A DNA stretch of 64,000 bases from the IMG/VR virus record IMGVR_UViG_3300047157_000084; one strand, given 5' to 3'. This document shows, in pieces, positions 1 through 64,000 of the stretch. Numbering within the stretch: the first letter of the stretch is position 1; each line of letters opens with the position of its first letter. A model generated the notes under the pieces. That model was not told where the DNA came from, ran no database searches, and saw only the letters and a list, made by a program, of their open reading frames with translations. Made by a program: the position numbers and the translations under genes. This stretch comes from an uncultured virus (IMG/VR IMGVR_UViG_3300047157_000084) (lineage: Duplodnaviria; Heunggongvirae; Uroviricota; Caudoviricetes).

Positions 1-3000
1 ACAAGCCCCTATATTCGCTACAATAGCGGCTACCGGTGGAGTTGGTGGGGCTTTGGGTATAACTAGTAATTTAGGTAGAGCAGGTTTCTCAGCAGCAACT
101 CTAGGCGTTATGACTGGTGGTCAGCAAATAGGCGACATGAATTATCAAGAACAAATATTATTAGGTATGGACATACAGAAATATGGCCAAGACTTAGAAT
201 ATAATAATAAAAACTGGTCCGACATGGAGAAGTTTTTAATAGGTACTGGATATGGTGCTGCTGAAGGAGCTTTAGGTACTATGCCTACAGCTTTGTTGTT
301 GAATAGAGGTTTTGAATTTATAAAAAAAAGAGGTTTAAAAGAAATATTTGATCTAAGATTAAAAGATATTTTAAAACAAGGTAGCGTTGGTGTTGCTACA
401 GAAGCGCCAACAGAAGGTTTAACTCAACTTGTTCAAAATGGTATAATGATAGGTATGGGTGATAAAGATGTAGATCTTTTTGACGGCGTTGGTCATGCTA
501 CATTTTCCGGTGGATTTTTTGGTTTTGGTTTAGGTGGTGGATCTGTTGCTATGGGTATGGCTATGCAAAAGTTTATGCCTAACGAACTTAACAAAGACAT
601 GCAAGAACGTTTTGATCGTTTAGACGATTTGCAGATGAACTACAATAGCTTAGACGGTAGAACATCAGCTGCTAAAGATATAAAACTAGCAATTGAAGCA
701 GAGAAAAAAGGCATAAATGATCAAATGATAATGTTTAACGAGCGCGTTAAAGATGTGTTAGGTGATAAAAAAGTATACGAAGATTTTATAGATGTTTCAA
801 AAACAAAATCTGAAATAAGAGCTAAAGCTCGTAGAATAGCTGAAGATCCAGAGATTGACGACAGGGTTAAACAAAAAATGATAGATAACTTAACTATAGG
901 TTATTTAAATGCCGATACTATTTTAAATCAGATGCTTGGTGAAAACAACCCTAATAGATATTTAGCGTTACAAACCAAAGACCCTAAAAGATATAATAAA
1001 ATACAGGAAAAAGCTAAACTTAATTTAAAAAATCAAGGTTTTGATATAACAGATAAAAAACTAGCTTCAGAAGCTTACGATTTATACCTTAGAGAAGAAA
1101 TTGATATTGACGTAAAAAATACAAAAAAGCTACTTGAACAACTTAATTTAACCGATAGGGTTAATTATACGTTTTGGAATACAGAAGCGGCTGCTAAAGA
1201 AGATGCAAAGAAAAAACTAGACAAAGGAGGTTTAACTCAAGCAGAACAAGATTTTTACGAATCTATATTAGCTTCTAGACCTGGTTCACTGAATGGTATA
1301 TCTACACCTCTTGAAAATGGTAAATACTTGTTGGCTGGTGTTGTAGACACGATGGTTAACAACGAAAGAACACGCACAGCTATGCACGAGTTAGATCATA
1401 TTATAATGTGGGATGCGTTATTAGACAAAGGCAAAGCTAAAGGAAAATGGAAACCTATGGCTGACGCTATAGAAGCTTACTTAAAAGAATATAATCCATC
1501 TTTATATACAAAAATGTTTGTTCCCATAGTTGGTAGAAGTCAGGCTGTAGCTTTGGGTAAAGATGGCAAAGCAGATCCTATGGAAGTTGTAATAAACTTT
1601 ATGGAAAGAATTGAAGAAGTTGATTTAAGTAACAATGGCCAAGCTGGTAATTTATTTGCCTATTGGTTTGGGCAAGAAACTAATAAAGCCATAGGTAAAG
1701 ACATAAATTGGAAAAATACAAACGACGTAGTTACCTTCATAAGGCAAATGGCCGGAAAAATTAAAAATGGGGAATTTACCAGACAGGATTTAGAGAACTT
1801 AAGAAAAAGCGAAATACTTAAAAAAGAAAATTTAGATCAAAAAGATGTTGACAACGCCGCTAAATCAGAAACTTTAGCGTTTGAATCAGTAGAGAAACTA
1901 TGGAATAAAGATACATGGAACAGTTTATCTGAAGAACAAAAAATAGGTATTGCTCAAACAGCTGGTTTGTATTTAGAAAACTATTTAAAGAAAAGAATAG
2001 GTAATATAGTTTCTACAGAAGAAGGGCAAGATGAAAAAAGAGAAATAGAACTTTTAGCTTTAGTAAATAAATTTACAGGGCTTGATACTAGAAAAGAAGA
2101 CATAAAAGATTCTTTTGCTTATAATAGAGGTTTAATAAACTTAATAGCTGGTAAACCTGGTAAGAAAAGTGGTTTTAATCCAGATAAAAACGATTCAATG
2201 ATGGCTTGGGTTAATTCTGAGCTAGGTAACAGATTACTAGAGGTTGCTAAAGGTTCTGGTAAATTTGGTAGATTTGAAAAAAGTATAGATCTTACAACAT
2301 CAGAAGGTGCCCCTGCTTTTCAAGTTGCTTCTACAGACTTAAGTCCAGACGCAATGCAATCAACTTCAGAAGAGTTTAACAAAACTAGACAGATACTAGA
2401 AATATCTGAAACTAACCCTATATATGACAAAACTCTAAAAGTCAATAAAGACGCTTTTCTTAACTTAAAAGATACTAAAGGTAAGACTAAGGGTAAAACT
2501 GTACAAGAACTGCTTACAATTAACCCTAGAAGAGCTAGAACTATTATGCAAGAGTTTGCTACTAAAAATCTTAGAGCAGACGTTACTAGTGTTATAGGTC
2601 CTCAAAAATCACAGAAGTTTAAAGACTTTATAAGAAACGAACAAAAATTACAAACTCTAATTAACTTAGTAGCTGTAAAACATAGATCAAGTTTTCCTTT
2701 CTTTAGCAATGAAGAAGGTAAAATGAGTGTTGGACAGTCCAAGGCAAATATAAGAAGTGATCAAGGTTCTTTTGTTTCAGATGTAAAAGCTGGTAATACA
2801 ATATGGACACCAATACAAATGGCAGACATGTCTAAGTCTGAAAAGTCGGACTTTATTAATGAAGTTGAAAAAGCTTTTGTTGATGGTTTAAAAGTTAAAG
2901 AGTTTGCTGTAGATGGAACTATAGAGTATAACGGAAGAGAAACCGTACATAAAGCATTGAAAGATGCTTTAGCAAACGAACTAATGTTAGATGCTACTTT

Positions 3001-6000
3001 TACAGCAATGAAACTTTCACCTGATTTTAATGCTAGGTTTGAAGGTAATTTAAGTGTTATAGCAGAAAATATAAAAAGAGATCCTAATGTCGCGTTTTCT
3101 CAATCATATTATGAAGCTGTTTATGATGGTAGTGTCAAAAAACTAGCTGATGCGGTTATGAAAAAAGGATACGACTCTGTTTATGATTATAAAGGTAATC
3201 TAAAAGATGAGTACAAGTCTTTTTCTGATTCAGCTGCTGAAATAGTAAAATCAGCATATGAACTAGCTATAATACCAGATGGTAAAGTTGCTAGATTTAT
3301 GACTGAGTTTAAACAAAGCGGTATATTCCCTAAAGGCTTAAAGAAAGCTTTTAATAAAGCTTTAAGTGGTAAATCTGATCTTGAGACAAGAATGAATTTT
3401 GCTATTCAGGCTGAAATATATGCTAAAGAACTAGGTAAAGAAGTTATAGAAATAATGACTCCTGGTAAAGATATAGCTATGTTAGGTTTTATAAATAGAG
3501 TATTAGATCCTGCTGGAAGAAAAGTTGATGAAGTAGCAACATTAAAAAGAAAACAAAAAATAGCAAACGATTTAAACATAACCGTTGAAGAGTTAAACAA
3601 AAGAAAAGAAGGCAAGGGTCTTACTGTTTACAAAAAAGGTGTTACAGGTGATTTTTATAAGTTTCAAAATGGTTTAAAACAAGATTTAAAAGGTACAAAA
3701 TCTGATATACCTTTAGATAAAAACGGTGAACCAATTATAGATTTTAGTAAGATTAGGCTTATGAACACTGGTATATCTGGAGGTTTATTCGCTAGAATAA
3801 ATAAACTGTTAAACGATCCTAAGCTTAACGCGGCGCAGAAGAAAGAAATATATGAAAGAGATTTAATGCAAGAAGTTAAAGACGCTAACATAAATAATAA
3901 ACTTTTATTTAAACATATAGTTAGAAAACTTGTAGATAGCAAGATTAGTGATTTATCTAAAATGCAACTTTTACAGCTACAAACACAAGCTGTTGAAGGT
4001 CTTAGGGCTTTAACAGGTTTAAAATACATAACTTTTACAGACAAACCTATAGGTACTTTGAAAGGCGAGCATTTAGCAGATAATGGTGGAAGTATGATAG
4101 ATATTGGTAAACTATTATTTGAAAGCAAAAAGTTAACAGATGAACAAATAAATAATAGAATAGATGAGATAGCTGAGTATCACGATCAATGGTTAGAAAA
4201 CAGAACTATATTAGATAAACTAATTGATGCTTTTGATACTAATAACCCGTTTAAAGATCTTAGAATATTAATAGTAAAACCAATAGGTAGATTAGGTAAC
4301 GTATTTGCTTTTGATTTAAGACCAGCTGAAACTTTAATAAAAGAAAGAGAAAACGATATTAGAGTAAAACAAGAGATTAGTAAATCTAAAAAAGCTACAG
4401 GCGTGTTACAAGCGGCCAACAGTTTGTCCGCGCCTGCAAAAGGTATAAGTGTTTTTGATTTTGATGATACGTTAGCTAAGTCTAATAGTAAAGTCGGTGT
4501 TACTATGCCTGATGGTACAACTAGAAGAATTAATGCAACTGAGTTTGCCTTAGAGTCTGCTGATTTAGAAGCAGCTGGCGCTAAGTTTAACTTTAGTGAA
4601 TTTAATAAAGTGGTTGAAGGTAAAAAAGGACCTTTAGCTGATCTTGCTTTAAAAAGACAAAATAAATTTGGATCTGGTGATATATTTGTTTTAACGGCTA
4701 GACCACAAGAAGCGGCGTATGCTATACATGCGTTTTTAAAAGGTATAGGCTTAAACATACCTATAGATAATATAACTGGTTTAGAAGATGGTAGACCAGA
4801 AGCTAAAGCTGATTGGATAATAGATAAAGTAAATCAAGGTTACAATAACTTTTATTTTGCTGATGATGCTATTAAAAATATAAAAGCAGTAAAAGACGCT
4901 TTAAAAGATGTTGATGTAAAGGGTAGAGTTGAACTAGCTTTTAGCAAGTCAGAGTTAGAAATAAAGATAAATGAGATAATAGAACACCAAAGTGGTGTAA
5001 ATAAAGATGCTACATATTCTAAAATAGTAGCTGAAAGAAAAGGTATGAACAAAGATAAGTACACTATGTTTTTACCCTCCGTCTGCAGAAGATTTTGAAG
5101 GTTTGCTATATTATCTAGCTGGTAAAGGTGATCAAGGTAGTAAAGATTTAGCTTGGTTGCAAGATAACTTATTTAAACCTTACTTAAAAGCTGTTGACGC
5201 TATTAATATAGCTAAAACCTCTATAGTAACTAACTTTAGAAATCTAAACAAACAATACAAAGGTGTTGGTAAGAAATTAACAACGTTAATGCCAGATGGT
5301 AACTTAACTTATGATCAAGGTATTAGAATATACATATGGAACAAACAAGGTCAAGAAATACCCGGTATATCTAAGAGAGATTTAAATGGCGTTTTAAAAG
5401 AAATAAACAAAGACCCAAGGTTAAAAGAATATGCTGATCAAATACAAATAGTAGGTAGCAATATAGATGGTGTTTATGCACCAGCTAAAGATGGTTGGCA
5501 AATAGGTAGTATATTAGGTGATCTTGATAACTTGTCAAATAAAGTTGGTAGAAAATCATTTTTAAAAGATTGGATAGAAACAAAAGACGCTGTTTTTACA
5601 CCTACTACTTTAACTAAAATAGAGGCTATTTATGGTACTAGATATGTTGAAGCTTTAAAAGACATATTATGGAGAATGGAAAATGGTACCAACAGGCCTA
5701 GTGGTGCTAATAGAGCTACAAACAGTTGGTTAAATTGGATAAATAACTCTGTAGGTACTATAATGTTCTTTAACAGAAGATCAGCGTTATTACAAGGTAT
5801 ATCGTTTATTAACTTTATAAACTGGAACGATAATAACATGTTAAAAGCAGGTTTAGCATATGCTAACCAACCTCAGTTCTGGAAAGACTTTGCTATGATA
5901 TGGAACTCATCTAAATTAAAACAAAGACGTAGAGGTTTAAAAACAGATTTACAGTGGCAAGAAATAGCTAATGCTGCTAAAAACTCTAAAGACAAGTTTA

Positions 6001-7087
6001 ACGCCGCTGTATCTTGGTTATTACAAATAGGTTTTACACCTACACAACTTATGGATAATTTTGCTATTGCAGCGGGTGGTGCTCCTTTTTATAGAAACAG
6101 GGTTAAAACCTATGTTAAACAAGGTATGCCGCTAGCGCAAGCTGAAGCAAAAGCTTTTGATGATTTTTCTGAAATAGCTGAAAAGACACAGCAATCAGGT
6201 GATCCGGCTTTAGTATCTTCAAGAACAAGCTAGTCAACTAGGTAGTTTAGTATTAGCTTTTCAAAACACACCAATGCAGATGGTTAGGTTGCAAAAGAAA
6301 TCTGGTACAATGATAGTTAAAAGACAAAAGTATCCTGATATGTCACAAAGTTTCAAAGTGATTTGACAAATGGGTAAAATAATATACTACGGAGCAATAC
6401 AAAACTTTATATTTACGTTTTTACAAAACGCTATGTTTGCACTTTATTACCAGGTTTTGAAGGTGAAGAAGATGATGATTATGAAAAAAATGCTTAAAGA
6501 AAGAAGAAAAAAAAGCTAGAAAGATAAACAATATGATAGATACTTTATTAAGAGGGTCTGGTATAAAAGGTGCTGTATTGTCTACTTTAAAAAATGTTAT
6601 ACTGCAATATCAAAAGAAGAAGAAAAAGGTTTTAGAGCTGATCATACATATACTTTAATTGAAGCTAGCTAACATATCACCACCTATAGGTTCTAAAGCT
6701 AGAAAACTTATATGGTGCACATCAAACTAAAAAGTTTAATAAAGATGTTATTGAAGAAAGAGGGTTTGAAGTTATGGCTGATGGTAGATTAAATTTAGCA
6801 CCAGCTTATGAAATAATTGGTAACTTATCCTCAGCTACATTAACTTACCTTTAGATAGAGTTGTTAACGAACTTAGAATCATTAGTTAGAAGCTACTGAC
6901 AATAGAAATGCTAACATGGCAAAGAATAGCTTTAGGTTTAGGTTGGAGAACTTGGGATGTTGGTACTAAAAACGAAGAAGAAGATTTAATAAAAATAATA
7001 AATAAAGAATATAAAAAAGAATTAAAAAAGCTTGAAAAGAAAAGTAAATCAAATAAATCAAGTGATGATTTACTGGATTTGCTTTAA
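1..7087 (+). CDS. Giant multidomain virion (internal/ejected, polyvalent-type) protein, 5'-truncated by the window; split by indels near 5080 and 6220 and several in 6230-7050
   Basis: Frame open from base 2 through ORF 53..5098, continued by 5103..6233 and fragments ending ...SDDLLDLL* (TAA 7085-7087). Contains HELDH zincin motif (1385-1399), HAD motifs (4451-4880) and a glycine-rich hydrophobic N-terminal stretch. Confidence 0.7.
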
Positions 7088-7111
7088 ATTAAACACTAAA
7101 CAAGTAATAAT
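7084..7111 (+). promoter_or_regulatory. Putative class II phage promoter TTAAA-N15-GTAATAAT
   Basis: Same bipartite motif and spacing at 28867-28894, 47484-47511 and (minus, N16) 20441-20469, each just upstream of a gene block. Confidence 0.5.
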
Positions 7112-7133
7112 TAAAGATAAACACTCACTAACT

Positions 7134-8330
7134 ATGAAAAAAATATTAATAATACTATGCGCTTTAATTAGCTTCAACGCTAACGCTCAATTTTTTGAAA
7201 ATGTCTACAAAGACTTTTTAAAATACGGTACTATATATGGTGCTGGAGACATTAGTAACTCTGTAGAAGCAACTGAAAATGTTTTCTTTGTTAGAACTGG
7301 TGAAGGTGGAAGTTTATATGACATACCAGTTGTAGTAGACGATACACCCAAGTACCCTTTTGATTACAGGTTTGGTTTTGGTATTAGAAAACTAGCTAGG
7401 TTTGATTACGAAAGAAAACCTAAAAACTTTTACGATGGTACAGAAAATCAATTAGCTTTTTCTGCACCTACATCTGCTTTTAAGGGTTTAGAATATCAAT
7501 TTCATTTTGAAGAAGAAAGATTTAGAGGTGAAGAATATAAAAACCATAGGTTTTTTATAAAACATACGGGTAAATATCACATTGTAAAAGCAGAATCTAG
7601 AGCTGTTGGTAAAATAAACTTGAAGTATCAATCAGCAGAGGTTAGAGCTAGATTACCTATTGGTAATAAATTTAGTATATCAGCAGGTGCAATATATAGA
7701 ACACATGATAGAACTTACGGATATAATCCAATAGAGATATGGTTAAACGAAACCATACAGTATGATTGGAATCCAGGCGTAGATTATCCTGCGAATCCAT
7801 GGTACTCTTTAGGGTATGAATATGGTTTTAGTGATCACTTTACTACGTACACTGATGATGAAACCGGAGAACAAACTCAAGATTGGATATGGAAAGACGA
7901 AGATGGTAATATAGTTGCTTATACAGATCTTGAATTTAGAGAAAATATTTTTACACAGCTAATGAATAGATACAATGGAGAGCAATGGGACTTAATAGAT
8001 CCTTTTGGTGAAATCGCACCTATTGTAGGTTTTGACTACTACCATTATAAAAATAAATTTTGGTTACATGCTTATGGTAATTATATATTACCTTATCACA
8101 AGTACATAAAAGGTGATGAAGCTGTAAGTTATCTTAATAGAAACAACTGGGGTAAAGGTGGTTTAATACAAGATGCTAAACTAGAACAATGGGAGGATTA
8201 TTCAGCTGGTATAAACCTAGGTTGGAAAATGAGTAAACATTTTGGTGTTTTTGTTGAAGGTGAATACTCTAAAGTATGGGATAGTAAGTTATTTAATACT
8301 TCAATTGGATTAAATTATACCTTTAAATAA
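7134..8330 (+). CDS. Putative outer-membrane beta-barrel protein with Sec signal peptide
   Basis: Likely start ATG 7134 (MKKILIILCALISFNANAQ, AxA cleavage site); alternating aromatic/hydrophobic strands; ends IGLNYTFK, resembling a BAM beta-signal. Confidence 0.65.
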   Translation: MKKILIILCALISFNANAQFFENVYKDFLKYGTIYGAGDISNSVEATENVFFVRTGEGGSLYDIPVVVDDTPKYPFDYRFGFGIRKLARFDYERKPKNFYDGTENQLAFSAPTSAFKGLEYQFHFEEERFRGEEYKNHRFFIKHTGKYHIVKAESRAVGKINLKYQSAEVRARLPIGNKFSISAGAIYRTHDRTYGYNPIEIWLNETIQYDWNPGVDYPANPWYSLGYEYGFSDHFTTYTDDETGEQTQDWIWKDEDGNIVAYTDLEFRENIFTQLMNRYNGEQWDLIDPFGEIAPIVGFDYYHYKNKFWLHAYGNYILPYHKYIKGDEAVSYLNRNNWGKGGLIQDAKLEQWEDYSAGINLGWKMSKHFGVFVEGEYSKVWDSKLFNTSIGLNYTFK

Positions 8331-8635
8331 TGGCAGAATTATCAGAAAAATCAGAAGTTAAACTAGACATAAAAACACTAATAGGTATAATAATAGGTAT
8401 TATATCTGTAGCTGGTATATGGTTTGATTTAACAGCAAAGATAAGTAACATAGACACCTCACTTGTTAGATTAGAATATAACCAAACACTAAACGATGAG
8501 TTTAGAATAAAATGGCCTAGAGGTGAAATGGGTGCTTTGCCAGATGATGCTAAGCAAGATTTAAGAATTGAATACCTACAGAAAGATGTAGAAAAACTTA
8601 TAGCAACAATCGAAGAACTAAAAGAGAAAAAATAA
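8330..8635 (+). CDS. Single-TM membrane protein with C-terminal coiled coil (holin/spanin-like)
   Basis: TM segment LIGIIIGIISVAGIWF followed by heptad-like tail; paralogous to next ORF. Confidence 0.55.
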   Translation: MAELSEKSEVKLDIKTLIGIIIGIISVAGIWFDLTAKISNIDTSLVRLEYNQTLNDEFRIKWPRGEMGALPDDAKQDLRIEYLQKDVEKLIATIEELKEKK

Positions 8636-8955
8636 TGGCAAAGAATTTAGATGAAAATTATAAAATAGGTTTAGATATTGACGGTGATGGTAAACCTGAT
8701 TTTGGACTATCATTAAAAACAATAGGAGCATTGATATTTGGCGTTGTATCATTAGCGGGTGTTTGGTTTAGTTTAAAAGCTGATATAGCTTTAGCTATGG
8801 AGATGCCTGAGCCTACTATATCTAAAACAGAGTGGGAGTTAAAAGATGAATTAATTCGTAATACTATAATGGACACGCAAGATGATGTAGAAATGATATT
8901 AGAAAAACTAGATAAACTAGACGAAAGAATATACGAGATACAAAAAAATAGATAA
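8635..8955 (+). CDS. Single-TM membrane protein with C-terminal coiled coil, paralogue of 8330..8635
   Basis: LKTIGALIFGVVSLAGVWFSLKADI aligns with IKTLIGIIIGIISVAGIWFDLTAKI. Confidence 0.55.
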   Translation: MAKNLDENYKIGLDIDGDGKPDFGLSLKTIGALIFGVVSLAGVWFSLKADIALAMEMPEPTISKTEWELKDELIRNTIMDTQDDVEMILEKLDKLDERIYEIQKNR

Positions 8956-8956
8956 C

Positions 8957-9364
8957 ATGAGAAATTTAATTTTATTATTAATTTTAATACCATTCATATC
9001 ATATACACAATCAGACGTGCCAGATGAATACTGGATAGATGATGCTGATTTCGAGCAAAAAATAAGTGGAGGAGCTTTTGATGAAACGGATATAGTTGTT
9101 GTAGAGTTTTGGGCAGAGTTTAATAAAGAAAACTGTTTTAACGAATGGGAACAGTTAGATGTACCTTATTATAGAGTAGATATATCTAAAGCACCACAAG
9201 CAAAGAAAAAATATAGAGTGCGTATGGCACCTACAATTATGATATTTAATCAAGGTTCAAAAGAAAAAGTTTTTAAAGCTGGTTTAGATCTTTTATTACC
9301 TACTGATTTAAATGAAATACAAGAATCAATAATAGAAATAAACAAAGCAAGTAAATTTGAATAA
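8957..9364 (+). CDS. Secreted thioredoxin-fold protein lacking CxxC
   Basis: Signal peptide; VVVEFWAEFN, RVD and MAPTIMIF match the Trx fold, but only one Cys. Confidence 0.6.
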   Translation: MRNLILLLILIPFISYTQSDVPDEYWIDDADFEQKISGGAFDETDIVVVEFWAEFNKENCFNEWEQLDVPYYRVDISKAPQAKKKYRVRMAPTIMIFNQGSKEKVFKAGLDLLLPTDLNEIQESIIEINKASKFE

Positions 9365-9593
9365 AATGAAAAAAATGGTAAAAGTATTTTGGGACTGGGT
9401 GTTTAGCAAGACAACAGTAGATGAAAAGGTTATAGCGGCGGCTAAAGAAACAAAAAAAAGAGTTAAAGCGGTTAAAGAAGAAATGAAAGATGTTGTTAGC
9501 GCTGTAAAAGAAGTTAGCAACCAAGTCGGAGACATAGCAGATGCTGCTAAAGGTAAATCAAGAAAAGGTAGAAAAAAGAAAAATGTTAAGTAA
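9357..9593 (+). CDS. Small basic amphipathic/coiled-coil protein
   Basis: ORF overlapping neighbours within the operon. Confidence 0.45.
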   Translation: MNKMKKMVKVFWDWVFSKTTVDEKVIAAAKETKKRVKAVKEEMKDVVSAVKEVSNQVGDIADAAKGKSRKGRKKKNVK

Positions 9594-10041
9594 ACACGTA
9601 AGTCTACACGAAGGAGTGTATAGCAGAACAGCAGAAAGGCTTGGGATAAAAAACGATCCCACTGATGAACATTTACTAAATATGATAACTATATCAGAAA
9701 AAGTATTTGAACCTCTTAGAAAGCACGTAGGAGGTCCTATAAAGATAAATTCATTTTATCGTGGACCTGAACTTAATAAAGCTATTGGCGGAAGTTCTAA
9801 ATCACAACATTGCAATGGTCAAGCTATTGATATTGATGACACTTTTGGTCACGCTACAAACGCAGTTATGTATCAGTGGATAAAAGAAAACTTAGATTTT
9901 GATCAAATGATATGGGAATTTGGTACTGATGAAAACCCAAACTGGGTACATGTAAGCTATGTGTCTGAAGATAAAAATAGAAACAGATGTTTAAAAGCTT
10001 ATAAAGATGAATTTAATAAAACTAAATACATGGTTATATGA
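9583..10041 (+). CDS. Endolysin, peptidase M15A (Zn D-Ala-D-Ala-type) family
   Basis: INSFYR...LNKAIGGSSKSQHCNGQAIDI and WVHVSY motifs; likely start ATG 9583. Confidence 0.85.
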   Translation: MLSKHVSLHEGVYSRTAERLGIKNDPTDEHLLNMITISEKVFEPLRKHVGGPIKINSFYRGPELNKAIGGSSKSQHCNGQAIDIDDTFGHATNAVMYQWIKENLDFDQMIWEFGTDENPNWVHVSYVSEDKNRNRCLKAYKDEFNKTKYMVI

Positions 10042-10763
10042 AGAAATTAATATTATTATTATTTTTACTATCAGGATGTGCTTCTTTTAAAGTAAGCACC
10101 TTAAATCATGACCAGATATATAGTGTTGAAGGATCTGATGTAGAGGTTAAAGTAATTAATAATAGATTTCAACTTAATAGACTTCTTAGAAAAGATTTTA
10201 AATTTAGATGGAATTTTGCTCAATACGCTATGAACCAACCATATAGTTGGTACATGTCTAATTATAGCTTTAATCGCTGGAACAGATATAATGCGTTTGA
10301 TATTTATTGGAATAGCACTCAATATTGGACCAATTGGGCATTTAACTACCCATTTGGTTATAACTATTGGGGTTATTCACATTCTAATTGGTATAATGGC
10401 CCTTGGAACAACCCTGGTTATAATGTGGTTTGGAACTCAAGTAGAAGAAATAGTATGTCTGAGTTAGATAGACGAGGTATTGCCTCTATGATAGAATCCT
10501 CTAAAAGAAATAACAAAAGAATTATTGCTAATGAAGATAAAATTGATTTAATAGCTAGTAAAATACGTAGTAAAATAAATGCAAAACCTGTTAAAATATA
10601 CAACAACCAAAACAATACTAATATAAGTAACAACAGTAAACCAAGAGTTTACGTTAGACCTATCAATAATACACCAAGAGTATATGTTAGACCTAATAAT
10701 GTTGTTAGAAACGATAGTAGATCAATTGTTAAAATGAATAATAAAGTAATAAAAAATAGATAA
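10038..10763 (+). CDS. Lipoprotein with W/Y/N-rich low-complexity region
   Basis: Lipobox LLSGC after hydrophobic signal; PRVYVRP repeated twice near C-terminus. Confidence 0.65.
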   Translation: MKKLILLLFLLSGCASFKVSTLNHDQIYSVEGSDVEVKVINNRFQLNRLLRKDFKFRWNFAQYAMNQPYSWYMSNYSFNRWNRYNAFDIYWNSTQYWTNWAFNYPFGYNYWGYSHSNWYNGPWNNPGYNVVWNSSRRNSMSELDRRGIASMIESSKRNNKRIIANEDKIDLIASKIRSKINAKPVKIYNNQNNTNISNNSKPRVYVRPINNTPRVYVRPNNVVRNDSRSIVKMNNKVIKNR

Positions 10764-10765
10764 TT

Positions 10766-11023
10766 ATGAGTTACATGAAAAAAATATCAGCATCATGTGC
10801 TGCGCCTACTAAATTTACAAAAGAAGCTTTAGGTAAATTACCCTCAGGAATAGGTGGTAAATTTGGTGATATTGTTGATGAAAAGAAAAAAGAAGCTGGT
10901 TTACTTCAAAAGAGAGGTAAGAAAAAAGGTTTAAAAAACACTTGCTGGAAAGGTTACGAAGCTATTGGTATGAAGAAAAAAGGTGGTAGAAAAGTACCTA
11001 ACTGTGTACCTAAAAAGAAATAA
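10766..11023 (+). CDS. Small basic protein with CWKGY...VPNCVP motif
   Basis: Motif is common in small phage proteins. Confidence 0.55.
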   Translation: MSYMKKISASCAAPTKFTKEALGKLPSGIGGKFGDIVDEKKKEAGLLQKRGKKKGLKNTCWKGYEAIGMKKKGGRKVPNCVPKKK

Positions 11024-11024
11024 T

Positions 11025-11375
11025 ATGACTTGGCTACAAAAACATTTACAAACGTCTAAATCAACTGATTGCCCTGATTGTGGCGACTCGTGTGGTTGTT
11101 CCTCTCCTTTAACTAAAAAGAAAAAACCTGATGTAAGAAAAACTACAAAAGGTAAAGGTCGTAACTTTCGTACTACAAAAGAAGGTGCTGGTATGACTGC
11201 TAAAGGTGTTAAAGCTTATAAAGCAAAAAACCCAGGTAGTAAATTAAAAACAGCTGTAACCGGTAAAGTCAAACCAGGTAGTAAAGCCGCTAAACGTAGA
11301 AAGTCTTTTTGTGCTAGATCAAAAGGTTGGACAGGTGAAAGAGGTAAAGCTGCTAGACGTAGATGGAAATGTTAA
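11025..11375 (+). CDS. Small basic phage protein (RRKSFCAR...RRWKC family) with N-terminal Cys cluster
   Basis: Likely start ATG 11025; Lys/Arg-rich with C-terminal Cys motif. Confidence 0.55.
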   Translation: MTWLQKHLQTSKSTDCPDCGDSCGCSSPLTKKKKPDVRKTTKGKGRNFRTTKEGAGMTAKGVKAYKAKNPGSKLKTAVTGKVKPGSKAAKRRKSFCARSKGWTGERGKAARRRWKC

Positions 11376-11380
11376 TATAA

Positions 11381-11404
11381 AAAGGGAGCCGTTAAGCTCC
11401 CTTT
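11381..11404. terminator. Bidirectional intrinsic terminator between convergent gene blocks
   Basis: AAAGGGAGC-cgttaa-GCTCCCTTT perfect hairpin with A/T runs either side, between + and - arms. Confidence 0.85.
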
Positions 11405-11480
11405 AATTATATGTATAAATTATTTAATTTTTTATACCTATTAGCAATCATATGTATAAAAAAGTCATAACTTTTAGCCT

Positions 11481-13201
11481 TTAGCCATCACAACTCAAAC
11501 ACTCTTCACTAGTTGCACTTGCAGCTATATCTCCTCTAAGTACCGATTCGGTACGCATATAATACAAAGTTTTAATACCTTTCTTCCAAGCATCTAAATG
11601 AACCTTGTTTATAAACTTAGGTTCTGCTTCAGATGGAAATGCTAAATTCAAACTAACACTTTGATCTATATACTGTTGTCGTATACCAGCTTGATTAATT
11701 AGCTCTAGCTGATTTATTTCTTTGAAAGTTCTGAAGACTTCTTTGAGCGGTATATCGTGATCGCCCAATGTAATTTTCTCTAATGCTTTTACGTCCTGCA
11801 CCGAGCCCCCGTCCTTTAAGATTTGGTCCCATATTGTTTTATTGTTTAAATTATTATCGTTTAATACTTTTTCTAAAGTAGGGTTTTTACGTATGAACGT
11901 ACCTTTTGCAGATTGATCTGTAAACACGTTAGCAGCCCAAGGCTCAATTCCAGGACTAATATTCCCAGATAACTTACTGTTGCTAACAGTAGGAGCAATA
12001 GCTCTAAGATGAGTGTTCCTAAATCCGGTGCCAACACACCAAAGCGGCTCGTTAAATGCTTCAGCCAGCGCCATGCTCGCTCTTTCCGATTCAATTTTAA
12101 TTGTGAAAATATTCTTCTTGTTTCATATTGTGCTAATAATCCTTCAAAAGGTAAACCTTTTTGTTGTAAATATGTATGCCATCCGACTACACCAAGACCT
12201 AATGCTCTACCTTTTTCAGCAGATCTTACGGCGTTTTCGAACCCTCTTCTATTTTTTGCTTTTTGTATAAACTCTTCTAATACTCCATCTAAAAACCATA
12301 TACTATCATATATTAAATTAGAGTTTTTCCATTCATGATATTTAGATAAATTTAAACTAGACAAACAACATATGAAACTATGGTTCTCATCTGTATGTAA
12401 TGTAATTTCACTACATATGTTTGTCATATGCACTTTTAATGCATTATCCTTATAAGCTGAAGGGTTGTTTTTATTAACATTACCCTTAAACATAATATAA
12501 GGTTCTCCTGTTGCTTTACGTTTCTGTAATAACTTACCCCATTTACGTCTAGAAACTTTATCTCCATCTCTAAGCTTTCTCATAAACTTATCACCAACTA
12601 CAGCACATTGATGTAGATTAAGTGATTGTCTATTTACATCTCCTTTTGGTTCTCTTATTTCTAACCAGTCTTCAAAATCTGGGTGCTCAATGTTTATATT
12701 AACAGAGGCAGCACCTCTTCTTACAGATCCTTGATTTGTTGCTAGTATTGTAGAATCATATATTTTACAAAAAGGTACAACACCATCTGATGTACCATTA
12801 CCTGTTATATTAGCGCCAGCAGGTCTAATTTGATTTATACCTATACCAACACCACCACCGTGTTTAGCCAATAACATCATCTCTAGATTTTTTTGACCTA
12901 TATCAATTATGCTATCAGCAACATCAATACCAAAACAACTTATTGGAAAACCTTTATCAGTACCAGTATTACTAAGCACAGGACTAGCAAGACAGAGCCA
13001 ACCTTTCCAGATGTAATCAAAAAAGATGTCCTCCATCTCTTTTTTCTGTAATCTATTCGCAACTGTTTTAGCAACTCTTCTGTACGCTTGTCTTGGTGTT
13101 TCATCTTCTAATAAATATCCTCCTTGTATTGTTTTCTTATATACGTCGGACTCCGCCCAACTTGGGTAATCTACCCCTTTTTTCCATCTATTGCTCCACA
13201 T
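11481..13201 (-). CDS. nrdA: Ribonucleotide reductase class Ia alpha subunit (one indel near 12080-12100)
   Basis: SPVLSN, ISCF, GGGVG, TNICSEI, RALGLG, AIAPTVSNS, DQSVSLN, KTLYY, C-terminal CLSCDG. Confidence 0.95.
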
Positions 13202-13202
13202 A

Positions 13203-13457
13203 TTATAAAGTTATTAAGTGTTTTATCCATGCAACTAAACCATTAAGGTTTAATGCTACTAAATTCCATTGTTTTCTTGATCCTGTTTGAATCATAACGC
13301 AAACAAAGCCGAGTATGTATAGCACTGGTTCTAGCGTCCATTGAGCAGCAATTAAAAACCCTGCACCCATATAACCAATCCTAGTAGCTATACGCTCACT
13401 CGGTTTTAATTTTCGTTTTCTTTCTACTAAAAATCTTCTTATCTTGTAGTTTACCAT
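13203..13457 (-). CDS. Small membrane protein inserted between nrdB and nrdA
   Basis: Hydrophobic segments; tightly abutting neighbours. Confidence 0.55.
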   Translation of the reverse strand: MVNYKIRRFLVERKRKLKPSERIATRIGYMGAGFLIAAQWTLEPVLYILGFVCVMIQTGSRKQWNLVALNLNGLVAWIKHLITL

Positions 13458-14422
13458 ACGTCTTCGAAATCTTCTCCTTCATTTGCTTTACTATAGTCAG
13501 TTGACCTAATCGCGAAAAAATCAGTGTGGGTATGACCCCCAGTAAGATGATAGAACCAATCCAAATTATTCGCTGCTTCTTCGTCATATGAGAAGTACGA
13601 TCCGAGATCCAAGTAACCAAGTTCTTGTAGTTTTTCATTTGTTCTTTTTCTTATAAACTGTTTAAGGTCATAAGATTTAATACCTTCAATATCACCCATT
13701 TCAAACATCTTATCTATATATTTTTCTTCTAAGCATCGATCATTATCTTAGCAGCATCTATAATATCTTCTTACAGTCTTGTAAAAGATTTTTATCTTCT
13801 TCACACATGTGTCTAAATAATTGACAACCCATTTTACTGTGTAATGATTCATCTCTTACAGACCATTTCATTTGTTGGCCAATACCTTTAAGTAAATTAC
13901 GTAACTGAAAACTATACAGAACGGCAAAAGCAGAGTATAAAGAAACTCCTTCTGCGAAAGCAGAGAAAACAGCCAATGACTTTGCGATACCAGTTCTATC
14001 CTTGCCATCATATGCAACAAGGTTATCAAAACGCTCAGCCGTAGCTGGTTCATGAAGAAACGCCTCATAAGTCTTCTAATTTTAATGTTTCATTTAAATA
14101 ACTATATGCTACAGCATGCACATTGTTTCTTGTGAGCCAAACATCATAGCCATTTGTTGTATCTCGTGTTTGGAAACCACGATACTACTTTCTGTGTCCA
14201 GTAATCACTTACTGCACATTCAGTCTGAGCAAAACCTAGTAGTATGTTTCCTACTAGGTTTTTCTCTTTAACAGTTAAAGACTCGTTCCAGTCTTTAACA
14301 TCTCCACTCATTGGTATCTCAGTATGTAACCAAAATGCTTGAGCTTGTTTTAACCAACCCTCTGTATAATACTCAGGGTACTCAAAAGGTTTATACGCTA
14401 TTCGTTCGTCAAATAATCCCAT
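13451..14422 (-). CDS. nrdB: Ribonucleotide reductase class Ia beta subunit (several indels)
   Basis: FWLHTEIPMSGDVKDW, AEGVSLYSAF, RDESLH, TDFFAIRSTDY fragments in successive frames. Confidence 0.9.
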
Positions 14423-14561
14423 ATTTATAATATAAAGTTAAACAAATATCAAATATACCAACGTAAAAACGTGATCTATTTTATTCACCATCTGGATACT
14501 GTCTGTAGCCAAATAAAAGCCCATTAAAAAGGCCAAAACTTAATTCCCAATTACTTTTCAT

Positions 14562-15008
14562 TTATTTTTTTTATTAGTTCTACAGTCATATCACACTCTT
14601 TCTGGTTTTGAGGTTTATACAAAGTAAAAGGTCCTACTCTATCACTTGCCATTAGCGGCTTTTAAATAATTTCCATCTCATTGGAAAAGACTCGTTAGCT
14701 CTACCTTTAGTTTCAATTATAAAACCTTTACCAATAAAGTCTGGTGTGTATTTTATATTTAAAATTTTCTTATTACCTCTATTTTTGTAATCACCTTTAC
14801 CGTTGCCACATCTTTCATATGCTTCAAAAGGAAAATCAAAACCCTCTACTAGTTCAAACGTTTGTCCTTCGTAAAGAGCTTTAATGTTTGCCTTTTTTAA
14901 AGCCATATACATATAACGCTCTAGCCCTGATGCAAACGTTATCCCGTCGTAAGTTATTTTTTTAGACTGTACAGGACCTCTTTTTCTTTTATAAAATTTC
15001 TTCTTCAT
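14562..15008 (-). CDS. PD-(D/E)XK endonuclease, T7 endonuclease I-like resolvase (indel near 14650)
   Basis: FASGLE, YTPDF, IIETKG motifs. Confidence 0.75.
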
Positions 15009-15276
15009 TGACGTCTATATTAGTTACATCTGCTGTGAATCTTTTATAGGCTACTTCTTCTATTTCATCATTTAAACATCTTTTAGCTGCTTGTATATAC
15101 AACAATCGCATCCATTAATTCTTCTTGTACATCAACTAGAAAACGATTAAGATCTTTTTCTTGACCTTTTGTATCTCTTGCATCATTGTTGACCATATTT
15201 TTTTTGGCCTATTAAACTACGTTCGTCCATCTTCCTAAGTACTTGTTGAACTATTTGTCTTCTGTTTTAATCTCAT
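14989..15276 (-). CDS. Small helical protein with KKYG and QEELMD motifs (possibly MazG-superfamily-like; frameshifted)
   Basis: Manual translation across indels. Confidence 0.4.
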
Positions 15277-15818
15277 CTTTAACAAATGTTCCGTTAATCA
15301 TTTTACCAGTTCTTTTATTTATCACATCATATGCTGTTGCTATACACGTTTCAATTTTAACACCTTCTAAATGCGCTAAGTTTGTAATACTACAACTATA
15401 TCACCAATAGCATCTATAACTTCTGGTTTATCTTTTTTAACAAAGCTTTTGCAAGTTCTCCAGCTTCTTCTTGTAGTTTAACATATTGCGTGTGTGAATT
15501 ACCCTTATCGTATAATCCTCTATCTGATGCCCAGTCTCTAATGTAAATCAAACATTTTGACACTTATCAGAGCATTTAACTCTAGTTTAGGATTTTTCTG
15601 AAAGTTATAATAGCTTTATTATATACATAACTTCTATCTGTTATTAAACATAGATGTTTTAACGTTTTTCATAATCCAATTACCATGTCTGTTGTTAATT
15701 TAAATTACCAAATTCATCGTGTTTCCACGTCATACCAATGTTATCCAAACAGTTGTCCTTTAAGCTTGTTCACAGGACAAGGGAAAGTTGTGGTTTGTTC
15801 AGTTACGTTTATCTTCAT
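15270..15818 (-). CDS. MazG-like all-alpha NTP pyrophosphohydrolase with N-terminal extension (frameshifted)
   Basis: IRDWASDRGLYDKG...QYVKLQEEAGELAKA...IDAIGDIVV...AYDVINKRTGKMINGTFVK. Confidence 0.75.
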
Positions 15819-16037
15819 ATCTTTTTTGGTTTAAGGTTTTTATAAGGTACCAGATCTACTCTGTACCCATATTCTCTTTGTCTTTCTAGCTCTAAACAAG
15901 ATATATAATCTATATCTTCTGAGCTATCTAATATCTCATATTCATCAGGTCATATCCTTGTTGAACTGTGACCCGGTTATTAAGATCACAGGTAACACCG
16001 ATTTTTTTACCTGGAATATGATAAAATAATATGTCAT
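15815..16037 (-). CDS. Small protein, GIY-YIG-like N-terminus (frameshifted)
   Basis: MTYYLYHIPGKKIGVTCDLNNRV resembles Y-x-Y...K-I-G-x-T-x-D-L-x-x-R. Confidence 0.4.
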
Positions 16038-16675
16038 AATTTATCGTTGTATAAATGCATGTTGTGTGCGTGATGATAATACCATCCGACGTCAATAGAC
16101 AGTCTCTCTGCAATCATTTTCTGTAATGATGAAAATTGATATTGATCGTTACAGAAACCGTACCAGATGTCGTTAGAACGCATATAAACAGACATACATA
16201 GTTTATTATTAATTATTGTAAATTGTACTGCGTAAGTACAAGGCGTATCTTTACGATACTTCTCAAACTCTTTGCAGTCATATATACTAATAGCAGCGTG
16301 TCTAGTGTTAGGGTTATCTTTTAGTTTAGCAACCACATAATCTATTTGATTGTTACGTTGCCATTGATAACCGTAATTACTATTTACATTTCTATCACTA
16401 TTAGCCATTTTTTCCCATATAGGTGGAACCTTACCGTATAATTCACCTAGCTTGTCTATACTAGGATCGCCTGATAAGTACCATTGCCATTCAGCTTCTG
16501 CATATTCGTGAGACCATTTTCTATACTTGTTTTTAATATGATTGTCTAATGGATCTTCTATTGTAAAGCCTACATTAAACAAAGCTTTAGTATCGTCAAA
16601 GTCTACACCTTCTACTCTTAACTCATGTAGTATACAGTTGAATGCTTCGTTTGCTGTTAAAAATTTAGTTCGCAT
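16034..16675 (-). CDS. Thymidylate-synthase-fold enzyme, probable dCMP hydroxymethylase/methylase (T4 gp42-like)
   Basis: Catalytic PCT; RSNDIWYGFCND has Asp at the position of TS Asn177; NSNYG, PPIW and EWQWY motifs; likely start ATG 16675. Confidence 0.8.
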   Translation of the reverse strand: MRTKFLTANEAFNCILHELRVEGVDFDDTKALFNVGFTIEDPLDNHIKNKYRKWSHEYAEAEWQWYLSGDPSIDKLGELYGKVPPIWEKMANSDRNVNSNYGYQWQRNNQIDYVVAKLKDNPNTRHAAISIYDCKEFEKYRKDTPCTYAVQFTIINNKLCMSVYMRSNDIWYGFCNDQYQFSSLQKMIAERLSIDVGWYYHHAHNMHLYNDKL

Positions 16676-16910
16676 ATTTTTCGTAATAATATTTGTAATA
16701 ATTAAATATAACCTCCCATAGCTCTCTGGAATCATAATACTTTGGTGATCTATTGATCTTACCATTTATCTGTATATCTATATACCAGCTCATAAAGTTT
16801 TCTTTACAAAACGGAGATATATATATTCCATTATTTATACACCAGTGATAGCATTTAAACTCGTAGCTATCAAATGAGTATGAGGGCTCTTTCTTTTTGC
16901 TTTTTCTCAT
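16665..16910 (-). CDS. Hypothetical protein
   Basis: ORF packed between helicase and TS-fold gene. Confidence 0.5.
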   Translation of the reverse strand: MRKSKKKEPSYSFDSYEFKCYHWCINNGIYISPFCKENFMSWYIDIQINGKINRSPKYYDSRELWEVIFNYYKYYYEKYAN

Positions 16911-18635
16911 GCTTCCCAAGGCATAGGCTCAGTTTCATCTACAGCGTTAATCTGAGGTATAAATGAACCTGATCTAGGTTCCCACGTAAAAAACGATTCA
17001 GCGCCGTTTTCACCTAGGTTTTGAAACTTACATTTTAATACTTTTACTTTAGTATTTTTAGCTTCATAATCTCTATGTACTAATAAGCCGTGATAACTAG
17101 CATCATACCATTCACCACCACCTTTTATATTATACATTGTAGGTTCTTCAATTTTACCATCTTGGCCTTTATACATCTTAGTTGGATGTGCTACTATAAA
17201 CGTTAAAACGTCATACTTTTTACAAAAGGCTTCTATCTTTGCTAGATAATCCATAGTATATCTATTAACATCATCTGAAACTGCATTTGTATCTCTTACT
17301 TTATTATAAGGATCAATAACTAAACATTTAATACCTTTACGTTTAACAAGCTCAGCGCCTTTACGTAATACTGATTCTAAACTATATTTATCCATATCTA
17401 TAAAATAATAATTATCATTAACATGATCTGATACTTCTTTCCATTTACCACCACCTATATCACTAGGAGAAGGCATATCACCCCAGGCTTACGCATAAGC
17501 TTGTGAGCGTGTAAATATATTGGTTGCGTTTTCTGGACTAGCAAAAGCTGTCTTCCAACCATATTGTTTATTATAACCTACAACCATTTGATCAACAAAG
17601 TCAGACTTTCCGCTACTAGGTATCCCAGTAACAGTAATGAACTGACCAGTGTAAGTACTGAAAAACATCGTCAAAGTTTTTAAGACCAACTTGAAAGCCA
17701 GGTTTAAAACCATTTTTAACAAAGTCTTTAAGTTCATTTTCTATATTTTTAATGTTGTTACATTTTCTAATGGTACTTGTTGCGGCGTGTATAGCATACT
17801 TTAAAGCATCTTTACCGTGTTTAATTAAATATTCATTAGCATCTTTACAGTCTACAAAATCTACTATATAACAGTTTTCAGCACCTAGCCTACGTATAAA
17901 CTCTTGCTTTAGCATTTGACCAGGTTCATCAGCATCAACAGCTAGAATTATTCTTTCTTTATCTTCAAAGTAATCTATACAATTATCTAAGATAATCTAA
18001 GTTGTTGTGATTTAACGTTGCACCGTTAGGTACAGATATTACGTTAGGCACACCAGCCTCGTGTAAAGCTAACACATCCATTTCACCTTCTACAATTATA
18101 CACGCAACTGTCATGACCTACAATACTATTAATATTATAAAATACTTTTTCAGCTCCTTTGTATAATTTAAAATTCTTTGCTACCATCACGATATTTAAC
18201 ATTGATAAGTTGATTACCCATAAAATAATTAAACTTTATTGTATTCTCAGACTTACCAGTCTGAGGCATAAACTCAGAACCTTCAGAAACGTTTAATGCT
18301 TCTAAGAGTTTTCTGAGATATTCCTCTTGACTTAAACCATTCTACAACTTTACTACTGGGTGCTTTATAAGCTTTTGAAAAACTCGGGCGAACATATTCA
18401 CGATCGCTAGCACCCTTACGTTCGTAAGTATGTAGTTGAAAAGTTGAATCACAGTTGTGACAAGTACCGAGACCACGTTCCCAATCATAAGAAGCACATT
18501 TAGCTTCTGATTCTTAGGTTTCCTGTCGTGTGAGAACACAGAGGACAAATCCCCTGTGTTTTACCCTACTTCAAGCTTGTGTTGATTGAACTCATCAATC
18601 AAAAATCCATTGATCTCTATTTCTTCTACTTGCAT
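16907..18635 (-). CDS. Primase-helicase (T7 gp4/Twinkle-like; Zn finger + TOPRIM + SF4 helicase), multiple indels
   Basis: N-terminal Cys pairs, IVEGEMDVL, SVPNGA, AVDADEPG, KDANE, Walker A GIPSSGKS, LVIDPYN, VAHPTK. Confidence 0.9.
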
Positions 18636-18663
18636 TTAATTTAATTTAATTGTTATTCTCCAT

Positions 18664-19001
18664 TTAAAATGGTAAATCGTCTGCTTGTGCATCTCACTGC
18701 TAAAAGGGTAGATCATCTTGGTGGCAGCGCAACCGGTTGCTTGAGCCTGTTGATTATCTCTTGGAGCAGCCAACGTTTTGTCGTTTGTCCAAACTACTTT
18801 ACATTACCTAAGATAAGTTTTCAGTCTTAGCATCTCTTTCTTCTTTTGATTGTTGTACAGACACAGGACCTTGATTACCGAACTGATCTAGCTCATCATT
18901 AAGGTGATAGTAATTGGTAAGTATTTACCTTTCTTACCTTGATAATTTTATCTTTAGGTATTAGCGTTAAGGTTAATACTTGTAGCTATTATACTTGCCA
19001 T
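18664..19001 (-). CDS. Probable single-stranded DNA-binding protein with acidic DDLPF tail
   Basis: GKKGKYL, DQFGN, YLGN motifs and DDLPF* terminus (encoded twice in tandem). Confidence 0.7.
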
Positions 19002-19177
19002 ATTAATAAGTATTTAATTGGTTAAACATTCTAGACATCTGGCTTTGTAGCACCAGTGCCTCTTCTTAAATTATCAACAGCTTTTACATGTGATTGATTT
19101 GTGTAAAAATTGTTTACACTGTTGTAACGCCTGTTACGTCACAAGTTCTTTTTCTTGTTCTTGCCATATTTATTATA

Positions 19178-19908
19178 TTAAAGTGTTTTACTTATGAAAT
19201 ATTGTTTAGGATCAAAACCCTCGGATTTATAGAACAGCTCATAAGCTTTTTCTGCTCTATCTACCTTGTCTTTACCTTTTTCGTAAAACTCACTGAACAG
19301 TCAAATATACCTATTTGATGTGTTGTTTTGTCTATTACAATAAAAACCATATCATAGCCAAATAGTTTTCTGTATATGTATGCTTGTGAATCGTAGTTAT
19401 ATTTTGAAGCTGACCAGCGAAACTTATTTATATCTGCTGTAGTTTTAAATCAATAACTAATTTGTCTTCATGATTAACAATATCAGCTTTACCTTTCCAC
19501 ATATATTCACCTAGCTTTTTTACAGCTGGTACTTCGTAATCTATATTATTACCTTGTATTAAGCTTTTACAAACTTCATTGCTCATCATTTTATCTGACA
19601 TTAATTCTATACGATCAACTTCATGTTGTAATAAACATAATTCACCACCTGACATTTCTTTATATACTTTAGTATTTCTACTTGATGATTGTATTATCTT
19701 TAACTTCTTAAGCTTATCTGGCTCAAGTATACAAGTATGAAAATAACCACCTACAAGAAATGCTGATGCTAGGTTTACTTGGTTTACCAAACGCTAATGG
19801 GTTAGTAAGTAGTGTACCTATATCTGAATTACTTAGGTATTTCCTACCAAAAGCTCCATAATAATCTTCATCATTTCTAGCTTTTTTAGGATCTTCTTTT
19901 TTAGTCAT
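19178..19908 (-). CDS. PD-(D/E)XK exonuclease, RecE/ExoVIII-like (frameshifted)
   Basis: YLSNSDI, GGYFHTCILEP, WKGKADI, VIDLK, YNYDSQAYIY. Confidence 0.75.
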
Positions 19909-19909
19909 A

Positions 19910-20415
19910 CTATAATGTTATTTGTTTTTCTATTTCAGGAGTTACATTATATTTCTTCTTGATTGCATCCAGTTTACCGCCTTTTTGTACAAAGTCTTTA
20001 GCTTTCTGTATTCGCGTTCATAGTTAAACCATGAGTATTTGTGCATCACTATCTGCAGTGTCATCAATTAAAAATAAATTTCCTAAAGCATATTTCTTCC
20101 CATAAGAGATGCAGCACCAAACTTTTGAGGCATTTGCATACCTTTTTGATCTAAGATCTACACCTACTAAAGCGGTTGCGTGTATAGCAGTTTTGCCATC
20201 GTGTATAGTAGCAGTTGATTCTATAATTGGAAACGTAGTGTTGTCAATTAATGTTTCATCAACTTTTACTGATACGCCTATTCTAGTAAATAGGGTTTGT
20301 TGCTTCTAAGAATGTCTTCGGCTGATCGGAAGTTGTATTTGCCGAATGAGTTAAATCTACTTTTTTTCGATTTAAACTTTGTCTGGATCTGAGCCAGTTT
20401 TTCATTTAAAGTCAT
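19910..20415 (-). CDS. ERF-family ssDNA annealing recombinase (frameshifted)
   Basis: FGKYNFRSAEDI and QKFGAASSYGKKYALGNLFLIDD..DSD motifs. Confidence 0.8.
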
Positions 20416-20440
20416 ATTTAATTTAATTTAGTCTATATAT

Positions 20441-20469
20441 ATAATTACACATTAGTGAACACCATTTAA
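20441..20469 (-). promoter_or_regulatory. Putative class II phage promoter upstream of ERF/replication genes
   Basis: Reverse strand TTAAA-N16-GTAATTAT in the intergenic gap. Confidence 0.45.
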
Positions 20470-20488
20470 TTATTATTCACTCCATAAC

Positions 20489-21265
20489 CTAAAGATAATC
20501 AAGCACTTGCGAGTGATCTACATTATCTATTAAGCTTTTTACAGCTTGCTTTTTTAACTGCGAAACTCTAACATAAGAGCTAGACCTTCGTATACTTTAA
20601 TTCTGCTGCAATTTGCTTTAGCAATATGCTTATCACAGTCTAAACCGTAGCTTAATCTTAATACTTCATATTCTTTTTCATTTAAATATTTTCTCATTAA
20701 ACCTTTTAAATAAGTGTTTAATAATGCCATATTGTATGGTTCAGATTTATCAGGTATTTGATACATCATATCTTCATCTCATTTTAGGTTTTTCATCTAT
20801 ACTTAAAAATATAGAATTAAAAAACATTTCAACCATCTTTTTATCTTTACCAAAGTTTCTACGTATTTCATTTAGCTTATGTTCAGGTATTCTCATGTCT
20901 CCACGATTAATATCTATTGCTCTACGTATTGCCCTCTTATTCTTTTTGATAAAAAGATTTTAATGTTTTTTCTTGATCTTCAGATTCAGATAATACTGAA
21001 TAGTCTAATCTATCTACAGCTTTTGTTAAACCTGAATTACCTTCTTGTATTAAATCCATTATAGTCATTACTCCACTTGCTTGTTGTGTTGTGGAAAACT
21101 TTCTTGATAGGTTCTCTACTAAAGGTAAAAAACATATTATCATTTGCTTCTCTATTGTATATTGTAAAATCACCGTCTTTTACTTCTTAGGCAAGGTTTA
21201 TAAATACTTATCTTAATTATGTCATTTTTCCACTGAATATAATTTGCTATATTATAACTTTTCAT
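20489..21265 (-). CDS. Phage sigma-70-family sigma factor (frameshifted)
   Basis: LVENLSRKF...DLIQEGNSGLTKAVDR (region 2), AIRRAID...MRIPEH, LNEKEYEVLRLSYGL (region 4). Confidence 0.85.
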
Positions 21266-21882
21266 TTAATATTTGTTTTTCTCGTTTTAAATCATCACAC
21301 ATGTTCGATGTAAATGTTCTTGTAGAACAATTAAGTAAACCAGCTACTACTACTAATGTAATTTTTTTATTCATATCATTTAAATCTAACATGCATTGAT
21401 ATATAGCTTCTTCATCAATGTTTGATGATCTACCTATTAATTGACCTACAATTTTTAATTTTCCACTCAAGTCTAACCCAGAGTACGGTTTAAATACTAC
21501 TTTACGTAGCTTGTTTGCAGGTGGATCACCACCTTGGTTAAATACATCTTCTATCATATCATTTAATATTTTAGTTTTAATAAAAAATGTTACAAAACCA
21601 TTTTCTTTATCAGCTATAAATTTAAATATAGCATATCATCTTCTAACTGATCTTCATAATCTATCCATCTATATTTAAGATAATATAATACAAGCATGTG
21701 CCACTTTAATGATTTGTATGTAGTTATTTTAGCCTTGCTATTAAACAAGTGATAACATTGATACGTACCATCAGCGTAGTATTTATATTGTTTGGTTTCA
21801 ATAGTAGGTACATCAGTATAGGATCTCTCCTATATACGATGCGTCTATCATTTAACCATTTTATATTTCTTTCTTGTGACAT
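21252..21882 (-). CDS. Hypothetical protein with probable C-terminal HTH (regulator or replication initiator; frameshifted)
   Basis: Starts MSQERNIKW; C-terminal KITLVVVAGLLNCSTRT resembles an HTH. Confidence 0.5.
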
Positions 21883-21919
21883 TTGCCTATTACTAATTAT
21901 TCTTAATACCTTTGTCATA
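21875..21919. repeat. Dyad element copy 1 (TGTGACATT.GCCT...TACCT.TTGTCA.A)
   Basis: Shares both arms with 28816-28862; overlaps the start codon at 21882. Confidence 0.6.
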
Positions 21920-22177
21920 AAAATTAACATTAATTAATTCCATTTCTACGTTATACCATTTTCCAAGCTTTATTGATTTATCAACTAATAAATCAATTCG
22001 TGAGGTCCATCTCTTTATTCATTCTATCTTGTACGGTCCATATCCATCGAATCTGCCCGCACCTGTTACTTCTACTTTTGCGCCAAAGGTACAAACCTTC
22101 AGCTTCTAAATCTCTACTTACAGCTATCCACCTATGTCACCAGGGAACACTTCCATATTAATATGTTTACCATGCTG

Positions 22178-22736
22178 TTATAAATGTGGAGTACTATCCG
22201 TTTGTTCCGGAGTAGCATGGTATAAATTGTCGCTGTAACCAACAACATCTTTAATGTATTTAGTATCATATAGTTTTTCTTTGTTATGCGCTATATTTTT
22301 CTTCTCGTGTACGTAGTACAACCAGTACGCGTGTATAGCACAATCACGCTTATATTCATCTGGCATAGCCTGTGGTGGTTCTAAACTTACCACCTAAAGG
22401 CATACCACAGGATATTTAGCTAATGCATCTTTACATTTAGTAATTGTTAAATGTTTTTACCATATCTTTTAGTATACTCATTACCTAATGCTAACATATG
22501 ATTGATATAACCAGTAATATTTCTAGCTGTTTTGTCTACACCCATATTGTTGATGGGTGATTGTAATGAGCTTTTTTATAAGGTACCCATAGCATTGTCA
22601 TACCCAACCTCTTCAGCATAATGATGATGAGCAGTACAAAGCATTTGAGCTGATTCTAATATCATCTTTACAACATGCTTATTATATTGTACTTTGCAGC
22701 TTTTACTGGATCTTTATCTAAATAAAATATATTCAT
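22178..22736 (-). CDS. Pyrimidine-dimer DNA glycosylase-like (DenV/Pyr_excise family; frameshifted)
   Basis: MNIFYLD.DP, KHVVKMILESAQML, HYNHPSTIW, EYTKRYGKKH, PPQAMPDEYK. Confidence 0.8.
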
Positions 22737-22835
22737 TTGTATCTTTTGTTTTCTAATCTATTATAATGTTTGTCTAATAAGAGGTTTGCTACCTCTTCTG
22801 ATATTAAGTTGTCGTTGTATAATTGCCATATTAGT

Positions 22836-23711
22836 TTACTCATAATTACGTATGCATTTAAATAGCGGGTGTCTGTATGAACCTGCTTTAGTACGTTGAA
22901 AAGTAAGTAAAGGTAGCACGTTGCCAATATAATCACCAATGTTATCAGTAGCATATTAGCTAGATCCTTGTAGGTATAGCCTTTGCCCGGTGGACAACCG
23001 AACTGTTACCTTCGTCATCTTGCATTATGAACTTGCCGAGCGTGCCTGTCCTTTTACCTTTACCTAATTCATAACCTATGATAGTTGCTTCAGTATCGCT
23101 GAAGTCTTTGAATTTCATTAAGATCGTAAGACCTACCGTGCTTGTATAAGCCATCTAGCCTTATGATAGAGCCTTCGTAACCTTGATCAAGATATTCTTT
23201 GTGTAATGTTCTAGCATAATTGTAGGAATCTACGAGCTTTGCTGGAACATATTTGACACAGCATTATATATGTCTGAGGTTACTAGATTATTCATACGAG
23301 TTTGTAGCTGTCATACTGCACACCATCGAAATAATCGTAGCAATGAAACTGAGTTAGATTTTTAGCATCTAATTCTGTCTTCATCGGTAGGTTTTTGCTT
23401 ACGAACTAGTGATATAATTTTTCGAAGTCATCTTTCAGATCATGATTGTATAACTCGCCATCGAGTATAACATCAGGTTGATGAAAGAAAAATGGTTTTA
23501 AACTATCGAGTATATGTTTTATGTTTTTAAATTCTTTACCTGTTCTTGAATATGCTTTTACGCTGAACGAGGCTAAGTTTTCTTGGTCAGGAAGGTCTGA
23601 CACACGTTTTATTAGGCAGCGAACGCCGTCTAATTTAGGTTGTATATACACAGGTTGAGACCAGTCTACTCGTTTGTCGTCATACTTGTGTGCTAACATT
23701 GGTTTTATCAT
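22836..23711 (-). CDS. ATP-dependent DNA ligase (frameshifted)
   Basis: KPMLA, motif I QPKLDGVRC, LDGELY, YEGSII, LMKFK, OB-fold end RHPLFKCIRNYE*. Confidence 0.9.
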
Positions 23712-23714
23712 AGG

Positions 23715-23998
23715 TTATTTAATTTATTTTGTATTATTTCTAGTTTTCTTTTTATAATTGCTGCTTTTATGTATTCTTCTTTGTCTTCATACATTGACTA
23801 GTAGTGTATTAGTCTAGCTATTTCAGATATAAGAAACTCTTCTTCTGTTTCTTTAAATGGTACAAAGCCATTTATTATATCATTGATAGACATAGGTGTT
23901 TGAGCATGAACTTCATTTTTCATTTTATAAAGAAGTTTGTCTAGCACTAAATCTGCAATTGTATCTAACATTTTATCATCTATATTATCCAGATTCAT
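23715..23998 (-). CDS. Hypothetical protein, possible C-terminal UVR-like helix (EEYIKAAIIK)
   Basis: ORF 23798..23998 extended across an indel. Confidence 0.35.
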
Positions 23999-24006
23999 TC
24001 GTATTT
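23983..24006 (-). promoter_or_regulatory. Class I phage promoter motif AAATACGA-N8-GGATAATA
   Basis: One of 7 fixed-spacing copies. Confidence 0.7.
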
Positions 24007-24087
24007 AATTTGTGTTACCTTGGTTATTAGGGTTGTTTACAAAGTCAGTATATTCAAACTTATCTGAGACCATTTTTTAATATATCA

Positions 24088-24477
24088 TCAGGTTTTGCTT
24101 ACAAATACACAAGAGTTTGTATATTGATTCCAGCAAGTTATCCATACATCAGGTTTACCTGTCCATATAATATAAGTGTAATTATGATCTATATTTTCGT
24201 GAGATGGATATAAGTATTGACTATTGTAATGAAAGTCTTTTACTAAGTGTGATGCTACTCTTGATCCGTCACCGAACTGAGTAAAACCTTTTACTTCTTG
24301 CATGTGCTTAACCCAGTTAGCAAGCTCTACAGCTCTGTATTCAGGGTAACCATCATGATGTAAATACATATTTACATAGCTATAGTCACTGACTACACTT
24401 GGATCACAAGCAAAGCCTAGGTCATTATCTTCCGCAGCCGACCTTGGTACTACCATTGTTACATTTCTTGTTGACAT
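24088..24477 (-). CDS. Hypothetical early protein with YxHxDGYP motif
   Basis: YLHHDGYPE. Confidence 0.6.
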   Translation of the reverse strand: MSTRNVTMVVPRSAAEDNDLGFACDPSVVSDYSYVNMYLHHDGYPEYRAVELANWVKHMQEVKGFTQFGDGSRVASHLVKDFHYNSQYLYPSHENIDHNYTYIIWTGKPDVWITCWNQYTNSCVFVSKT

Positions 24478-24478
24478 A

Positions 24479-24769
24479 TTAATCTAGTAATTTCATATAA
24501 GCTTTAGGATTAGTATCTCTAAACCAGTCCATACCTTTTATTAATTCTTTTCTTAGTTTAGTTATATATGGGTCTTCTATATTTGAGTCGCTGTCAAACG
24601 TTACTTCTATAGTATATGTAGCACCCATTATAAAATCATACATACTAGCTTCTGCTCCGGTTAATAGGCAACTTTCACCACTAAATGGGTTAGTTACCTC
24701 TTCTGGTGAGCTATACCAGGCGCCTTTGAACCACTCTGGTTTAGTTTGTTGTTTCAATGTATCCTTCAT
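24479..24769 (-). CDS. Hypothetical early protein
   Basis: Intact ORF in operon. Confidence 0.55.
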   Translation of the reverse strand: MKDTLKQQTKPEWFKGAWYSSPEEVTNPFSGESCLLTGAEASMYDFIMGATYTIEVTFDSDSNIEDPYITKLRKELIKGMDWFRDTNPKAYMKLLD

Positions 24770-25196
24770 CTATTAGTATATCTTTAATTTCTTGTTCTTG
24801 TATTTCACAAATACTCTGGTATATCTCGCTGAACATATCTGAGTACCAGTACTCATCTATAAAGTCAGATGCTACATATATTTCTTCGCATCCGCCGCCT
24901 CTGATAGCATCTTCTAGCTCTGTAGCTAAATTATTATCATAGTAATGCACGTGTTCACCTACACATATATTTCTATCGTCGTAAGTGGCAACAAATACCT
25001 CATAACCATCAGCTGTGTTTTCTGGATAACAATAGAAGTCTGCATTGCTGGTGTAGTCGTCGTGTATAGCAACGTCATAGTATTTTAATACTGCCGCTTG
25101 TACAAACTCTTCATCTTGAAGCTTATCACCGTCAGTTGGTAAACCTCTTTTGATCATTTCTTTTTCTATGATCTCGTCTGTTATATACTTTTTCAT
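24741..25196 (-). CDS. Acidic hypothetical early protein
   Basis: Intact ORF, strongly Asp/Glu-rich. Confidence 0.6.
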   Translation of the reverse strand: MKKYITDEIIEKEMIKRGLPTDGDKLQDEEFVQAAVLKYYDVAIHDDYTSNADFYCYPENTADGYEVFVATYDDRNICVGEHVHYYDNNLATELEDAIRGGGCEEIYVASDFIDEYWYSDMFSEIYQSICEIQEQEIKDILIDEGYIETTN

Positions 25197-25432
25197 GATT
25201 TATCAATTATTTTTTCGCCATACATAAAGCTGTAAGAGTCTAGTTTCCAGCTGTCTAGGTTACCATAAGTCAATAGATCTCTGATTTGGTCGACTTGTAG
25301 TTCTGACCACATCATTTTAGACATAAGAGTATACTTAAGTCTTTTTGCAGTACTGTACTTTCTTGCACTAGCCTGCAATTCTGTTTTAACGTCGGGCAAT
25401 AGCATGTCGTAGACGGATTTAATTTTAGTCAT
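25193..25432 (-). CDS. Hypothetical early protein
   Basis: Intact ORF directly downstream of class I promoter. Confidence 0.55.
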   Translation of the reverse strand: MTKIKSVYDMLLPDVKTELQASARKYSTAKRLKYTLMSKMMWSELQVDQIRDLLTYGNLDSWKLDSYSFMYGEKIIDKS

Positions 25433-25459
25433 ATTTATTATTTAATTTAATTACGTATT

Positions 25460-25483
25460 TATTATCCTATTGTCATCGTATTT
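25460..25483 (-). promoter_or_regulatory. Class I phage promoter motif
   Basis: Plus strand TATTATCC-tattgtca-TCGTATTT. Confidence 0.7.
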
Positions 25484-25494
25484 AGGATGTGTTG

Positions 25495-25567
25495 TTGCGG
25501 TAGAAGGATTCGAACCAACGACCTCATGGTTATGAGCCATGCGAGCTGACCACTGCTCTATACCGCA
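25495..25567 (-). tRNA. tRNA-Met (CAT), initiator-like D stem, no encoded CCA
   Basis: TGCGGTA/TACCGCA acceptor stem, GAGC/GCTC D stem, CATGG-CTCATAA-CCATG anticodon arm, TTCGAAT T loop (two U-U mismatches in T stem). Confidence 0.85.
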
Positions 25568-25575
25568 TTGTATTA

Positions 25576-25663
25576 AGAGAGATGTGCCCACGAAGCGCTT
25601 CGTTTACGTAAACCCGCCGTTGTTTGTTGGACAAGTATATCTCTGCATATCTGCCATCTCTCT
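25576..25663 (-). ncRNA. Putative structured small RNA B
   Basis: 9-bp closing stem AGAGAGATG/CATCTCTCT, inner TGTCCA/TGGGCA helix, CGAAGCGCTTCG hairpin; fills gap between tmRNA-like RNA and tRNA. Confidence 0.5.
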
Positions 25664-25665
25664 GT

Positions 25666-25790
25666 TGGTGGAAGTGGGCGGAATCGAACCGCCGTTTATA
25701 ACTGTCACTACGACTGGCTTTGTACAACTGATACAAGCTTGAAGCCAAGACGTCGATTTACTGTTAGGTTATACTTACCTTATCACTCCC
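25666..25790 (-). ncRNA. Minimal tmRNA-like RNA (tRNA-like domain only, G3-U70, encoded CCA)
   Basis: GGGAGTG/CACTTCC-A-CCA acceptor; stemless D loop; TATAAC/GTTATA helix; AAC linker; GGCGG-TTCGATT-CCGCC T arm; ~65-nt hairpin instead of anticodon arm or tag ORF. Confidence 0.75.
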
Positions 25791-25793
25791 TTT

Positions 25794-25871
25794 TCGAGGC
25801 ACCAGTCGCGGACCGGTACTAACTAGTATTATGCTTTATCCGCGCTTTTGACCAGTATGCCGCCGCCTCGA
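25794..25871 (-). ncRNA. Putative structured small RNA A
   Basis: TCGAGGC/GCCTCGA closing stem, CGCGGA/TCCGCG inner helix, TACTA-gt-TAGTA hairpin; GC-rich in an AT-rich genome. Confidence 0.5.
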
Positions 25872-25928
25872 TTGCTAGCTATTCACTTATGTGATGGAGC
25901 ACCTCTTTTTAGAACCATCCTAATTAAG

Positions 25929-26120
25929 TTACTCGTCTAGCTTATTTTGTTCGTGTATTTCTACAGCTTTTCTAATATCTTCTATATTATAATCTATTAG
26001 TATTCTGTATGCTTTTTTATTTTCTTGGCCTATACCTGCTGCGGCCATTTCTTTATCTGCTTGCAGTGAAGCTTTAATTTCTTCTTGCATTTCATACCAT
26101 GCTTTTACTGAATCACTCAT
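25929..26120 (-). CDS. Hypothetical early protein
   Basis: Intact ORF overlapping neighbour. Confidence 0.5.
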   Translation of the reverse strand: MSDSVKAWYEMQEEIKASLQADKEMAAAGIGQENKKAYRILIDYNIEDIRKAVEIHEQNKLDE

Positions 26121-26320
26121 GATTTTATGTATTTATTAGCGAGTTTACCGATAACGAGCTGCATCAAGTAACTATGAGCTTCGTTTATATCTGGTGTAGA
26201 GCTTAGTAATGATTTAGCATCGCTACCGGTTAATGTCCACTCGCATATTCTGTATATTTCTTCTACTGCTTCATGTGTAGCTTTGTCAGCTAACATATCA
26301 AATTCTTTAGTTTTACTCAT
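26117..26320 (-). CDS. Hypothetical early protein
   Basis: Intact ORF with AACTATG start context. Confidence 0.55.
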   Translation of the reverse strand: MSKTKEFDMLADKATHEAVEEIYRICEWTLTGSDAKSLLSSTPDINEAHSYLMQLVIGKLANKYIKS

Positions 26321-26333
26321 AGTTTTATATTTA

Positions 26334-26543
26334 TTATCTTAGACATGTGCCATAACCTCGTCGAGCGCCTAGCTTTCTTACACGTTTCGCCTGTTCTTTC
26401 GGCATAATCTGAATGGTATTACCGGTTTTGTGGTAAGTGATAGCAATACAGCCATATGGTTGAGTAGTGCTACATTCGACGCAAGAGGTATAACCTAGTG
26501 CTAGACGCTGCGGAGGTATTATATTTTTACATTTACATTTCAT
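26334..26543 (-). CDS. DksA/TraR-type C4 zinc-finger protein
   Basis: CKCKNIIPPQRLALGYTSCVEC matches C..C..IP..RL.....C..C. Confidence 0.6.
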   Translation of the reverse strand: MKCKCKNIIPPQRLALGYTSCVECSTTQPYGCIAITYHKTGNTIQIMPKEQAKRVRKLGARRGYGTCLR

Positions 26544-26550
26544 ACAATAT

Positions 26551-26574
26551 TATTATCCAATTTTATTCGTATTT
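26551..26574 (-). promoter_or_regulatory. Class I phage promoter motif
   Basis: Plus strand TATTATCC-aattttat-TCGTATTT. Confidence 0.7.
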
Positions 26575-26981
26575 ATATTGTGTACGTAGTTTCTTAGGTA
26601 AAATTCTAGCATATATTGTAATCTTGCCATACCGCTATATATTTTAGCTCTTGAAATAGTTGTATATTTTTTAGTTATAGTCTTGTCACCTTCTAAAAAT
26701 ACCCACCTTTTTTCACGTTTATACGTAGGATTTAGTTGATAATTAGATGAACAAGAGTTTTGGTTTCTAACATAGCCAGTTTTAAAGCAAGCTAATCTTA
26801 GTTTGTTGCTATTTGGCCATGTTTTTCTTGATGGTACAGGGAATTCGAACTCTCTTGTGCCATTTATTGCTTGTCTTTGTGTAGTTACTTCACGAATATT
26901 GTACTCGATTAGTAATGCTCTTGCAAAAGAGTCTTCTAACATTTGTTGTTCTTGTCGCCAAGTGTATTTATTTATACTCAT
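26553..26981 (-). CDS. Hypothetical basic early protein
   Basis: Intact 142-aa ORF with AACTATG start. Confidence 0.55.
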   Translation of the reverse strand: MSINKYTWRQEQQMLEDSFARALLIEYNIREVTTQRQAINGTREFEFPVPSRKTWPNSNKLRLACFKTGYVRNQNSCSSNYQLNPTYKREKRWVFLEGDKTITKKYTTISRAKIYSGMARLQYMLEFYLRNYVHNINTNKIG

Positions 26982-26983
26982 AG

Positions 26984-27238
26984 TTAATTATTATATTGTT
27001 TACGCCATGACATTTCATCGCTGTGTGGTGCATATTTATTCCAGTGATCTACTACTTTGTTAGTCCAACCACCATATTCTTTGTCAACCGCTGCATTAAT
27101 TAGCTCTAGTTGACGTCTACCTGACTCGTAATATCTATTATCATCACTCATACAGTAAGTAAAGTCGTGCTGCTTGATCATATCGAAAGCAGGTAAATCA
27201 TCAAAGTATATTGGTTTATTCGACATAGCTAATACCAT
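26984..27238 (-). CDS. Hypothetical early protein with HDFTYCMSDD motif
   Basis: H-D-x-x-Y-x-x-S-D-D motif common in small phage proteins. Confidence 0.55.
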   Translation of the reverse strand: MVLAMSNKPIYFDDLPAFDMIKQHDFTYCMSDDNRYYESGRRQLELINAAVDKEYGGWTNKVVDHWNKYAPHSDEMSWRKQYNN

Positions 27239-27364
27239 TTATAGTTATATATTTAGACCACTCTTTTGCATAAGGCACTCTGTCGTGCATTACACCGTCA
27301 ACTAATACACTTTGTGGTACGTTGTGTACATTATAGTTTAAGTATTTTATTGTTTTCATATTAT

Positions 27365-27388
27365 TATTATCCAACTTTGTTCGTATTT
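27365..27388 (-). promoter_or_regulatory. Class I phage promoter motif
   Basis: Plus strand TATTATCC-aactttgt-TCGTATTT. Confidence 0.7.
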
Positions 27389-28073
27389 ATATTGTATTTT
27401 CTATACCAAGCGTCTTCTATCATCATTATTTCTCGACGAGTTAGCTTGATAATCTTCTTACTTGTATGTTTTCTAGAGCGTGCCATAGTGTACATCAGTA
27501 TATTCTTCAACAGTTACCCATTTCTCTATTTCATTAGAGTATATCATTCCGTCAATTACATGCTCGTCACTAAACGACCATAGTTTCTCGTGTTTAAATT
27601 TTCTCATAGTTTATTAGTTTTTTGATAGAATTTAATTCTTTGTTCTACATCTTGACGAGTCAGCTCGCCTTCCATTTGTCTACCGATATAGTAAGTCATA
27701 TCTATTTGCTTACCATTTTCACAAGTTAATATCCACTGCATAATTATATAGTTACACCGTTAAACACTATCTGATAAGACATGAAGATTATACCTGTTGT
27801 TGCTAGTGGTAGTAAGAAACCAAAAGCTACTGCTTCACATATTAGTTCAAATACTGGCTTACCTTTTACATAGTTGTACACTTTGTTCTGTACGAATTTA
27901 ATTTTACTCATAGTTATTTATTTATTTAGATTAGTGAAATTCATTGTATATTGCTAAAACTTCTCTTTGTTCTAACTTAGTTAATTGAAATACATTTTTT
28001 TCTGGGAATAGTTGCTTAGCTATTCTATTTAATTAAAGCTGATTGATTATACATATTATTAAGATTTTATTAG

Positions 28074-28114
28074 TTGACATGGTGAGAATCGAACTCACAT
28101 TAACCATTATGTCA
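28074..28114 (-). ncRNA. tRNA minihelix-like element (acceptor stem + T arm, no anticodon arm)
   Basis: TGACATA-ATGGTTAAT-GTGAG-TTCGATT-CTCAC-CATGTCA-A. Confidence 0.6.
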
Positions 28115-28173
28115 TTTTACTCATTCACAATTTATACTGTTAGAAACAAGTGGAACTCACAGTGAAGTTAAAG

Positions 28174-28401
28174 TTATACTAACTCTTTACCTCTTACTGC
28201 TAATGGAATATTGTTAGTAGCAGTGTATGACTTGTACTTTAACCAACATGGTAAGTTAGTTAGTGTATCTTTCATGATAGAATATACTTTGTCATGATTG
28301 TAAATTATCTTGTCACCTTTTTTGTTAGTGAATTCAAATGTTACATTTTTGCCAATTAGTGATTGTCTTACAACAAATCTTTTAGTGATTAAATTACTCA
28401 T
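28174..28401 (-). CDS. Hypothetical early protein
   Basis: Intact ORF directly downstream of class I promoter at 28440-28463. Confidence 0.6.
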   Translation of the reverse strand: MSNLITKRFVVRQSLIGKNVTFEFTNKKGDKIIYNHDKVYSIMKDTLTNLPCWLKYKSYTATNNIPLAVRGKELV

Positions 28402-28439
28402 AGTTATTATATTTATTTATTATTATTTAGTTACATTAT

Positions 28440-28463
28440 TATTATCCATATTACTTAGTATTT
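28440..28463 (-). promoter_or_regulatory. Class I phage promoter motif (AAATACTA variant)
   Basis: Plus strand TATTATCC-atattact-TAGTATTT. Confidence 0.65.
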
Positions 28464-28604
28464 ATTATGTGTGTAAAGTGGATACTTTGTTTAGTTATTG
28501 TTTATTAGTTAGTAGTATTCCACACTGTCTCACAACTTCTAAATTAGTTTGGAAATTAAATGTGTTTACTATTATCATATTATATTGTTTGTTACTTACA
28601 TATC

Positions 28605-28628
28605 TATTATCCATTTGTAATAGTATTT
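28605..28628 (-). promoter_or_regulatory. Class I phage promoter motif (AAATACTA variant)
   Basis: Plus strand TATTATCC-atttgtaa-TAGTATTT. Confidence 0.65.
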
Positions 28629-28685
28629 ATTATGTGAGTGTAATATAAATTAGTTAGTGAAGTGAATTGATGCTATACACATGGT

Positions 28686-28709
28686 AAACACGAAATCCTA
28701 TGGATAATA
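28686..28709 (+). promoter_or_regulatory. Class I phage promoter motif, rightward copy
   Basis: AAACACGA-aatcctat-GGATAATA. Confidence 0.55.
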
Positions 28710-28815
28710 AGGTAAAGCAAGGCGGGGCCCGTCAATATATATTCATTTTTCTTTTTTAAAAGTTTTAGTGAGTAGTAGGGGCAACCCTATACCCCATTAT
28801 ATCTTATGCTTTTTT

Positions 28816-28862
28816 TGTGACATTAGCCTTTAATAGTATATAAGTAACTACCTATTGTCACA
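28816..28862. repeat. Dyad element copy 2 at the divergent strand switch
   Basis: TGTGACATTAG...CTATTGTCACA (10/11 inverted match); similar to 21875-21919. Confidence 0.6.
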
Positions 28863-28866
28863 CTCT

Positions 28867-28894
28867 TTAAATATACTTTATTTTGTGTAATTAT
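28867..28894 (+). promoter_or_regulatory. Putative class II promoter at start of late arm
   Basis: TTAAA-N15-GTAATTAT, 27 nt before ATG 28922. Confidence 0.5.
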
Positions 28895-28921
28895 TATAAC
28901 ATAAGATAAATACTAAAATCT

Positions 28922-29155
28922 ATGCCAAAGCAAAAACTATCCAAACGCGCGGCTCTGGCTAAAAAGAAAAGAGATCTCGCTACAGCAAACAGTCCTAGAC
29001 GTAAAGCTATGAGAGCTGAAAACCAGAGATTAAGACGTGCTAGAAAGAAAGCAGGTAAAAGCTTAAAAGGCTTAGATTATGACCATAAAACCAAAAGGTT
29101 TACAACAGTAAAAAAGAACCGTGGAAACAGAGGACACGGTACAAAGAAAGAATAA
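28922..29155 (+). CDS. Small basic protein with degenerate HNH-like motif
   Basis: GLDYDHK...KKNRG. Confidence 0.5.
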   Translation: MPKQKLSKRAALAKKKRDLATANSPRRKAMRAENQRLRRARKKAGKSLKGLDYDHKTKRFTTVKKNRGNRGHGTKKE

Positions 29156-29187
29156 CCAAACCTCTGATAACCTAAAAAACCTAAATT

Positions 29188-29478
29188 ATGACGTTTTTTT
29201 ACAAGACTAGTACGTGGAATAGTCAACCACAAATTACCCAACAAACCGTTGATATTTGGAAGCATTTAGCTTCTAAGAAGAACTGGAGAATAGTTCAACT
29301 ACCCAACGGATTTTTTCAAACCGAATACCATGACATCGAAGATAAAGATGTATGGCACGACGTTACAAGACGTGAGACAATTAAAGGGGCGGAAGCTGCT
29401 ATTGATGGATCAGTCGAACATTACAACAAAAAGCTTGAGTTTATCAAAGGCCCAAAGGTTGTAAAAACATTTAAATAA
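29188..29478 (+). CDS. Hypothetical protein
   Basis: Intact ORF. Confidence 0.6.
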   Translation: MTFFYKTSTWNSQPQITQQTVDIWKHLASKKNWRIVQLPNGFFQTEYHDIEDKDVWHDVTRRETIKGAEAAIDGSVEHYNKKLEFIKGPKVVKTFK

Positions 29479-29505
29479 TATATAATTAACTAACAATTTA
29501 ATTTA

Positions 29506-31077
29506 ATGGAATATAGTCAACCAAGCGAGATCGTAAAAGATCTTAACTTTGGCGTCGATGCTAAAGACAAAATAATGAATGGTGTAGATAAATTAGCGAA
29601 AGCTGTTAAGTCTACATTAGGAGCTTCCGGTAAGTGTGTCATATATGAAGATACTTTCGGTAGACCACTGGTCACAAAAGATGGTGTAACCGTTGCGGAC
29701 AGCGTAGTCTTGTATGACCCGGTGGAAAATATAGGTGCAACACTTATTAAAGAAGCCTCTAAAAACACAGTGAAAGAAGCAGGTGACGGTACTACTACAG
29801 CTATCGTCCTTGCTGAATCACTATTAAAAACCGCAATAGAACCTGAATACAAAGATATAAGTATAAGGGATATTAAAGGTGGTATACAGTCTGGTTACGA
29901 TAAAGTAATAGACTACATAAAAGATAATACAACACCAGTTACAGGTGATACATTAAACCATGTATCTGTAATAAGTTGCAACAATGATAAAGAACTAGGT
30001 GAGTTAATTGCCGGTACTTATGACAAAGTTGGTAAAGATGGCGTAGTTTTAATGGAGGAGAGTGAAACAAACATCACTTATTCTGATATTGTAGAGGGTA
30101 TACAAATATCTTCTAAGCTAACATCACCACATTTTGTAACAAATAAAGATAGACAGCTATGTGAGCTTGATAATCCTTATGTATTAATAGTTGCATCGGA
30201 GATACCTAGTGTAAGAAAGATACAAATAATACTAGAACATGTTATAAAAGCTAATAGAAGCTTACTTATAGTAGCATCTGTTAGTACTCAAGTTAAATCA
30301 GCACTCTTAATGAACAAAGTTAAGGGTAATATAAAGGTTAATATAGTTGATACACCTGGTTTTGGTGCTGGTAAAAGAGATACAATAGAAGATTTAGCGC
30401 TATTAACTGGTGCTAAAGTTATAGACGAAGAGTTAGGAGATGATTTAGATCTGATCCGACCAGATTGTTTAGGTGAAGTAGTAAAATCTGTCACAGATAA
30501 CAGAACTACAGTCCTGACAACTGGTTTATTACACGAAGAAGTATCCAATAGGATAAAAGAAATTGAAAAAAAGCTAACAGAAACTAAAGATCCTTTCTTT
30601 AAAAAGAAATTTCAAGAAAGATTAGCTATGTTAAGCGGATCTGTAGGTGTGATTAAAGTCGGTGCTGACTCAAAAGTCGAGCTAAAAGAGAAAAAAGATA
30701 GAGTTGAGGATGCGATTTACGCAGTTAAGGCTGCTTTACAAGAAGGAATTGTTCCTGGAGGTGGAATTGCACTGTTAAATGCTGCGGATAATATGAATCC
30801 TAAGAATTTTGGTGAAGAAATACTGATGAAAGCGATAAAATCACCGTTTTTTACCATAATGTCTAACGCTAGTATTGAAGAATACGATATACCTACTAAA
30901 AAAGGTAAAGGTTATGACGTTACAACAGGTAAAGTTGTTGATATGGTTGATTCTGGTATAGTAGATCCGGCTTTGGTTACTAAAACAGCACTAAAGAACG
31001 CAGTTAGTGTTGCTAAAACTATAATTTCTGCGGATTGTATAATTTCAAACATAAGATTAGACAATGCGAGCAGTTAA
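29506..31077 (+). CDS. groEL: Phage chaperonin GroEL
   Basis: TKDGVTVA, AGDGTTTA, PGFG, ERLAML, KDRVEDA, GIVPGGG, GIVDP. Confidence 0.97.
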   Translation: MEYSQPSEIVKDLNFGVDAKDKIMNGVDKLAKAVKSTLGASGKCVIYEDTFGRPLVTKDGVTVADSVVLYDPVENIGATLIKEASKNTVKEAGDGTTTAIVLAESLLKTAIEPEYKDISIRDIKGGIQSGYDKVIDYIKDNTTPVTGDTLNHVSVISCNNDKELGELIAGTYDKVGKDGVVLMEESETNITYSDIVEGIQISSKLTSPHFVTNKDRQLCELDNPYVLIVASEIPSVRKIQIILEHVIKANRSLLIVASVSTQVKSALLMNKVKGNIKVNIVDTPGFGAGKRDTIEDLALLTGAKVIDEELGDDLDLIRPDCLGEVVKSVTDNRTTVLTTGLLHEEVSNRIKEIEKKLTETKDPFFKKKFQERLAMLSGSVGVIKVGADSKVELKEKKDRVEDAIYAVKAALQEGIVPGGGIALLNAADNMNPKNFGEEILMKAIKSPFFTIMSNASIEEYDIPTKKGKGYDVTTGKVVDMVDSGIVDPALVTKTALKNAVSVAKTIISADCIISNIRLDNASS

Positions 31078-31312
31078 TTATTATATAGTAGTAGAGAATA
31101 TTAAGTCAGAACCTAAAAAAATTGCAGGTTTAATAGTAAAAGACGAAGAAAATAGATATTCTAAAGGAAAAGTTATCACAATAGGTAATTTAGTACAAGG
31201 AGTGTGTGATAATGATATAGTACACTATGATAAACATGTTGGGCACAGTATTAACTGGCAAGACAATGAATATCAGGTTATCACAATAAAAGACGTAGTC
31301 TTGGTAGAATGA
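31064..31312 (+). CDS. groES: Phage co-chaperonin GroES
   Basis: 82 aa directly after groEL; KKIAGLIV mobile loop, GKVITIG, DIVHY, KDVV. Confidence 0.8.
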   Translation: MRAVNYYIVVENIKSEPKKIAGLIVKDEENRYSKGKVITIGNLVQGVCDNDIVHYDKHVGHSINWQDNEYQVITIKDVVLVE

Positions 31313-31749
31313 GAATAACACCATCTGATTTAAGAGATATTGGTTTATTTAAGTATTACAGGCTCGTTAGAAAATGGGCCTGTAAAACTTATGGGCTAAA
31401 CGATGCAGATCTTGAACTATTAATATACCTTGATTGCAAAGGTAGATTTACACGTAATGATTTTATTAACGGTACTTATACTTATTCATGGGATAAGAAA
31501 CGTTGGGAGAGATTACGTGATAAAGGTTGGATAGAAATATGGAGGCATCGAAACCGCACTTCAATTAAATATAGTATTTTTAAGACATCATTTAAATGCT
31601 CCCAATTAATAAGTAGGATATACCGCATACTTTTAGCGGAAGAAGATCTGCCTACATCAGAAAGAAATAAATTTTTTAACAACAAGTCATATACTGATAA
31701 GGTTTATAATAAAGCTATAGATGATATGATTAAAGACAAAAACAGATAA
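31309..31749 (+). CDS. Winged-helix-like DNA-binding protein
   Basis: GLNDADLELLIYL...RLRDKGWI pattern reminiscent of MarR-type wHTH. Confidence 0.5.
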   Translation: MRITPSDLRDIGLFKYYRLVRKWACKTYGLNDADLELLIYLDCKGRFTRNDFINGTYTYSWDKKRWERLRDKGWIEIWRHRNRTSIKYSIFKTSFKCSQLISRIYRILLAEEDLPTSERNKFFNNKSYTDKVYNKAIDDMIKDKNR

Positions 31750-31900
31750 TTATGGGATATGCAGGACAAAAAGCAGTTTCAAAAGTAAACATGATATTAA
31801 AAGACAAGTCATGTAGTTTACCTAAATTAAACTTAGGCAACCCGCTAAAGAAAAAAAGTAGCGGTATTTATAAGAGAGGCTGCAGCAAAAACAAATACTA

Positions 31901-32233
31901 ATGGGTTTTAAAATGTCGCGACCTAGTTTTCATAATGAAGATCAGCAACCTGAAATCATTAAGAAAGACCTAGGTAAGGATATAATAGCTGAAGCTAACC
32001 AAGATGGTACTATATTTTTAGATAAATCTATACACGAGAATAGTCCTAAAGGTAAAGAAGCAATACGTCATGAAAAAGTACACCTTGACCAGATGGACAG
32101 AGGTGATCTTAGTTATGACGATAACAACGTTTACTGGAAAGGTAAAAAATATTCAAGGGCTAATATGAACGAAGGTAGTAAAGAATTACCTTGGGAAAAA
32201 GAAGCTTATAAAAAAGAAAAAAAGAAATCATGA
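31901..32233 (+). CDS. Small zincin-like metallopeptidase
   Basis: IRHEKVHLDQ (HExxH) plus downstream PWEKEAY. Confidence 0.7.
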   Translation: MGFKMSRPSFHNEDQQPEIIKKDLGKDIIAEANQDGTIFLDKSIHENSPKGKEAIRHEKVHLDQMDRGDLSYDDNNVYWKGKKYSRANMNEGSKELPWEKEAYKKEKKKS

Positions 32234-33364
32234 TATACAAAAAAATAAAGAAGGCCAAAGAAAATCTTCTAAAGATGAATGCTATTGAAGCAGCCCAAGC
32301 TGGTGCTAAAGGTACTGGCATAGATCTTAATAAAAAAGAAGATGAATCTTCTAGCCCAATCACTTTCAGCGCAAGTCCTTTTAAAGATACTGATCCTACT
32401 AAAGTAGAAAAAAAGATAGTTAGTCACGAAGGCACAGCTAAAGATTATATTAAAAAAACGGTGGAAGGAGAGGACACATACAATACAAAATCTATTGACA
32501 AAGCTAAAAGTGGTGGACCATTAGAAACAGATGATCAAAAATATTTTAAAGATTTGTATGGTAGGTTTGGTGACGATGTAACAACGCAGCAGCTTATTGA
32601 TAAGGATTTTTTACACTCATCTAAACTAGACGCTTACAATGCTTTTACTGGTGGTAAAAATAAAGGTGTTTTAACACCTGGTAAATCTAGCGCTAACGTT
32701 ACTTTAACTCCTAGAAAAGAAGAAATAAAAACTGACCCAACACAAACATATAATATGTCTTACGCAAATAGCGTTAACGCTAATATGGCAGAAGGTGCTC
32801 AACGTAGAGGAACTAGAAGAGCCGAAAGAAGAGCTAATAGAGATATACGTAGATATGAAGAAGGTAGTAGAGGTTTTTTAGGTATTAGGTAAAGGTAAAG
32901 GTAAAGGTGAGCTAAGCGCTAATGTTATAGCTGCCGCAGAAAAAACAGGTTTAAAAGCAGATAAGTTAAAAGAAATGGGTTTAAACGTTAATGACAAAGG
33001 ATCTATAACTGGAGACGCTGATCAAAACGTGACAGATCAAATGAGATCTAGAGCTACAAATTTATCTATGAATAAATACAACCAGGGTTTAAATGAATTT
33101 AGTTATAAACCTGGTAGTAGCAAAACAGTTAATGAATCAGGTGAAGGTTATGAAGTATATGATGGTCCTGTAGGTGATATAGATACTAGTAGCACTATTG
33201 ATTTTAGTAAATTTGGCATGAAAGATTATGCTGGTGAATTTAAAAAAAATACAGATAAGTTATTACAAGGTTTAACTTCATTTAATGGGCCAACTAAAAA
33301 AGGTTATAAAGGTAAAAATGCAAAAGCATTTAAAAATAAGTCTGGTAGAGGCGCAGGTTATTAA
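32230..33364 (+). CDS. Hypothetical virion protein (probably one gene split by indel near 32885)
   Basis: ORFs 32230..32892 and 32975..33364 join via open alternative frame. Confidence 0.5.
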
Positions 33365-33366
33365 TT

Positions 33367-33825
33367 ATGAGTGATAAAAAGAAATTTAAAGACAGTACGG
33401 TAGGTAAATTATTATTTGGAGCTGCTTCAATGATAAACCCTACGCTTGGTGGTGTGTTACAAGGTGTTATGTCACCTAAAGACGCTATAGCTGAAATAAC
33501 TAAAGCTGACATACCTGCTGAAGAAAAAATAAAACTACAACAGTTAATATACGAACAACAAAATAAAGAGATGGAGTCTATAACCTCAAGATGGCAGGCG
33601 GACTCTGCATCAGATTCTTGGCTTTCGAAAAACGTGCGCCCTCTAGTATTAGTGTGGTGCATTGTTATATTTTCGCTAGCTGGTATACTTGACAGTGTCG
33701 AATCAATACCTTTTAATATAGGTGCTACTTGGAACGATACTTTTGAAAAAGTTATGATGGCTGTTGTTTTAGCCTATTTTGGCGGACGAAGTGGAGAAAA
33801 AATTGGAAATATACTAAAAAAGTAG
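33367..33825 (+). CDS. Holin, 3TM (GTA-type) family
   Basis: RWQAD..SDSWLSKNVRPLVL, TM helices, AYFGGRSGEK. Confidence 0.75.
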   Translation: MSDKKKFKDSTVGKLLFGAASMINPTLGGVLQGVMSPKDAIAEITKADIPAEEKIKLQQLIYEQQNKEMESITSRWQADSASDSWLSKNVRPLVLVWCIVIFSLAGILDSVESIPFNIGATWNDTFEKVMMAVVLAYFGGRSGEKIGNILKK

Positions 33826-33829
33826 CATA

Positions 33830-34537
33830 ATGGCTAGAATCAGTTCATATAGTAAAGATACTAATATAAGCAGTGGTGACAAACTACTTGGATCAGATTC
33901 TTCTGGCGCTACTAGAAATTTTGTAATAAACGATTTACAAACTTTCATAGCAGAAACAAACACATCTGGTTCTAGTAGCTCTTTCACATATAAGTATAAT
34001 AATACTAATACAGGTAGCGGAGAGGCTACTTTTACTATATCTAGCGGTAGTACATTTGCTAACATAACAAATGTAAAAGTAAGTAAATATAACTACAGGG
34101 AAACAGTTAAACCCGTAAACAACGCCTTAGCTTTACTAAGTGGTAAGGATATAATTGTTTATGATATAGACGATAGAAACAACTTTGGTGTTTATAAAGT
34201 AGAGAGCTTACAAGTAGACAGTGACTCTAACTTTTATAATTTAGTACTAACAGCTAAAACTAACAATGGATCTGTTGTAAATAATAAAATATATGGTGTA
34301 GATATATTTCCTGAAAGCGGTGGTGATTTAACGTTTCCACATCATCAAAATACAGCATCCGCATCATGGGAGATAAATCATAACCTAGGTAAATTCCCTA
34401 GTGTTAGTATAAAATTTTCAAGTTCTGATAGTGTTTATACTAATGTAGGTGCTTTTGCTGGGGTAGTATATACTGACGAAAACAACTTAACAATAAACTT
34501 AGCAGCTGCTGAAAGTGGCTACGCATACTTAAACTAA
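33830..34537 (+). CDS. Virion structural/tail protein
   Basis: MARISSY...DKLLGSD N-terminus; C-terminal WEINHNLGKFPSV module. Confidence 0.6.
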   Translation: MARISSYSKDTNISSGDKLLGSDSSGATRNFVINDLQTFIAETNTSGSSSSFTYKYNNTNTGSGEATFTISSGSTFANITNVKVSKYNYRETVKPVNNALALLSGKDIIVYDIDDRNNFGVYKVESLQVDSDSNFYNLVLTAKTNNGSVVNNKIYGVDIFPESGGDLTFPHHQNTASASWEINHNLGKFPSVSIKFSSSDSVYTNVGAFAGVVYTDENNLTINLAAAESGYAYLN

Positions 34538-34541
34538 AACT

Positions 34542-35852
34542 ATGGCAATACCTATTTTAAATCACTTAGACTTAAGAAGTGTATCGGAGCTGCAAAATGC
34601 AATACTCCACAAAACAACAGAAGGCTCTGCATCTAACGTAGAGGGTAAAATAATATACGACACAGGAACAGATTCACCTAAAGTTTATAACGGATCTTCT
34701 TGGATAGATCTTGGTGGTGATATAAGACAAGTTAAGGTAACTGCTGACGATGGTAACTCATACGATGTTACTAGTGGTAATTTTGATTTAGTTATATCCG
34801 GTGACACTGGTATATCAACTACATACTCTATTCCTAGCGGCGGTGTTCCAACATTAGAAATTGATCTTGATGATACATCTACTGATATGACCGCTACAAA
34901 CAGCGGTGTATATGGATCAGCTACGGCGATTCCAGTAATCACAGTAGATAGACAAGGTAGATTGACAGCTGCTACTACAGCTAGTATAACAACTACTTTA
35001 ACTATAGACGATGCTTCTTCAACACAAGACGTATCATTAGCTACTGATGATTTACAGTTTCTTTCAGCGTCAGCAAACGAGATTACAACTGCTGTAACAA
35101 AAGATGGCACAGATGTTAAGGTTACTATTGGTTTACCAGATGATGTAACTATTGGTAACAACTTAACGGTAACAACTGATCTAAGCGTAGATGGTGTATC
35201 TAATTTAGACAATACTGACATAGATGGTACTTTAGTTGTAGATGGTAGTAATATATCCTTAGATTCAACCTCTACATTAAATATAGATAACTCTAATACC
35301 ACAAATGGTGTTAAAATAGGTACAGCAACTTCTGGTGTTCCTATAACAATTGGTCATGCTACATCTGAAGTTACAGTTGGTGATAACTTAACGGTAAATG
35401 GTAACTTTACAGTAGTAGGTACTCAAACCACATTAAATGAAACTGTAAAAGTTGTAGAAAACAATACTATAGAATTTGAAGGTACTACAGCTGATGCTCA
35501 TGAAATAAAGCTTACAGGTGGTGAACCAACAGCTGATAGAGTAGTAGCTTTACCAGATAATTCAGGTACTATAGCTTTAACAACTGATATAACAGCTAGG
35601 CAATTTACTACAACTATAGGTAACGCTTCAGCAACAACAATAAATTTATTAAACTCAGGAGCATCTGCACCTCATAAAAACCACGGACTAGGTGCTGACA
35701 GTACTCAGTTCATGATTCAGTTAATTGAAGTTTCATCAGGACTTACAGTTATGGCTGATGTGGCAAGAGGAACTAGTGGAGCTATAGCGATAACATTTGC
35801 ATCTGCACCAGCTGCTAATGCGATAAGAGTTCTTATCACTAAGATAGGATAA
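34542..35852 (+). CDS. Tail fibre/structural protein
   Basis: Thr/Gly-rich beta repeats; GVYGSATAIPVITVDRQGRLTAA; LPDNSGTIAL. Confidence 0.7.
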   Translation: MAIPILNHLDLRSVSELQNAILHKTTEGSASNVEGKIIYDTGTDSPKVYNGSSWIDLGGDIRQVKVTADDGNSYDVTSGNFDLVISGDTGISTTYSIPSGGVPTLEIDLDDTSTDMTATNSGVYGSATAIPVITVDRQGRLTAATTASITTTLTIDDASSTQDVSLATDDLQFLSASANEITTAVTKDGTDVKVTIGLPDDVTIGNNLTVTTDLSVDGVSNLDNTDIDGTLVVDGSNISLDSTSTLNIDNSNTTNGVKIGTATSGVPITIGHATSEVTVGDNLTVNGNFTVVGTQTTLNETVKVVENNTIEFEGTTADAHEIKLTGGEPTADRVVALPDNSGTIALTTDITARQFTTTIGNASATTINLLNSGASAPHKNHGLGADSTQFMIQLIEVSSGLTVMADVARGTSGAIAITFASAPAANAIRVLITKIG

Positions 35853-35869
35853 TACAATAAAATTCTAAC

Positions 35870-38800
35870 ATGGCGCAAAAGATTTTAAATGGAGTACATA
35901 TATCTGGCACGACACAGCTAGACTTTATGCCAGGTCACGAAAGTGAAGGTACAATAACATTGGGTAGATACGATGCTAACACGAGCAGGTATCACAATAT
36001 AAAGTCGTACGTGTCTTCTACTGAAGCCAGTAACTATTTAAAATTTTCTCTTCACAACGGCACGGAAAATACCGTAGTCGATGTCCTTACTTTAAACGGA
36101 AATAAAAACGCAACTTTTGCAGGGGATATAATTTTAGGTGCTAACCACATTGGTAGAGACTCACATAATATTATAGATTTTGCTACAGACAATCATATAA
36201 CTTTTAAAACAGATCAATCAACAGCTTTACAAATTGATTCAAATCAATCTGTAAAAATTATAGCAGGTTCGCTGCAAATAAGCGGTGACAATGCTAACTT
36301 TGCAACACTTACAGAAAGTGGTAGTGGTGATTTTACTATTGCTGCAGTAGATGACATAAGATTAGATTCAGGCGGAGGCGATGTAGTATTAAAAGCGGGT
36401 GGCACTGAATATGGTAGATTATCCAACAGTAGCGCGGATTTTGTTATACAAAACACAACTTCAGATAAAGATATAATATTTAAAGGTGTTGACGATGCCA
36501 CTACAATAACAGCTCTTACCTTAGATATGTCAGATGGTGGTTGGGCAACTTTTAATTCAGGAATACACGTTGCAAATACATTTTCTCCATCAACTTTTGG
36601 AAAAGCAACTTTTGCAGGCAATGTAACTTTAAATACAGGTACAGCTAAAAAACTTTCCATATTAGCATCTACGCACGATACAAATACAGCTCAAACAGCT
36701 ACATTAGAACTAGGTTACACTCACTCTGGTGGAGCTGCTGCTGGTAATATAGTTTTAACCGAAGCAGCTAACAACGCTTTTGATGCTGATATGACTTTTG
36801 GATTACCTTATAACAATGGAAGTGGTGGTAGTACAACAAGAACAGCGTTAACTCTAGACGGTGGTACTTTAGCAGCAACTTTTGCAGGTAATGTTAAAAT
36901 ACAAAAAAATACACCAATACTTGAACTAGGCACGTCAAACGTTTCTACTGGTAATTCTAAAATTACTTTCTTTAGTAAAAATAACAACGCTGCAAATGCT
37001 TACTCTTTACAGTTTAACAAAGATACTGGTATTGATAGATTAGAATTTATTGATGGTTCTGGTAATGCTAACATAAAATTTAACAATGGTGGTTCCGCAA
37101 CTTTTGCAGGTGGTATTGACACTACGGATGTGAATATTAAAGTAGGTTCAGCAATACATGGAACTATTACATCTAGTAGTAATTCACTGACATTAAATGC
37201 CAGGAATACAGGTAAATTGATATTTCAATCAGGTGGAGTTGAAAAAATGCGTATCAACGGAACTAATGTAGGTATTGGAGAAGATAGTCCAAATGCTAAA
37301 TTAGAAGTCACAGGTGATATAGAAGATAATTGGGCAGGAAGATTTGAAAACACAAATACTGGAGGTTATGGTATTCTAGCAAAAATAGCAGGTACAAGTG
37401 CTGATGAAAGAATATTTGAAGCAAGAGTTGGGAGTAGTACTAAAATGCTTATTTCAGGTGATGGTAACACAACTTTTGCAGGTAATATAACTGCAAACAC
37501 TGGTGCTAGTCACAGCTTTTTAACTGGTAATACAAATAACCTTTCTACAGCTGATTTGCATGGTTTTAGACTTCATCAAACATCTTATACAGACGGAAAA
37601 TATACGCATAGATTTAGAAAACGTGATATGAGTGGTGGAGTACCTCTATATTTAGATTTTTCAAGTGGTACCGCAAATGTGTTTTCAAATTTAATGAGAT
37701 TTGGTAAATACACTGGTGAAAGTATTGATGTAGAAGTAAATGGTAAACTTAAAGCAACTCATTTTTATGGTGATGGTAGTAACTTAACAGGTGTTACAGT
37801 AAGTAACGCCGACACGGTTGATAATTTACACGCGACTTCTTTTTTAAGAAGTGATGCAGCTGATACAGGAACTGGAACTATAACTTTAGCTGATAGTAGC
37901 GCTGCTAATAACCCATTAATACTAGGTAGTAGTTCACAAACATCCTACACTCTCCAACAATTTCAAACTTCATCACACAGTACTAATAACGCTTATTTAA
38001 TTGCTTACGGTGCAAATCATGGTTCTCAAGCAGGTAATTTTGCTGTGAAAAATATTATATCAAATGGTGAGATATTTTTTGAATTAGCTAGTGGTGTTGA
38101 ACCATTAAGGATGACATCTACTGGAGCAACTTTTGCAGGTAAAGTTCGCGCTAATAGTTGGTTTCAAGGTGCTGATGGCACAAACACACTTTACTCAAAC
38201 GCAACCTCTGGCACATTAATACAAACACCTGGTTCAACTGCTAACGATAACGATTCTAAGATTTATTTTAGAAATCACGGTCTTACTGTAAAACATACTT
38301 TTGACACTAATAATGGTAATGCGGCTTTTGCGGGTGACATTCAAGTTGATGGGGGTGATATGACAATTGTAAAGCAAAACGGTTCTCCTACTATTAATAT
38401 GCTTCGCGATTCTAACGACCCTGGCACTAATACTTTATTACATTATTTAAATTTTCAAGTAGATTATGGTGGATCACATCAAGATTGGGGTGGTATAGAG
38501 CATAGAACAACTACTAGCGCTACAAGAACAAAATTAAATTTCAATGTAAAATCTACAGGCGGAAGTGTATTAAATGCTTTATCATTAGACGGAACTACCA
38601 ATGGCACAACAGCAACTTTTGCAGGTTCGCTTGATGTTGGTACTTTTACCTTATCTGGCTCGGGAATAATTGCTGATGCAGGTATGACATTACAGACTAA
38701 TTCTGGTGGTGTAAATGCAATTACGCTAACATCAGCTGGAGCCGCAACTTTTGCAGGAAATATAACCGCTTCATCTGGTACTGGTCATTTTTCTGTAGTT

Positions 38801-39208
38801 AACGCTTCAGCGTATCAATTAAACGGTACATATATAGTTGATTCAAGTAGAAATTTAGTAAACATTTCTTCGTTAAGATTTGGATCAAGTGATGCGTTTA
38901 TAGACACAGCTTCAACAACATCAGCAACAGCTACTACAGTAGTGGCTAGCGTAGCTCACGCTACTTATAATGCTGCATTTTTTGATTTTGTTATTAAAAA
39001 CGGAACAAACGTTAGAGCAGGTACAGTATATGCTTGTCACAACGGCGCATCAACTCCCTTGGTTGAGTTCGCGGAAACATCAACAGTAGACTTAGGTGAT
39101 ACGTCAGATGTAACATTAAATGTAGTTATCAGTGGTGCTAATATGATTTTACAAGCAACTACAACTTCAAGCACATGGACAATTAAATCTTTAGTAAGAA
39201 CAATATAA
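35870..39208 (+). CDS. Long modular tail fibre
   Basis: 1112 aa, repeated ATFAG junctions, GNVGIG-type repeat, NADTVDNLHATSFLRSD. Confidence 0.8.
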   Translation: MAQKILNGVHISGTTQLDFMPGHESEGTITLGRYDANTSRYHNIKSYVSSTEASNYLKFSLHNGTENTVVDVLTLNGNKNATFAGDIILGANHIGRDSHNIIDFATDNHITFKTDQSTALQIDSNQSVKIIAGSLQISGDNANFATLTESGSGDFTIAAVDDIRLDSGGGDVVLKAGGTEYGRLSNSSADFVIQNTTSDKDIIFKGVDDATTITALTLDMSDGGWATFNSGIHVANTFSPSTFGKATFAGNVTLNTGTAKKLSILASTHDTNTAQTATLELGYTHSGGAAAGNIVLTEAANNAFDADMTFGLPYNNGSGGSTTRTALTLDGGTLAATFAGNVKIQKNTPILELGTSNVSTGNSKITFFSKNNNAANAYSLQFNKDTGIDRLEFIDGSGNANIKFNNGGSATFAGGIDTTDVNIKVGSAIHGTITSSSNSLTLNARNTGKLIFQSGGVEKMRINGTNVGIGEDSPNAKLEVTGDIEDNWAGRFENTNTGGYGILAKIAGTSADERIFEARVGSSTKMLISGDGNTTFAGNITANTGASHSFLTGNTNNLSTADLHGFRLHQTSYTDGKYTHRFRKRDMSGGVPLYLDFSSGTANVFSNLMRFGKYTGESIDVEVNGKLKATHFYGDGSNLTGVTVSNADTVDNLHATSFLRSDAADTGTGTITLADSSAANNPLILGSSSQTSYTLQQFQTSSHSTNNAYLIAYGANHGSQAGNFAVKNIISNGEIFFELASGVEPLRMTSTGATFAGKVRANSWFQGADGTNTLYSNATSGTLIQTPGSTANDNDSKIYFRNHGLTVKHTFDTNNGNAAFAGDIQVDGGDMTIVKQNGSPTINMLRDSNDPGTNTLLHYLNFQVDYGGSHQDWGGIEHRTTTSATRTKLNFNVKSTGGSVLNALSLDGTTNGTTATFAGSLDVGTFTLSGSGIIADAGMTLQTNSGGVNAITLTSAGAATFAGNITASSGTGHFSVVNASAYQLNGTYIVDSSRNLVNISSLRFGSSDAFIDTASTTSATATTVVASVAHATYNAAFFDFVIKNGTNVRAGTVYACHNGASTPLVEFAETSTVDLGDTSDVTLNVVISGANMILQATTTSSTWTIKSLVRTI

Positions 39209-40398
39209 TGGCAATAGCAAGAGGAATAAATATAGTAAGAGATAACTTAATTTTTGGATACGATACTGGTTACGGTGTTTCAAACAACTCCACTGCAACT
39301 AGATTTAACAAAGGTGAACCAACAACAAATTTGCGATCATCAAGCCAAACAGGTGGGCAAATAGGAGGTATGCAAGGTGTTTCACTTACTTATGTTGGAG
39401 AGGAAAATGGTTATTCAAAATATTCAATGAGTGGTACTTTTAGCTCTGGTACATATCCTTATTGTATGTATTTAGCCAACCAGTCTTTTACTAGTGGTAC
39501 AGCGTATTCTACGCAGTGCAAGCTAAAAACAAACGTACCTAATAAGTTTAATTATATAGGAGGAGGGATTAATTATGTAAACGTAGCTATGAATAATGCT
39601 GGTGCAAATAGCAGTGTACTTCAAACAGATGGTAGTAGGTTAATAAAAAGACAAGGTTTTGACTATGCATCAACTACTACTCAACCAGGTTATATTCATA
39701 GTAACCCTATTAACAATACAACATTTAGTTCATCAACAGATTTTGTTTATATAAAAGATTTTATGATAGAGCAAAAAGATCATTGCACGCCTTGGACAGC
39801 AACGTCTAGATCAAACACCGCTAGTCTAATAGATTTAAAAAGAACTGAAACTTTAAATCTTGCAAATGTATCTTTTGATTCAAACGCTCAGTTAGATTTT
39901 GATGGAACTGACGATAAAATAACTGGTTTTGATTTTAATTTAGAAGCTATGGGTACTTGTACTCTAGAAGCTATTATTTACATGGACGACTTAGGTGGTT
40001 CTGACAGTTCTTATAGTATATTTGGTGGTGTTGCTACTGGCAACCGACACGGTTATCATGAAATAAGAAACAGTGGAAGTGGTTGGAAAATGACACATTG
40101 GACTTCTTCAAATGGTTGGAGATATGCTAACACTGCTTTATCTGCTGGTCAATACTACCACGTAGTTTGGGTGTGGAATGGTTTAAATTTATCTTGGTAT
40201 TTAAACGGTGTAGCTGATGGAAATTATACATTTTCAACACTTAGTCCTTACAGTTTAGGAACTACCACGATAGGTTCTTTTGGCTCAGAAAGATATATGG
40301 ACGGTGAAATACCTGTGGCAAAAATATATCAAAAAGCACTTACGGTAGCAGAAATAAAACAAAATTTTAATTCGTACAAAAACAGATTTAATATATAA
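39208..40398 (+). CDS. Receptor-binding protein, ConA/LamG-like domain (paralogue 1)
   Basis: FDGTDD, YYHVVWVW, YLNG, KIYQKALT..EIKQNF. Confidence 0.75.
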   Translation: MAIARGINIVRDNLIFGYDTGYGVSNNSTATRFNKGEPTTNLRSSSQTGGQIGGMQGVSLTYVGEENGYSKYSMSGTFSSGTYPYCMYLANQSFTSGTAYSTQCKLKTNVPNKFNYIGGGINYVNVAMNNAGANSSVLQTDGSRLIKRQGFDYASTTTQPGYIHSNPINNTTFSSSTDFVYIKDFMIEQKDHCTPWTATSRSNTASLIDLKRTETLNLANVSFDSNAQLDFDGTDDKITGFDFNLEAMGTCTLEAIIYMDDLGGSDSSYSIFGGVATGNRHGYHEIRNSGSGWKMTHWTSSNGWRYANTALSAGQYYHVVWVWNGLNLSWYLNGVADGNYTFSTLSPYSLGTTTIGSFGSERYMDGEIPVAKIYQKALTVAEIKQNFNSYKNRFNI

Positions 40399-40401
40399 AT
40401 T

Positions 40402-40734
40402 ATGAGTAGATTTGAAAACAGAAGATGGTTAGTTTTACCAATAGAAAAAATAGATGATATAGATTTTAATCAAGTTCATCAACCTAATAAAGAATCACTA
40501 AGAAAGTCAATTGACGGTAAAAAAACATTTGTAAAATATGAAGTTTTAGATGTTAAGGAAGATTTTGAAACTAAGTACACAGATGTAAATACTCTTGAAG
40601 AAAAGTCTCATACAACTAAAAAAGGCGTATATGGTAGACCTGATGTGTATAGCACAGATTACACGGAGTACAATCACGCTGATATTTTAGCTTTATTAGC
40701 TACAGATGAGTGGACTATAAAAATAGAAGAATAA
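40402..40734 (+). CDS. Small tail-associated protein
   Basis: SLRKSIDGKKTFVKY, YNHADIL..L...EW motif seen next to phage LamG genes. Confidence 0.55.
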   Translation: MSRFENRRWLVLPIEKIDDIDFNQVHQPNKESLRKSIDGKKTFVKYEVLDVKEDFETKYTDVNTLEEKSHTTKKGVYGRPDVYSTDYTEYNHADILALLATDEWTIKIEE

Positions 40735-40735
40735 A

Positions 40736-41977
40736 ATGGGAGTAAATGTAGCAACAAATATTGCTAATAGCGATTTATTTTTTGGTTATGACACTGGTTT
40801 TAATGTGGCAAATAATGACACAGGTACTATTTTTTACCCAGGTAGAGCGACCACTAATTTATTGTCAAGCACTGAAGCTTTTGATGACACTAATGAATGG
40901 GCTAGATCGAAAAACTCAGGTAGTACTCCAACTGTAACAGCTAACACTTCTGATAATCCATTGGGAGGTATTTATAGTAGCAAAGCTGATAAAGTATATA
41001 TACCAGGTGATGGTACATATCCTAGAATATCACAAAACTTTACGCCCGCTAGCACTAATACACATACTTTTTCTGTGTGGATTAGATCTTTATCTGGTAA
41101 TTGTCGTATTTATTTGATTGCTTTTAGAAATAGTCCGTGGAATTCATCTGGGGGAGCTCACAAAAACCTAACGTCAGAATGGCAAAGAGTGTCTTTTTCG
41201 TTTACGCCGCCAGACACAACATCACATCAAATATACATGGGTGCACATGACGATGCAGTTGACAAAGGTAATACATTAGAATTTTGGGGAGCACAAATGG
41301 AAGAAAATTCAAATGCTTCACCTTACACAGCAACGTCGAGATCAGATACAACTGGTTTAATAGATTTAAAAAGAACAAAAACACTAGACTTAGGTGATGT
41401 TGGTTTTACTTCAGGTCAACAATTAGATTTTGACGGTACTGATGATAAAATAGAACTAGGTAATCATTTAAATACTATAGGTAGTGAAGCTACTTTTGAT
41501 ATGGTTTTTAAAAGTTACTCTACAAACGATTCTTTTAAAGTTATGATTGGTTGGGGTCATGGCACAAGTAATTATTCTCACATTTCAATAGGTAACTTAA
41601 CAAGTGGTTATAACGATGAATCGCTACATGTTGTTCTAAACTCCAACTTTGAGATGTATGTTAGAGAAGGTCACACAAAATATAAAGACAACGAATATCA
41701 TCATTTATCAGTTACACTTGGTACTAACAATTATTCAATATGGATAGATGGTGTTGAAAAAACATTTACCTTTGCACAAGGATCACAAACATCACATTTT
41801 CCTCAAATTGTTGGTTACAATAGTAATATCACCGCTAGGGTAGGACAGAGAATTTACACTAGTAGTATTGGACCTTTTGAAGGAGAAATACCTGTAATGA
41901 AAGTTTATAAAAGAATATTAACTGATGAAGAAATAAAACAAAATTACAAAGCATATAAAAACAGATTTGGAATATGA
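40736..41977 (+). CDS. Receptor-binding protein, CBM-like + LamG-like (paralogue 2)
   Basis: FSVWIRS..., EWQRVS, WGAQMEE, FDGTDD, EIKQNY. Confidence 0.75.
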   Translation: MGVNVATNIANSDLFFGYDTGFNVANNDTGTIFYPGRATTNLLSSTEAFDDTNEWARSKNSGSTPTVTANTSDNPLGGIYSSKADKVYIPGDGTYPRISQNFTPASTNTHTFSVWIRSLSGNCRIYLIAFRNSPWNSSGGAHKNLTSEWQRVSFSFTPPDTTSHQIYMGAHDDAVDKGNTLEFWGAQMEENSNASPYTATSRSDTTGLIDLKRTKTLDLGDVGFTSGQQLDFDGTDDKIELGNHLNTIGSEATFDMVFKSYSTNDSFKVMIGWGHGTSNYSHISIGNLTSGYNDESLHVVLNSNFEMYVREGHTKYKDNEYHHLSVTLGTNNYSIWIDGVEKTFTFAQGSQTSHFPQIVGYNSNITARVGQRIYTSSIGPFEGEIPVMKVYKRILTDEEIKQNYKAYKNRFGI

Positions 41978-43143
41978 AGATAGGACCTAATTTAGTGCAA
42001 GGAAATTTACTGTTCGGTTACGACACTGGTTATGGTGTGGGTAACATAGGCGCACCTACAAGACATTTTAAAGGCAAACCAACAACTAATTTAACAACAA
42101 GTACGTTAACATCTGTTTTTGGCAGTTGGGGTGGTTTAGTAGGAACGTCAACAACTTACACTGATGGTTATTTAGGTGGCTCGGGTGTTCACTTGGTAAT
42201 AACATCTGGTGGTGGTGTTAATTGGTGGAGCTCCCCGTCTTTAACTGGTTTATCAGGTAATACACAATACACAGTAAGCGCAACAATAAAATCAACAGGT
42301 ACTACGTTTGATAATAATTTATTATACATTAGAGAATACAATAGCAGTAACACTCAGTTAAGAGAATATGGATATTTCAACTCAGGTAGAATGATTGATT
42401 TAGGTGACGGATGGTATAGAGTATGGGGAACAGTTACAACACAAGCAACGACTAACAGGATATTACTCCACGGTTATTCTTATAACACGGGTAATAACAT
42501 AAAGATACAAGATTTGCAATTTGAATTAGGTGACACTCCTAGTCCATTTGCAGGATATAACAACTCTAGATCTGATACAGGTCAGTTAATAGATTTAGCT
42601 GGTCAAAGTGATATAAGTTTAAGTAACATGTCTTTTGATAATACAAACACGAATACATACATAGGTAACCCTACTTTTGATGGCTCAGGTGATTTTATTG
42701 ATATAACTACAAATTTTGGAACATTAGCTCAATATTCTTTTGAATATGTTGAAAACCCTTCACAAACACATAAAATGCCCGTGTCAAGTAGACTAAACAC
42801 TGATTTTTATAAATATGGTGCGTATAGTTGGAAATATAAACACGGTGGAGCATCAGGTGAGTATTATCACACAGCTGGAGCTACATCTGGTTGGCATCAT
42901 TGGGTTATTACATACGATGGATCAACCATATCAGTTTATCAAGATAACATTAGCTTAGGAACTAACTCATCAAGTAGTGGCTCTGCAGATTGGAGTGGTG
43001 GATTAAAAATAGGTTGGTGGTCATCTGGAGCTGATTATGATTTTAATGGTGATATACCAGTTATGAAATTTTATGATAGAGCGTTGACAGCTAGTGAAGT
43101 AGCTAGTAATTTTAAAGCATACAAACAAAGATTTAATATATAA
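41974..43143 (+). CDS. Receptor-binding protein, CBM-like + LamG-like (paralogue 3)
   Basis: GDGWYRV, QFELG, FDGSGD, WHHWVITYDG, FYDRALT. Confidence 0.75.
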   Translation: MKIGPNLVQGNLLFGYDTGYGVGNIGAPTRHFKGKPTTNLTTSTLTSVFGSWGGLVGTSTTYTDGYLGGSGVHLVITSGGGVNWWSSPSLTGLSGNTQYTVSATIKSTGTTFDNNLLYIREYNSSNTQLREYGYFNSGRMIDLGDGWYRVWGTVTTQATTNRILLHGYSYNTGNNIKIQDLQFELGDTPSPFAGYNNSRSDTGQLIDLAGQSDISLSNMSFDNTNTNTYIGNPTFDGSGDFIDITTNFGTLAQYSFEYVENPSQTHKMPVSSRLNTDFYKYGAYSWKYKHGGASGEYYHTAGATSGWHHWVITYDGSTISVYQDNISLGTNSSSSGSADWSGGLKIGWWSSGADYDFNGDIPVMKFYDRALTASEVASNFKAYKQRFNI

Positions 43144-43164
43144 CCCGGAAAATGAAAGGTAATT

Positions 43165-46020
43165 ATGGCAAATGAATTTAAAGTAAAAAAAGGTCTAATA
43201 GTAGACGGCTCAAATACGGTTCTTGATATACAAGGAACGCAAGGGCAATTATTTTCTGTAACAGACAGTTTAACAGGAGATTTGTTTTCCGTTTCTGACG
43301 TGTCAGGTATACCTATATTAAATGTAAACTCTAGTGGTATTGTAACTATTGATGGTAATATTCAATTAGCTGATAATGATAAAATACAATTAGGTAATTC
43401 ACAAGATCTAGAATTATATCACGATGGTACACATAGTTACATAAGTGACAATGGTACAGGTGAATTAAGGTTTATTGCAAACGGAGCAACTAGATTTAAA
43501 ATAGGTAGTGATGTTGCATCTTTTAGTGGTACTGATTTTGCTATTGCAGCTGCTAGAAAACTTTATCTTGATGGTCAAAGTAATACATACATAACTGAAA
43601 GTTCTTCTGATACTATTAAATTTTTTACTGGTGGTACAGAAGTTCTTCAACTAGCAAACAATGCGGCAACTTTTACAGGTATTGTTGGAGTAGGTATGGC
43701 TCCTGATTCAGCAGTTGCTTTAACTGTTAGTGGTCAAATAGGACCTACAAATGGAACAGCAGCAGCTCCAACACATACTTTTTATAGTGATGATGACACT
43801 GGTATGTATAGATCAGCGGCTAATGCATTGAGTTTCTCAACTAGTGGAACATTAGCCCTAACACTTGACTCATCACAAAACGCAACTTTTGCAGGAACAG
43901 GTACTTTTAAAGGTGGTGGTAATACTTTAACTCTTAAAAAAGGAACAGGGACAGCTGCGTTAGCTTTTGCTGGAGCATCCTCAACGCCAGAAGCTTCGGC
44001 TTTAATTGAAGGTGTAGCTGGTGGTGGTTTAAAAATTTATACATCAACTAGCTCGGCTGGAACTATAGCTGATCCAGGTTGGAGTAGTAAATTAACTATT
44101 GCTCAAAATGGTAATGCAACTTTTACAGGTACTGTAAATGTTGATTCTGATTTCAAAGTTAGAGGCTCATCAGGCGAAGATCATTTTGTTATTGCGCCAC
44201 AAGCTGCGGGAACTGGTACATATTTAATTTCTTACAATGGTGCTGAAACAGGTTATGAGCCACTTAGAATAGATGCAGAATCTTACAATTTTACAAACGC
44301 AGGTACAAGTGTAATTTCAACAAGTGGACTAGATACAACTTTTGCAGGGGATGTAACTTTAGATAATATATTATTAACAACAGCTACTTTACCTGCAGTA
44401 AACACCCCGAGTATTTCTTTGAGAAGTACAAATAATGAAATTTATTTTCAAGCAGGTAGTGCTAATGTTTTTAATTTTATGAAAGCTGATTATGGGTCAA
44501 TTTTAACTTTAAATGGCTCTACCGATGCAACTTTTGCAGGGAATGTAACAATAGGCGACAATAGTGCTAGTGAAATATTTTTAGCATTTAATTCTTCAGC
44601 AACAGATTTTGCTTTAGGTGCTAATGGTAGTAATTTTATGATTGGCACTAGCTCTGATTTAGATAGTGGTAATTTAATAACTCTATCAGGAACTAATGGC
44701 AGATTAGGAATTGGGACTGTTTCGCCTGGGGCTAAGTTAGATATTAACAGTAGTTCTATTTGGATAAATCCCGCGGATGGTAGCCATGCAGGTTTGCATT
44801 TTAGACAAGGTGGTACTTTTAAGGGTTTTGTTGGATATAACGATAGTACTGATGTAGTTAACTTTAGTATGGACGGGAGTATTAATAAAGGTGTAAATGT
44901 AAATGCGGCTGGTGATGTAGGTATAGGTGATGTTTTACCAACAAGTATATCAGCAAATACCTATAATCTATCTGTTAATTCAGCAAGAAATGATTTATCA
45001 GGTGCGCTTATAAATAAAGCTAACGGAACTATAAAACATCAGCAATACTGGGATTCAAGTGGATATGGTTTTAACCTATCAGCTAATTCAGGTGATTTTA
45101 AATGGAAAGTTAATAACAACGATAGAATGGTTATTGATAAAGATGGTGGTATTGATTTACAGGGTACTGTTGGTCAACTATTCTCAGTTACAAATAGTTT
45201 ATCTGGTGATATATTTTCAGTGTCAGATATATCAGGTGTTCCGATATTAAATATTAACTCTAGTGGCGCTATAACGTTTGATGGTTACGTACCTTACGGT
45301 AATAAATTAAACTTTGGTAGTATTGGTAGTGGATTAGAAATATATTCAGATTCTGCTAGTAATTCATATATAAAAGAAACAGGTGGTTCAGGCGCTTTAG
45401 TGTTTCAATCAAATGAGTATTACTTTCAAACAAATGCTTCGTATACTACAATGCAAGTAACACCTAACTCTGGTGTAGTGATTAATGCAACAACTTCGGT
45501 AGGTTTAACTATTAATGCTGACACAGATAATGCCACAGAGTCAGATATTCCGTTTTTATCATTCAAGATGGATGGTACTATGGAAAGACTAAGAATAGGT
45601 GTTGACAGTTCTAATAACCCGTATATAAGCACAGATAGTGATAGTAATCTACCTTTAAAAATATTGACAGGTACTAATAATAGTGAGTGTGCAAGATTTA
45701 ATGCTGATAATACTACAACTTTTTATGGGACAATAACATCAACCGCGGATGTTGTAGCTTACTCAGACAAAAGATTAAAAACAAACATTAAAACATTAGA
45801 TGGTTCTAAAGTTTACAACATGAGAGGTGTTAGTTTTACTAAAGACGACAAAGAAGGTAGTGGTGTAATAGCACAAGAGCTAGAGAAAATAGCACCTGAG
45901 TTAGTAAATAGTGATAGTGAATATAAGGCTGTAGCTTACGGTAATATAACAGGTTATTTAATTGAAGCTATAAAAGATTTAAAAGCTGAAATAGACGAAC
46001 TTAAAAAACAAATAAAATAA
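43165..46020 (+). CDS. Tail fibre with C-terminal intramolecular chaperone (peptidase S74-like)
   Basis: YSDKRLKTNI...GVIAQELEKIAPELV...LIEAIKDL; ATFAG junctions. Confidence 0.85.
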   Translation: MANEFKVKKGLIVDGSNTVLDIQGTQGQLFSVTDSLTGDLFSVSDVSGIPILNVNSSGIVTIDGNIQLADNDKIQLGNSQDLELYHDGTHSYISDNGTGELRFIANGATRFKIGSDVASFSGTDFAIAAARKLYLDGQSNTYITESSSDTIKFFTGGTEVLQLANNAATFTGIVGVGMAPDSAVALTVSGQIGPTNGTAAAPTHTFYSDDDTGMYRSAANALSFSTSGTLALTLDSSQNATFAGTGTFKGGGNTLTLKKGTGTAALAFAGASSTPEASALIEGVAGGGLKIYTSTSSAGTIADPGWSSKLTIAQNGNATFTGTVNVDSDFKVRGSSGEDHFVIAPQAAGTGTYLISYNGAETGYEPLRIDAESYNFTNAGTSVISTSGLDTTFAGDVTLDNILLTTATLPAVNTPSISLRSTNNEIYFQAGSANVFNFMKADYGSILTLNGSTDATFAGNVTIGDNSASEIFLAFNSSATDFALGANGSNFMIGTSSDLDSGNLITLSGTNGRLGIGTVSPGAKLDINSSSIWINPADGSHAGLHFRQGGTFKGFVGYNDSTDVVNFSMDGSINKGVNVNAAGDVGIGDVLPTSISANTYNLSVNSARNDLSGALINKANGTIKHQQYWDSSGYGFNLSANSGDFKWKVNNNDRMVIDKDGGIDLQGTVGQLFSVTNSLSGDIFSVSDISGVPILNINSSGAITFDGYVPYGNKLNFGSIGSGLEIYSDSASNSYIKETGGSGALVFQSNEYYFQTNASYTTMQVTPNSGVVINATTSVGLTINADTDNATESDIPFLSFKMDGTMERLRIGVDSSNNPYISTDSDSNLPLKILTGTNNSECARFNADNTTTFYGTITSTADVVAYSDKRLKTNIKTLDGSKVYNMRGVSFTKDDKEGSGVIAQELEKIAPELVNSDSEYKAVAYGNITGYLIEAIKDLKAEIDELKKQIK

Positions 46021-46331
46021 TGGCAATAATTTATACTACAAAAATCAATATACTTACAGGTGCCCCTAGTTTAGGTGAATTTGAAAATGTTATAACAGGG
46101 GTTGAGTTTTTGATTAAAGGTGAAGACGGTGATTATGTTGGTGCTAGCATTGGGCATATAAAAGTGGAGTTAGATCCTAGCAACTTTACACCTTTAGAGA
46201 ATATACTAGAAACAACAGTGAAAGGATGGGTTAATTCTCACGATTGTTATAACACTCATGTTGCTATAATAGAAAGAGACATACAAGAACAAAAACTACC
46301 TACTAATGTAACTTTTAAAACTCCTTGGTGA
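46020..46331 (+). CDS. Small tail-associated protein
   Basis: FTPLENILETTVKGWV...PW terminus typical of genes after tail fibres. Confidence 0.55.
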   Translation: MAIIYTTKINILTGAPSLGEFENVITGVEFLIKGEDGDYVGASIGHIKVELDPSNFTPLENILETTVKGWVNSHDCYNTHVAIIERDIQEQKLPTNVTFKTPW

Positions 46332-46332
46332 T

Positions 46333-47463
46333 ATGGCAGTTCCTTCAAGTGGCGAATTAAGCTTGTTAAAAATATTTTCTGAGAAAAATGAAGATGATTA
46401 CACGGCTAACAATGCTGATGGTGAAAATTCTTTTAGCTTAAAAGGTTTGTTTCTATCCCCTACTGCCGACTCAAGCGGCGGTGATATACCTCTAAACCCT
46501 AGTTTTAACAATACTACTGGATACCCACTACCTCAAGATTTAAGCGCACCTCACGCGATGTCTGAATTTTATGGTTACGACCACGACGTACAAAATAATC
46601 CAAGAGTAGGGTATTCAAGTTTAAATTTTACAACAGGAACAACTTATTCATTGGGTATCGCGGAAACATATGGTCATCAAAATCATTCCTATGTTACAAT
46701 TTCTACGGCAATGAATGTTAGTTTTGTTGGAACAAAAAACAGCAGCGGTATTAGTGCTAAAGAGTTTGGGTCTGTTTATTGTAATAAAGCTTTCTCAAGT
46801 TCACCTTCTGTAAATTACAATAGCTCAACTGGTCAGTTACAAGCTAGTACTGGTTCTCAATATAAACGATTTGGTACTAATATAACTTCAACATATACTA
46901 TAAGTGGTGTTGGATTTATAGATGAAAATCAAGTTCCGATGCTAGCAGGTAACACATACGTTATGCGAGCGGTAGTACTATTAAACGATAACACGATTCA
47001 TTACCCTAGCCCCTATGTAAAAGCTAACCCAGCTAACGCAGGTGGTTCTTTTCCAGTTAACATGCCATACATAACGACTTATGAGTGGACTTTACCAGCT
47101 GGTTATACCGCGACTTTAACAGCAGGTACAGACAATTACTATAGCACGACCACTTATGGTTTTAGTACTCAATGGCCATTTAGTATGGGTTCTTTATCAA
47201 CAACATCTTTTAATGGATCAACACTAACTGGTATATACTGGCAAGACCAATCATCAGGAACAGATAGAATGTATATTTATTTTTCTGGTAGTAAACCTAG
47301 TTTTTCTAGTTTTTGGATTAATGGCGCTAATTTAGGGGCTAGTAGTGCTTGGACATCTAATGGCACTACGTCTTGGAGAAAAGATTTGAGTAATAATCCT
47401 TTTGTTAATAGTTCAAACCAATGGGTAAATGGAGCAACATTTGTTATAGACGCTTCATATTAA
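46333..47463 (+). CDS. Tail-tip/adhesin-like structural protein
   Basis: MAVPSSGELSL N-terminus and HAMSEFYGY motif; Ser/Thr/aromatic-rich. Confidence 0.6.
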   Translation: MAVPSSGELSLLKIFSEKNEDDYTANNADGENSFSLKGLFLSPTADSSGGDIPLNPSFNNTTGYPLPQDLSAPHAMSEFYGYDHDVQNNPRVGYSSLNFTTGTTYSLGIAETYGHQNHSYVTISTAMNVSFVGTKNSSGISAKEFGSVYCNKAFSSSPSVNYNSSTGQLQASTGSQYKRFGTNITSTYTISGVGFIDENQVPMLAGNTYVMRAVVLLNDNTIHYPSPYVKANPANAGGSFPVNMPYITTYEWTLPAGYTATLTAGTDNYYSTTTYGFSTQWPFSMGSLSTTSFNGSTLTGIYWQDQSSGTDRMYIYFSGSKPSFSSFWINGANLGASSAWTSNGTTSWRKDLSNNPFVNSSNQWVNGATFVIDASY

Positions 47464-47483
47464 TGGTTTTAAAATACTTATAT

Positions 47484-47511
47484 TTAAAAACTGTGAAAAT
47501 AGCGTAATAAT
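47484..47511 (+). promoter_or_regulatory. Putative class II promoter before packaging/head block
   Basis: TTAAA-N15-GTAATAAT in the intergenic gap. Confidence 0.5.
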
Positions 47512-47544
47512 ATAAACATAGAATAATAATTAAAAAACAAAACA

Positions 47545-47916
47545 ATGGGATTAAAAGGAGCATACAACTTTAAGGGTATAGATTTAAGCGAAGCTTACTT
47601 GCAAGTATCGAGTATAAATTGCAGTTACGAATCTTCTTCATCGCAAAATTTAAAAACTGCCGCCGTGTATAATTCAGATGGTAGTTTAAAAACAGAAGCG
47701 GTGTATGAAACAATTTGGACAAAATCACCTAGTTCACATGCTAGCGTGAAAGTATTTAAAGATAAAGCAACTAGAGACGCTAATCCAGGCTCTCAATTAA
47801 CTGAGTTTGGTTTTAGTTTTACTGAATCTTTAGCTGCTACAGCTAAAAACCACGTAAAGCAAGCTTACGAAGCTTTAAAAGCAGACGATAAATACAAAGA
47901 TTATACAGACGTATAA
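47545..47916 (+). CDS. Hypothetical (tail-associated) protein
   Basis: Intact ORF; QAYEALK motif. Confidence 0.55.
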   Translation: MGLKGAYNFKGIDLSEAYLQVSSINCSYESSSSQNLKTAAVYNSDGSLKTEAVYETIWTKSPSSHASVKVFKDKATRDANPGSQLTEFGFSFTESLAATAKNHVKQAYEALKADDKYKDYTDV

Positions 47917-47942
47917 TAAAACAAACAATTAAATTTAATAAA

Positions 47943-48227
47943 ATGGAAGACGTAAAAGTAGAGGACATCGCTAAAGATGTAAAAAAAATAACTGACGAAG
48001 AATTAAAATCAGTTCAAGAAAAAGTGGCTTTAATAAACCAATCTCAAATGCAGGTTGGTGGTTTAGAAGTTCAAAAAGCTATAGCTATTGAATCTTTAAA
48101 AGCTAGACAGCAAGAACTACAAGTTATTCAAACTTCGTTAGAAGAGAAGTACGGCAAAGTATCAGTTAACTTACAAGACGGAACTATATCCGAATTACCA
48201 GAAGATGAAGCTGATAAGAAAGATTAG
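47943..48227 (+). CDS. Small coiled-coil protein
   Basis: Heptads; LEEKYGKVSVNLQDGTI. Confidence 0.6.
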   Translation: MEDVKVEDIAKDVKKITDEELKSVQEKVALINQSQMQVGGLEVQKAIAIESLKARQQELQVIQTSLEEKYGKVSVNLQDGTISELPEDEADKKD

Positions 48228-48423
48228 TATCGGTAAAGATTATAAAAATGAAGCTATGCATTACTCCGTAGGCCAAGAGGTTTACGGAGGGCATACTATC
48301 TGTGACATTATAGAAGAAGGTGACAAGTTTAGTATATTTATTAAAAAAGACCAAGAGATACTACCTTGGAAAGATTTTAATAAAAACATGGCTATAGCAG
48401 TTGAGTATAATCTAGAATATTAG
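48205..48423 (+). CDS. Hypothetical protein
   Basis: Intact ORF, IRKISIGKDYK.AMHYSVGQ. Confidence 0.6.
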   Translation: MKLIRKISIGKDYKNEAMHYSVGQEVYGGHTICDIIEEGDKFSIFIKKDQEILPWKDFNKNMAIAVEYNLEY

Positions 48424-49028
48424 TGAAAAGCGTTTTAAATTTTATAGTTAAACCTCTAGACGATTCAAGGTATAACAATAAGAAAAAGATAGGTGATAAA
48501 GAATTAATACTTAACACTGAAAACTTTTCTTTTCAATATGTCAATAGACATGCTGAGGTTATATGTGTACCTAGCGTAGGGGAGACAAACATACAAGTCG
48601 GAGATATTGTGATAGTACATCATAATGTTTTTAGAAGATGGAACGATATTAGAGGAGTGGAAAAAGACAGTAAGTCATATTACAAAGATGATATGTATTT
48701 TGTTTTTCCTGATCAAATATTTTTATATAAACATAATGATGTTTGGAAAGCAAACGACACATTTTGTTTTGTAAAACCTTTAGAGTCTACATCAACTGAC
48801 ATTTTCAATGATGAAAAAGAAGAACCTTTAGTAGGTATTTTAAAGTATGGTGACAAGTATTTAACTGAAGCTGGATTAAAGTCTGGTGATTTAATAGGTT
48901 TTAAACCTAACACTGAATATGAGTTTATTATAGATGAACAAAAATTATATAGAATATTTAGTAATTCAATTACAATTAAATATGAATATCAAGGAAACGA
49001 AGAAGAATATAATCCAAGCTGGGCATAA
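48423..49028 (+). CDS. Tandem GroES-fold-like protein
   Basis: Two halves each with F-x-VKPL ... (V/S)GD(I/L)(V/I) pattern. Confidence 0.55.
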   Translation: MKSVLNFIVKPLDDSRYNNKKKIGDKELILNTENFSFQYVNRHAEVICVPSVGETNIQVGDIVIVHHNVFRRWNDIRGVEKDSKSYYKDDMYFVFPDQIFLYKHNDVWKANDTFCFVKPLESTSTDIFNDEKEEPLVGILKYGDKYLTEAGLKSGDLIGFKPNTEYEFIIDEQKLYRIFSNSITIKYEYQGNEEEYNPSWA

Positions 49029-49260
49029 AGCAGTTGAAGAATTAATTAAAGTTGCTAAAGAAGCTATTGTAGATTCAGTGACGATGATATATCAGCTGAT
49101 AGACTTAAAAAACGCTGCAGCTACAAAAAAGCTAGCTATATTTGATGCTTTTGAAATACTTAACAGAATACAAGAAGAAGAAAACTTGCTTAGAAGGTAA
49201 CCTGAAAAGAAGATAATAAAAAAGCTCTTTAGAGGTTTTGCAGAAAAAAGATCTAAGTAA
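48982..49260 (+). CDS. Probable terminase small subunit (frameshifted)
   Basis: Helical protein directly upstream of terL; LKNAAATKKLAIFDAFEIL; ends RGFAEKRSK*. Confidence 0.5.
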
Positions 49261-51458
49261 TGTACGAGCAAATTTATATAAGGTTGTAGAACCTATTAAA
49301 AAAAACTACTATAAAAAGGCTTAATAAGGAAAAAAGCCTGGGAGTACGGCTACAACAAAGAGCATGATATAGTTGTTATATCTAAACTGGTCAAATAGGT
49401 GAAATATATGAAATACAAAATTTCAAATAGCTTTACCAAAAAACCTAAAAATGTTTATCAACAATAATGAAAAAAATGGGACAGTTTGAATATCCAAAAG
49501 AATTACAAGCTTAAAAATATATTTGACTGGCGTAGTTATCCTGAAGAAAAAAAATACAGTGGTTTGATTATATAGACGAAGAGTTTAAAGAAGAGAAGAA
49601 GGTTTTTGGTTTACAACAATGGAAACCAACTTATATAACAGGTACACATTACATGTACTTACAATGGAGTAAAATTGATGTAGGTGCGCCAGATTTTAGA
49701 GAAGCTAATAGATTATTCTATATATTCTGGGAAGCTTGTAAAGCAGATAAAAGATGTTATGGTATGTGTTACCTTAAAAACAGACGATCTGGTTTTTCTT
49801 TTATGTCATCAGCTGAAACAGTTAACCAAGCTACAATATCAAGTGATAGTAGATTTGGTATATTATCTAAAACAGGTGCAGATGCTAAGAAAATGTTTAC
49901 AGACAAAGTTGTACCAATATCAGTTAACTATCCATTTCTTTTTTAAACCGATTCAAGATGGTATGGATAGACCTAAAGTCAGAATTAGCATATAGAGTTC
50001 CAGCTAGTAAGTTTACAAGAAAAAAAATAACAGCTAATGAAAAGCTGGAAGACTTAGAAGGATTAGATACAACTATTGATTGGAAAAACACAGGTGACAA
50101 TAGTTATGATGGTGAAAAACTTAAACTTATTAGTACATGATGAAAGTGGTAAGTGGGAAAGACCTGATAATATATTAAACAACTGGCGTGTTACAAAAAC
50201 ATGTTTAAGATTAGGTAGTAGAATTATAGGTAAGTGTATGATGGGTTCAACATCAAACGCTTTAGATAAAGGAGGTGATAACTTTAAAAAATTATACAAT
50301 GCATCAGATGTTACTAAAAGAAACAGAAATGGACAAACAGCGTCTGGTTTATATTCTTTGTTTATCCCAATGGAGTGGAACTACGAAGGATTTATTGATG
50401 AATACGGATTCCAGTCTTCGATACTCCGAGTGATGAAGTCTTCGAGGTCCACATGGGGAATTAATAGATATAGGTGTAATAGAGAACTGGCAAAACGAAG
50501 CTGATGGTTTAAAAAACGATCAAGATGCTTTAAATGAATTTTACAGACAGTTTCCAAGAACAGAAGAGCATGCATTTAGAGATGAGACAAAAAATAGTAT
50601 ATTTAACTTAGTTAAAATATACGAGCAGATAGATTACAACGAAGAAGCTAGGCCTCTAGGTATTACACAAGGTAATTTTCAATGGGTTAACGGTATAAAA
50701 GATTCAAAGTAATATTTTATCCAGATCCAAAAGGTAGGTTTAAAGTAAGTTGGACACCAAGTTCAACATTACAAAACAAAGTAATAATTAAAAATGGTGT
50801 TAAATATCCTGGTAATGAACACATGGGTGCTTTTGGTTGTGATAGTTATGATATATCAGGAACTGTAGATGGTAAAGGTTCTAAAGGTGCTTTACACGGT
50901 TTAACTAAGTTTAGTATGGAAGATGCTCCCAGCTAATCAGTTTTTTTTAGAGTATATAGCTAGACCACAAACAGCTGAGATATTCTTTGAAGACGTTCTA
51001 ATGGCTTTAGTATTTTACGGGATGCCTATACTAGCAGAGAACAACAAACCTCGTCTATTGTACTATTTAAGAAGACGTGGTTATAGAGGTTTTAGTATGA
51101 ATAGACCTGATAAAGTTATGGAACAAATTATCTGTTGCAGAAAAAGAAATAGGTGGTATACCAAACTCAAGTGAAGATATAAAACAAGCTCACGCAGCTG
51201 CAATTGAAATGTATATACAAGATCATGTTGGAGACAAGAGGTAAGTTTGGTATGTATTTTAATGAGTTTAAATGATTGGGCTAAATTTGATATAAATAAA
51301 AGAACAAAGCATTTGATGCTGCTATAAGTCTGGTTTAGCTATAATGGCTTGTAATAGACATTTATATACTCCTAACTGCAAAACATGAAAAAGAAACTAA
51401 ATATAAAAATAGCTAAGTATAAAATAAAGGACTACATTCTAAATTAATAAAACAATAA
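49260..51458 (+). CDS. terL: Terminase large subunit (many indels)
   Basis: ITGTHYMYLQW, Walker A LKNRRSGFS, Walker B LLVHDESGK, MMGST, RQFP, nuclease FGCDSYD, LAENNKP. Confidence 0.9.
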
Positions 51459-51459
51459 T

Positions 51460-53879
51460 ATGGCTGAATCAATAACGAAACAATATTTTCCAAGTCAAGT
51501 CGCTAGCGATGCTGAAAAAGTGAGCCAAGAATATGGATTAAAAGTAGTAAAGCTATTGAGTCAGAATGGTTTGTTAGAGATGGCGTGACTTATAGGTTTG
51601 CTAACAACCAAGATAGCTTTCATAAACTTAAGATGTATGCTAGAGGAGAGCAATCTGTACAAAAATATAAAGATGAATTATCTATAAACGGTGATTTGTC
51701 TTATCTTAAATTTAGACTGGAAGCCAGTACCTATTATACCTAAGTTTGTAGATATAGTTGTTAATGGTATTGCTGAAAGAATTTATGATATAAAAGCTTA
51801 CTCTCAAGATCCTTATGGCGTAGATAAAAGAACTAAGTATATGGAGAGCATATTAATAGACATGCAAAATGTAGAGTTTAATAAACAGGTACAACAGTTT
51901 TATGGTCAAAGTATATTACAAACTCCCGTAAACGAAACTTTACCTGAAAACAAAGAAGAGCTTAGAACTACACATGCAGCTTAATTACAAGCAAGCTGTT
52001 GAAATAGCAGAAGAACAAGCTATAAATACTTTATTAACTGGTAATAAATATGATTTAATAAAGAAAAGATTTTACTACGACTTAACTGTTTTAGGTATTG
52101 GTGCTGTTAAAACAGGCTTTAATACATCTGAAGGTGTTACAATAGATTATGTAGATCCTGCTAATTTAGTTTGGTCTTACACTAGTGATCCTTATTTTGA
52201 TGATATATATTATGTAGGTGAAGTAAAAGTAATACCTATAAACGAATTAGCAAAACAGTTTCCAGAGCTTAACAGCAAGACTTAGAAGAAATAAGCTGGT
52301 CAAAGCATAAGAAAAGCTGGTTACTACAATGCTCATCAATGCATGATGAAATAGATAAAAATCAAATTCAAATATTATATTTTAATTATAAAACATATAT
52401 GAAAGAAGTTTATAAAGTAAAAGAAACAGCTACAGGTGCTGCTAAAATTATTGTAAAAGACGACACTTTCAATCCACATTGATGCTGAATTAGAACTAGA
52501 TTTGGTAAGTTAGAAAAACAAATAGAGGTTTTATATGAAGGAGCTATTATATTAGGTACTGATAAGTTACTTAAATGGGAGTTAGCTAAAAACATGATGA
52601 GACCTAAGAGTGATTATACTAAAGTTAAAATGAACTACAATATAGTTGCTCCAAGAATGTATAAGGGTAAAATAGAATCTTTAGTAGGTAGAATAACTGG
52701 TTTTGCTGATATGATTCAATTAACACACTTAAAACTACAACAAGTCCTTATCGCGAATGGTACCTGACGGCATATTTATGGATGCTGATGGCCTTGCTGA
52801 AATAGATTTAGGTAACGGAACAAACTATAATCCACAAGAAGCTTTAAACATGTTCTTCCAAACAGGTTCGATTATAGGTAGATCCTTGACATGGATGGTG
52901 ATATGAACCCAGGAAAAATGCCTATTCAAGAAATACAAGTGGTAGTGGTGGTGGCAAAGCTACAGTCAGTTTAATTCAGGTAACTTACAATTATTATCTG
53001 CAAATGATAAGAGATGTGACCGGATTAAATGAAGCAAGAGATGCTAGCACACCAGACGCGAAGGCTTTAGTTGGTATACAAAAAATAGCAGCAGCTAATA
53101 GTAACACAGCAACAAGACATATATTACAAGCTGGTTTATTTTTAACAGCTGAAGTTTGCTGAAGCATTATCTCTTAAGAATATCTGATATTATAGAGTAT
53201 TCACCAACAAAGAGATGCTTTTATACAACTATAGGTGCTCATAATGTTGCTACGCTTAGAAGAAATGTCTGAACTTACATTTATATGACTTTGGTATATT
53301 TATTAGAGTTAGAACCAGATGAAGAAGAAAAGCAATACTAGAAAACAATATACAAATGGCATTTAACTCAACAAAGTATAGAGTTAGAAGATGCTATTGA
53401 TCTTAGAATGATTAAAAACGTTAAGCTAGCTAATCAAGTTATTAAAAATACGTAGAAAAAAGAAACAAGAAAGAGATCAAGAACTACAACAAAGAAATAT
53501 AGAGGCTCAAGCCAAAGCTAATGGTGAAGCGCAGCAAATGGCTTCTCAGGCTGAGGTTCAAAAACAACAAGCTATAACTCAAATGCAAACTCAGTTAGAG
53601 CAAGTTAAAGCACAAATAGCTACTCAAAAGCTGCAACAAGAAATGCAGTTAAAGAAAGAATTAATGGCTTATGAGTTTCAGTTAAATATGCAAATGCAAC
53701 AAAAGCAAGATGCATTAACTGATAAAAAAGAAACTTTAAAAGAAGATCGTAAAGATCAAAGAGTAAAATTACAAGGGGACGAGCGAAGAAAATCTCAAAA
53801 TCAAGCTAAAAAGTTTGAGTCTTCAGGTAATGATATACTAGGTGGAGGCATTGATATGAGTGCTTTTGATCCTAGATAA
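51460..53879 (+). CDS. Portal protein (many indels)
   Basis: Position after terL; LDWKPVPIIPKFVDIVVNG, YVDPANL, TGLNEARD, Gln-rich C-terminal barrel. Confidence 0.85.
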
Positions 53880-53905
53880 TTTGTTTAATTTTATAATATT
53901 ATATT

Positions 53906-55156
53906 ATGTCAAAAAAAGATGAAAAAGTGATTGAAGAAGTTCAATCAGTAAAAGCAGTAGAGTCGGCTCCAAAAAAAGAGGAACCTACTATTACTGAAGG
54001 TGGTGATATGAAAATAAAACCAAAAGTAAAAAGATTTGAAAAAAAACCTAATGAACCTATAAAGGTCGATATGACTAAACCGGTTGAAAAGGTTGAAAAA
54101 GAAGAAATACCTAAAGTAGATTTAACTGTAAAGGAAGAACCTAAAGAAGAAGTTGTTGTTCAGGAAATAAAGGAAGAAGTTACTCCTGTTGAAAAAACAG
54201 AGGTAGAGGATACACCTGTTCTTGAAGAAATAACAGACGAAGAGAAAGAAGAAATAGTTGAAACTAAAACAGAGGAGCTAAAGGATGAGGTTGAACAAGC
54301 TGTTCAAGAATCACAAGATACAGCTGAACCGTTACCAGAAAACATACAAAAAGTCGTAGACTTTATGAATGAAACTGGTGGAACCCTAGAAGAATATGTT
54401 AGGTTAAATCAAGACTATGCAAGTTATGATCAAAACCAACTACTAAAAGAATACTACAAGCAAACTAAACCACATCTTAATGATGATGAAATTAGTTTCT
54501 TAATGGAAGATCAATTCTCATTTGATGAAGAGTCAGATGATGAAAGAGATATTCGTAGAAAAAAACTGGCGTTAAAGGAGCAAGTTGCAAATGCCAAAAG
54601 CCACCTAGACGGCTTAAAGTCTAAATACTATAAAGAAATCAAAGCCGGTGTTAAGTTAACACCTGATCAACAAAAAGCTGTTGACTTCTTCAATAGATAC
54701 AACGATGAACAAGATGAGAGTCAGAAAGTTCAAGATCATCAAGCGTCAATATTTAAAAACGAAACTAGTAAGGTTTTTAATCAACAATTCAAAGGTTTTG
54801 AATATAAAGTTGGTGAAAAACGCTACAGGTTTAATGTTAAAGATGCTGATAAAATTAAGACTGATCAAAGTGACATAAGTAATTTCGTTAAAAGGTTTTT
54901 AAACAAAAACAACGAAATGAGCGATGCTGCTGGTTATCATAAATCTTTATTTACAGCAATGAATCCAGACGTAGTTGCTAACCATTTCTATGAGCAGGGC
55001 AAAGCAGATGCTATCAAGGATAGTGTTGCTAAAGCTAAAAACGTGAGCATGGACCCTAGACAAACACATAAAACTGTTGAGTCCGGTGGTATGAAGGTTA
55101 GAGCTATAACGGGTGTAGACTCAAACGCGTTCAAAGTTAGATTTAACAAAAAATAA
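53906..55156 (+). CDS. Capsid scaffolding protein
   Basis: Acidic Glu-rich N-terminus, helical; between portal and major capsid; HFYEQGKADA. Confidence 0.7.
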   Translation: MSKKDEKVIEEVQSVKAVESAPKKEEPTITEGGDMKIKPKVKRFEKKPNEPIKVDMTKPVEKVEKEEIPKVDLTVKEEPKEEVVVQEIKEEVTPVEKTEVEDTPVLEEITDEEKEEIVETKTEELKDEVEQAVQESQDTAEPLPENIQKVVDFMNETGGTLEEYVRLNQDYASYDQNQLLKEYYKQTKPHLNDDEISFLMEDQFSFDEESDDERDIRRKKLALKEQVANAKSHLDGLKSKYYKEIKAGVKLTPDQQKAVDFFNRYNDEQDESQKVQDHQASIFKNETSKVFNQQFKGFEYKVGEKRYRFNVKDADKIKTDQSDISNFVKRFLNKNNEMSDAAGYHKSLFTAMNPDVVANHFYEQGKADAIKDSVAKAKNVSMDPRQTHKTVESGGMKVRAITGVDSNAFKVRFNKK

Positions 55157-55182
55157 CTTTAACTAATTAAAAACTCAAAATT

Positions 55183-56705
55183 ATGGGAGATTTTTCAACT
55201 GGGGTAGGTGCTTTTCAAAATCACTTAACTCCAAGACCGACACAGTCGTTATTTAACGATAACTACTTGTCATTCGACAGCGCTTCAGGCGGCGGTACAT
55301 TTGCACAGCAATTTTTACCGGAAATTTATGAAAAAGAAGTAGAAAGATATGGTAAAAGAACTATATCAGGCTTCTTAAATATGGTTGGTGCAGAAATGCC
55401 ACTAGCTTCTGATCAAGTAATTTGGTCTGAGCAAGGTAGATTACACATTGCGTATTCTGCTGAAGCTTACAACGATGGTGCAAACGCTGTACAAATTTCA
55501 GCAGCATCAGGTTCAGCTGCTGCTAACAAGATTACTTTACCTGCTTCTAATTTAATACAAAACCACGATACTATTGTAGTTGCTAAAACTGACAATTCTA
55601 AAGTGTTAAAATGTTTAGTTGTATCAGGCGGTGGAACAACTAGAAATTATAGTTGCTCCATATACTCAACAAAGATTAACTAATGCTGGTGCTTCTGGTA
55701 CTGCTGGTGCTGTAAACTTTGCTGATGGTGAAGATCTTAACATTTTGTTTATGGTTCAGAATACAAAAAAGGATCTTCTGAAAACTCAAGATCTATTGAT
55801 GCTTCATTCACTCAGTTTAGCAACAAACCTGCTATTTTAAGAGACAGATACTCTGTAAGTGGTTCTGACACTGCTCAAATAGGTTGGGTTGAAGTTACAT
55901 CTGAAAATGGTGCTTCTGGATACCTTTGGTACTTAAAATCTGAGCACGAAGCTAGATTAAGATTCCAAGATTACTTAGAAATGGCTATGATTGAAGGTGA
56001 GCAAGTAAGCATGCCTGCTAACCATACATTCCAAGGAACTGGAGACTTCGCGGTTGGTGGTACTCAAGGATTATTCTCTGCTTTAGAAGCAAGAGGATTA
56101 GTATGGACTGGTACTGACTTTTTGTTGACACTGGTGGTGTTGAGGATCAAGTTTCTGCTAACGCACACGTTGGTTTGAATGAGTTTGATAAAATTCTTCA
56201 AGAATTAGACAAGCAAGGTGCTATTGAAGAAAACATGATGTTCTTAGACAGAGCTACTTCTCTTAGAAATTGACAACATGTTAGCTTCTAAAATCTACGG
56301 TGTGCTGGTGGTACTTCTTACGGAGTATTCAACAACTCTGAAGATATGGCGTTAAATTTAGGTTTCTCTGGTTTCAGAAGAGGTTCTTATGACTTCTACA
56401 AGTCTGACTGGAAATACTTAAATGACTCTGTAACAAGAGGACTTATTGGAGACATCGAAGGTGTTATCGTTCCTGCTGGAACTTCAACAGTTTATGATGA
56501 GTCAATGGGTAAAAACATCCAAAGACCTTTCTTACACGTAAGATATAGAGCTTCTGAGGCTGATGATAGAAAAATGAAATCTTGGATCACTGGATCTGTA
56601 GGTGGAAACTATACATCATCTGCTGATGAAATGGTTGTTAACTTCTTATCAGAAAGATGTTTATGTGTACAAGCTGCGAATAACTTCGTATTGCTTAAAG
56701 CATAA
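55183..56705 (+). CDS. Major capsid protein (several indels)
   Basis: QQFLPEIYEKEVERYG, WSEQGRLH, WYLKSEHE, LGFSGFRRG.YDFYK, FLSERCL; followed by strong terminator. Confidence 0.85.
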
Positions 56706-56717
56706 CAATTATTATTT

Positions 56718-56753
56718 AAAAGCAAAGGGGCTTCGGCCCCTAGCTTTTATTTT
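56718..56753 (+). terminator. Intrinsic terminator after major capsid gene
   Basis: AGGGGC-TTCG-GCCCCT hairpin, AAAAGC/GCTTTT extension, U tract. Confidence 0.85.
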
Positions 56754-56779
56754 TACAAACTATTAAATTATATTATATT

Positions 56780-57532
56780 ATGGAAAATAAAACAAAACCC
56801 AAATGGGAAGTTAAAGACAGAGTTTATATGTTAACAGGAGATAACTCTCCACCTGTCTTATCAATACAAAGTAGACATACAAGAAGAAAACCTTTATTAT
56901 GGTTTGACGAAGAGCAAGGTTATAATAGAGAACTTAGGTATGCTACAAATCAACGTTCAGCTTTCAAAGACGAACAAAAAGGATATTCAACCTTAGGTCA
57001 TATATTTTTTAAAGAAGGCAGGTTAAGCGTGCCTAAAACCGATAGAGCTTTACAAGAACTTCTATCATTATATCACCCTAAAAAAGGTATTATATATTAT
57101 GAGTACACACCTCAAGTATATGCTGAAAATGAAGTAGATGAAATAGAACTACAAATTGAAGCGTTGAATTTAGCTAAAAAGCTAGATATAGATGAACTAG
57201 AGGCAATATTAAGAGTTGAAAAAGGAAATAAAGTTGGTAAAATGTCTACTAAAGAAATAAAAAGAGACACTTTAGTTTATGCTAAAAATAATCCTGAAGC
57301 TTTTATACAACTAGCATCAGATGATAACGTCCAATTAAGAAATATTGGTGTTAAATCTGTAGAAGCTGGAATTATTAAACTTTCAAGTGACAATAGATCG
57401 TTTACTTGGGGCAACGGAAGAAAGTTATTTACCGTGCCATTTGATGAAAACCCTTACTCAGCACTAGCTGCGTGGTTCAAAACAGATGATGGTATCGAGG
57501 TTTTAAAAGCCGTTGAGAAAAAACTACAATAA
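56780..57532 (+). CDS. Conserved hypothetical protein following capsid gene
   Basis: Intact 250-aa ORF. Confidence 0.65.
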   Translation: MENKTKPKWEVKDRVYMLTGDNSPPVLSIQSRHTRRKPLLWFDEEQGYNRELRYATNQRSAFKDEQKGYSTLGHIFFKEGRLSVPKTDRALQELLSLYHPKKGIIYYEYTPQVYAENEVDEIELQIEALNLAKKLDIDELEAILRVEKGNKVGKMSTKEIKRDTLVYAKNNPEAFIQLASDDNVQLRNIGVKSVEAGIIKLSSDNRSFTWGNGRKLFTVPFDENPYSALAAWFKTDDGIEVLKAVEKKLQ

Positions 57533-57540
57533 CAATCACT

Positions 57541-57580
57541 TATAGAGGTAACCATCTTTATAAGGTGGTTACTTACTATA
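57541..57580 (+). terminator. Intergenic hairpin (terminator or RNA-processing site)
   Basis: GTAACCATCTT-tat-AAGGTGGTTAC with TATAG/CTATA outer pairs; no U tract on + strand. Confidence 0.45.
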
Positions 57581-57593
57581 AATAAAAAAAACT

Positions 57594-58373
57594 ATGGCAG
57601 TTAATATAGATACAGTTTATCAAAGAGTTTTAGCAATAGCTAATAAAGAACAGAGAGGTTTTATCACCCCTCAAGAATTTAATTTATTTGCCAATCAAGC
57701 TCAGATGGATATATTTGAGCAATACTTTTATGATTTAAATGCTTTAAATAGAGCACCATCAAATGATTTTACATACGCGGATCAAGTAGATATAATAGAA
57801 GAAAAAATAGATATATTCGAAAGATACAGACAACCAGTTGTAATGTCAGGTGACGCTAATGAAGGTGGTATGGGTACTATTCCCTCTTATTATAGACTAG
57901 GTGAAATTTTCTACAAATGCAAAGGTGGTTACGTAGAGGTTGAAAAAATTAGTCAAAACGAAATACATCATATACAAAACTCTCCTTTGACGGCTCCGTC
58001 ATCAACAAGACCTGTTTATGTTAGAACTAGCAGTGTTGTTCCAGATAATGCATCTGGTCAAGCTCAATCAGCTACAACTAACAATGAAATAGGTTTATCA
58101 AGATCAATACAAATTTACCCAGAAACTATAACTACCAACGTAGTGTGTAACTATATAGCTAGACCTACTACGGTTGAGTGGGCTTATACAACTGTTTTAG
58201 ATGAAGCTTTATATAATGCTAACAACAGTCAAGATTTTGAACTACATCAATCAGATGAGTCTGAATTGGTTATTAAAATATTAGAACTAGCTGGTATAGA
58301 GTTAAAAGATCCACAAGTTTATCAAGTAGCTGCAGCAGAAGAAGCTCAGAACATTCAACAAGAAAATAAATAA
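57594..58373 (+). CDS. Head-tail adaptor/tail tubular-like structural protein
   Basis: NKEQRGFITPQEFN..ANQAQ; position in podovirus-type tail block. Confidence 0.6.
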   Translation: MAVNIDTVYQRVLAIANKEQRGFITPQEFNLFANQAQMDIFEQYFYDLNALNRAPSNDFTYADQVDIIEEKIDIFERYRQPVVMSGDANEGGMGTIPSYYRLGEIFYKCKGGYVEVEKISQNEIHHIQNSPLTAPSSTRPVYVRTSSVVPDNASGQAQSATTNNEIGLSRSIQIYPETITTNVVCNYIARPTTVEWAYTTVLDEALYNANNSQDFELHQSDESELVIKILELAGIELKDPQVYQVAAAEEAQNIQQENK

Positions 58374-58375
58374 CT

Positions 58376-59485
58376 ATGCCATTATTTGAAGGAACACAAC
58401 AACAGTATTACGGAACACAGACGTTTACCCAATCAGGTTCAAACTCAAACCCCACATATACGCTATCATTTCCAGTAGATAACACTGTAATGAATACGTT
58501 AGGTACTATGCCTACGTCTAGCGGTGAATTTACTGTTACTCAAAATGGTTTAGCTGTAACTGGATTTACTTATAACCCTACGACTTATGTTGTAACTTTA
58601 GGTCAAGCGGCTGCAGATGGTGATATTATATTAATAAGTATAATAAACCCTGAATATGGTAACTATCAATTTATATCTTTACAAACAATAATAAATAACT
58701 TCATGATAAGTTATGTTGGTAGTAACAAAATAATACCTAAAGTAAGAAAAGCAGATGTAGCTTTCCACGCTCAAAGAGCTATACAGGAATTGAGTTATGA
58801 TACATTTAAATCTACAAAATCACAAGAAGTAGAAATAGGTCCTTCGTTAAAAATGCCTTTACCTCACGATTATGTTAACTACGTTAAAGTTTGTTATATT
58901 GACTCTGACGGTATAGAGAAACTATTATACCCTGCTAGAAAAACAAGTAATCCTACAGCTTTACTTCAAGATGGTAGTTTAGGTTACATGTTTGATAGTT
59001 CTGGTACACTACAACAAGCTAGTGATTCAGAAACATGGACTAGATACAGTAGTAATAGCTCTGATGAAGATTCGAGCGATACATACAGTAAAAACGACGA
59101 TGATTTTGATAATTTCAATGGTAGAAGATATGGTTTAGAACCTGAAAACTCTCAATTTAATGGTTTGTTTTTTATAGATGAAAAAAGAGGTTATATAAAC
59201 TTCAGCGGTGGTATCAGTGGTAAAATAGTTACTTTAAAATACATAAGTGATGGCTTAGGATCTGAAGATGAAATGATAGTACATAAGTTTGCTGAAGAAG
59301 CTATGTATAAGTCAATAGCTTACGCCATAGCAAGCACGCATACTAGTGTTGCACCTAACTATATACCTTTACTTAAAAGAGAAAGGTTTGTTGCTATTAG
59401 AAATGCTAAATTAAGATTATCAAATTTAAAAATAGAAGAACTTACTCAGATAATGAGAGGTAAATCTAAAATAATTAAACACTAA
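58376..59485 (+). CDS. Tail ring/adaptor structural protein
   Basis: LPHDYVNYVKV, LKYISDG, HKFAEEA. Confidence 0.6.
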   Translation: MPLFEGTQQQYYGTQTFTQSGSNSNPTYTLSFPVDNTVMNTLGTMPTSSGEFTVTQNGLAVTGFTYNPTTYVVTLGQAAADGDIILISIINPEYGNYQFISLQTIINNFMISYVGSNKIIPKVRKADVAFHAQRAIQELSYDTFKSTKSQEVEIGPSLKMPLPHDYVNYVKVCYIDSDGIEKLLYPARKTSNPTALLQDGSLGYMFDSSGTLQQASDSETWTRYSSNSSDEDSSDTYSKNDDDFDNFNGRRYGLEPENSQFNGLFFIDEKRGYINFSGGISGKIVTLKYISDGLGSEDEMIVHKFAEEAMYKSIAYAIASTHTSVAPNYIPLLKRERFVAIRNAKLRLSNLKIEELTQIMRGKSKIIKH

Positions 59486-59490
59486 TATAT

Positions 59491-62400
59491 ATGCCAGATA
59501 TTAAACATTATTTCCGTTCAGGTAAAATGAATAAAGACCTGGACGAGAGGTTAGTACCTAATGGAGAGTACAGAGACGCTTTAAATATAGAGATGTCTAC
59601 ATCTGACGGTGATGATGTTGGTACTGTACAAAATGTTAGAGGTACTACTAAGGTTATTGGTAAAGGTTTATGACTCTAATGCTAAAAGTATAACTAGCGA
59701 CTGGAGTGGTAGTAGTTTTGGCTTAACAAACGCTATATGTGTCGGTACTAAGCTTAATAACGAAAACGATAGAATATACTGGTTTATAAAAGCTGATGAA
59801 GCTGATTGTATTGCTGAATATAACGACTTAACTGGTATTATATCACCTGTATTAGTAGACGCTAACAATATACTTAACTGGCAAAAAGACACTTATATAA
59901 CTGGTATAAATGTGTTAGACGATATGTTGCTGTGGACTGATGATGTTACTGAACCTAAAAAAATAGATATAAAAATATTTAAATCTGGTTGCTCCGATAA
60001 CTTTACAACCCATACAAAATATACTGGTCAAAAAATATCAGCTGCAGATTTATCAGCCGCTTCTAGTTTTACAGAAGAACATATAACTGTAGCTAGACAA
60101 GCTCCAATGGGTAAACCAACGTTAACAATGAGCTCTTCTACAAGAGGTGGTATTGGTACAGGAACCTCTAGTGTTATAATAAGTAATGCTGTCGCTACAA
60201 CTTTCACTGATGATCAGGGAGTTGCTAAAGACGCTGGTACAGTTTTAAATTTAAACTTTTCACCATTACCAAACTGGCAGCCTGGAGATATAATAACCTG
60301 TACATCTACATATGAAGATCTAGGTCAGCAAGAAACTTTGAAATAAAATTATTAATAAATAGTATAAGTGCTAGTAACGTTTTTAACTGTATTATACAAA
60401 GTATACCAGTTGAGTTACCTTATGTGCCGTTAACATGGGAAGCTATATTGAGTGAAGAAGGTGTGTTATTTGAAAAGAAATTTGTAAGTTTTGCTTATAG
60501 ATGGAAATACTACTCCGGCGAATACTCTACGTTTTCACCTTTTAGTGAGTTAGCTTTTTTACCTGACACTTTTGAATATTTATCCACTAACGGTTACAAC
60601 GATGGTATGATAAATAATTTAAGACAATTATCAATAAATATAACTGAATCTAGACCTATTGATGTTGAAGAGGTTGAAATATTATATAAAGAGTCTAATA
60701 ACAACAATGTATACGTCGTAGACACGCTTAAATATGCTTCTGACGGCACTTTCCCTACTGAGTATAAGTTAGAGTCAGAAATAATAAGTAAGACCGTAGA
60801 AACTAATCAAATGATTAGACCTTGGGATAACGTTCCAAGAAAAGCAAAAGCTCAAGAGGTAACTGCTAATAGACTTATATTTGCTAATTATCTACAAAAT
60901 TACGATATACCTGATTTTAACTTACCTAACATTAGCATGTCTATTTCTCAAGCTGCTATAACTACTGTTAAAGAACCTCAATTATCAATAAAATCACTTA
61001 GAACATATCAAACTGGTGTTGTTTATATAGACAAGTACAATAGACAGTCACCTGTGTTTACTAGCTCACAAGCATCTAAACAAACAAGTAAAGATTACGC
61101 TAAAACAGTAAACAGTATAAACGTTACTTTAAATAATCAACCACCAGACTGGGCTACACATTTTAAATACTACGTAAAAGAAACATCTAACGAATATTAT
61201 AATTTAGCTATGGATAGATATTATCTAGCTGAAGATGGTAATGTTTGGTTAAGCTTTCCATCATCTGAAAGAAATAAAGTTGATGAGGAAACTTACTTGA
61301 TATTAAAGAAAAAGCATGATAATAACGAGTTTGTGGCAACAAAGTCTAGATACAAAATACTAGATATATCAAACGATGCTCCTGATTTTTTAAAATTAAA
61401 AGAAAGAGCTATAGCAACGGGTGATGTAGAAGCTAGATCGTCTAGTATACCACAAATTGGTAGTATATCTTTTGAGTTTAGGGGGCCAGATCCAGTTGCA
61501 AACCCTAGTTTTGGTGAGGGATTTTCATCTGATGCTGTAATTCAAATAGTAGTAGGTGGTGTAGCAACAGATAAATATAAAGTAGTTAGCGGTGGCCCAA
61601 CTGGTGATAAAGACACTACTGGATCAAATGACCAAAAAGAACACATATATAAAATAACATTAGAAGAGCCAATTAAAACTGGTGACACTATGGTTAGTAG
61701 TTTATCATCTGGTGATGCTTTTGAAATAGTGTTATTTGAAGAAAAATTCGAAAGAAAAGCTGAGTTTTATGGTAGATTTTTTGTAAAAGTAAATAGAGAT
61801 AGTAACTTTGATACTAATATAATATCTTCTTTTCCAGAAGAAAACGAGCAGTTTGGTATATCAGATGCTAGAACTATATTTCAAAACTGTCCAAACACTG
61901 GTCCTGGTGATTCAACATCTGAAGCATCATGGTTTGATACACGAGCTAGACACAATAAAGTAAGTCAAGCTAATAACGGCCATCCTAAGTTAGGATCTCA
62001 CAATATGACAATTGTTTTTGCAGGTGGACCAAAAAGTGGTGAGAAAAACTTTGATTCAAGCCACGGTGTTCCTAATGATTTTTTAGGATCATTACAACAA
62101 CACGATACGTTGTTTAGATTTAAAGGTAGTCAAGCAGACGCTCTAGGTGAAATATATAAAGTAACAAACTGTGATGTAGATTATAAATACAGGAGAAACG
62201 GTAGAAAAAGATTATTTTCTAGTAAACAAAGAAGATATAATATAACATTTGAGCATCATAAAAATGGTACTCCATATGAAGACTCATTTACATTTCCTTC
62301 ATCAGGCAGTGCTTCTAATTATGCAGATGAAATACAAATACTACAAAATGTGATAACAACAGATGTTGAGGTTTTAACATCAGATAATCCAGCTATATGG

Positions 62401-64000
62401 GAAACAGAACCTAAAGAGTCTGTTGAATTAGATCTATATTATGAAACAGGTTTATCTAGACCTATATCACAACACGGACAAGCTCATGTTTTAGATTTTA
62501 AAAACTGTTATTCTTTTGGTAACGGTGTAGAGTCTGATAGAATAAACGATGATTATAACGCTCCACGTATGGGTAAAGGCGTTAAGGTATCCGCTGTATT
62601 AGATGAGCCATATAAAGAAGAAAAAAGAAAAAATGGTTTAATATATTCAGGTATATTCAACTCAACAAGTGGTGTTAACAAGCTTAATCAGTTTATACAA
62701 GGTGAAGCTATAACAAAAGATTTAAATCCGCATTACGGATCAATACAAAAACTACATGCTAGAAACACAGATCTTATAGTTTTGTGTGAAGATAAATGTT
62801 TAAAAGTTTTAGCCAATAAAGATGCTTTATTTGAAGCTAGTGGTAATCCACAATTAACCGCGACTAATAGGGTTTTAGGTCAATCAATACCTTTTATAGG
62901 TGAGTATGGTATTTCTTTAAATCCAGAATCATTTGCTTCGTATGCTTATAGATGCTATTTTACAGATAAATCAAGAGGTGTTGTAATTAGATTATCAAGA
63001 GATGGTTTAACAGCAATATCAGAACATGGTATGAGAGATTATTTTAAAGACACTCTACCAGCTTCAACATTGATATTAGGTAGCTACGATGGTAGTAAAG
63101 GTTTATATAACTTAACATTAAATAATCAAACAGTTGCTTTTGATGAAAAAGTAAAAGGATTTCCTAGTTTCAAATCTTTTGTACCAGAAGGTGCTTTATC
63201 ATTAAACAACAAATATTATTCAATTAAAAACGGCGAACTGTTTGTTCATACTAATGAACTTAGAAATAACTTCTACGGTGTGCAATACGAATCAGATGTT
63301 ACTTTTTTAATAAATGAAATGCCAGAAACTATTAAAGGTTTTAAAACATTAAACTACGGAGGATCTGCATCAAAAGTTTACACAAACAATTATAGCAATT
63401 CTACATCTACAAGCACTAAAGGTTGGTATTGTGATTATATACATACAGATACTCAACAAGGTTTTATAAAAGAGTTTAAAAGAAAAGAAGGTAGATTTTA
63501 CAATCACATTAAAGGCGAAGCTACAACTTTAGCTAACCTAGACTCTAAAGAATTTAACGTTCAGGGTATAGGTCAGTTAACAGCTATATCTGGTGATACA
63601 GCTCTTAGTGATAAAACAGTTACGGTTAGTTTAACTGGTATAGCTAATACAACTAATCCAGGTTCTACGTTTGACGTTGAGGTTGGTACAGAAATACATA
63701 GCACTAATTCTAGTGTAACAGTATTAATAACACCTAATACTGGTTCTACGTTAGCTGCTAGTGATTTAAGTGTTGCTGGAAGTGCTACTGGAGCTTATGT
63801 TGATAGTGTTAGTTTTGCTCAGAGCGGTTTAAATGTTATAGCAACAATAAACTTTACTGATGGTGTTAACATGCCTTCTAGTAACTTGAGTATAGCCTTA
63901 GCTGTAACAGGTGATGGTGTTTTAAATAAATACAAGCTAGAAAACTTAGTTATAGTAGATCAAAGTGACGGTAATATAACACAAACAGTTAGCTACACTG
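59491..64000 (+). CDS. Large tail (nozzle/stabilisation, tubular B-like) protein; indels near 59670 and 60340; runs off window
   Basis: GKMNKDLDERLVPNGEYRDALN start; FAYRWKY; SFGNGVESDRI; KDLNPHYGSIQKL; frame open from ~60346 to the end. Confidence 0.75.

What the first reader, a model, noticed from the sequence alone, without database searches (positions are those of the whole stretch)
25666..25790. Minimal tmRNA mimic: alanyl-acceptor tRNA-like domain with no mRNA-like domain
Seen (minus strand): GGGAGUG AUAAGGUAAG UAUAAC [~65-nt hairpin: CGAC/GUCG, UGGCUU/AAGCCA, UGUAU/GUACA] GUUAUA AAC GGCGG UUCGAUU CCGCC CACUUCC A CCA. Established: G3-U70 plus A73 is the AlaRS identity, and a stemless GG-containing D loop, helix 2a, 3-nt linker and T arm define the SmpB-binding tRNA-like domain of tmRNA; normal tmRNAs are ~350 nt with a tag ORF, and tag-less forms are known mainly from some mitochondria. 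No tag ending in ...AA-stop and no anticodon loop is present here. Inference: a phage RNA that sequesters SmpB/EF-Tu to block trans-translation, rescues stalled ribosomes without a degradation tag, or decoys tRNA-targeting defence nucleases.
Basis: partly seen in the sequence, partly recalled or inferred. Interest (0 to 1): 0.9.

Follow-up and report, generated by a model that had tools for sequence, protein, structure and literature searches.

The report
Phage tag-less mini-tmRNA carrying cargo hairpin
A marine phage carries a real 125-base gene for only the alanine-accepting, tRNA-like end of the bacterial ribosome-rescue RNA (tmRNA), a kind already known from one mycobacteriophage; here the usual small cap is replaced by a separate, mobile RNA hairpin.

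Summary
Window 25666-25790 (minus strand) encodes a 125-nt RNA with a 7-bp acceptor stem (G3:U70, A73, CCA), a stemless GG loop, a helix, an AAC linker and a T arm. It has no anticodon arm and no tag frame.

It belongs to a family of at least 28 distinct sequences (76-125 nt) in related uncultured marine phages. In these the acceptor, T stem and helix 2a covary, and U70 opposite G3 is kept in 28 of 28. Rfam's tmRNA model is the best match but stays under threshold (35.5 bits against 47).

It is a message-less, TLD-only tmRNA. That kind is in print for mycobacteriophage DS6A (PMC4131195, PMC11915505), and this scan has met it on other DNA (e.g. e1-5923009, e1-5895389).

Two things are new:
- The elbow is shortened (UAAG...AAAC in place of UUCGAC...GGAC).
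- The 65-nt "hairpin" is a conserved RNA module that stands alone in 21 other viral contigs. Only here does it sit in the helix-2a cap, which behaves as a slot for at least three such modules.

The function was not tested. It most likely is alanylated and competes with host tmRNA-SmpB. The main rival reading is a processing signal or scaffold in a mosaic island of small RNAs. Interest is moderate.

The parts
25666..25790 (-). Whole 125-nt RNA gene: tmRNA-like tRNA-like domain (TLD) with module D in its cap
   Evidence: Sequence; RF00023 35.5 bits over model 1-374; own model R1 77.4 bits
25784..25790 (-). Acceptor stem, 5' strand GGGAGUG (RNA positions 1-7)
   Evidence: Pairs with 25670-25676. 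Paired in 100% of cells in 28 sequences, with 4:69 switching AU (23) to CG (5)
25774..25783 (-). D-loop analogue AUAAGGUAAG (positions 8-17), no D stem; its GG would meet the T loop
   Evidence: Sequence. Its invariance in alignment A2 was partly forced by the search pattern. Relatives found independently of the pattern show GGUGAG and GGUAUUGAC variants
25768..25773 (-). Helix 2a, 5' strand UAUAAC (positions 18-23); also serves as closing helix P1 of module D
   Evidence: Pairs 18:94 to 22:90 each show 2-4 standard pair types with changes on both sides
25703..25767 (-). Module D core (positions 24-88): conserved irregular hairpin, non-coding
   Evidence: The same core, nearly invariant, stands alone in 21 of 22 viral contigs fetched by pattern. 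In the 17-sequence alignment 7 of 7 closing-helix pairs covary. No Rfam match
25697..25702 (-). Helix 2a, 3' strand GUUAUA (positions 89-94)
25694..25696 (-). Linker AAC (positions 95-97), in the place of tmRNA's GGAC
   Evidence: Invariant in 28 of 28 and not part of the search pattern. 20 of 21 other phage TLD-only RNAs also end this segment with AC
25677..25693 (-). T arm GGCGG-UUCGAUU-CCGCC (positions 98-114)
   Evidence: 100% paired; two pairs change on both sides in 5 of 28 sequences
25666..25676 (-). Acceptor 3' strand CACUUCC (U70 at 25672), discriminator A73, encoded CCA
   Evidence: U70 in 28 of 28, although C would also have passed my pairing filter. CCA is encoded in 1 of 28 (the window); 25 have CUA and 2 have CAA
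25570..25665 (-). Module C: a ~96-nt structured RNA between the TLD and tRNA-Met (neighbour, not part of the TLD)
   Evidence: 10 unique sequences in 22 instances. In 9 of these, aligned, the long-range helix has one compensatory pair and a GU switch
25494..25567 (-). tRNA-Met (CAT), next gene downstream on the same strand
   Evidence: ARAGORN; RF00005 65.1 bits
25791..25893 (-). Upstream conserved non-coding modules A (about 25871-25893) and B (about 25791-25870)
   Evidence: Shared with relatives in varying combinations. The module B hairpin has 2 compensatory pairs in 12 sequences. Assembly contigs break at 25793 and 25893

Best explanation
This is a phage gene for a message-less (CDS-less, 'TLD-only') tmRNA-like RNA.

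Shown:
- It is a conserved structured RNA with a tRNA-type acceptor/T-arm stack, the alanine identity pair G3:U70 with A73, a stemless GG loop and a covarying helix 2a.
- It has no anticodon arm, no pseudoknots and no tag frame.
- Its cap is free to vary. In this phage the cap holds a separate conserved RNA module (D).

Inferred:
- The RNA is cut out of a multi-RNA transcript by host RNase P and 3' processing. CCA is added where it is not encoded.
- Host AlaRS charges it with alanine and EF-Tu binds it.
- Through its shortened elbow (G17 and A96-C97 in the places of tmRNA G19 and A334-C335) it engages host SmpB.
- It then competes with host tmRNA. It either titrates SmpB or enters stalled ribosomes without offering a message, so host tagging and the linked decay of phage products are blunted.
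- The cap points away from the ribosome, as the whole pseudoknot ring does in tmRNA. That is why it tolerates cargo.
For: Structure and family.

Alanine identity:
- U70 opposite G3 in 28 of 28 sequences, while the neighbouring pair 4:69 covaries.
- 13 of 13 R1 hits of 50 bits or more in loci fetched through module D, not through the TLD pattern, also have G3:U70.

tmRNA rather than tRNA:
- RF00023 is the best clan member at the element in 16 of 20 relatives' loci, at 32.4-39.9 bits.
- The 3' part of a 76-nt family member (L249) has its best blastn hits in annotated tmRNA genes of Streptomyces phages.
- A canonical-elbow 82-nt TLD-only RNA (L418) holds the same slot in the same module mosaic and scores 64.7 bits, above Rfam's threshold.
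- Elbow forms grade from GGAC (12 of 21) to CAAC, GAAC and GCAC among other phage mini-TLDs.

No message: helix 2a plus cap ranges from 28 to 132 nt in 30 unique sequences, with unrelated caps.

Precedent in print:
- PMC11915505 says the same.
- SmpB contacts A15, U17, G19 and A334 of the elbow (PMC8363625).
Against: - No alanylation, SmpB binding or effect on tagging was or could be tested.
- The canonical GAC...GGAC elbow, present in 33 of 33 bacterial tmRNAs examined, is absent. The mapping of G17 and A96-C97 onto SmpB-contact residues is my inference.
- The Rfam score is under threshold, and ordinary genomes give similar sub-threshold RF00023 hits at 77-nt loci (33.1 bits).
- The same phage group carries anticodon-less tRNA-like RNAs without G3:U70: window 28071-28114, L220, L426, and the A3-U70 forms L197 and L280:1418-1500. 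So a tRNA-like shape alone has some other use here.
- No SmpB, AlaRS or other translation gene was found among 86 window ORFs.
- G3 itself was fixed by my search pattern in alignment A2.
- RNA-library contigs do not prove transcription.
Confidence: 0.5

Rival explanations
1. Processing signal and scaffold. The tRNA-like domain mainly recruits RNase P and RNase Z to cut a long transcript, releasing and stabilising the neighbouring small RNAs (modules A-D) and the downstream mRNA. In this phage it serves as a natural tRNA scaffold for module D. Alanylation would be incidental.
For: - The element lies in a mosaic island of conserved structured RNAs whose order and presence vary.
- Three modules (D, E, F) occur both free-standing and inside TLD caps.
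- Other anticodon-less tRNA-like minihelices without alanine identity occur in the same phages.
- Most family members lack an encoded CCA and end ACUA like the neighbouring tRNAs, so they go through tRNA 3' processing.
- No promoter-like or terminator-like site was called on the minus strand around the island.
Against: - A cutting signal does not need G3:U70. Yet the wobble pair is kept in 28 of 28, and in 13 of 13 independently retrieved members, while its neighbour covaries.
- The elbow loop and the AAC linker are invariant although the helix next to them is free.
- The TLD persists where modules C, D and the tRNA are absent: L250, L272, L255, L246 and L270 run straight into an ORF region.
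Confidence: 0.25
2. An alanine acceptor or decoy outside trans-translation. Examples are bait for host nucleases or toxins that attack tRNA acceptor ends or elbows, a sink for AlaRS or EF-Tu, or an Ala donor for a non-ribosomal transferase.
For: - The conserved acceptor stem with Ala identity and the conserved elbow.
- The non-canonical elbow could mean that SmpB is not the partner.
- Phage tRNA-like RNAs without known function have precedent: T4 RNAC and RNAD, 'biological roles are unknown' (PMC3014915).
Against: - There is no anticodon loop, the usual target of defence nucleases.
- No transferase or defence-related gene was recognised nearby: 0 Pfam families in the 15 ORFs from 23798 to 29478.
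- Positional equivalence with a canonical TLD-only RNA points to the tmRNA pathway.
Confidence: 0.1
3. A working miniature tmRNA whose 65-nt insert encodes a short tag. One frame is open through the insert and ends in UAG UGA.
For: Reading the sequence, one frame runs to adjacent UAG UGA codons. At a lowered threshold ARAGORN offers a permuted tmRNA with tag ADKA.
Against: - ARAGORN's tmRNA mode finds nothing at default.
- The insert is module D, which in 21 other contigs stands outside any TLD. It is conserved at nucleotide level with paired covariation, not codon-wise.
- Relatives' caps are unrelated and as short as about 13 nt.
- There is no pseudoknot and no Ala-type resume context.
Confidence: 0.02
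4. An intron-containing tRNA (tRNA-Thr, anticodon AGU, 49-nt insertion in the anticodon loop).
For: The single-sequence MFE draws a D-like hairpin and an anticodon-like stem.
Against: - Those two helices are paired in only 49.1% and 40.7% of cells across the 28-sequence family. Acceptor and T stems are at 100%, and the first five helix-2a pairs are kept in 21-26 of 28 sequences each.
- The stems overlap the covarying helix 2a.
- No intron family matches.
- Alanine identity clashes with a Thr anticodon.
- ARAGORN at default calls no tRNA here.
Confidence: 0.02

Closest known systems
CDS-less 'TLD only' tmRNA of Mycobacterium phage DS6A (tmRNA Website tmID 11587; Hudson, Lau and Williams 2014, PMC4131195; also PMC11915505)
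   Same: Phage-borne. Little more than the tmRNA tRNA-like domain, with no tag frame. By the papers' statements a similar molecule inhibits endogenous tmRNA, perhaps by titrating SmpB.
   Different: I did not fetch the DS6A sequence, so homology is not tested. The host group differs (actinobacterial phage against a probable marine Flavobacteriia phage). Here the elbow is shortened and a 65-nt foreign RNA module sits in the cap. The primary source, Mao et al. 2009, was not readable here.
Full-length bacterial tmRNA (Rfam RF00023) with SmpB
   Same: Acceptor stem with G3:U70 and A73, a stemless GG loop, helix 2a, a short linker ending in AC, and a T arm. Like many host tmRNA genes seen, most family members lack an encoded CCA.
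   Different: No message, no pseudoknots and no helix 5. About 125 nt against 350-400 nt. UUCGAC...GGAC is replaced by UAAG...AAAC. It scores 35.5 bits, below Rfam's gathering score of 47.
Message-less organellar tmRNAs (jakobid and oomycete mitochondria, RF02544; two ~65-bp plastid genes; PMC11915505, PMC3590771 seen in a search listing only)
   Same: A natural tmRNA reduced to the tRNA-like domain, apparently without a tag reading frame.
   Different: Those arose by reductive evolution of a cell's own tmRNA, with a matching organelle-targeted SmpB. This one is a virus gene that must act on the host's system.
T4 RNAC and RNAD, small stable RNAs transcribed from the phage tRNA region (PMC3014915, passage read)
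   Same: Phage small RNAs of unknown role that are encoded and processed with tRNA genes. They are the nearest described analogue of the island of modules A-F around this TLD.
   Different: No sequence or structure comparison was made. The T4 RNAs are not reported there as tmRNA-like.
t-elements of plant mitochondria, tRNA-like processing signals (named in earlier scan notes e1-5355550 and e1-5796666; papers not read here)
   Same: An acceptor/T-arm mimic without an anticodon that recruits tRNA-processing enzymes. This fits the non-Ala minihelices at 28071-28114 and in L220, L426 and L429.
   Different: t-elements need no aminoacylation identity. The element studied keeps G3:U70 and A73 strictly.

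Membership tests
tmRNA (functional, RF00023) | 7-bp acceptor stem with G3:U70 and discriminator A73 (AlaRS identity) | tested here: met
   U70 in 28 of 28 family members, and in 13 of 13 strong hits retrieved independently of the pattern
tmRNA (functional, RF00023) | T arm with a UUCGAnU-type loop, and a stemless D-loop analogue with GG | tested here: met
tmRNA (functional, RF00023) | Conserved elbow ...(U)UCGAC / GGAC, holding the SmpB-contact residues (A15, U17, G19, A334 in PMC8363625) | tested here: inconclusive
   The motif is present in 33 of 33 bacterial tmRNAs examined. Here it reads UAAG / AAAC: five 5' and three 3' model positions are deleted in the Rfam alignment. An invariant G17 and A96-C97 could stand for G19 and A334-C335, but that is inference only
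tmRNA (functional, RF00023) | mRNA-like domain with resume codon and tag frame | tested here: not met
   ARAGORN tmRNA mode finds none at default. The insert is non-coding module D, and caps are unrelated among relatives
tmRNA (functional, RF00023) | Pseudoknots PK1-PK4 and helix 5 | tested here: not met
   300 inner model positions are replaced by 63 nt
tmRNA (functional, RF00023) | Rfam gathering score (47 bits) | tested here: not met
   35.5 bits. Relatives score 32.4-39.9 bits. A canonical-elbow relative, L418, scores 64.7 bits
TLD-only (CDS-less) tmRNA of phages (DS6A type) | tmRNA tRNA-like domain alone, with no tag frame, encoded by a phage | tested here: met
   The class definition is taken from PMC4131195 and PMC11915505
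TLD-only (CDS-less) tmRNA of phages (DS6A type) | Binds SmpB and/or inhibits host trans-translation | not testable with these tools
   Needs binding and reporter assays
TLD-only (CDS-less) tmRNA of phages (DS6A type) | Sequence homology to the DS6A RNA | not tested
   The DS6A record was not fetched. A blastn of a 76-nt family member against 50,697 phage records matched only T-arm/acceptor stretches of 23-30 nt in 10 records
tRNA, including intron-containing tRNA (RF00005) | D stem and anticodon stem-loop | tested here: not met
   ARAGORN at default finds none. The candidate stems are paired in 49.1% and 40.7% of cells in the family. ARAGORN -i alone calls tRNA-Thr with a 49-nt intron
tRNA-like processing signal (t-element type) | An acceptor/T-arm mimic that is cleaved by RNase P and RNase Z, with no need for aminoacylation | tested here: inconclusive
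   The shape is compatible, and most relatives lack an encoded CCA. But the strict G3:U70 is not explained by this role. Cleavage is not testable here

The most novel reading that the evidence does not exclude
The helix-2a cap of phage TLD-only tmRNAs is a cargo slot. Phages shuffle self-contained structured RNA modules (D, E, F) between free-standing positions and the cap. The alanylated tmRNA mimic would then act as a natural tRNA-type carrier. It would stabilise and process the cargo RNA, and with SmpB and EF-Tu could even deliver it to stalled host ribosomes. A companion idea is a division of labour between chargeable TLDs (G3:U70, short elbow) and unchargeable ones (A3-U70, canonical elbow), found in tandem in L280.
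Probability: 0.15. Interest if true: 0.8.

Novelty: new variant of a known kind. Interest (0 to 1): 0.5.

Why it matters
If these RNAs bind SmpB, phages of abundant marine bacteria routinely switch off or redirect the host's main ribosome-rescue and protein-tagging pathway with an RNA of about 80 nt. That would be a counter-host device so far documented by one mycobacteriophage example.

This sub-family gives a natural mutational series:
- canonical, intermediate and shortened elbows;
- chargeable and non-chargeable acceptor stems;
- caps from about 13 nt to more than 100 nt.

The series could define what SmpB, AlaRS and the ribosome really require of the tRNA-like domain. The module swapping in the cap, and the surrounding island of unknown structured RNAs, point to an unexplored layer of small-RNA biology in phage tRNA regions.

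Tried and rejected
- The whole genome of the window is not held.
None had a TLD 3' half, so they are chance matches and say nothing about hosts.
- Cultured phages:
  - A 521-nt query matched only tRNA-Met genes.
  - A 76-nt family member matched only 23-30-nt T-arm/acceptor stretches.
  - Model R1 found nothing in Flavobacterium phage elemoE MT497078.1. That was one record with no positive control, so it shows nothing.
- Phages related through GroEL: of 80 loci only L156, L157 and L163 carry the strong family. Many loci do not reach the syntenic region, so absence is not shown.
- The promoter/terminator scan of 25100-26400 gave one promoter-like site on the plus strand (fewer than in shuffles) and no terminator. 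It covers sigma-70 promoters only, which may not suit the likely host.
- Stop-codon recoding (TAG=Q, TGA=W) does not join the fragmented ORFs at 11-24 kb.
- Expression: six RNA runs hold 0.21-0.36 of the sampled words. The three RNA runs that I laid (X15-X17) are contigs only, so they give neither ends, strand nor level. Depth peaks over the conserved modules also occur in the DNA run, and parts without cover mean nothing.
- Pfam on 86 ORFs found no SmpB, aminoacyl-tRNA synthetase, CCA-adding enzyme or RNase.
- No complex or structure prediction was run, because the tools take proteins only.
- Literature: six answered searches found no description of a wider phage TLD-only family beyond DS6A. 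Subscription papers, including Mao et al. 2009, are outside the library.

Full report
WHAT IS THERE

On the minus strand, window 25790 to 25666 reads as follows:
- GGGAGUG, the acceptor 5' strand
- AUAAGGUAAG, a loop with GG and no D stem
- UAUAAC, the helix 5' strand
- a 65-nt insert
- GUUAUA, the helix 3' strand
- AAC, a linker
- GGCGG-UUCGAUU-CCGCC, the T arm
- CACUUCC, the acceptor 3' strand
- A, then CCA

G3 lies opposite U70.

ARAGORN finds only the tRNA-Met gene 98 nt downstream, at 25494-25567. Rfam at gathering level also finds only that tRNA. With the E-value threshold on 25300-26200 the element matches the tmRNA model RF00023 from first to last position, with 300 inner positions deleted. 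The score is 35.5 bits against a gathering score of 47. That score alone is weak evidence, because ordinary bacterial genomes give 33-bit RF00023 hits at 77-nt loci.

THE PHAGE

The window is phage DNA. It encodes GroEL/GroES, ribonucleotide reductase, thymidylate synthase, tail fibres and virion proteins. GC content is 33%. No whole genome is held for it.

A structural protein (58376-59485) matches 85 phage records. Of these, 84 are named for Flavobacterium (68), Cellulophaga (15) or Maribacter (1), at about 35% identity for the twelve best records listed. The best GroEL hits are also Bacteroides and Flavobacterium phages, at 41%. The host is therefore probably a marine member of the Flavobacteriia; this is inference.

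THE FAMILY

A scan of viral contigs for the element's first 17 bases, with two positions left free, returned 52 loci.
- 41 of them, plus the window, hold a complete element. That gives 32 unique sequences.
- The other 11 are unrelated matches or, in one case (L261), a degenerate copy.

I aligned 28 sequences of 76-125 nt (alignment A2). I left out two long ones (L243 at 141 nt, L248 at 180 nt), a tandem pair read as one (L271) and a false positive (L276).

On the tmRNA-type structure:
- 87.2% of cells pair, against 72.5% in shuffles. 0 of 500 shuffles reach this, and slid controls give 43-53%.
- Acceptor and T stems are 100% paired.
- Pair 4:69 is AU in 23 sequences and CG in 5. Two T-stem pairs switch on both sides in 5.
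- Every one of the eight helix-2a pairs shows changes on both sides.
- U70 opposite G3 is kept in 28 of 28.

G3 itself was fixed by my pattern, but U70 was not. A C at position 70 would also have passed my pairing filter.

Retrieval that did not use the TLD pattern agrees:
- Three syntenic copies lie about 3.9 kb upstream of GroEL in the closest relatives, L156, L157 and L163. My filter did require G3:U70.
- 13 hits of 50 bits or more for my model R1 lie in loci fetched through the insert motif, and all have G3:U70.

Rfam picks tmRNA, not tRNA, as the best clan member at the element in 16 of 20 relatives' loci, at 32.4-39.9 bits. Three more give partial matches of about 19-20 bits. In L280 the match falls on a tandem neighbour instead.

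CCA is encoded only in the window (1 of 28). 25 sequences read CUA and 2 read CAA after A73, like the neighbouring tRNA genes. So 3' trimming and CCA addition are implied.

NOT AN ARTEFACT

Fourteen DNA runs hold at least half of the sampled words of 25300-26300.

In one viral-metagenome run, overlapping contigs cover the element with 0-1 differences. The same run also holds a sister form in which 32 other letters replace the insert. A 196-nt contig from an RNA library of another study covers 25664-25803 in one piece with 2 differences. Because these are contigs, they show presence but not transcription.

WHAT KIND OF THING

A second scan added more.

Among loci L001-L154 there are 29 unique G3:U70 candidates under 200 nt. 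ARAGORN of them tRNA. The other 21 are TLD-only RNAs of 68-138 nt.
- 12 of the 21 have the canonical ...CGAC / GGAC elbow.
- The other 9 have reduced forms, including GGUAAG...CAAC and GGUUAG...GAAC, which resemble the window.
- 20 of the 21 keep AC just before the T stem.

So the window's UAAG...AAAC elbow is one end of a graded series within phage TLD-only RNAs.

In L418 a canonical-elbow 82-nt TLD-only RNA sits in the same mosaic, directly after modules A and D. It scores 64.7 bits on RF00023, above threshold. That argues that the two elbow types are positional equivalents.

L429 (GGUAUUGAC) and L418 (GGUUUUGAC) recall the UUGAC elbows of three Bacteroidota tmRNAs. All 33 bacterial tmRNAs that I inspected have GAC...GGAC.

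Guyomar et al. report the following (passages read in PMC8363625):
- SmpB's Trp122 inserts into a pocket formed by A15, U17 and A334.
- G19 packs on SmpB.
- A G19C change abolishes binding.

The window family keeps an invariant G at the end of the loop and A-C in the linker. That these stand for G19 and A334-C335 is my inference, not a test.

THE INSERT IS A SEPARATE MODULE

The 65-nt insert recurs in viral contigs. A pattern scan gave 22 loci, and 21 carry the same core; L415 is a chance hit. In all 21 it stands alone, closed by its own helix. In 9 of them it lies 106-223 nt downstream of the start of a TLD. Only in the window is it inside the TLD.

In an alignment of 17 sequences the core is almost invariant, with 51 invariant columns. 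All 7 pairs of the closing helix change on both sides: UAUAAC/GUUAUA, ACCGGC/GCCGGU, CCCGGC/GCCGGG, ACCACC/GGUGGU and UUACU/AGUAA. In the window, helix 2a of the TLD doubles as that closing helix.

No Rfam family matches the module.

Two other modules behave the same way:
- F forms the cap in L262 and is free-standing in L280 and L285.
- The motif CGGAAGUGUAUUAC (E) is in the caps of L243 and L248 and lies outside the TLD in 9 other sequence contexts.

Helix 2a plus cap spans 28-132 nt in 30 unique sequences. Hence there is no conserved message, and the cap tolerates cargo.

RIVAL FOLDS

With introns allowed, ARAGORN calls the element tRNA-Thr(AGU) with a 49-nt intron. The single-sequence MFE draws a similar cloverleaf.

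The D-like and anticodon-like stems that this needs are paired in only 49.1% and 40.7% of family cells. They also clash with the covarying helix 2a. I reject this reading.

One frame through the insert ends in UAG UGA. Given what the insert is, I also reject a tag.

CONTEXT

The element lies in an island of non-coding modules whose order varies among relatives. In the window the order is A, B, TLD (holding D), C, tRNA-Met. Modules B and C have modest covariation support.

The same phages carry anticodon-less tRNA-like minihelices without G3:U70: window 28071-28114, and L220, L426 and L429. They also carry TLD-like RNAs with A3-U70. One of these sits in tandem with a G3:U70 TLD in L280.

This keeps a processing or scaffold role alive as the main rival. 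That role, however, does not explain the strict G3:U70.

WHAT IS KNOWN

- Hudson, Lau and Williams 2014 list DS6A as 'TLD only'. They say a similar molecule, chargeable or not, strongly inhibits tmRNA, perhaps by titrating SmpB, citing Mao et al. 2009 (passages read).
- The 2025 tmRNA database paper repeats this, and adds CDS-less forms in mitochondria and two plastids (passage read).
- My six answered searches found no description of a broad phage family, of the short elbow, or of cap cargo.
- Earlier notes of this scan report the same class on other DNA.

VERDICT

This is a real gene and a new variant of a known kind. The mechanism is inferred.

Noticed in passing
window 25570-25665 (-); relatives e.g. 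L156:5904-5999: Module C is a ~96-nt conserved non-coding RNA between the TLD and tRNA-Met. Its long-range helix switches AGAGAGAUG/CAUCUCUCU to AGAGGGGUG/CACCUCUCU in some relatives. There are 10 unique sequences in 22 instances, and no Rfam match.
   Followed up: partly
window about 25791-25893 (-): Upstream modules A (cacataagtgaat...) and B. B has a hairpin GCGCGGA/UCCGCG that covaries with GUGUGGA/UCCACA, and a loop holding the palindrome ACUAGU. They are present in different combinations in relatives. Assembly contigs break at their borders.
   Followed up: partly
window 28071-28114 (-); L156:8534-8624; L220:2764-2807; L426:643-689; L429:385-434: A second class of 44-50-nt anticodon-less tRNA-like minihelices: an acceptor stem of 6-7 bp, a GG loop and a T arm, with an ACUA/UCUA-type 3' tail in most copies. 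They have no helix 2a and no G3:U70. They may be processing signals.
   Followed up: partly
L280:1418-1500 (in tandem with L280:1501-1599); L197:2705-2842: TLD-like RNAs with A3-U70, so no alanine identity. L280's copy has a canonical GAC/GGAC elbow and sits directly upstream of a G3:U70 short-elbow TLD.
   Followed up: partly
L243, L248 (TLD caps); L156, L235, L249, L252, L278, L409 (outside): The motif CGGAAGUGUAUUAC recurs inside TLD caps and upstream of module A. Its GGAAGUG can pair with the TLD's 3' acceptor strand CACUUCC, which gives a possible alternative 5' end.
   Followed up: no
module D core, window 25745-25752 (-) and relatives: An 8-nt self-complementary stretch is kept self-complementary through changes: CAAGCUUG, CCUUAAGG, CCUUGAGG and CUUCGAGG. 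It could be a kissing or dimerisation site, or a site read at the DNA level.
   Followed up: no
window 11400-24000 (-): Many genes look broken. The ribonucleotide reductase large subunit changes frame near 12.0 kb. The small subunit is in two pieces (13758-13976 and 14144-14422). Ligase and PDDEXK genes are fragments. Reading TAG as Q or TGA as W does not join them. Possible causes are indel errors, introns or real decay.
   Followed up: partly
window 25698-25774, run X2: The same sample holds a sister phage whose TLD carries a different 32-nt cap at this place, at depth 211. Cap variants therefore co-occur in one population.
   Followed up: no
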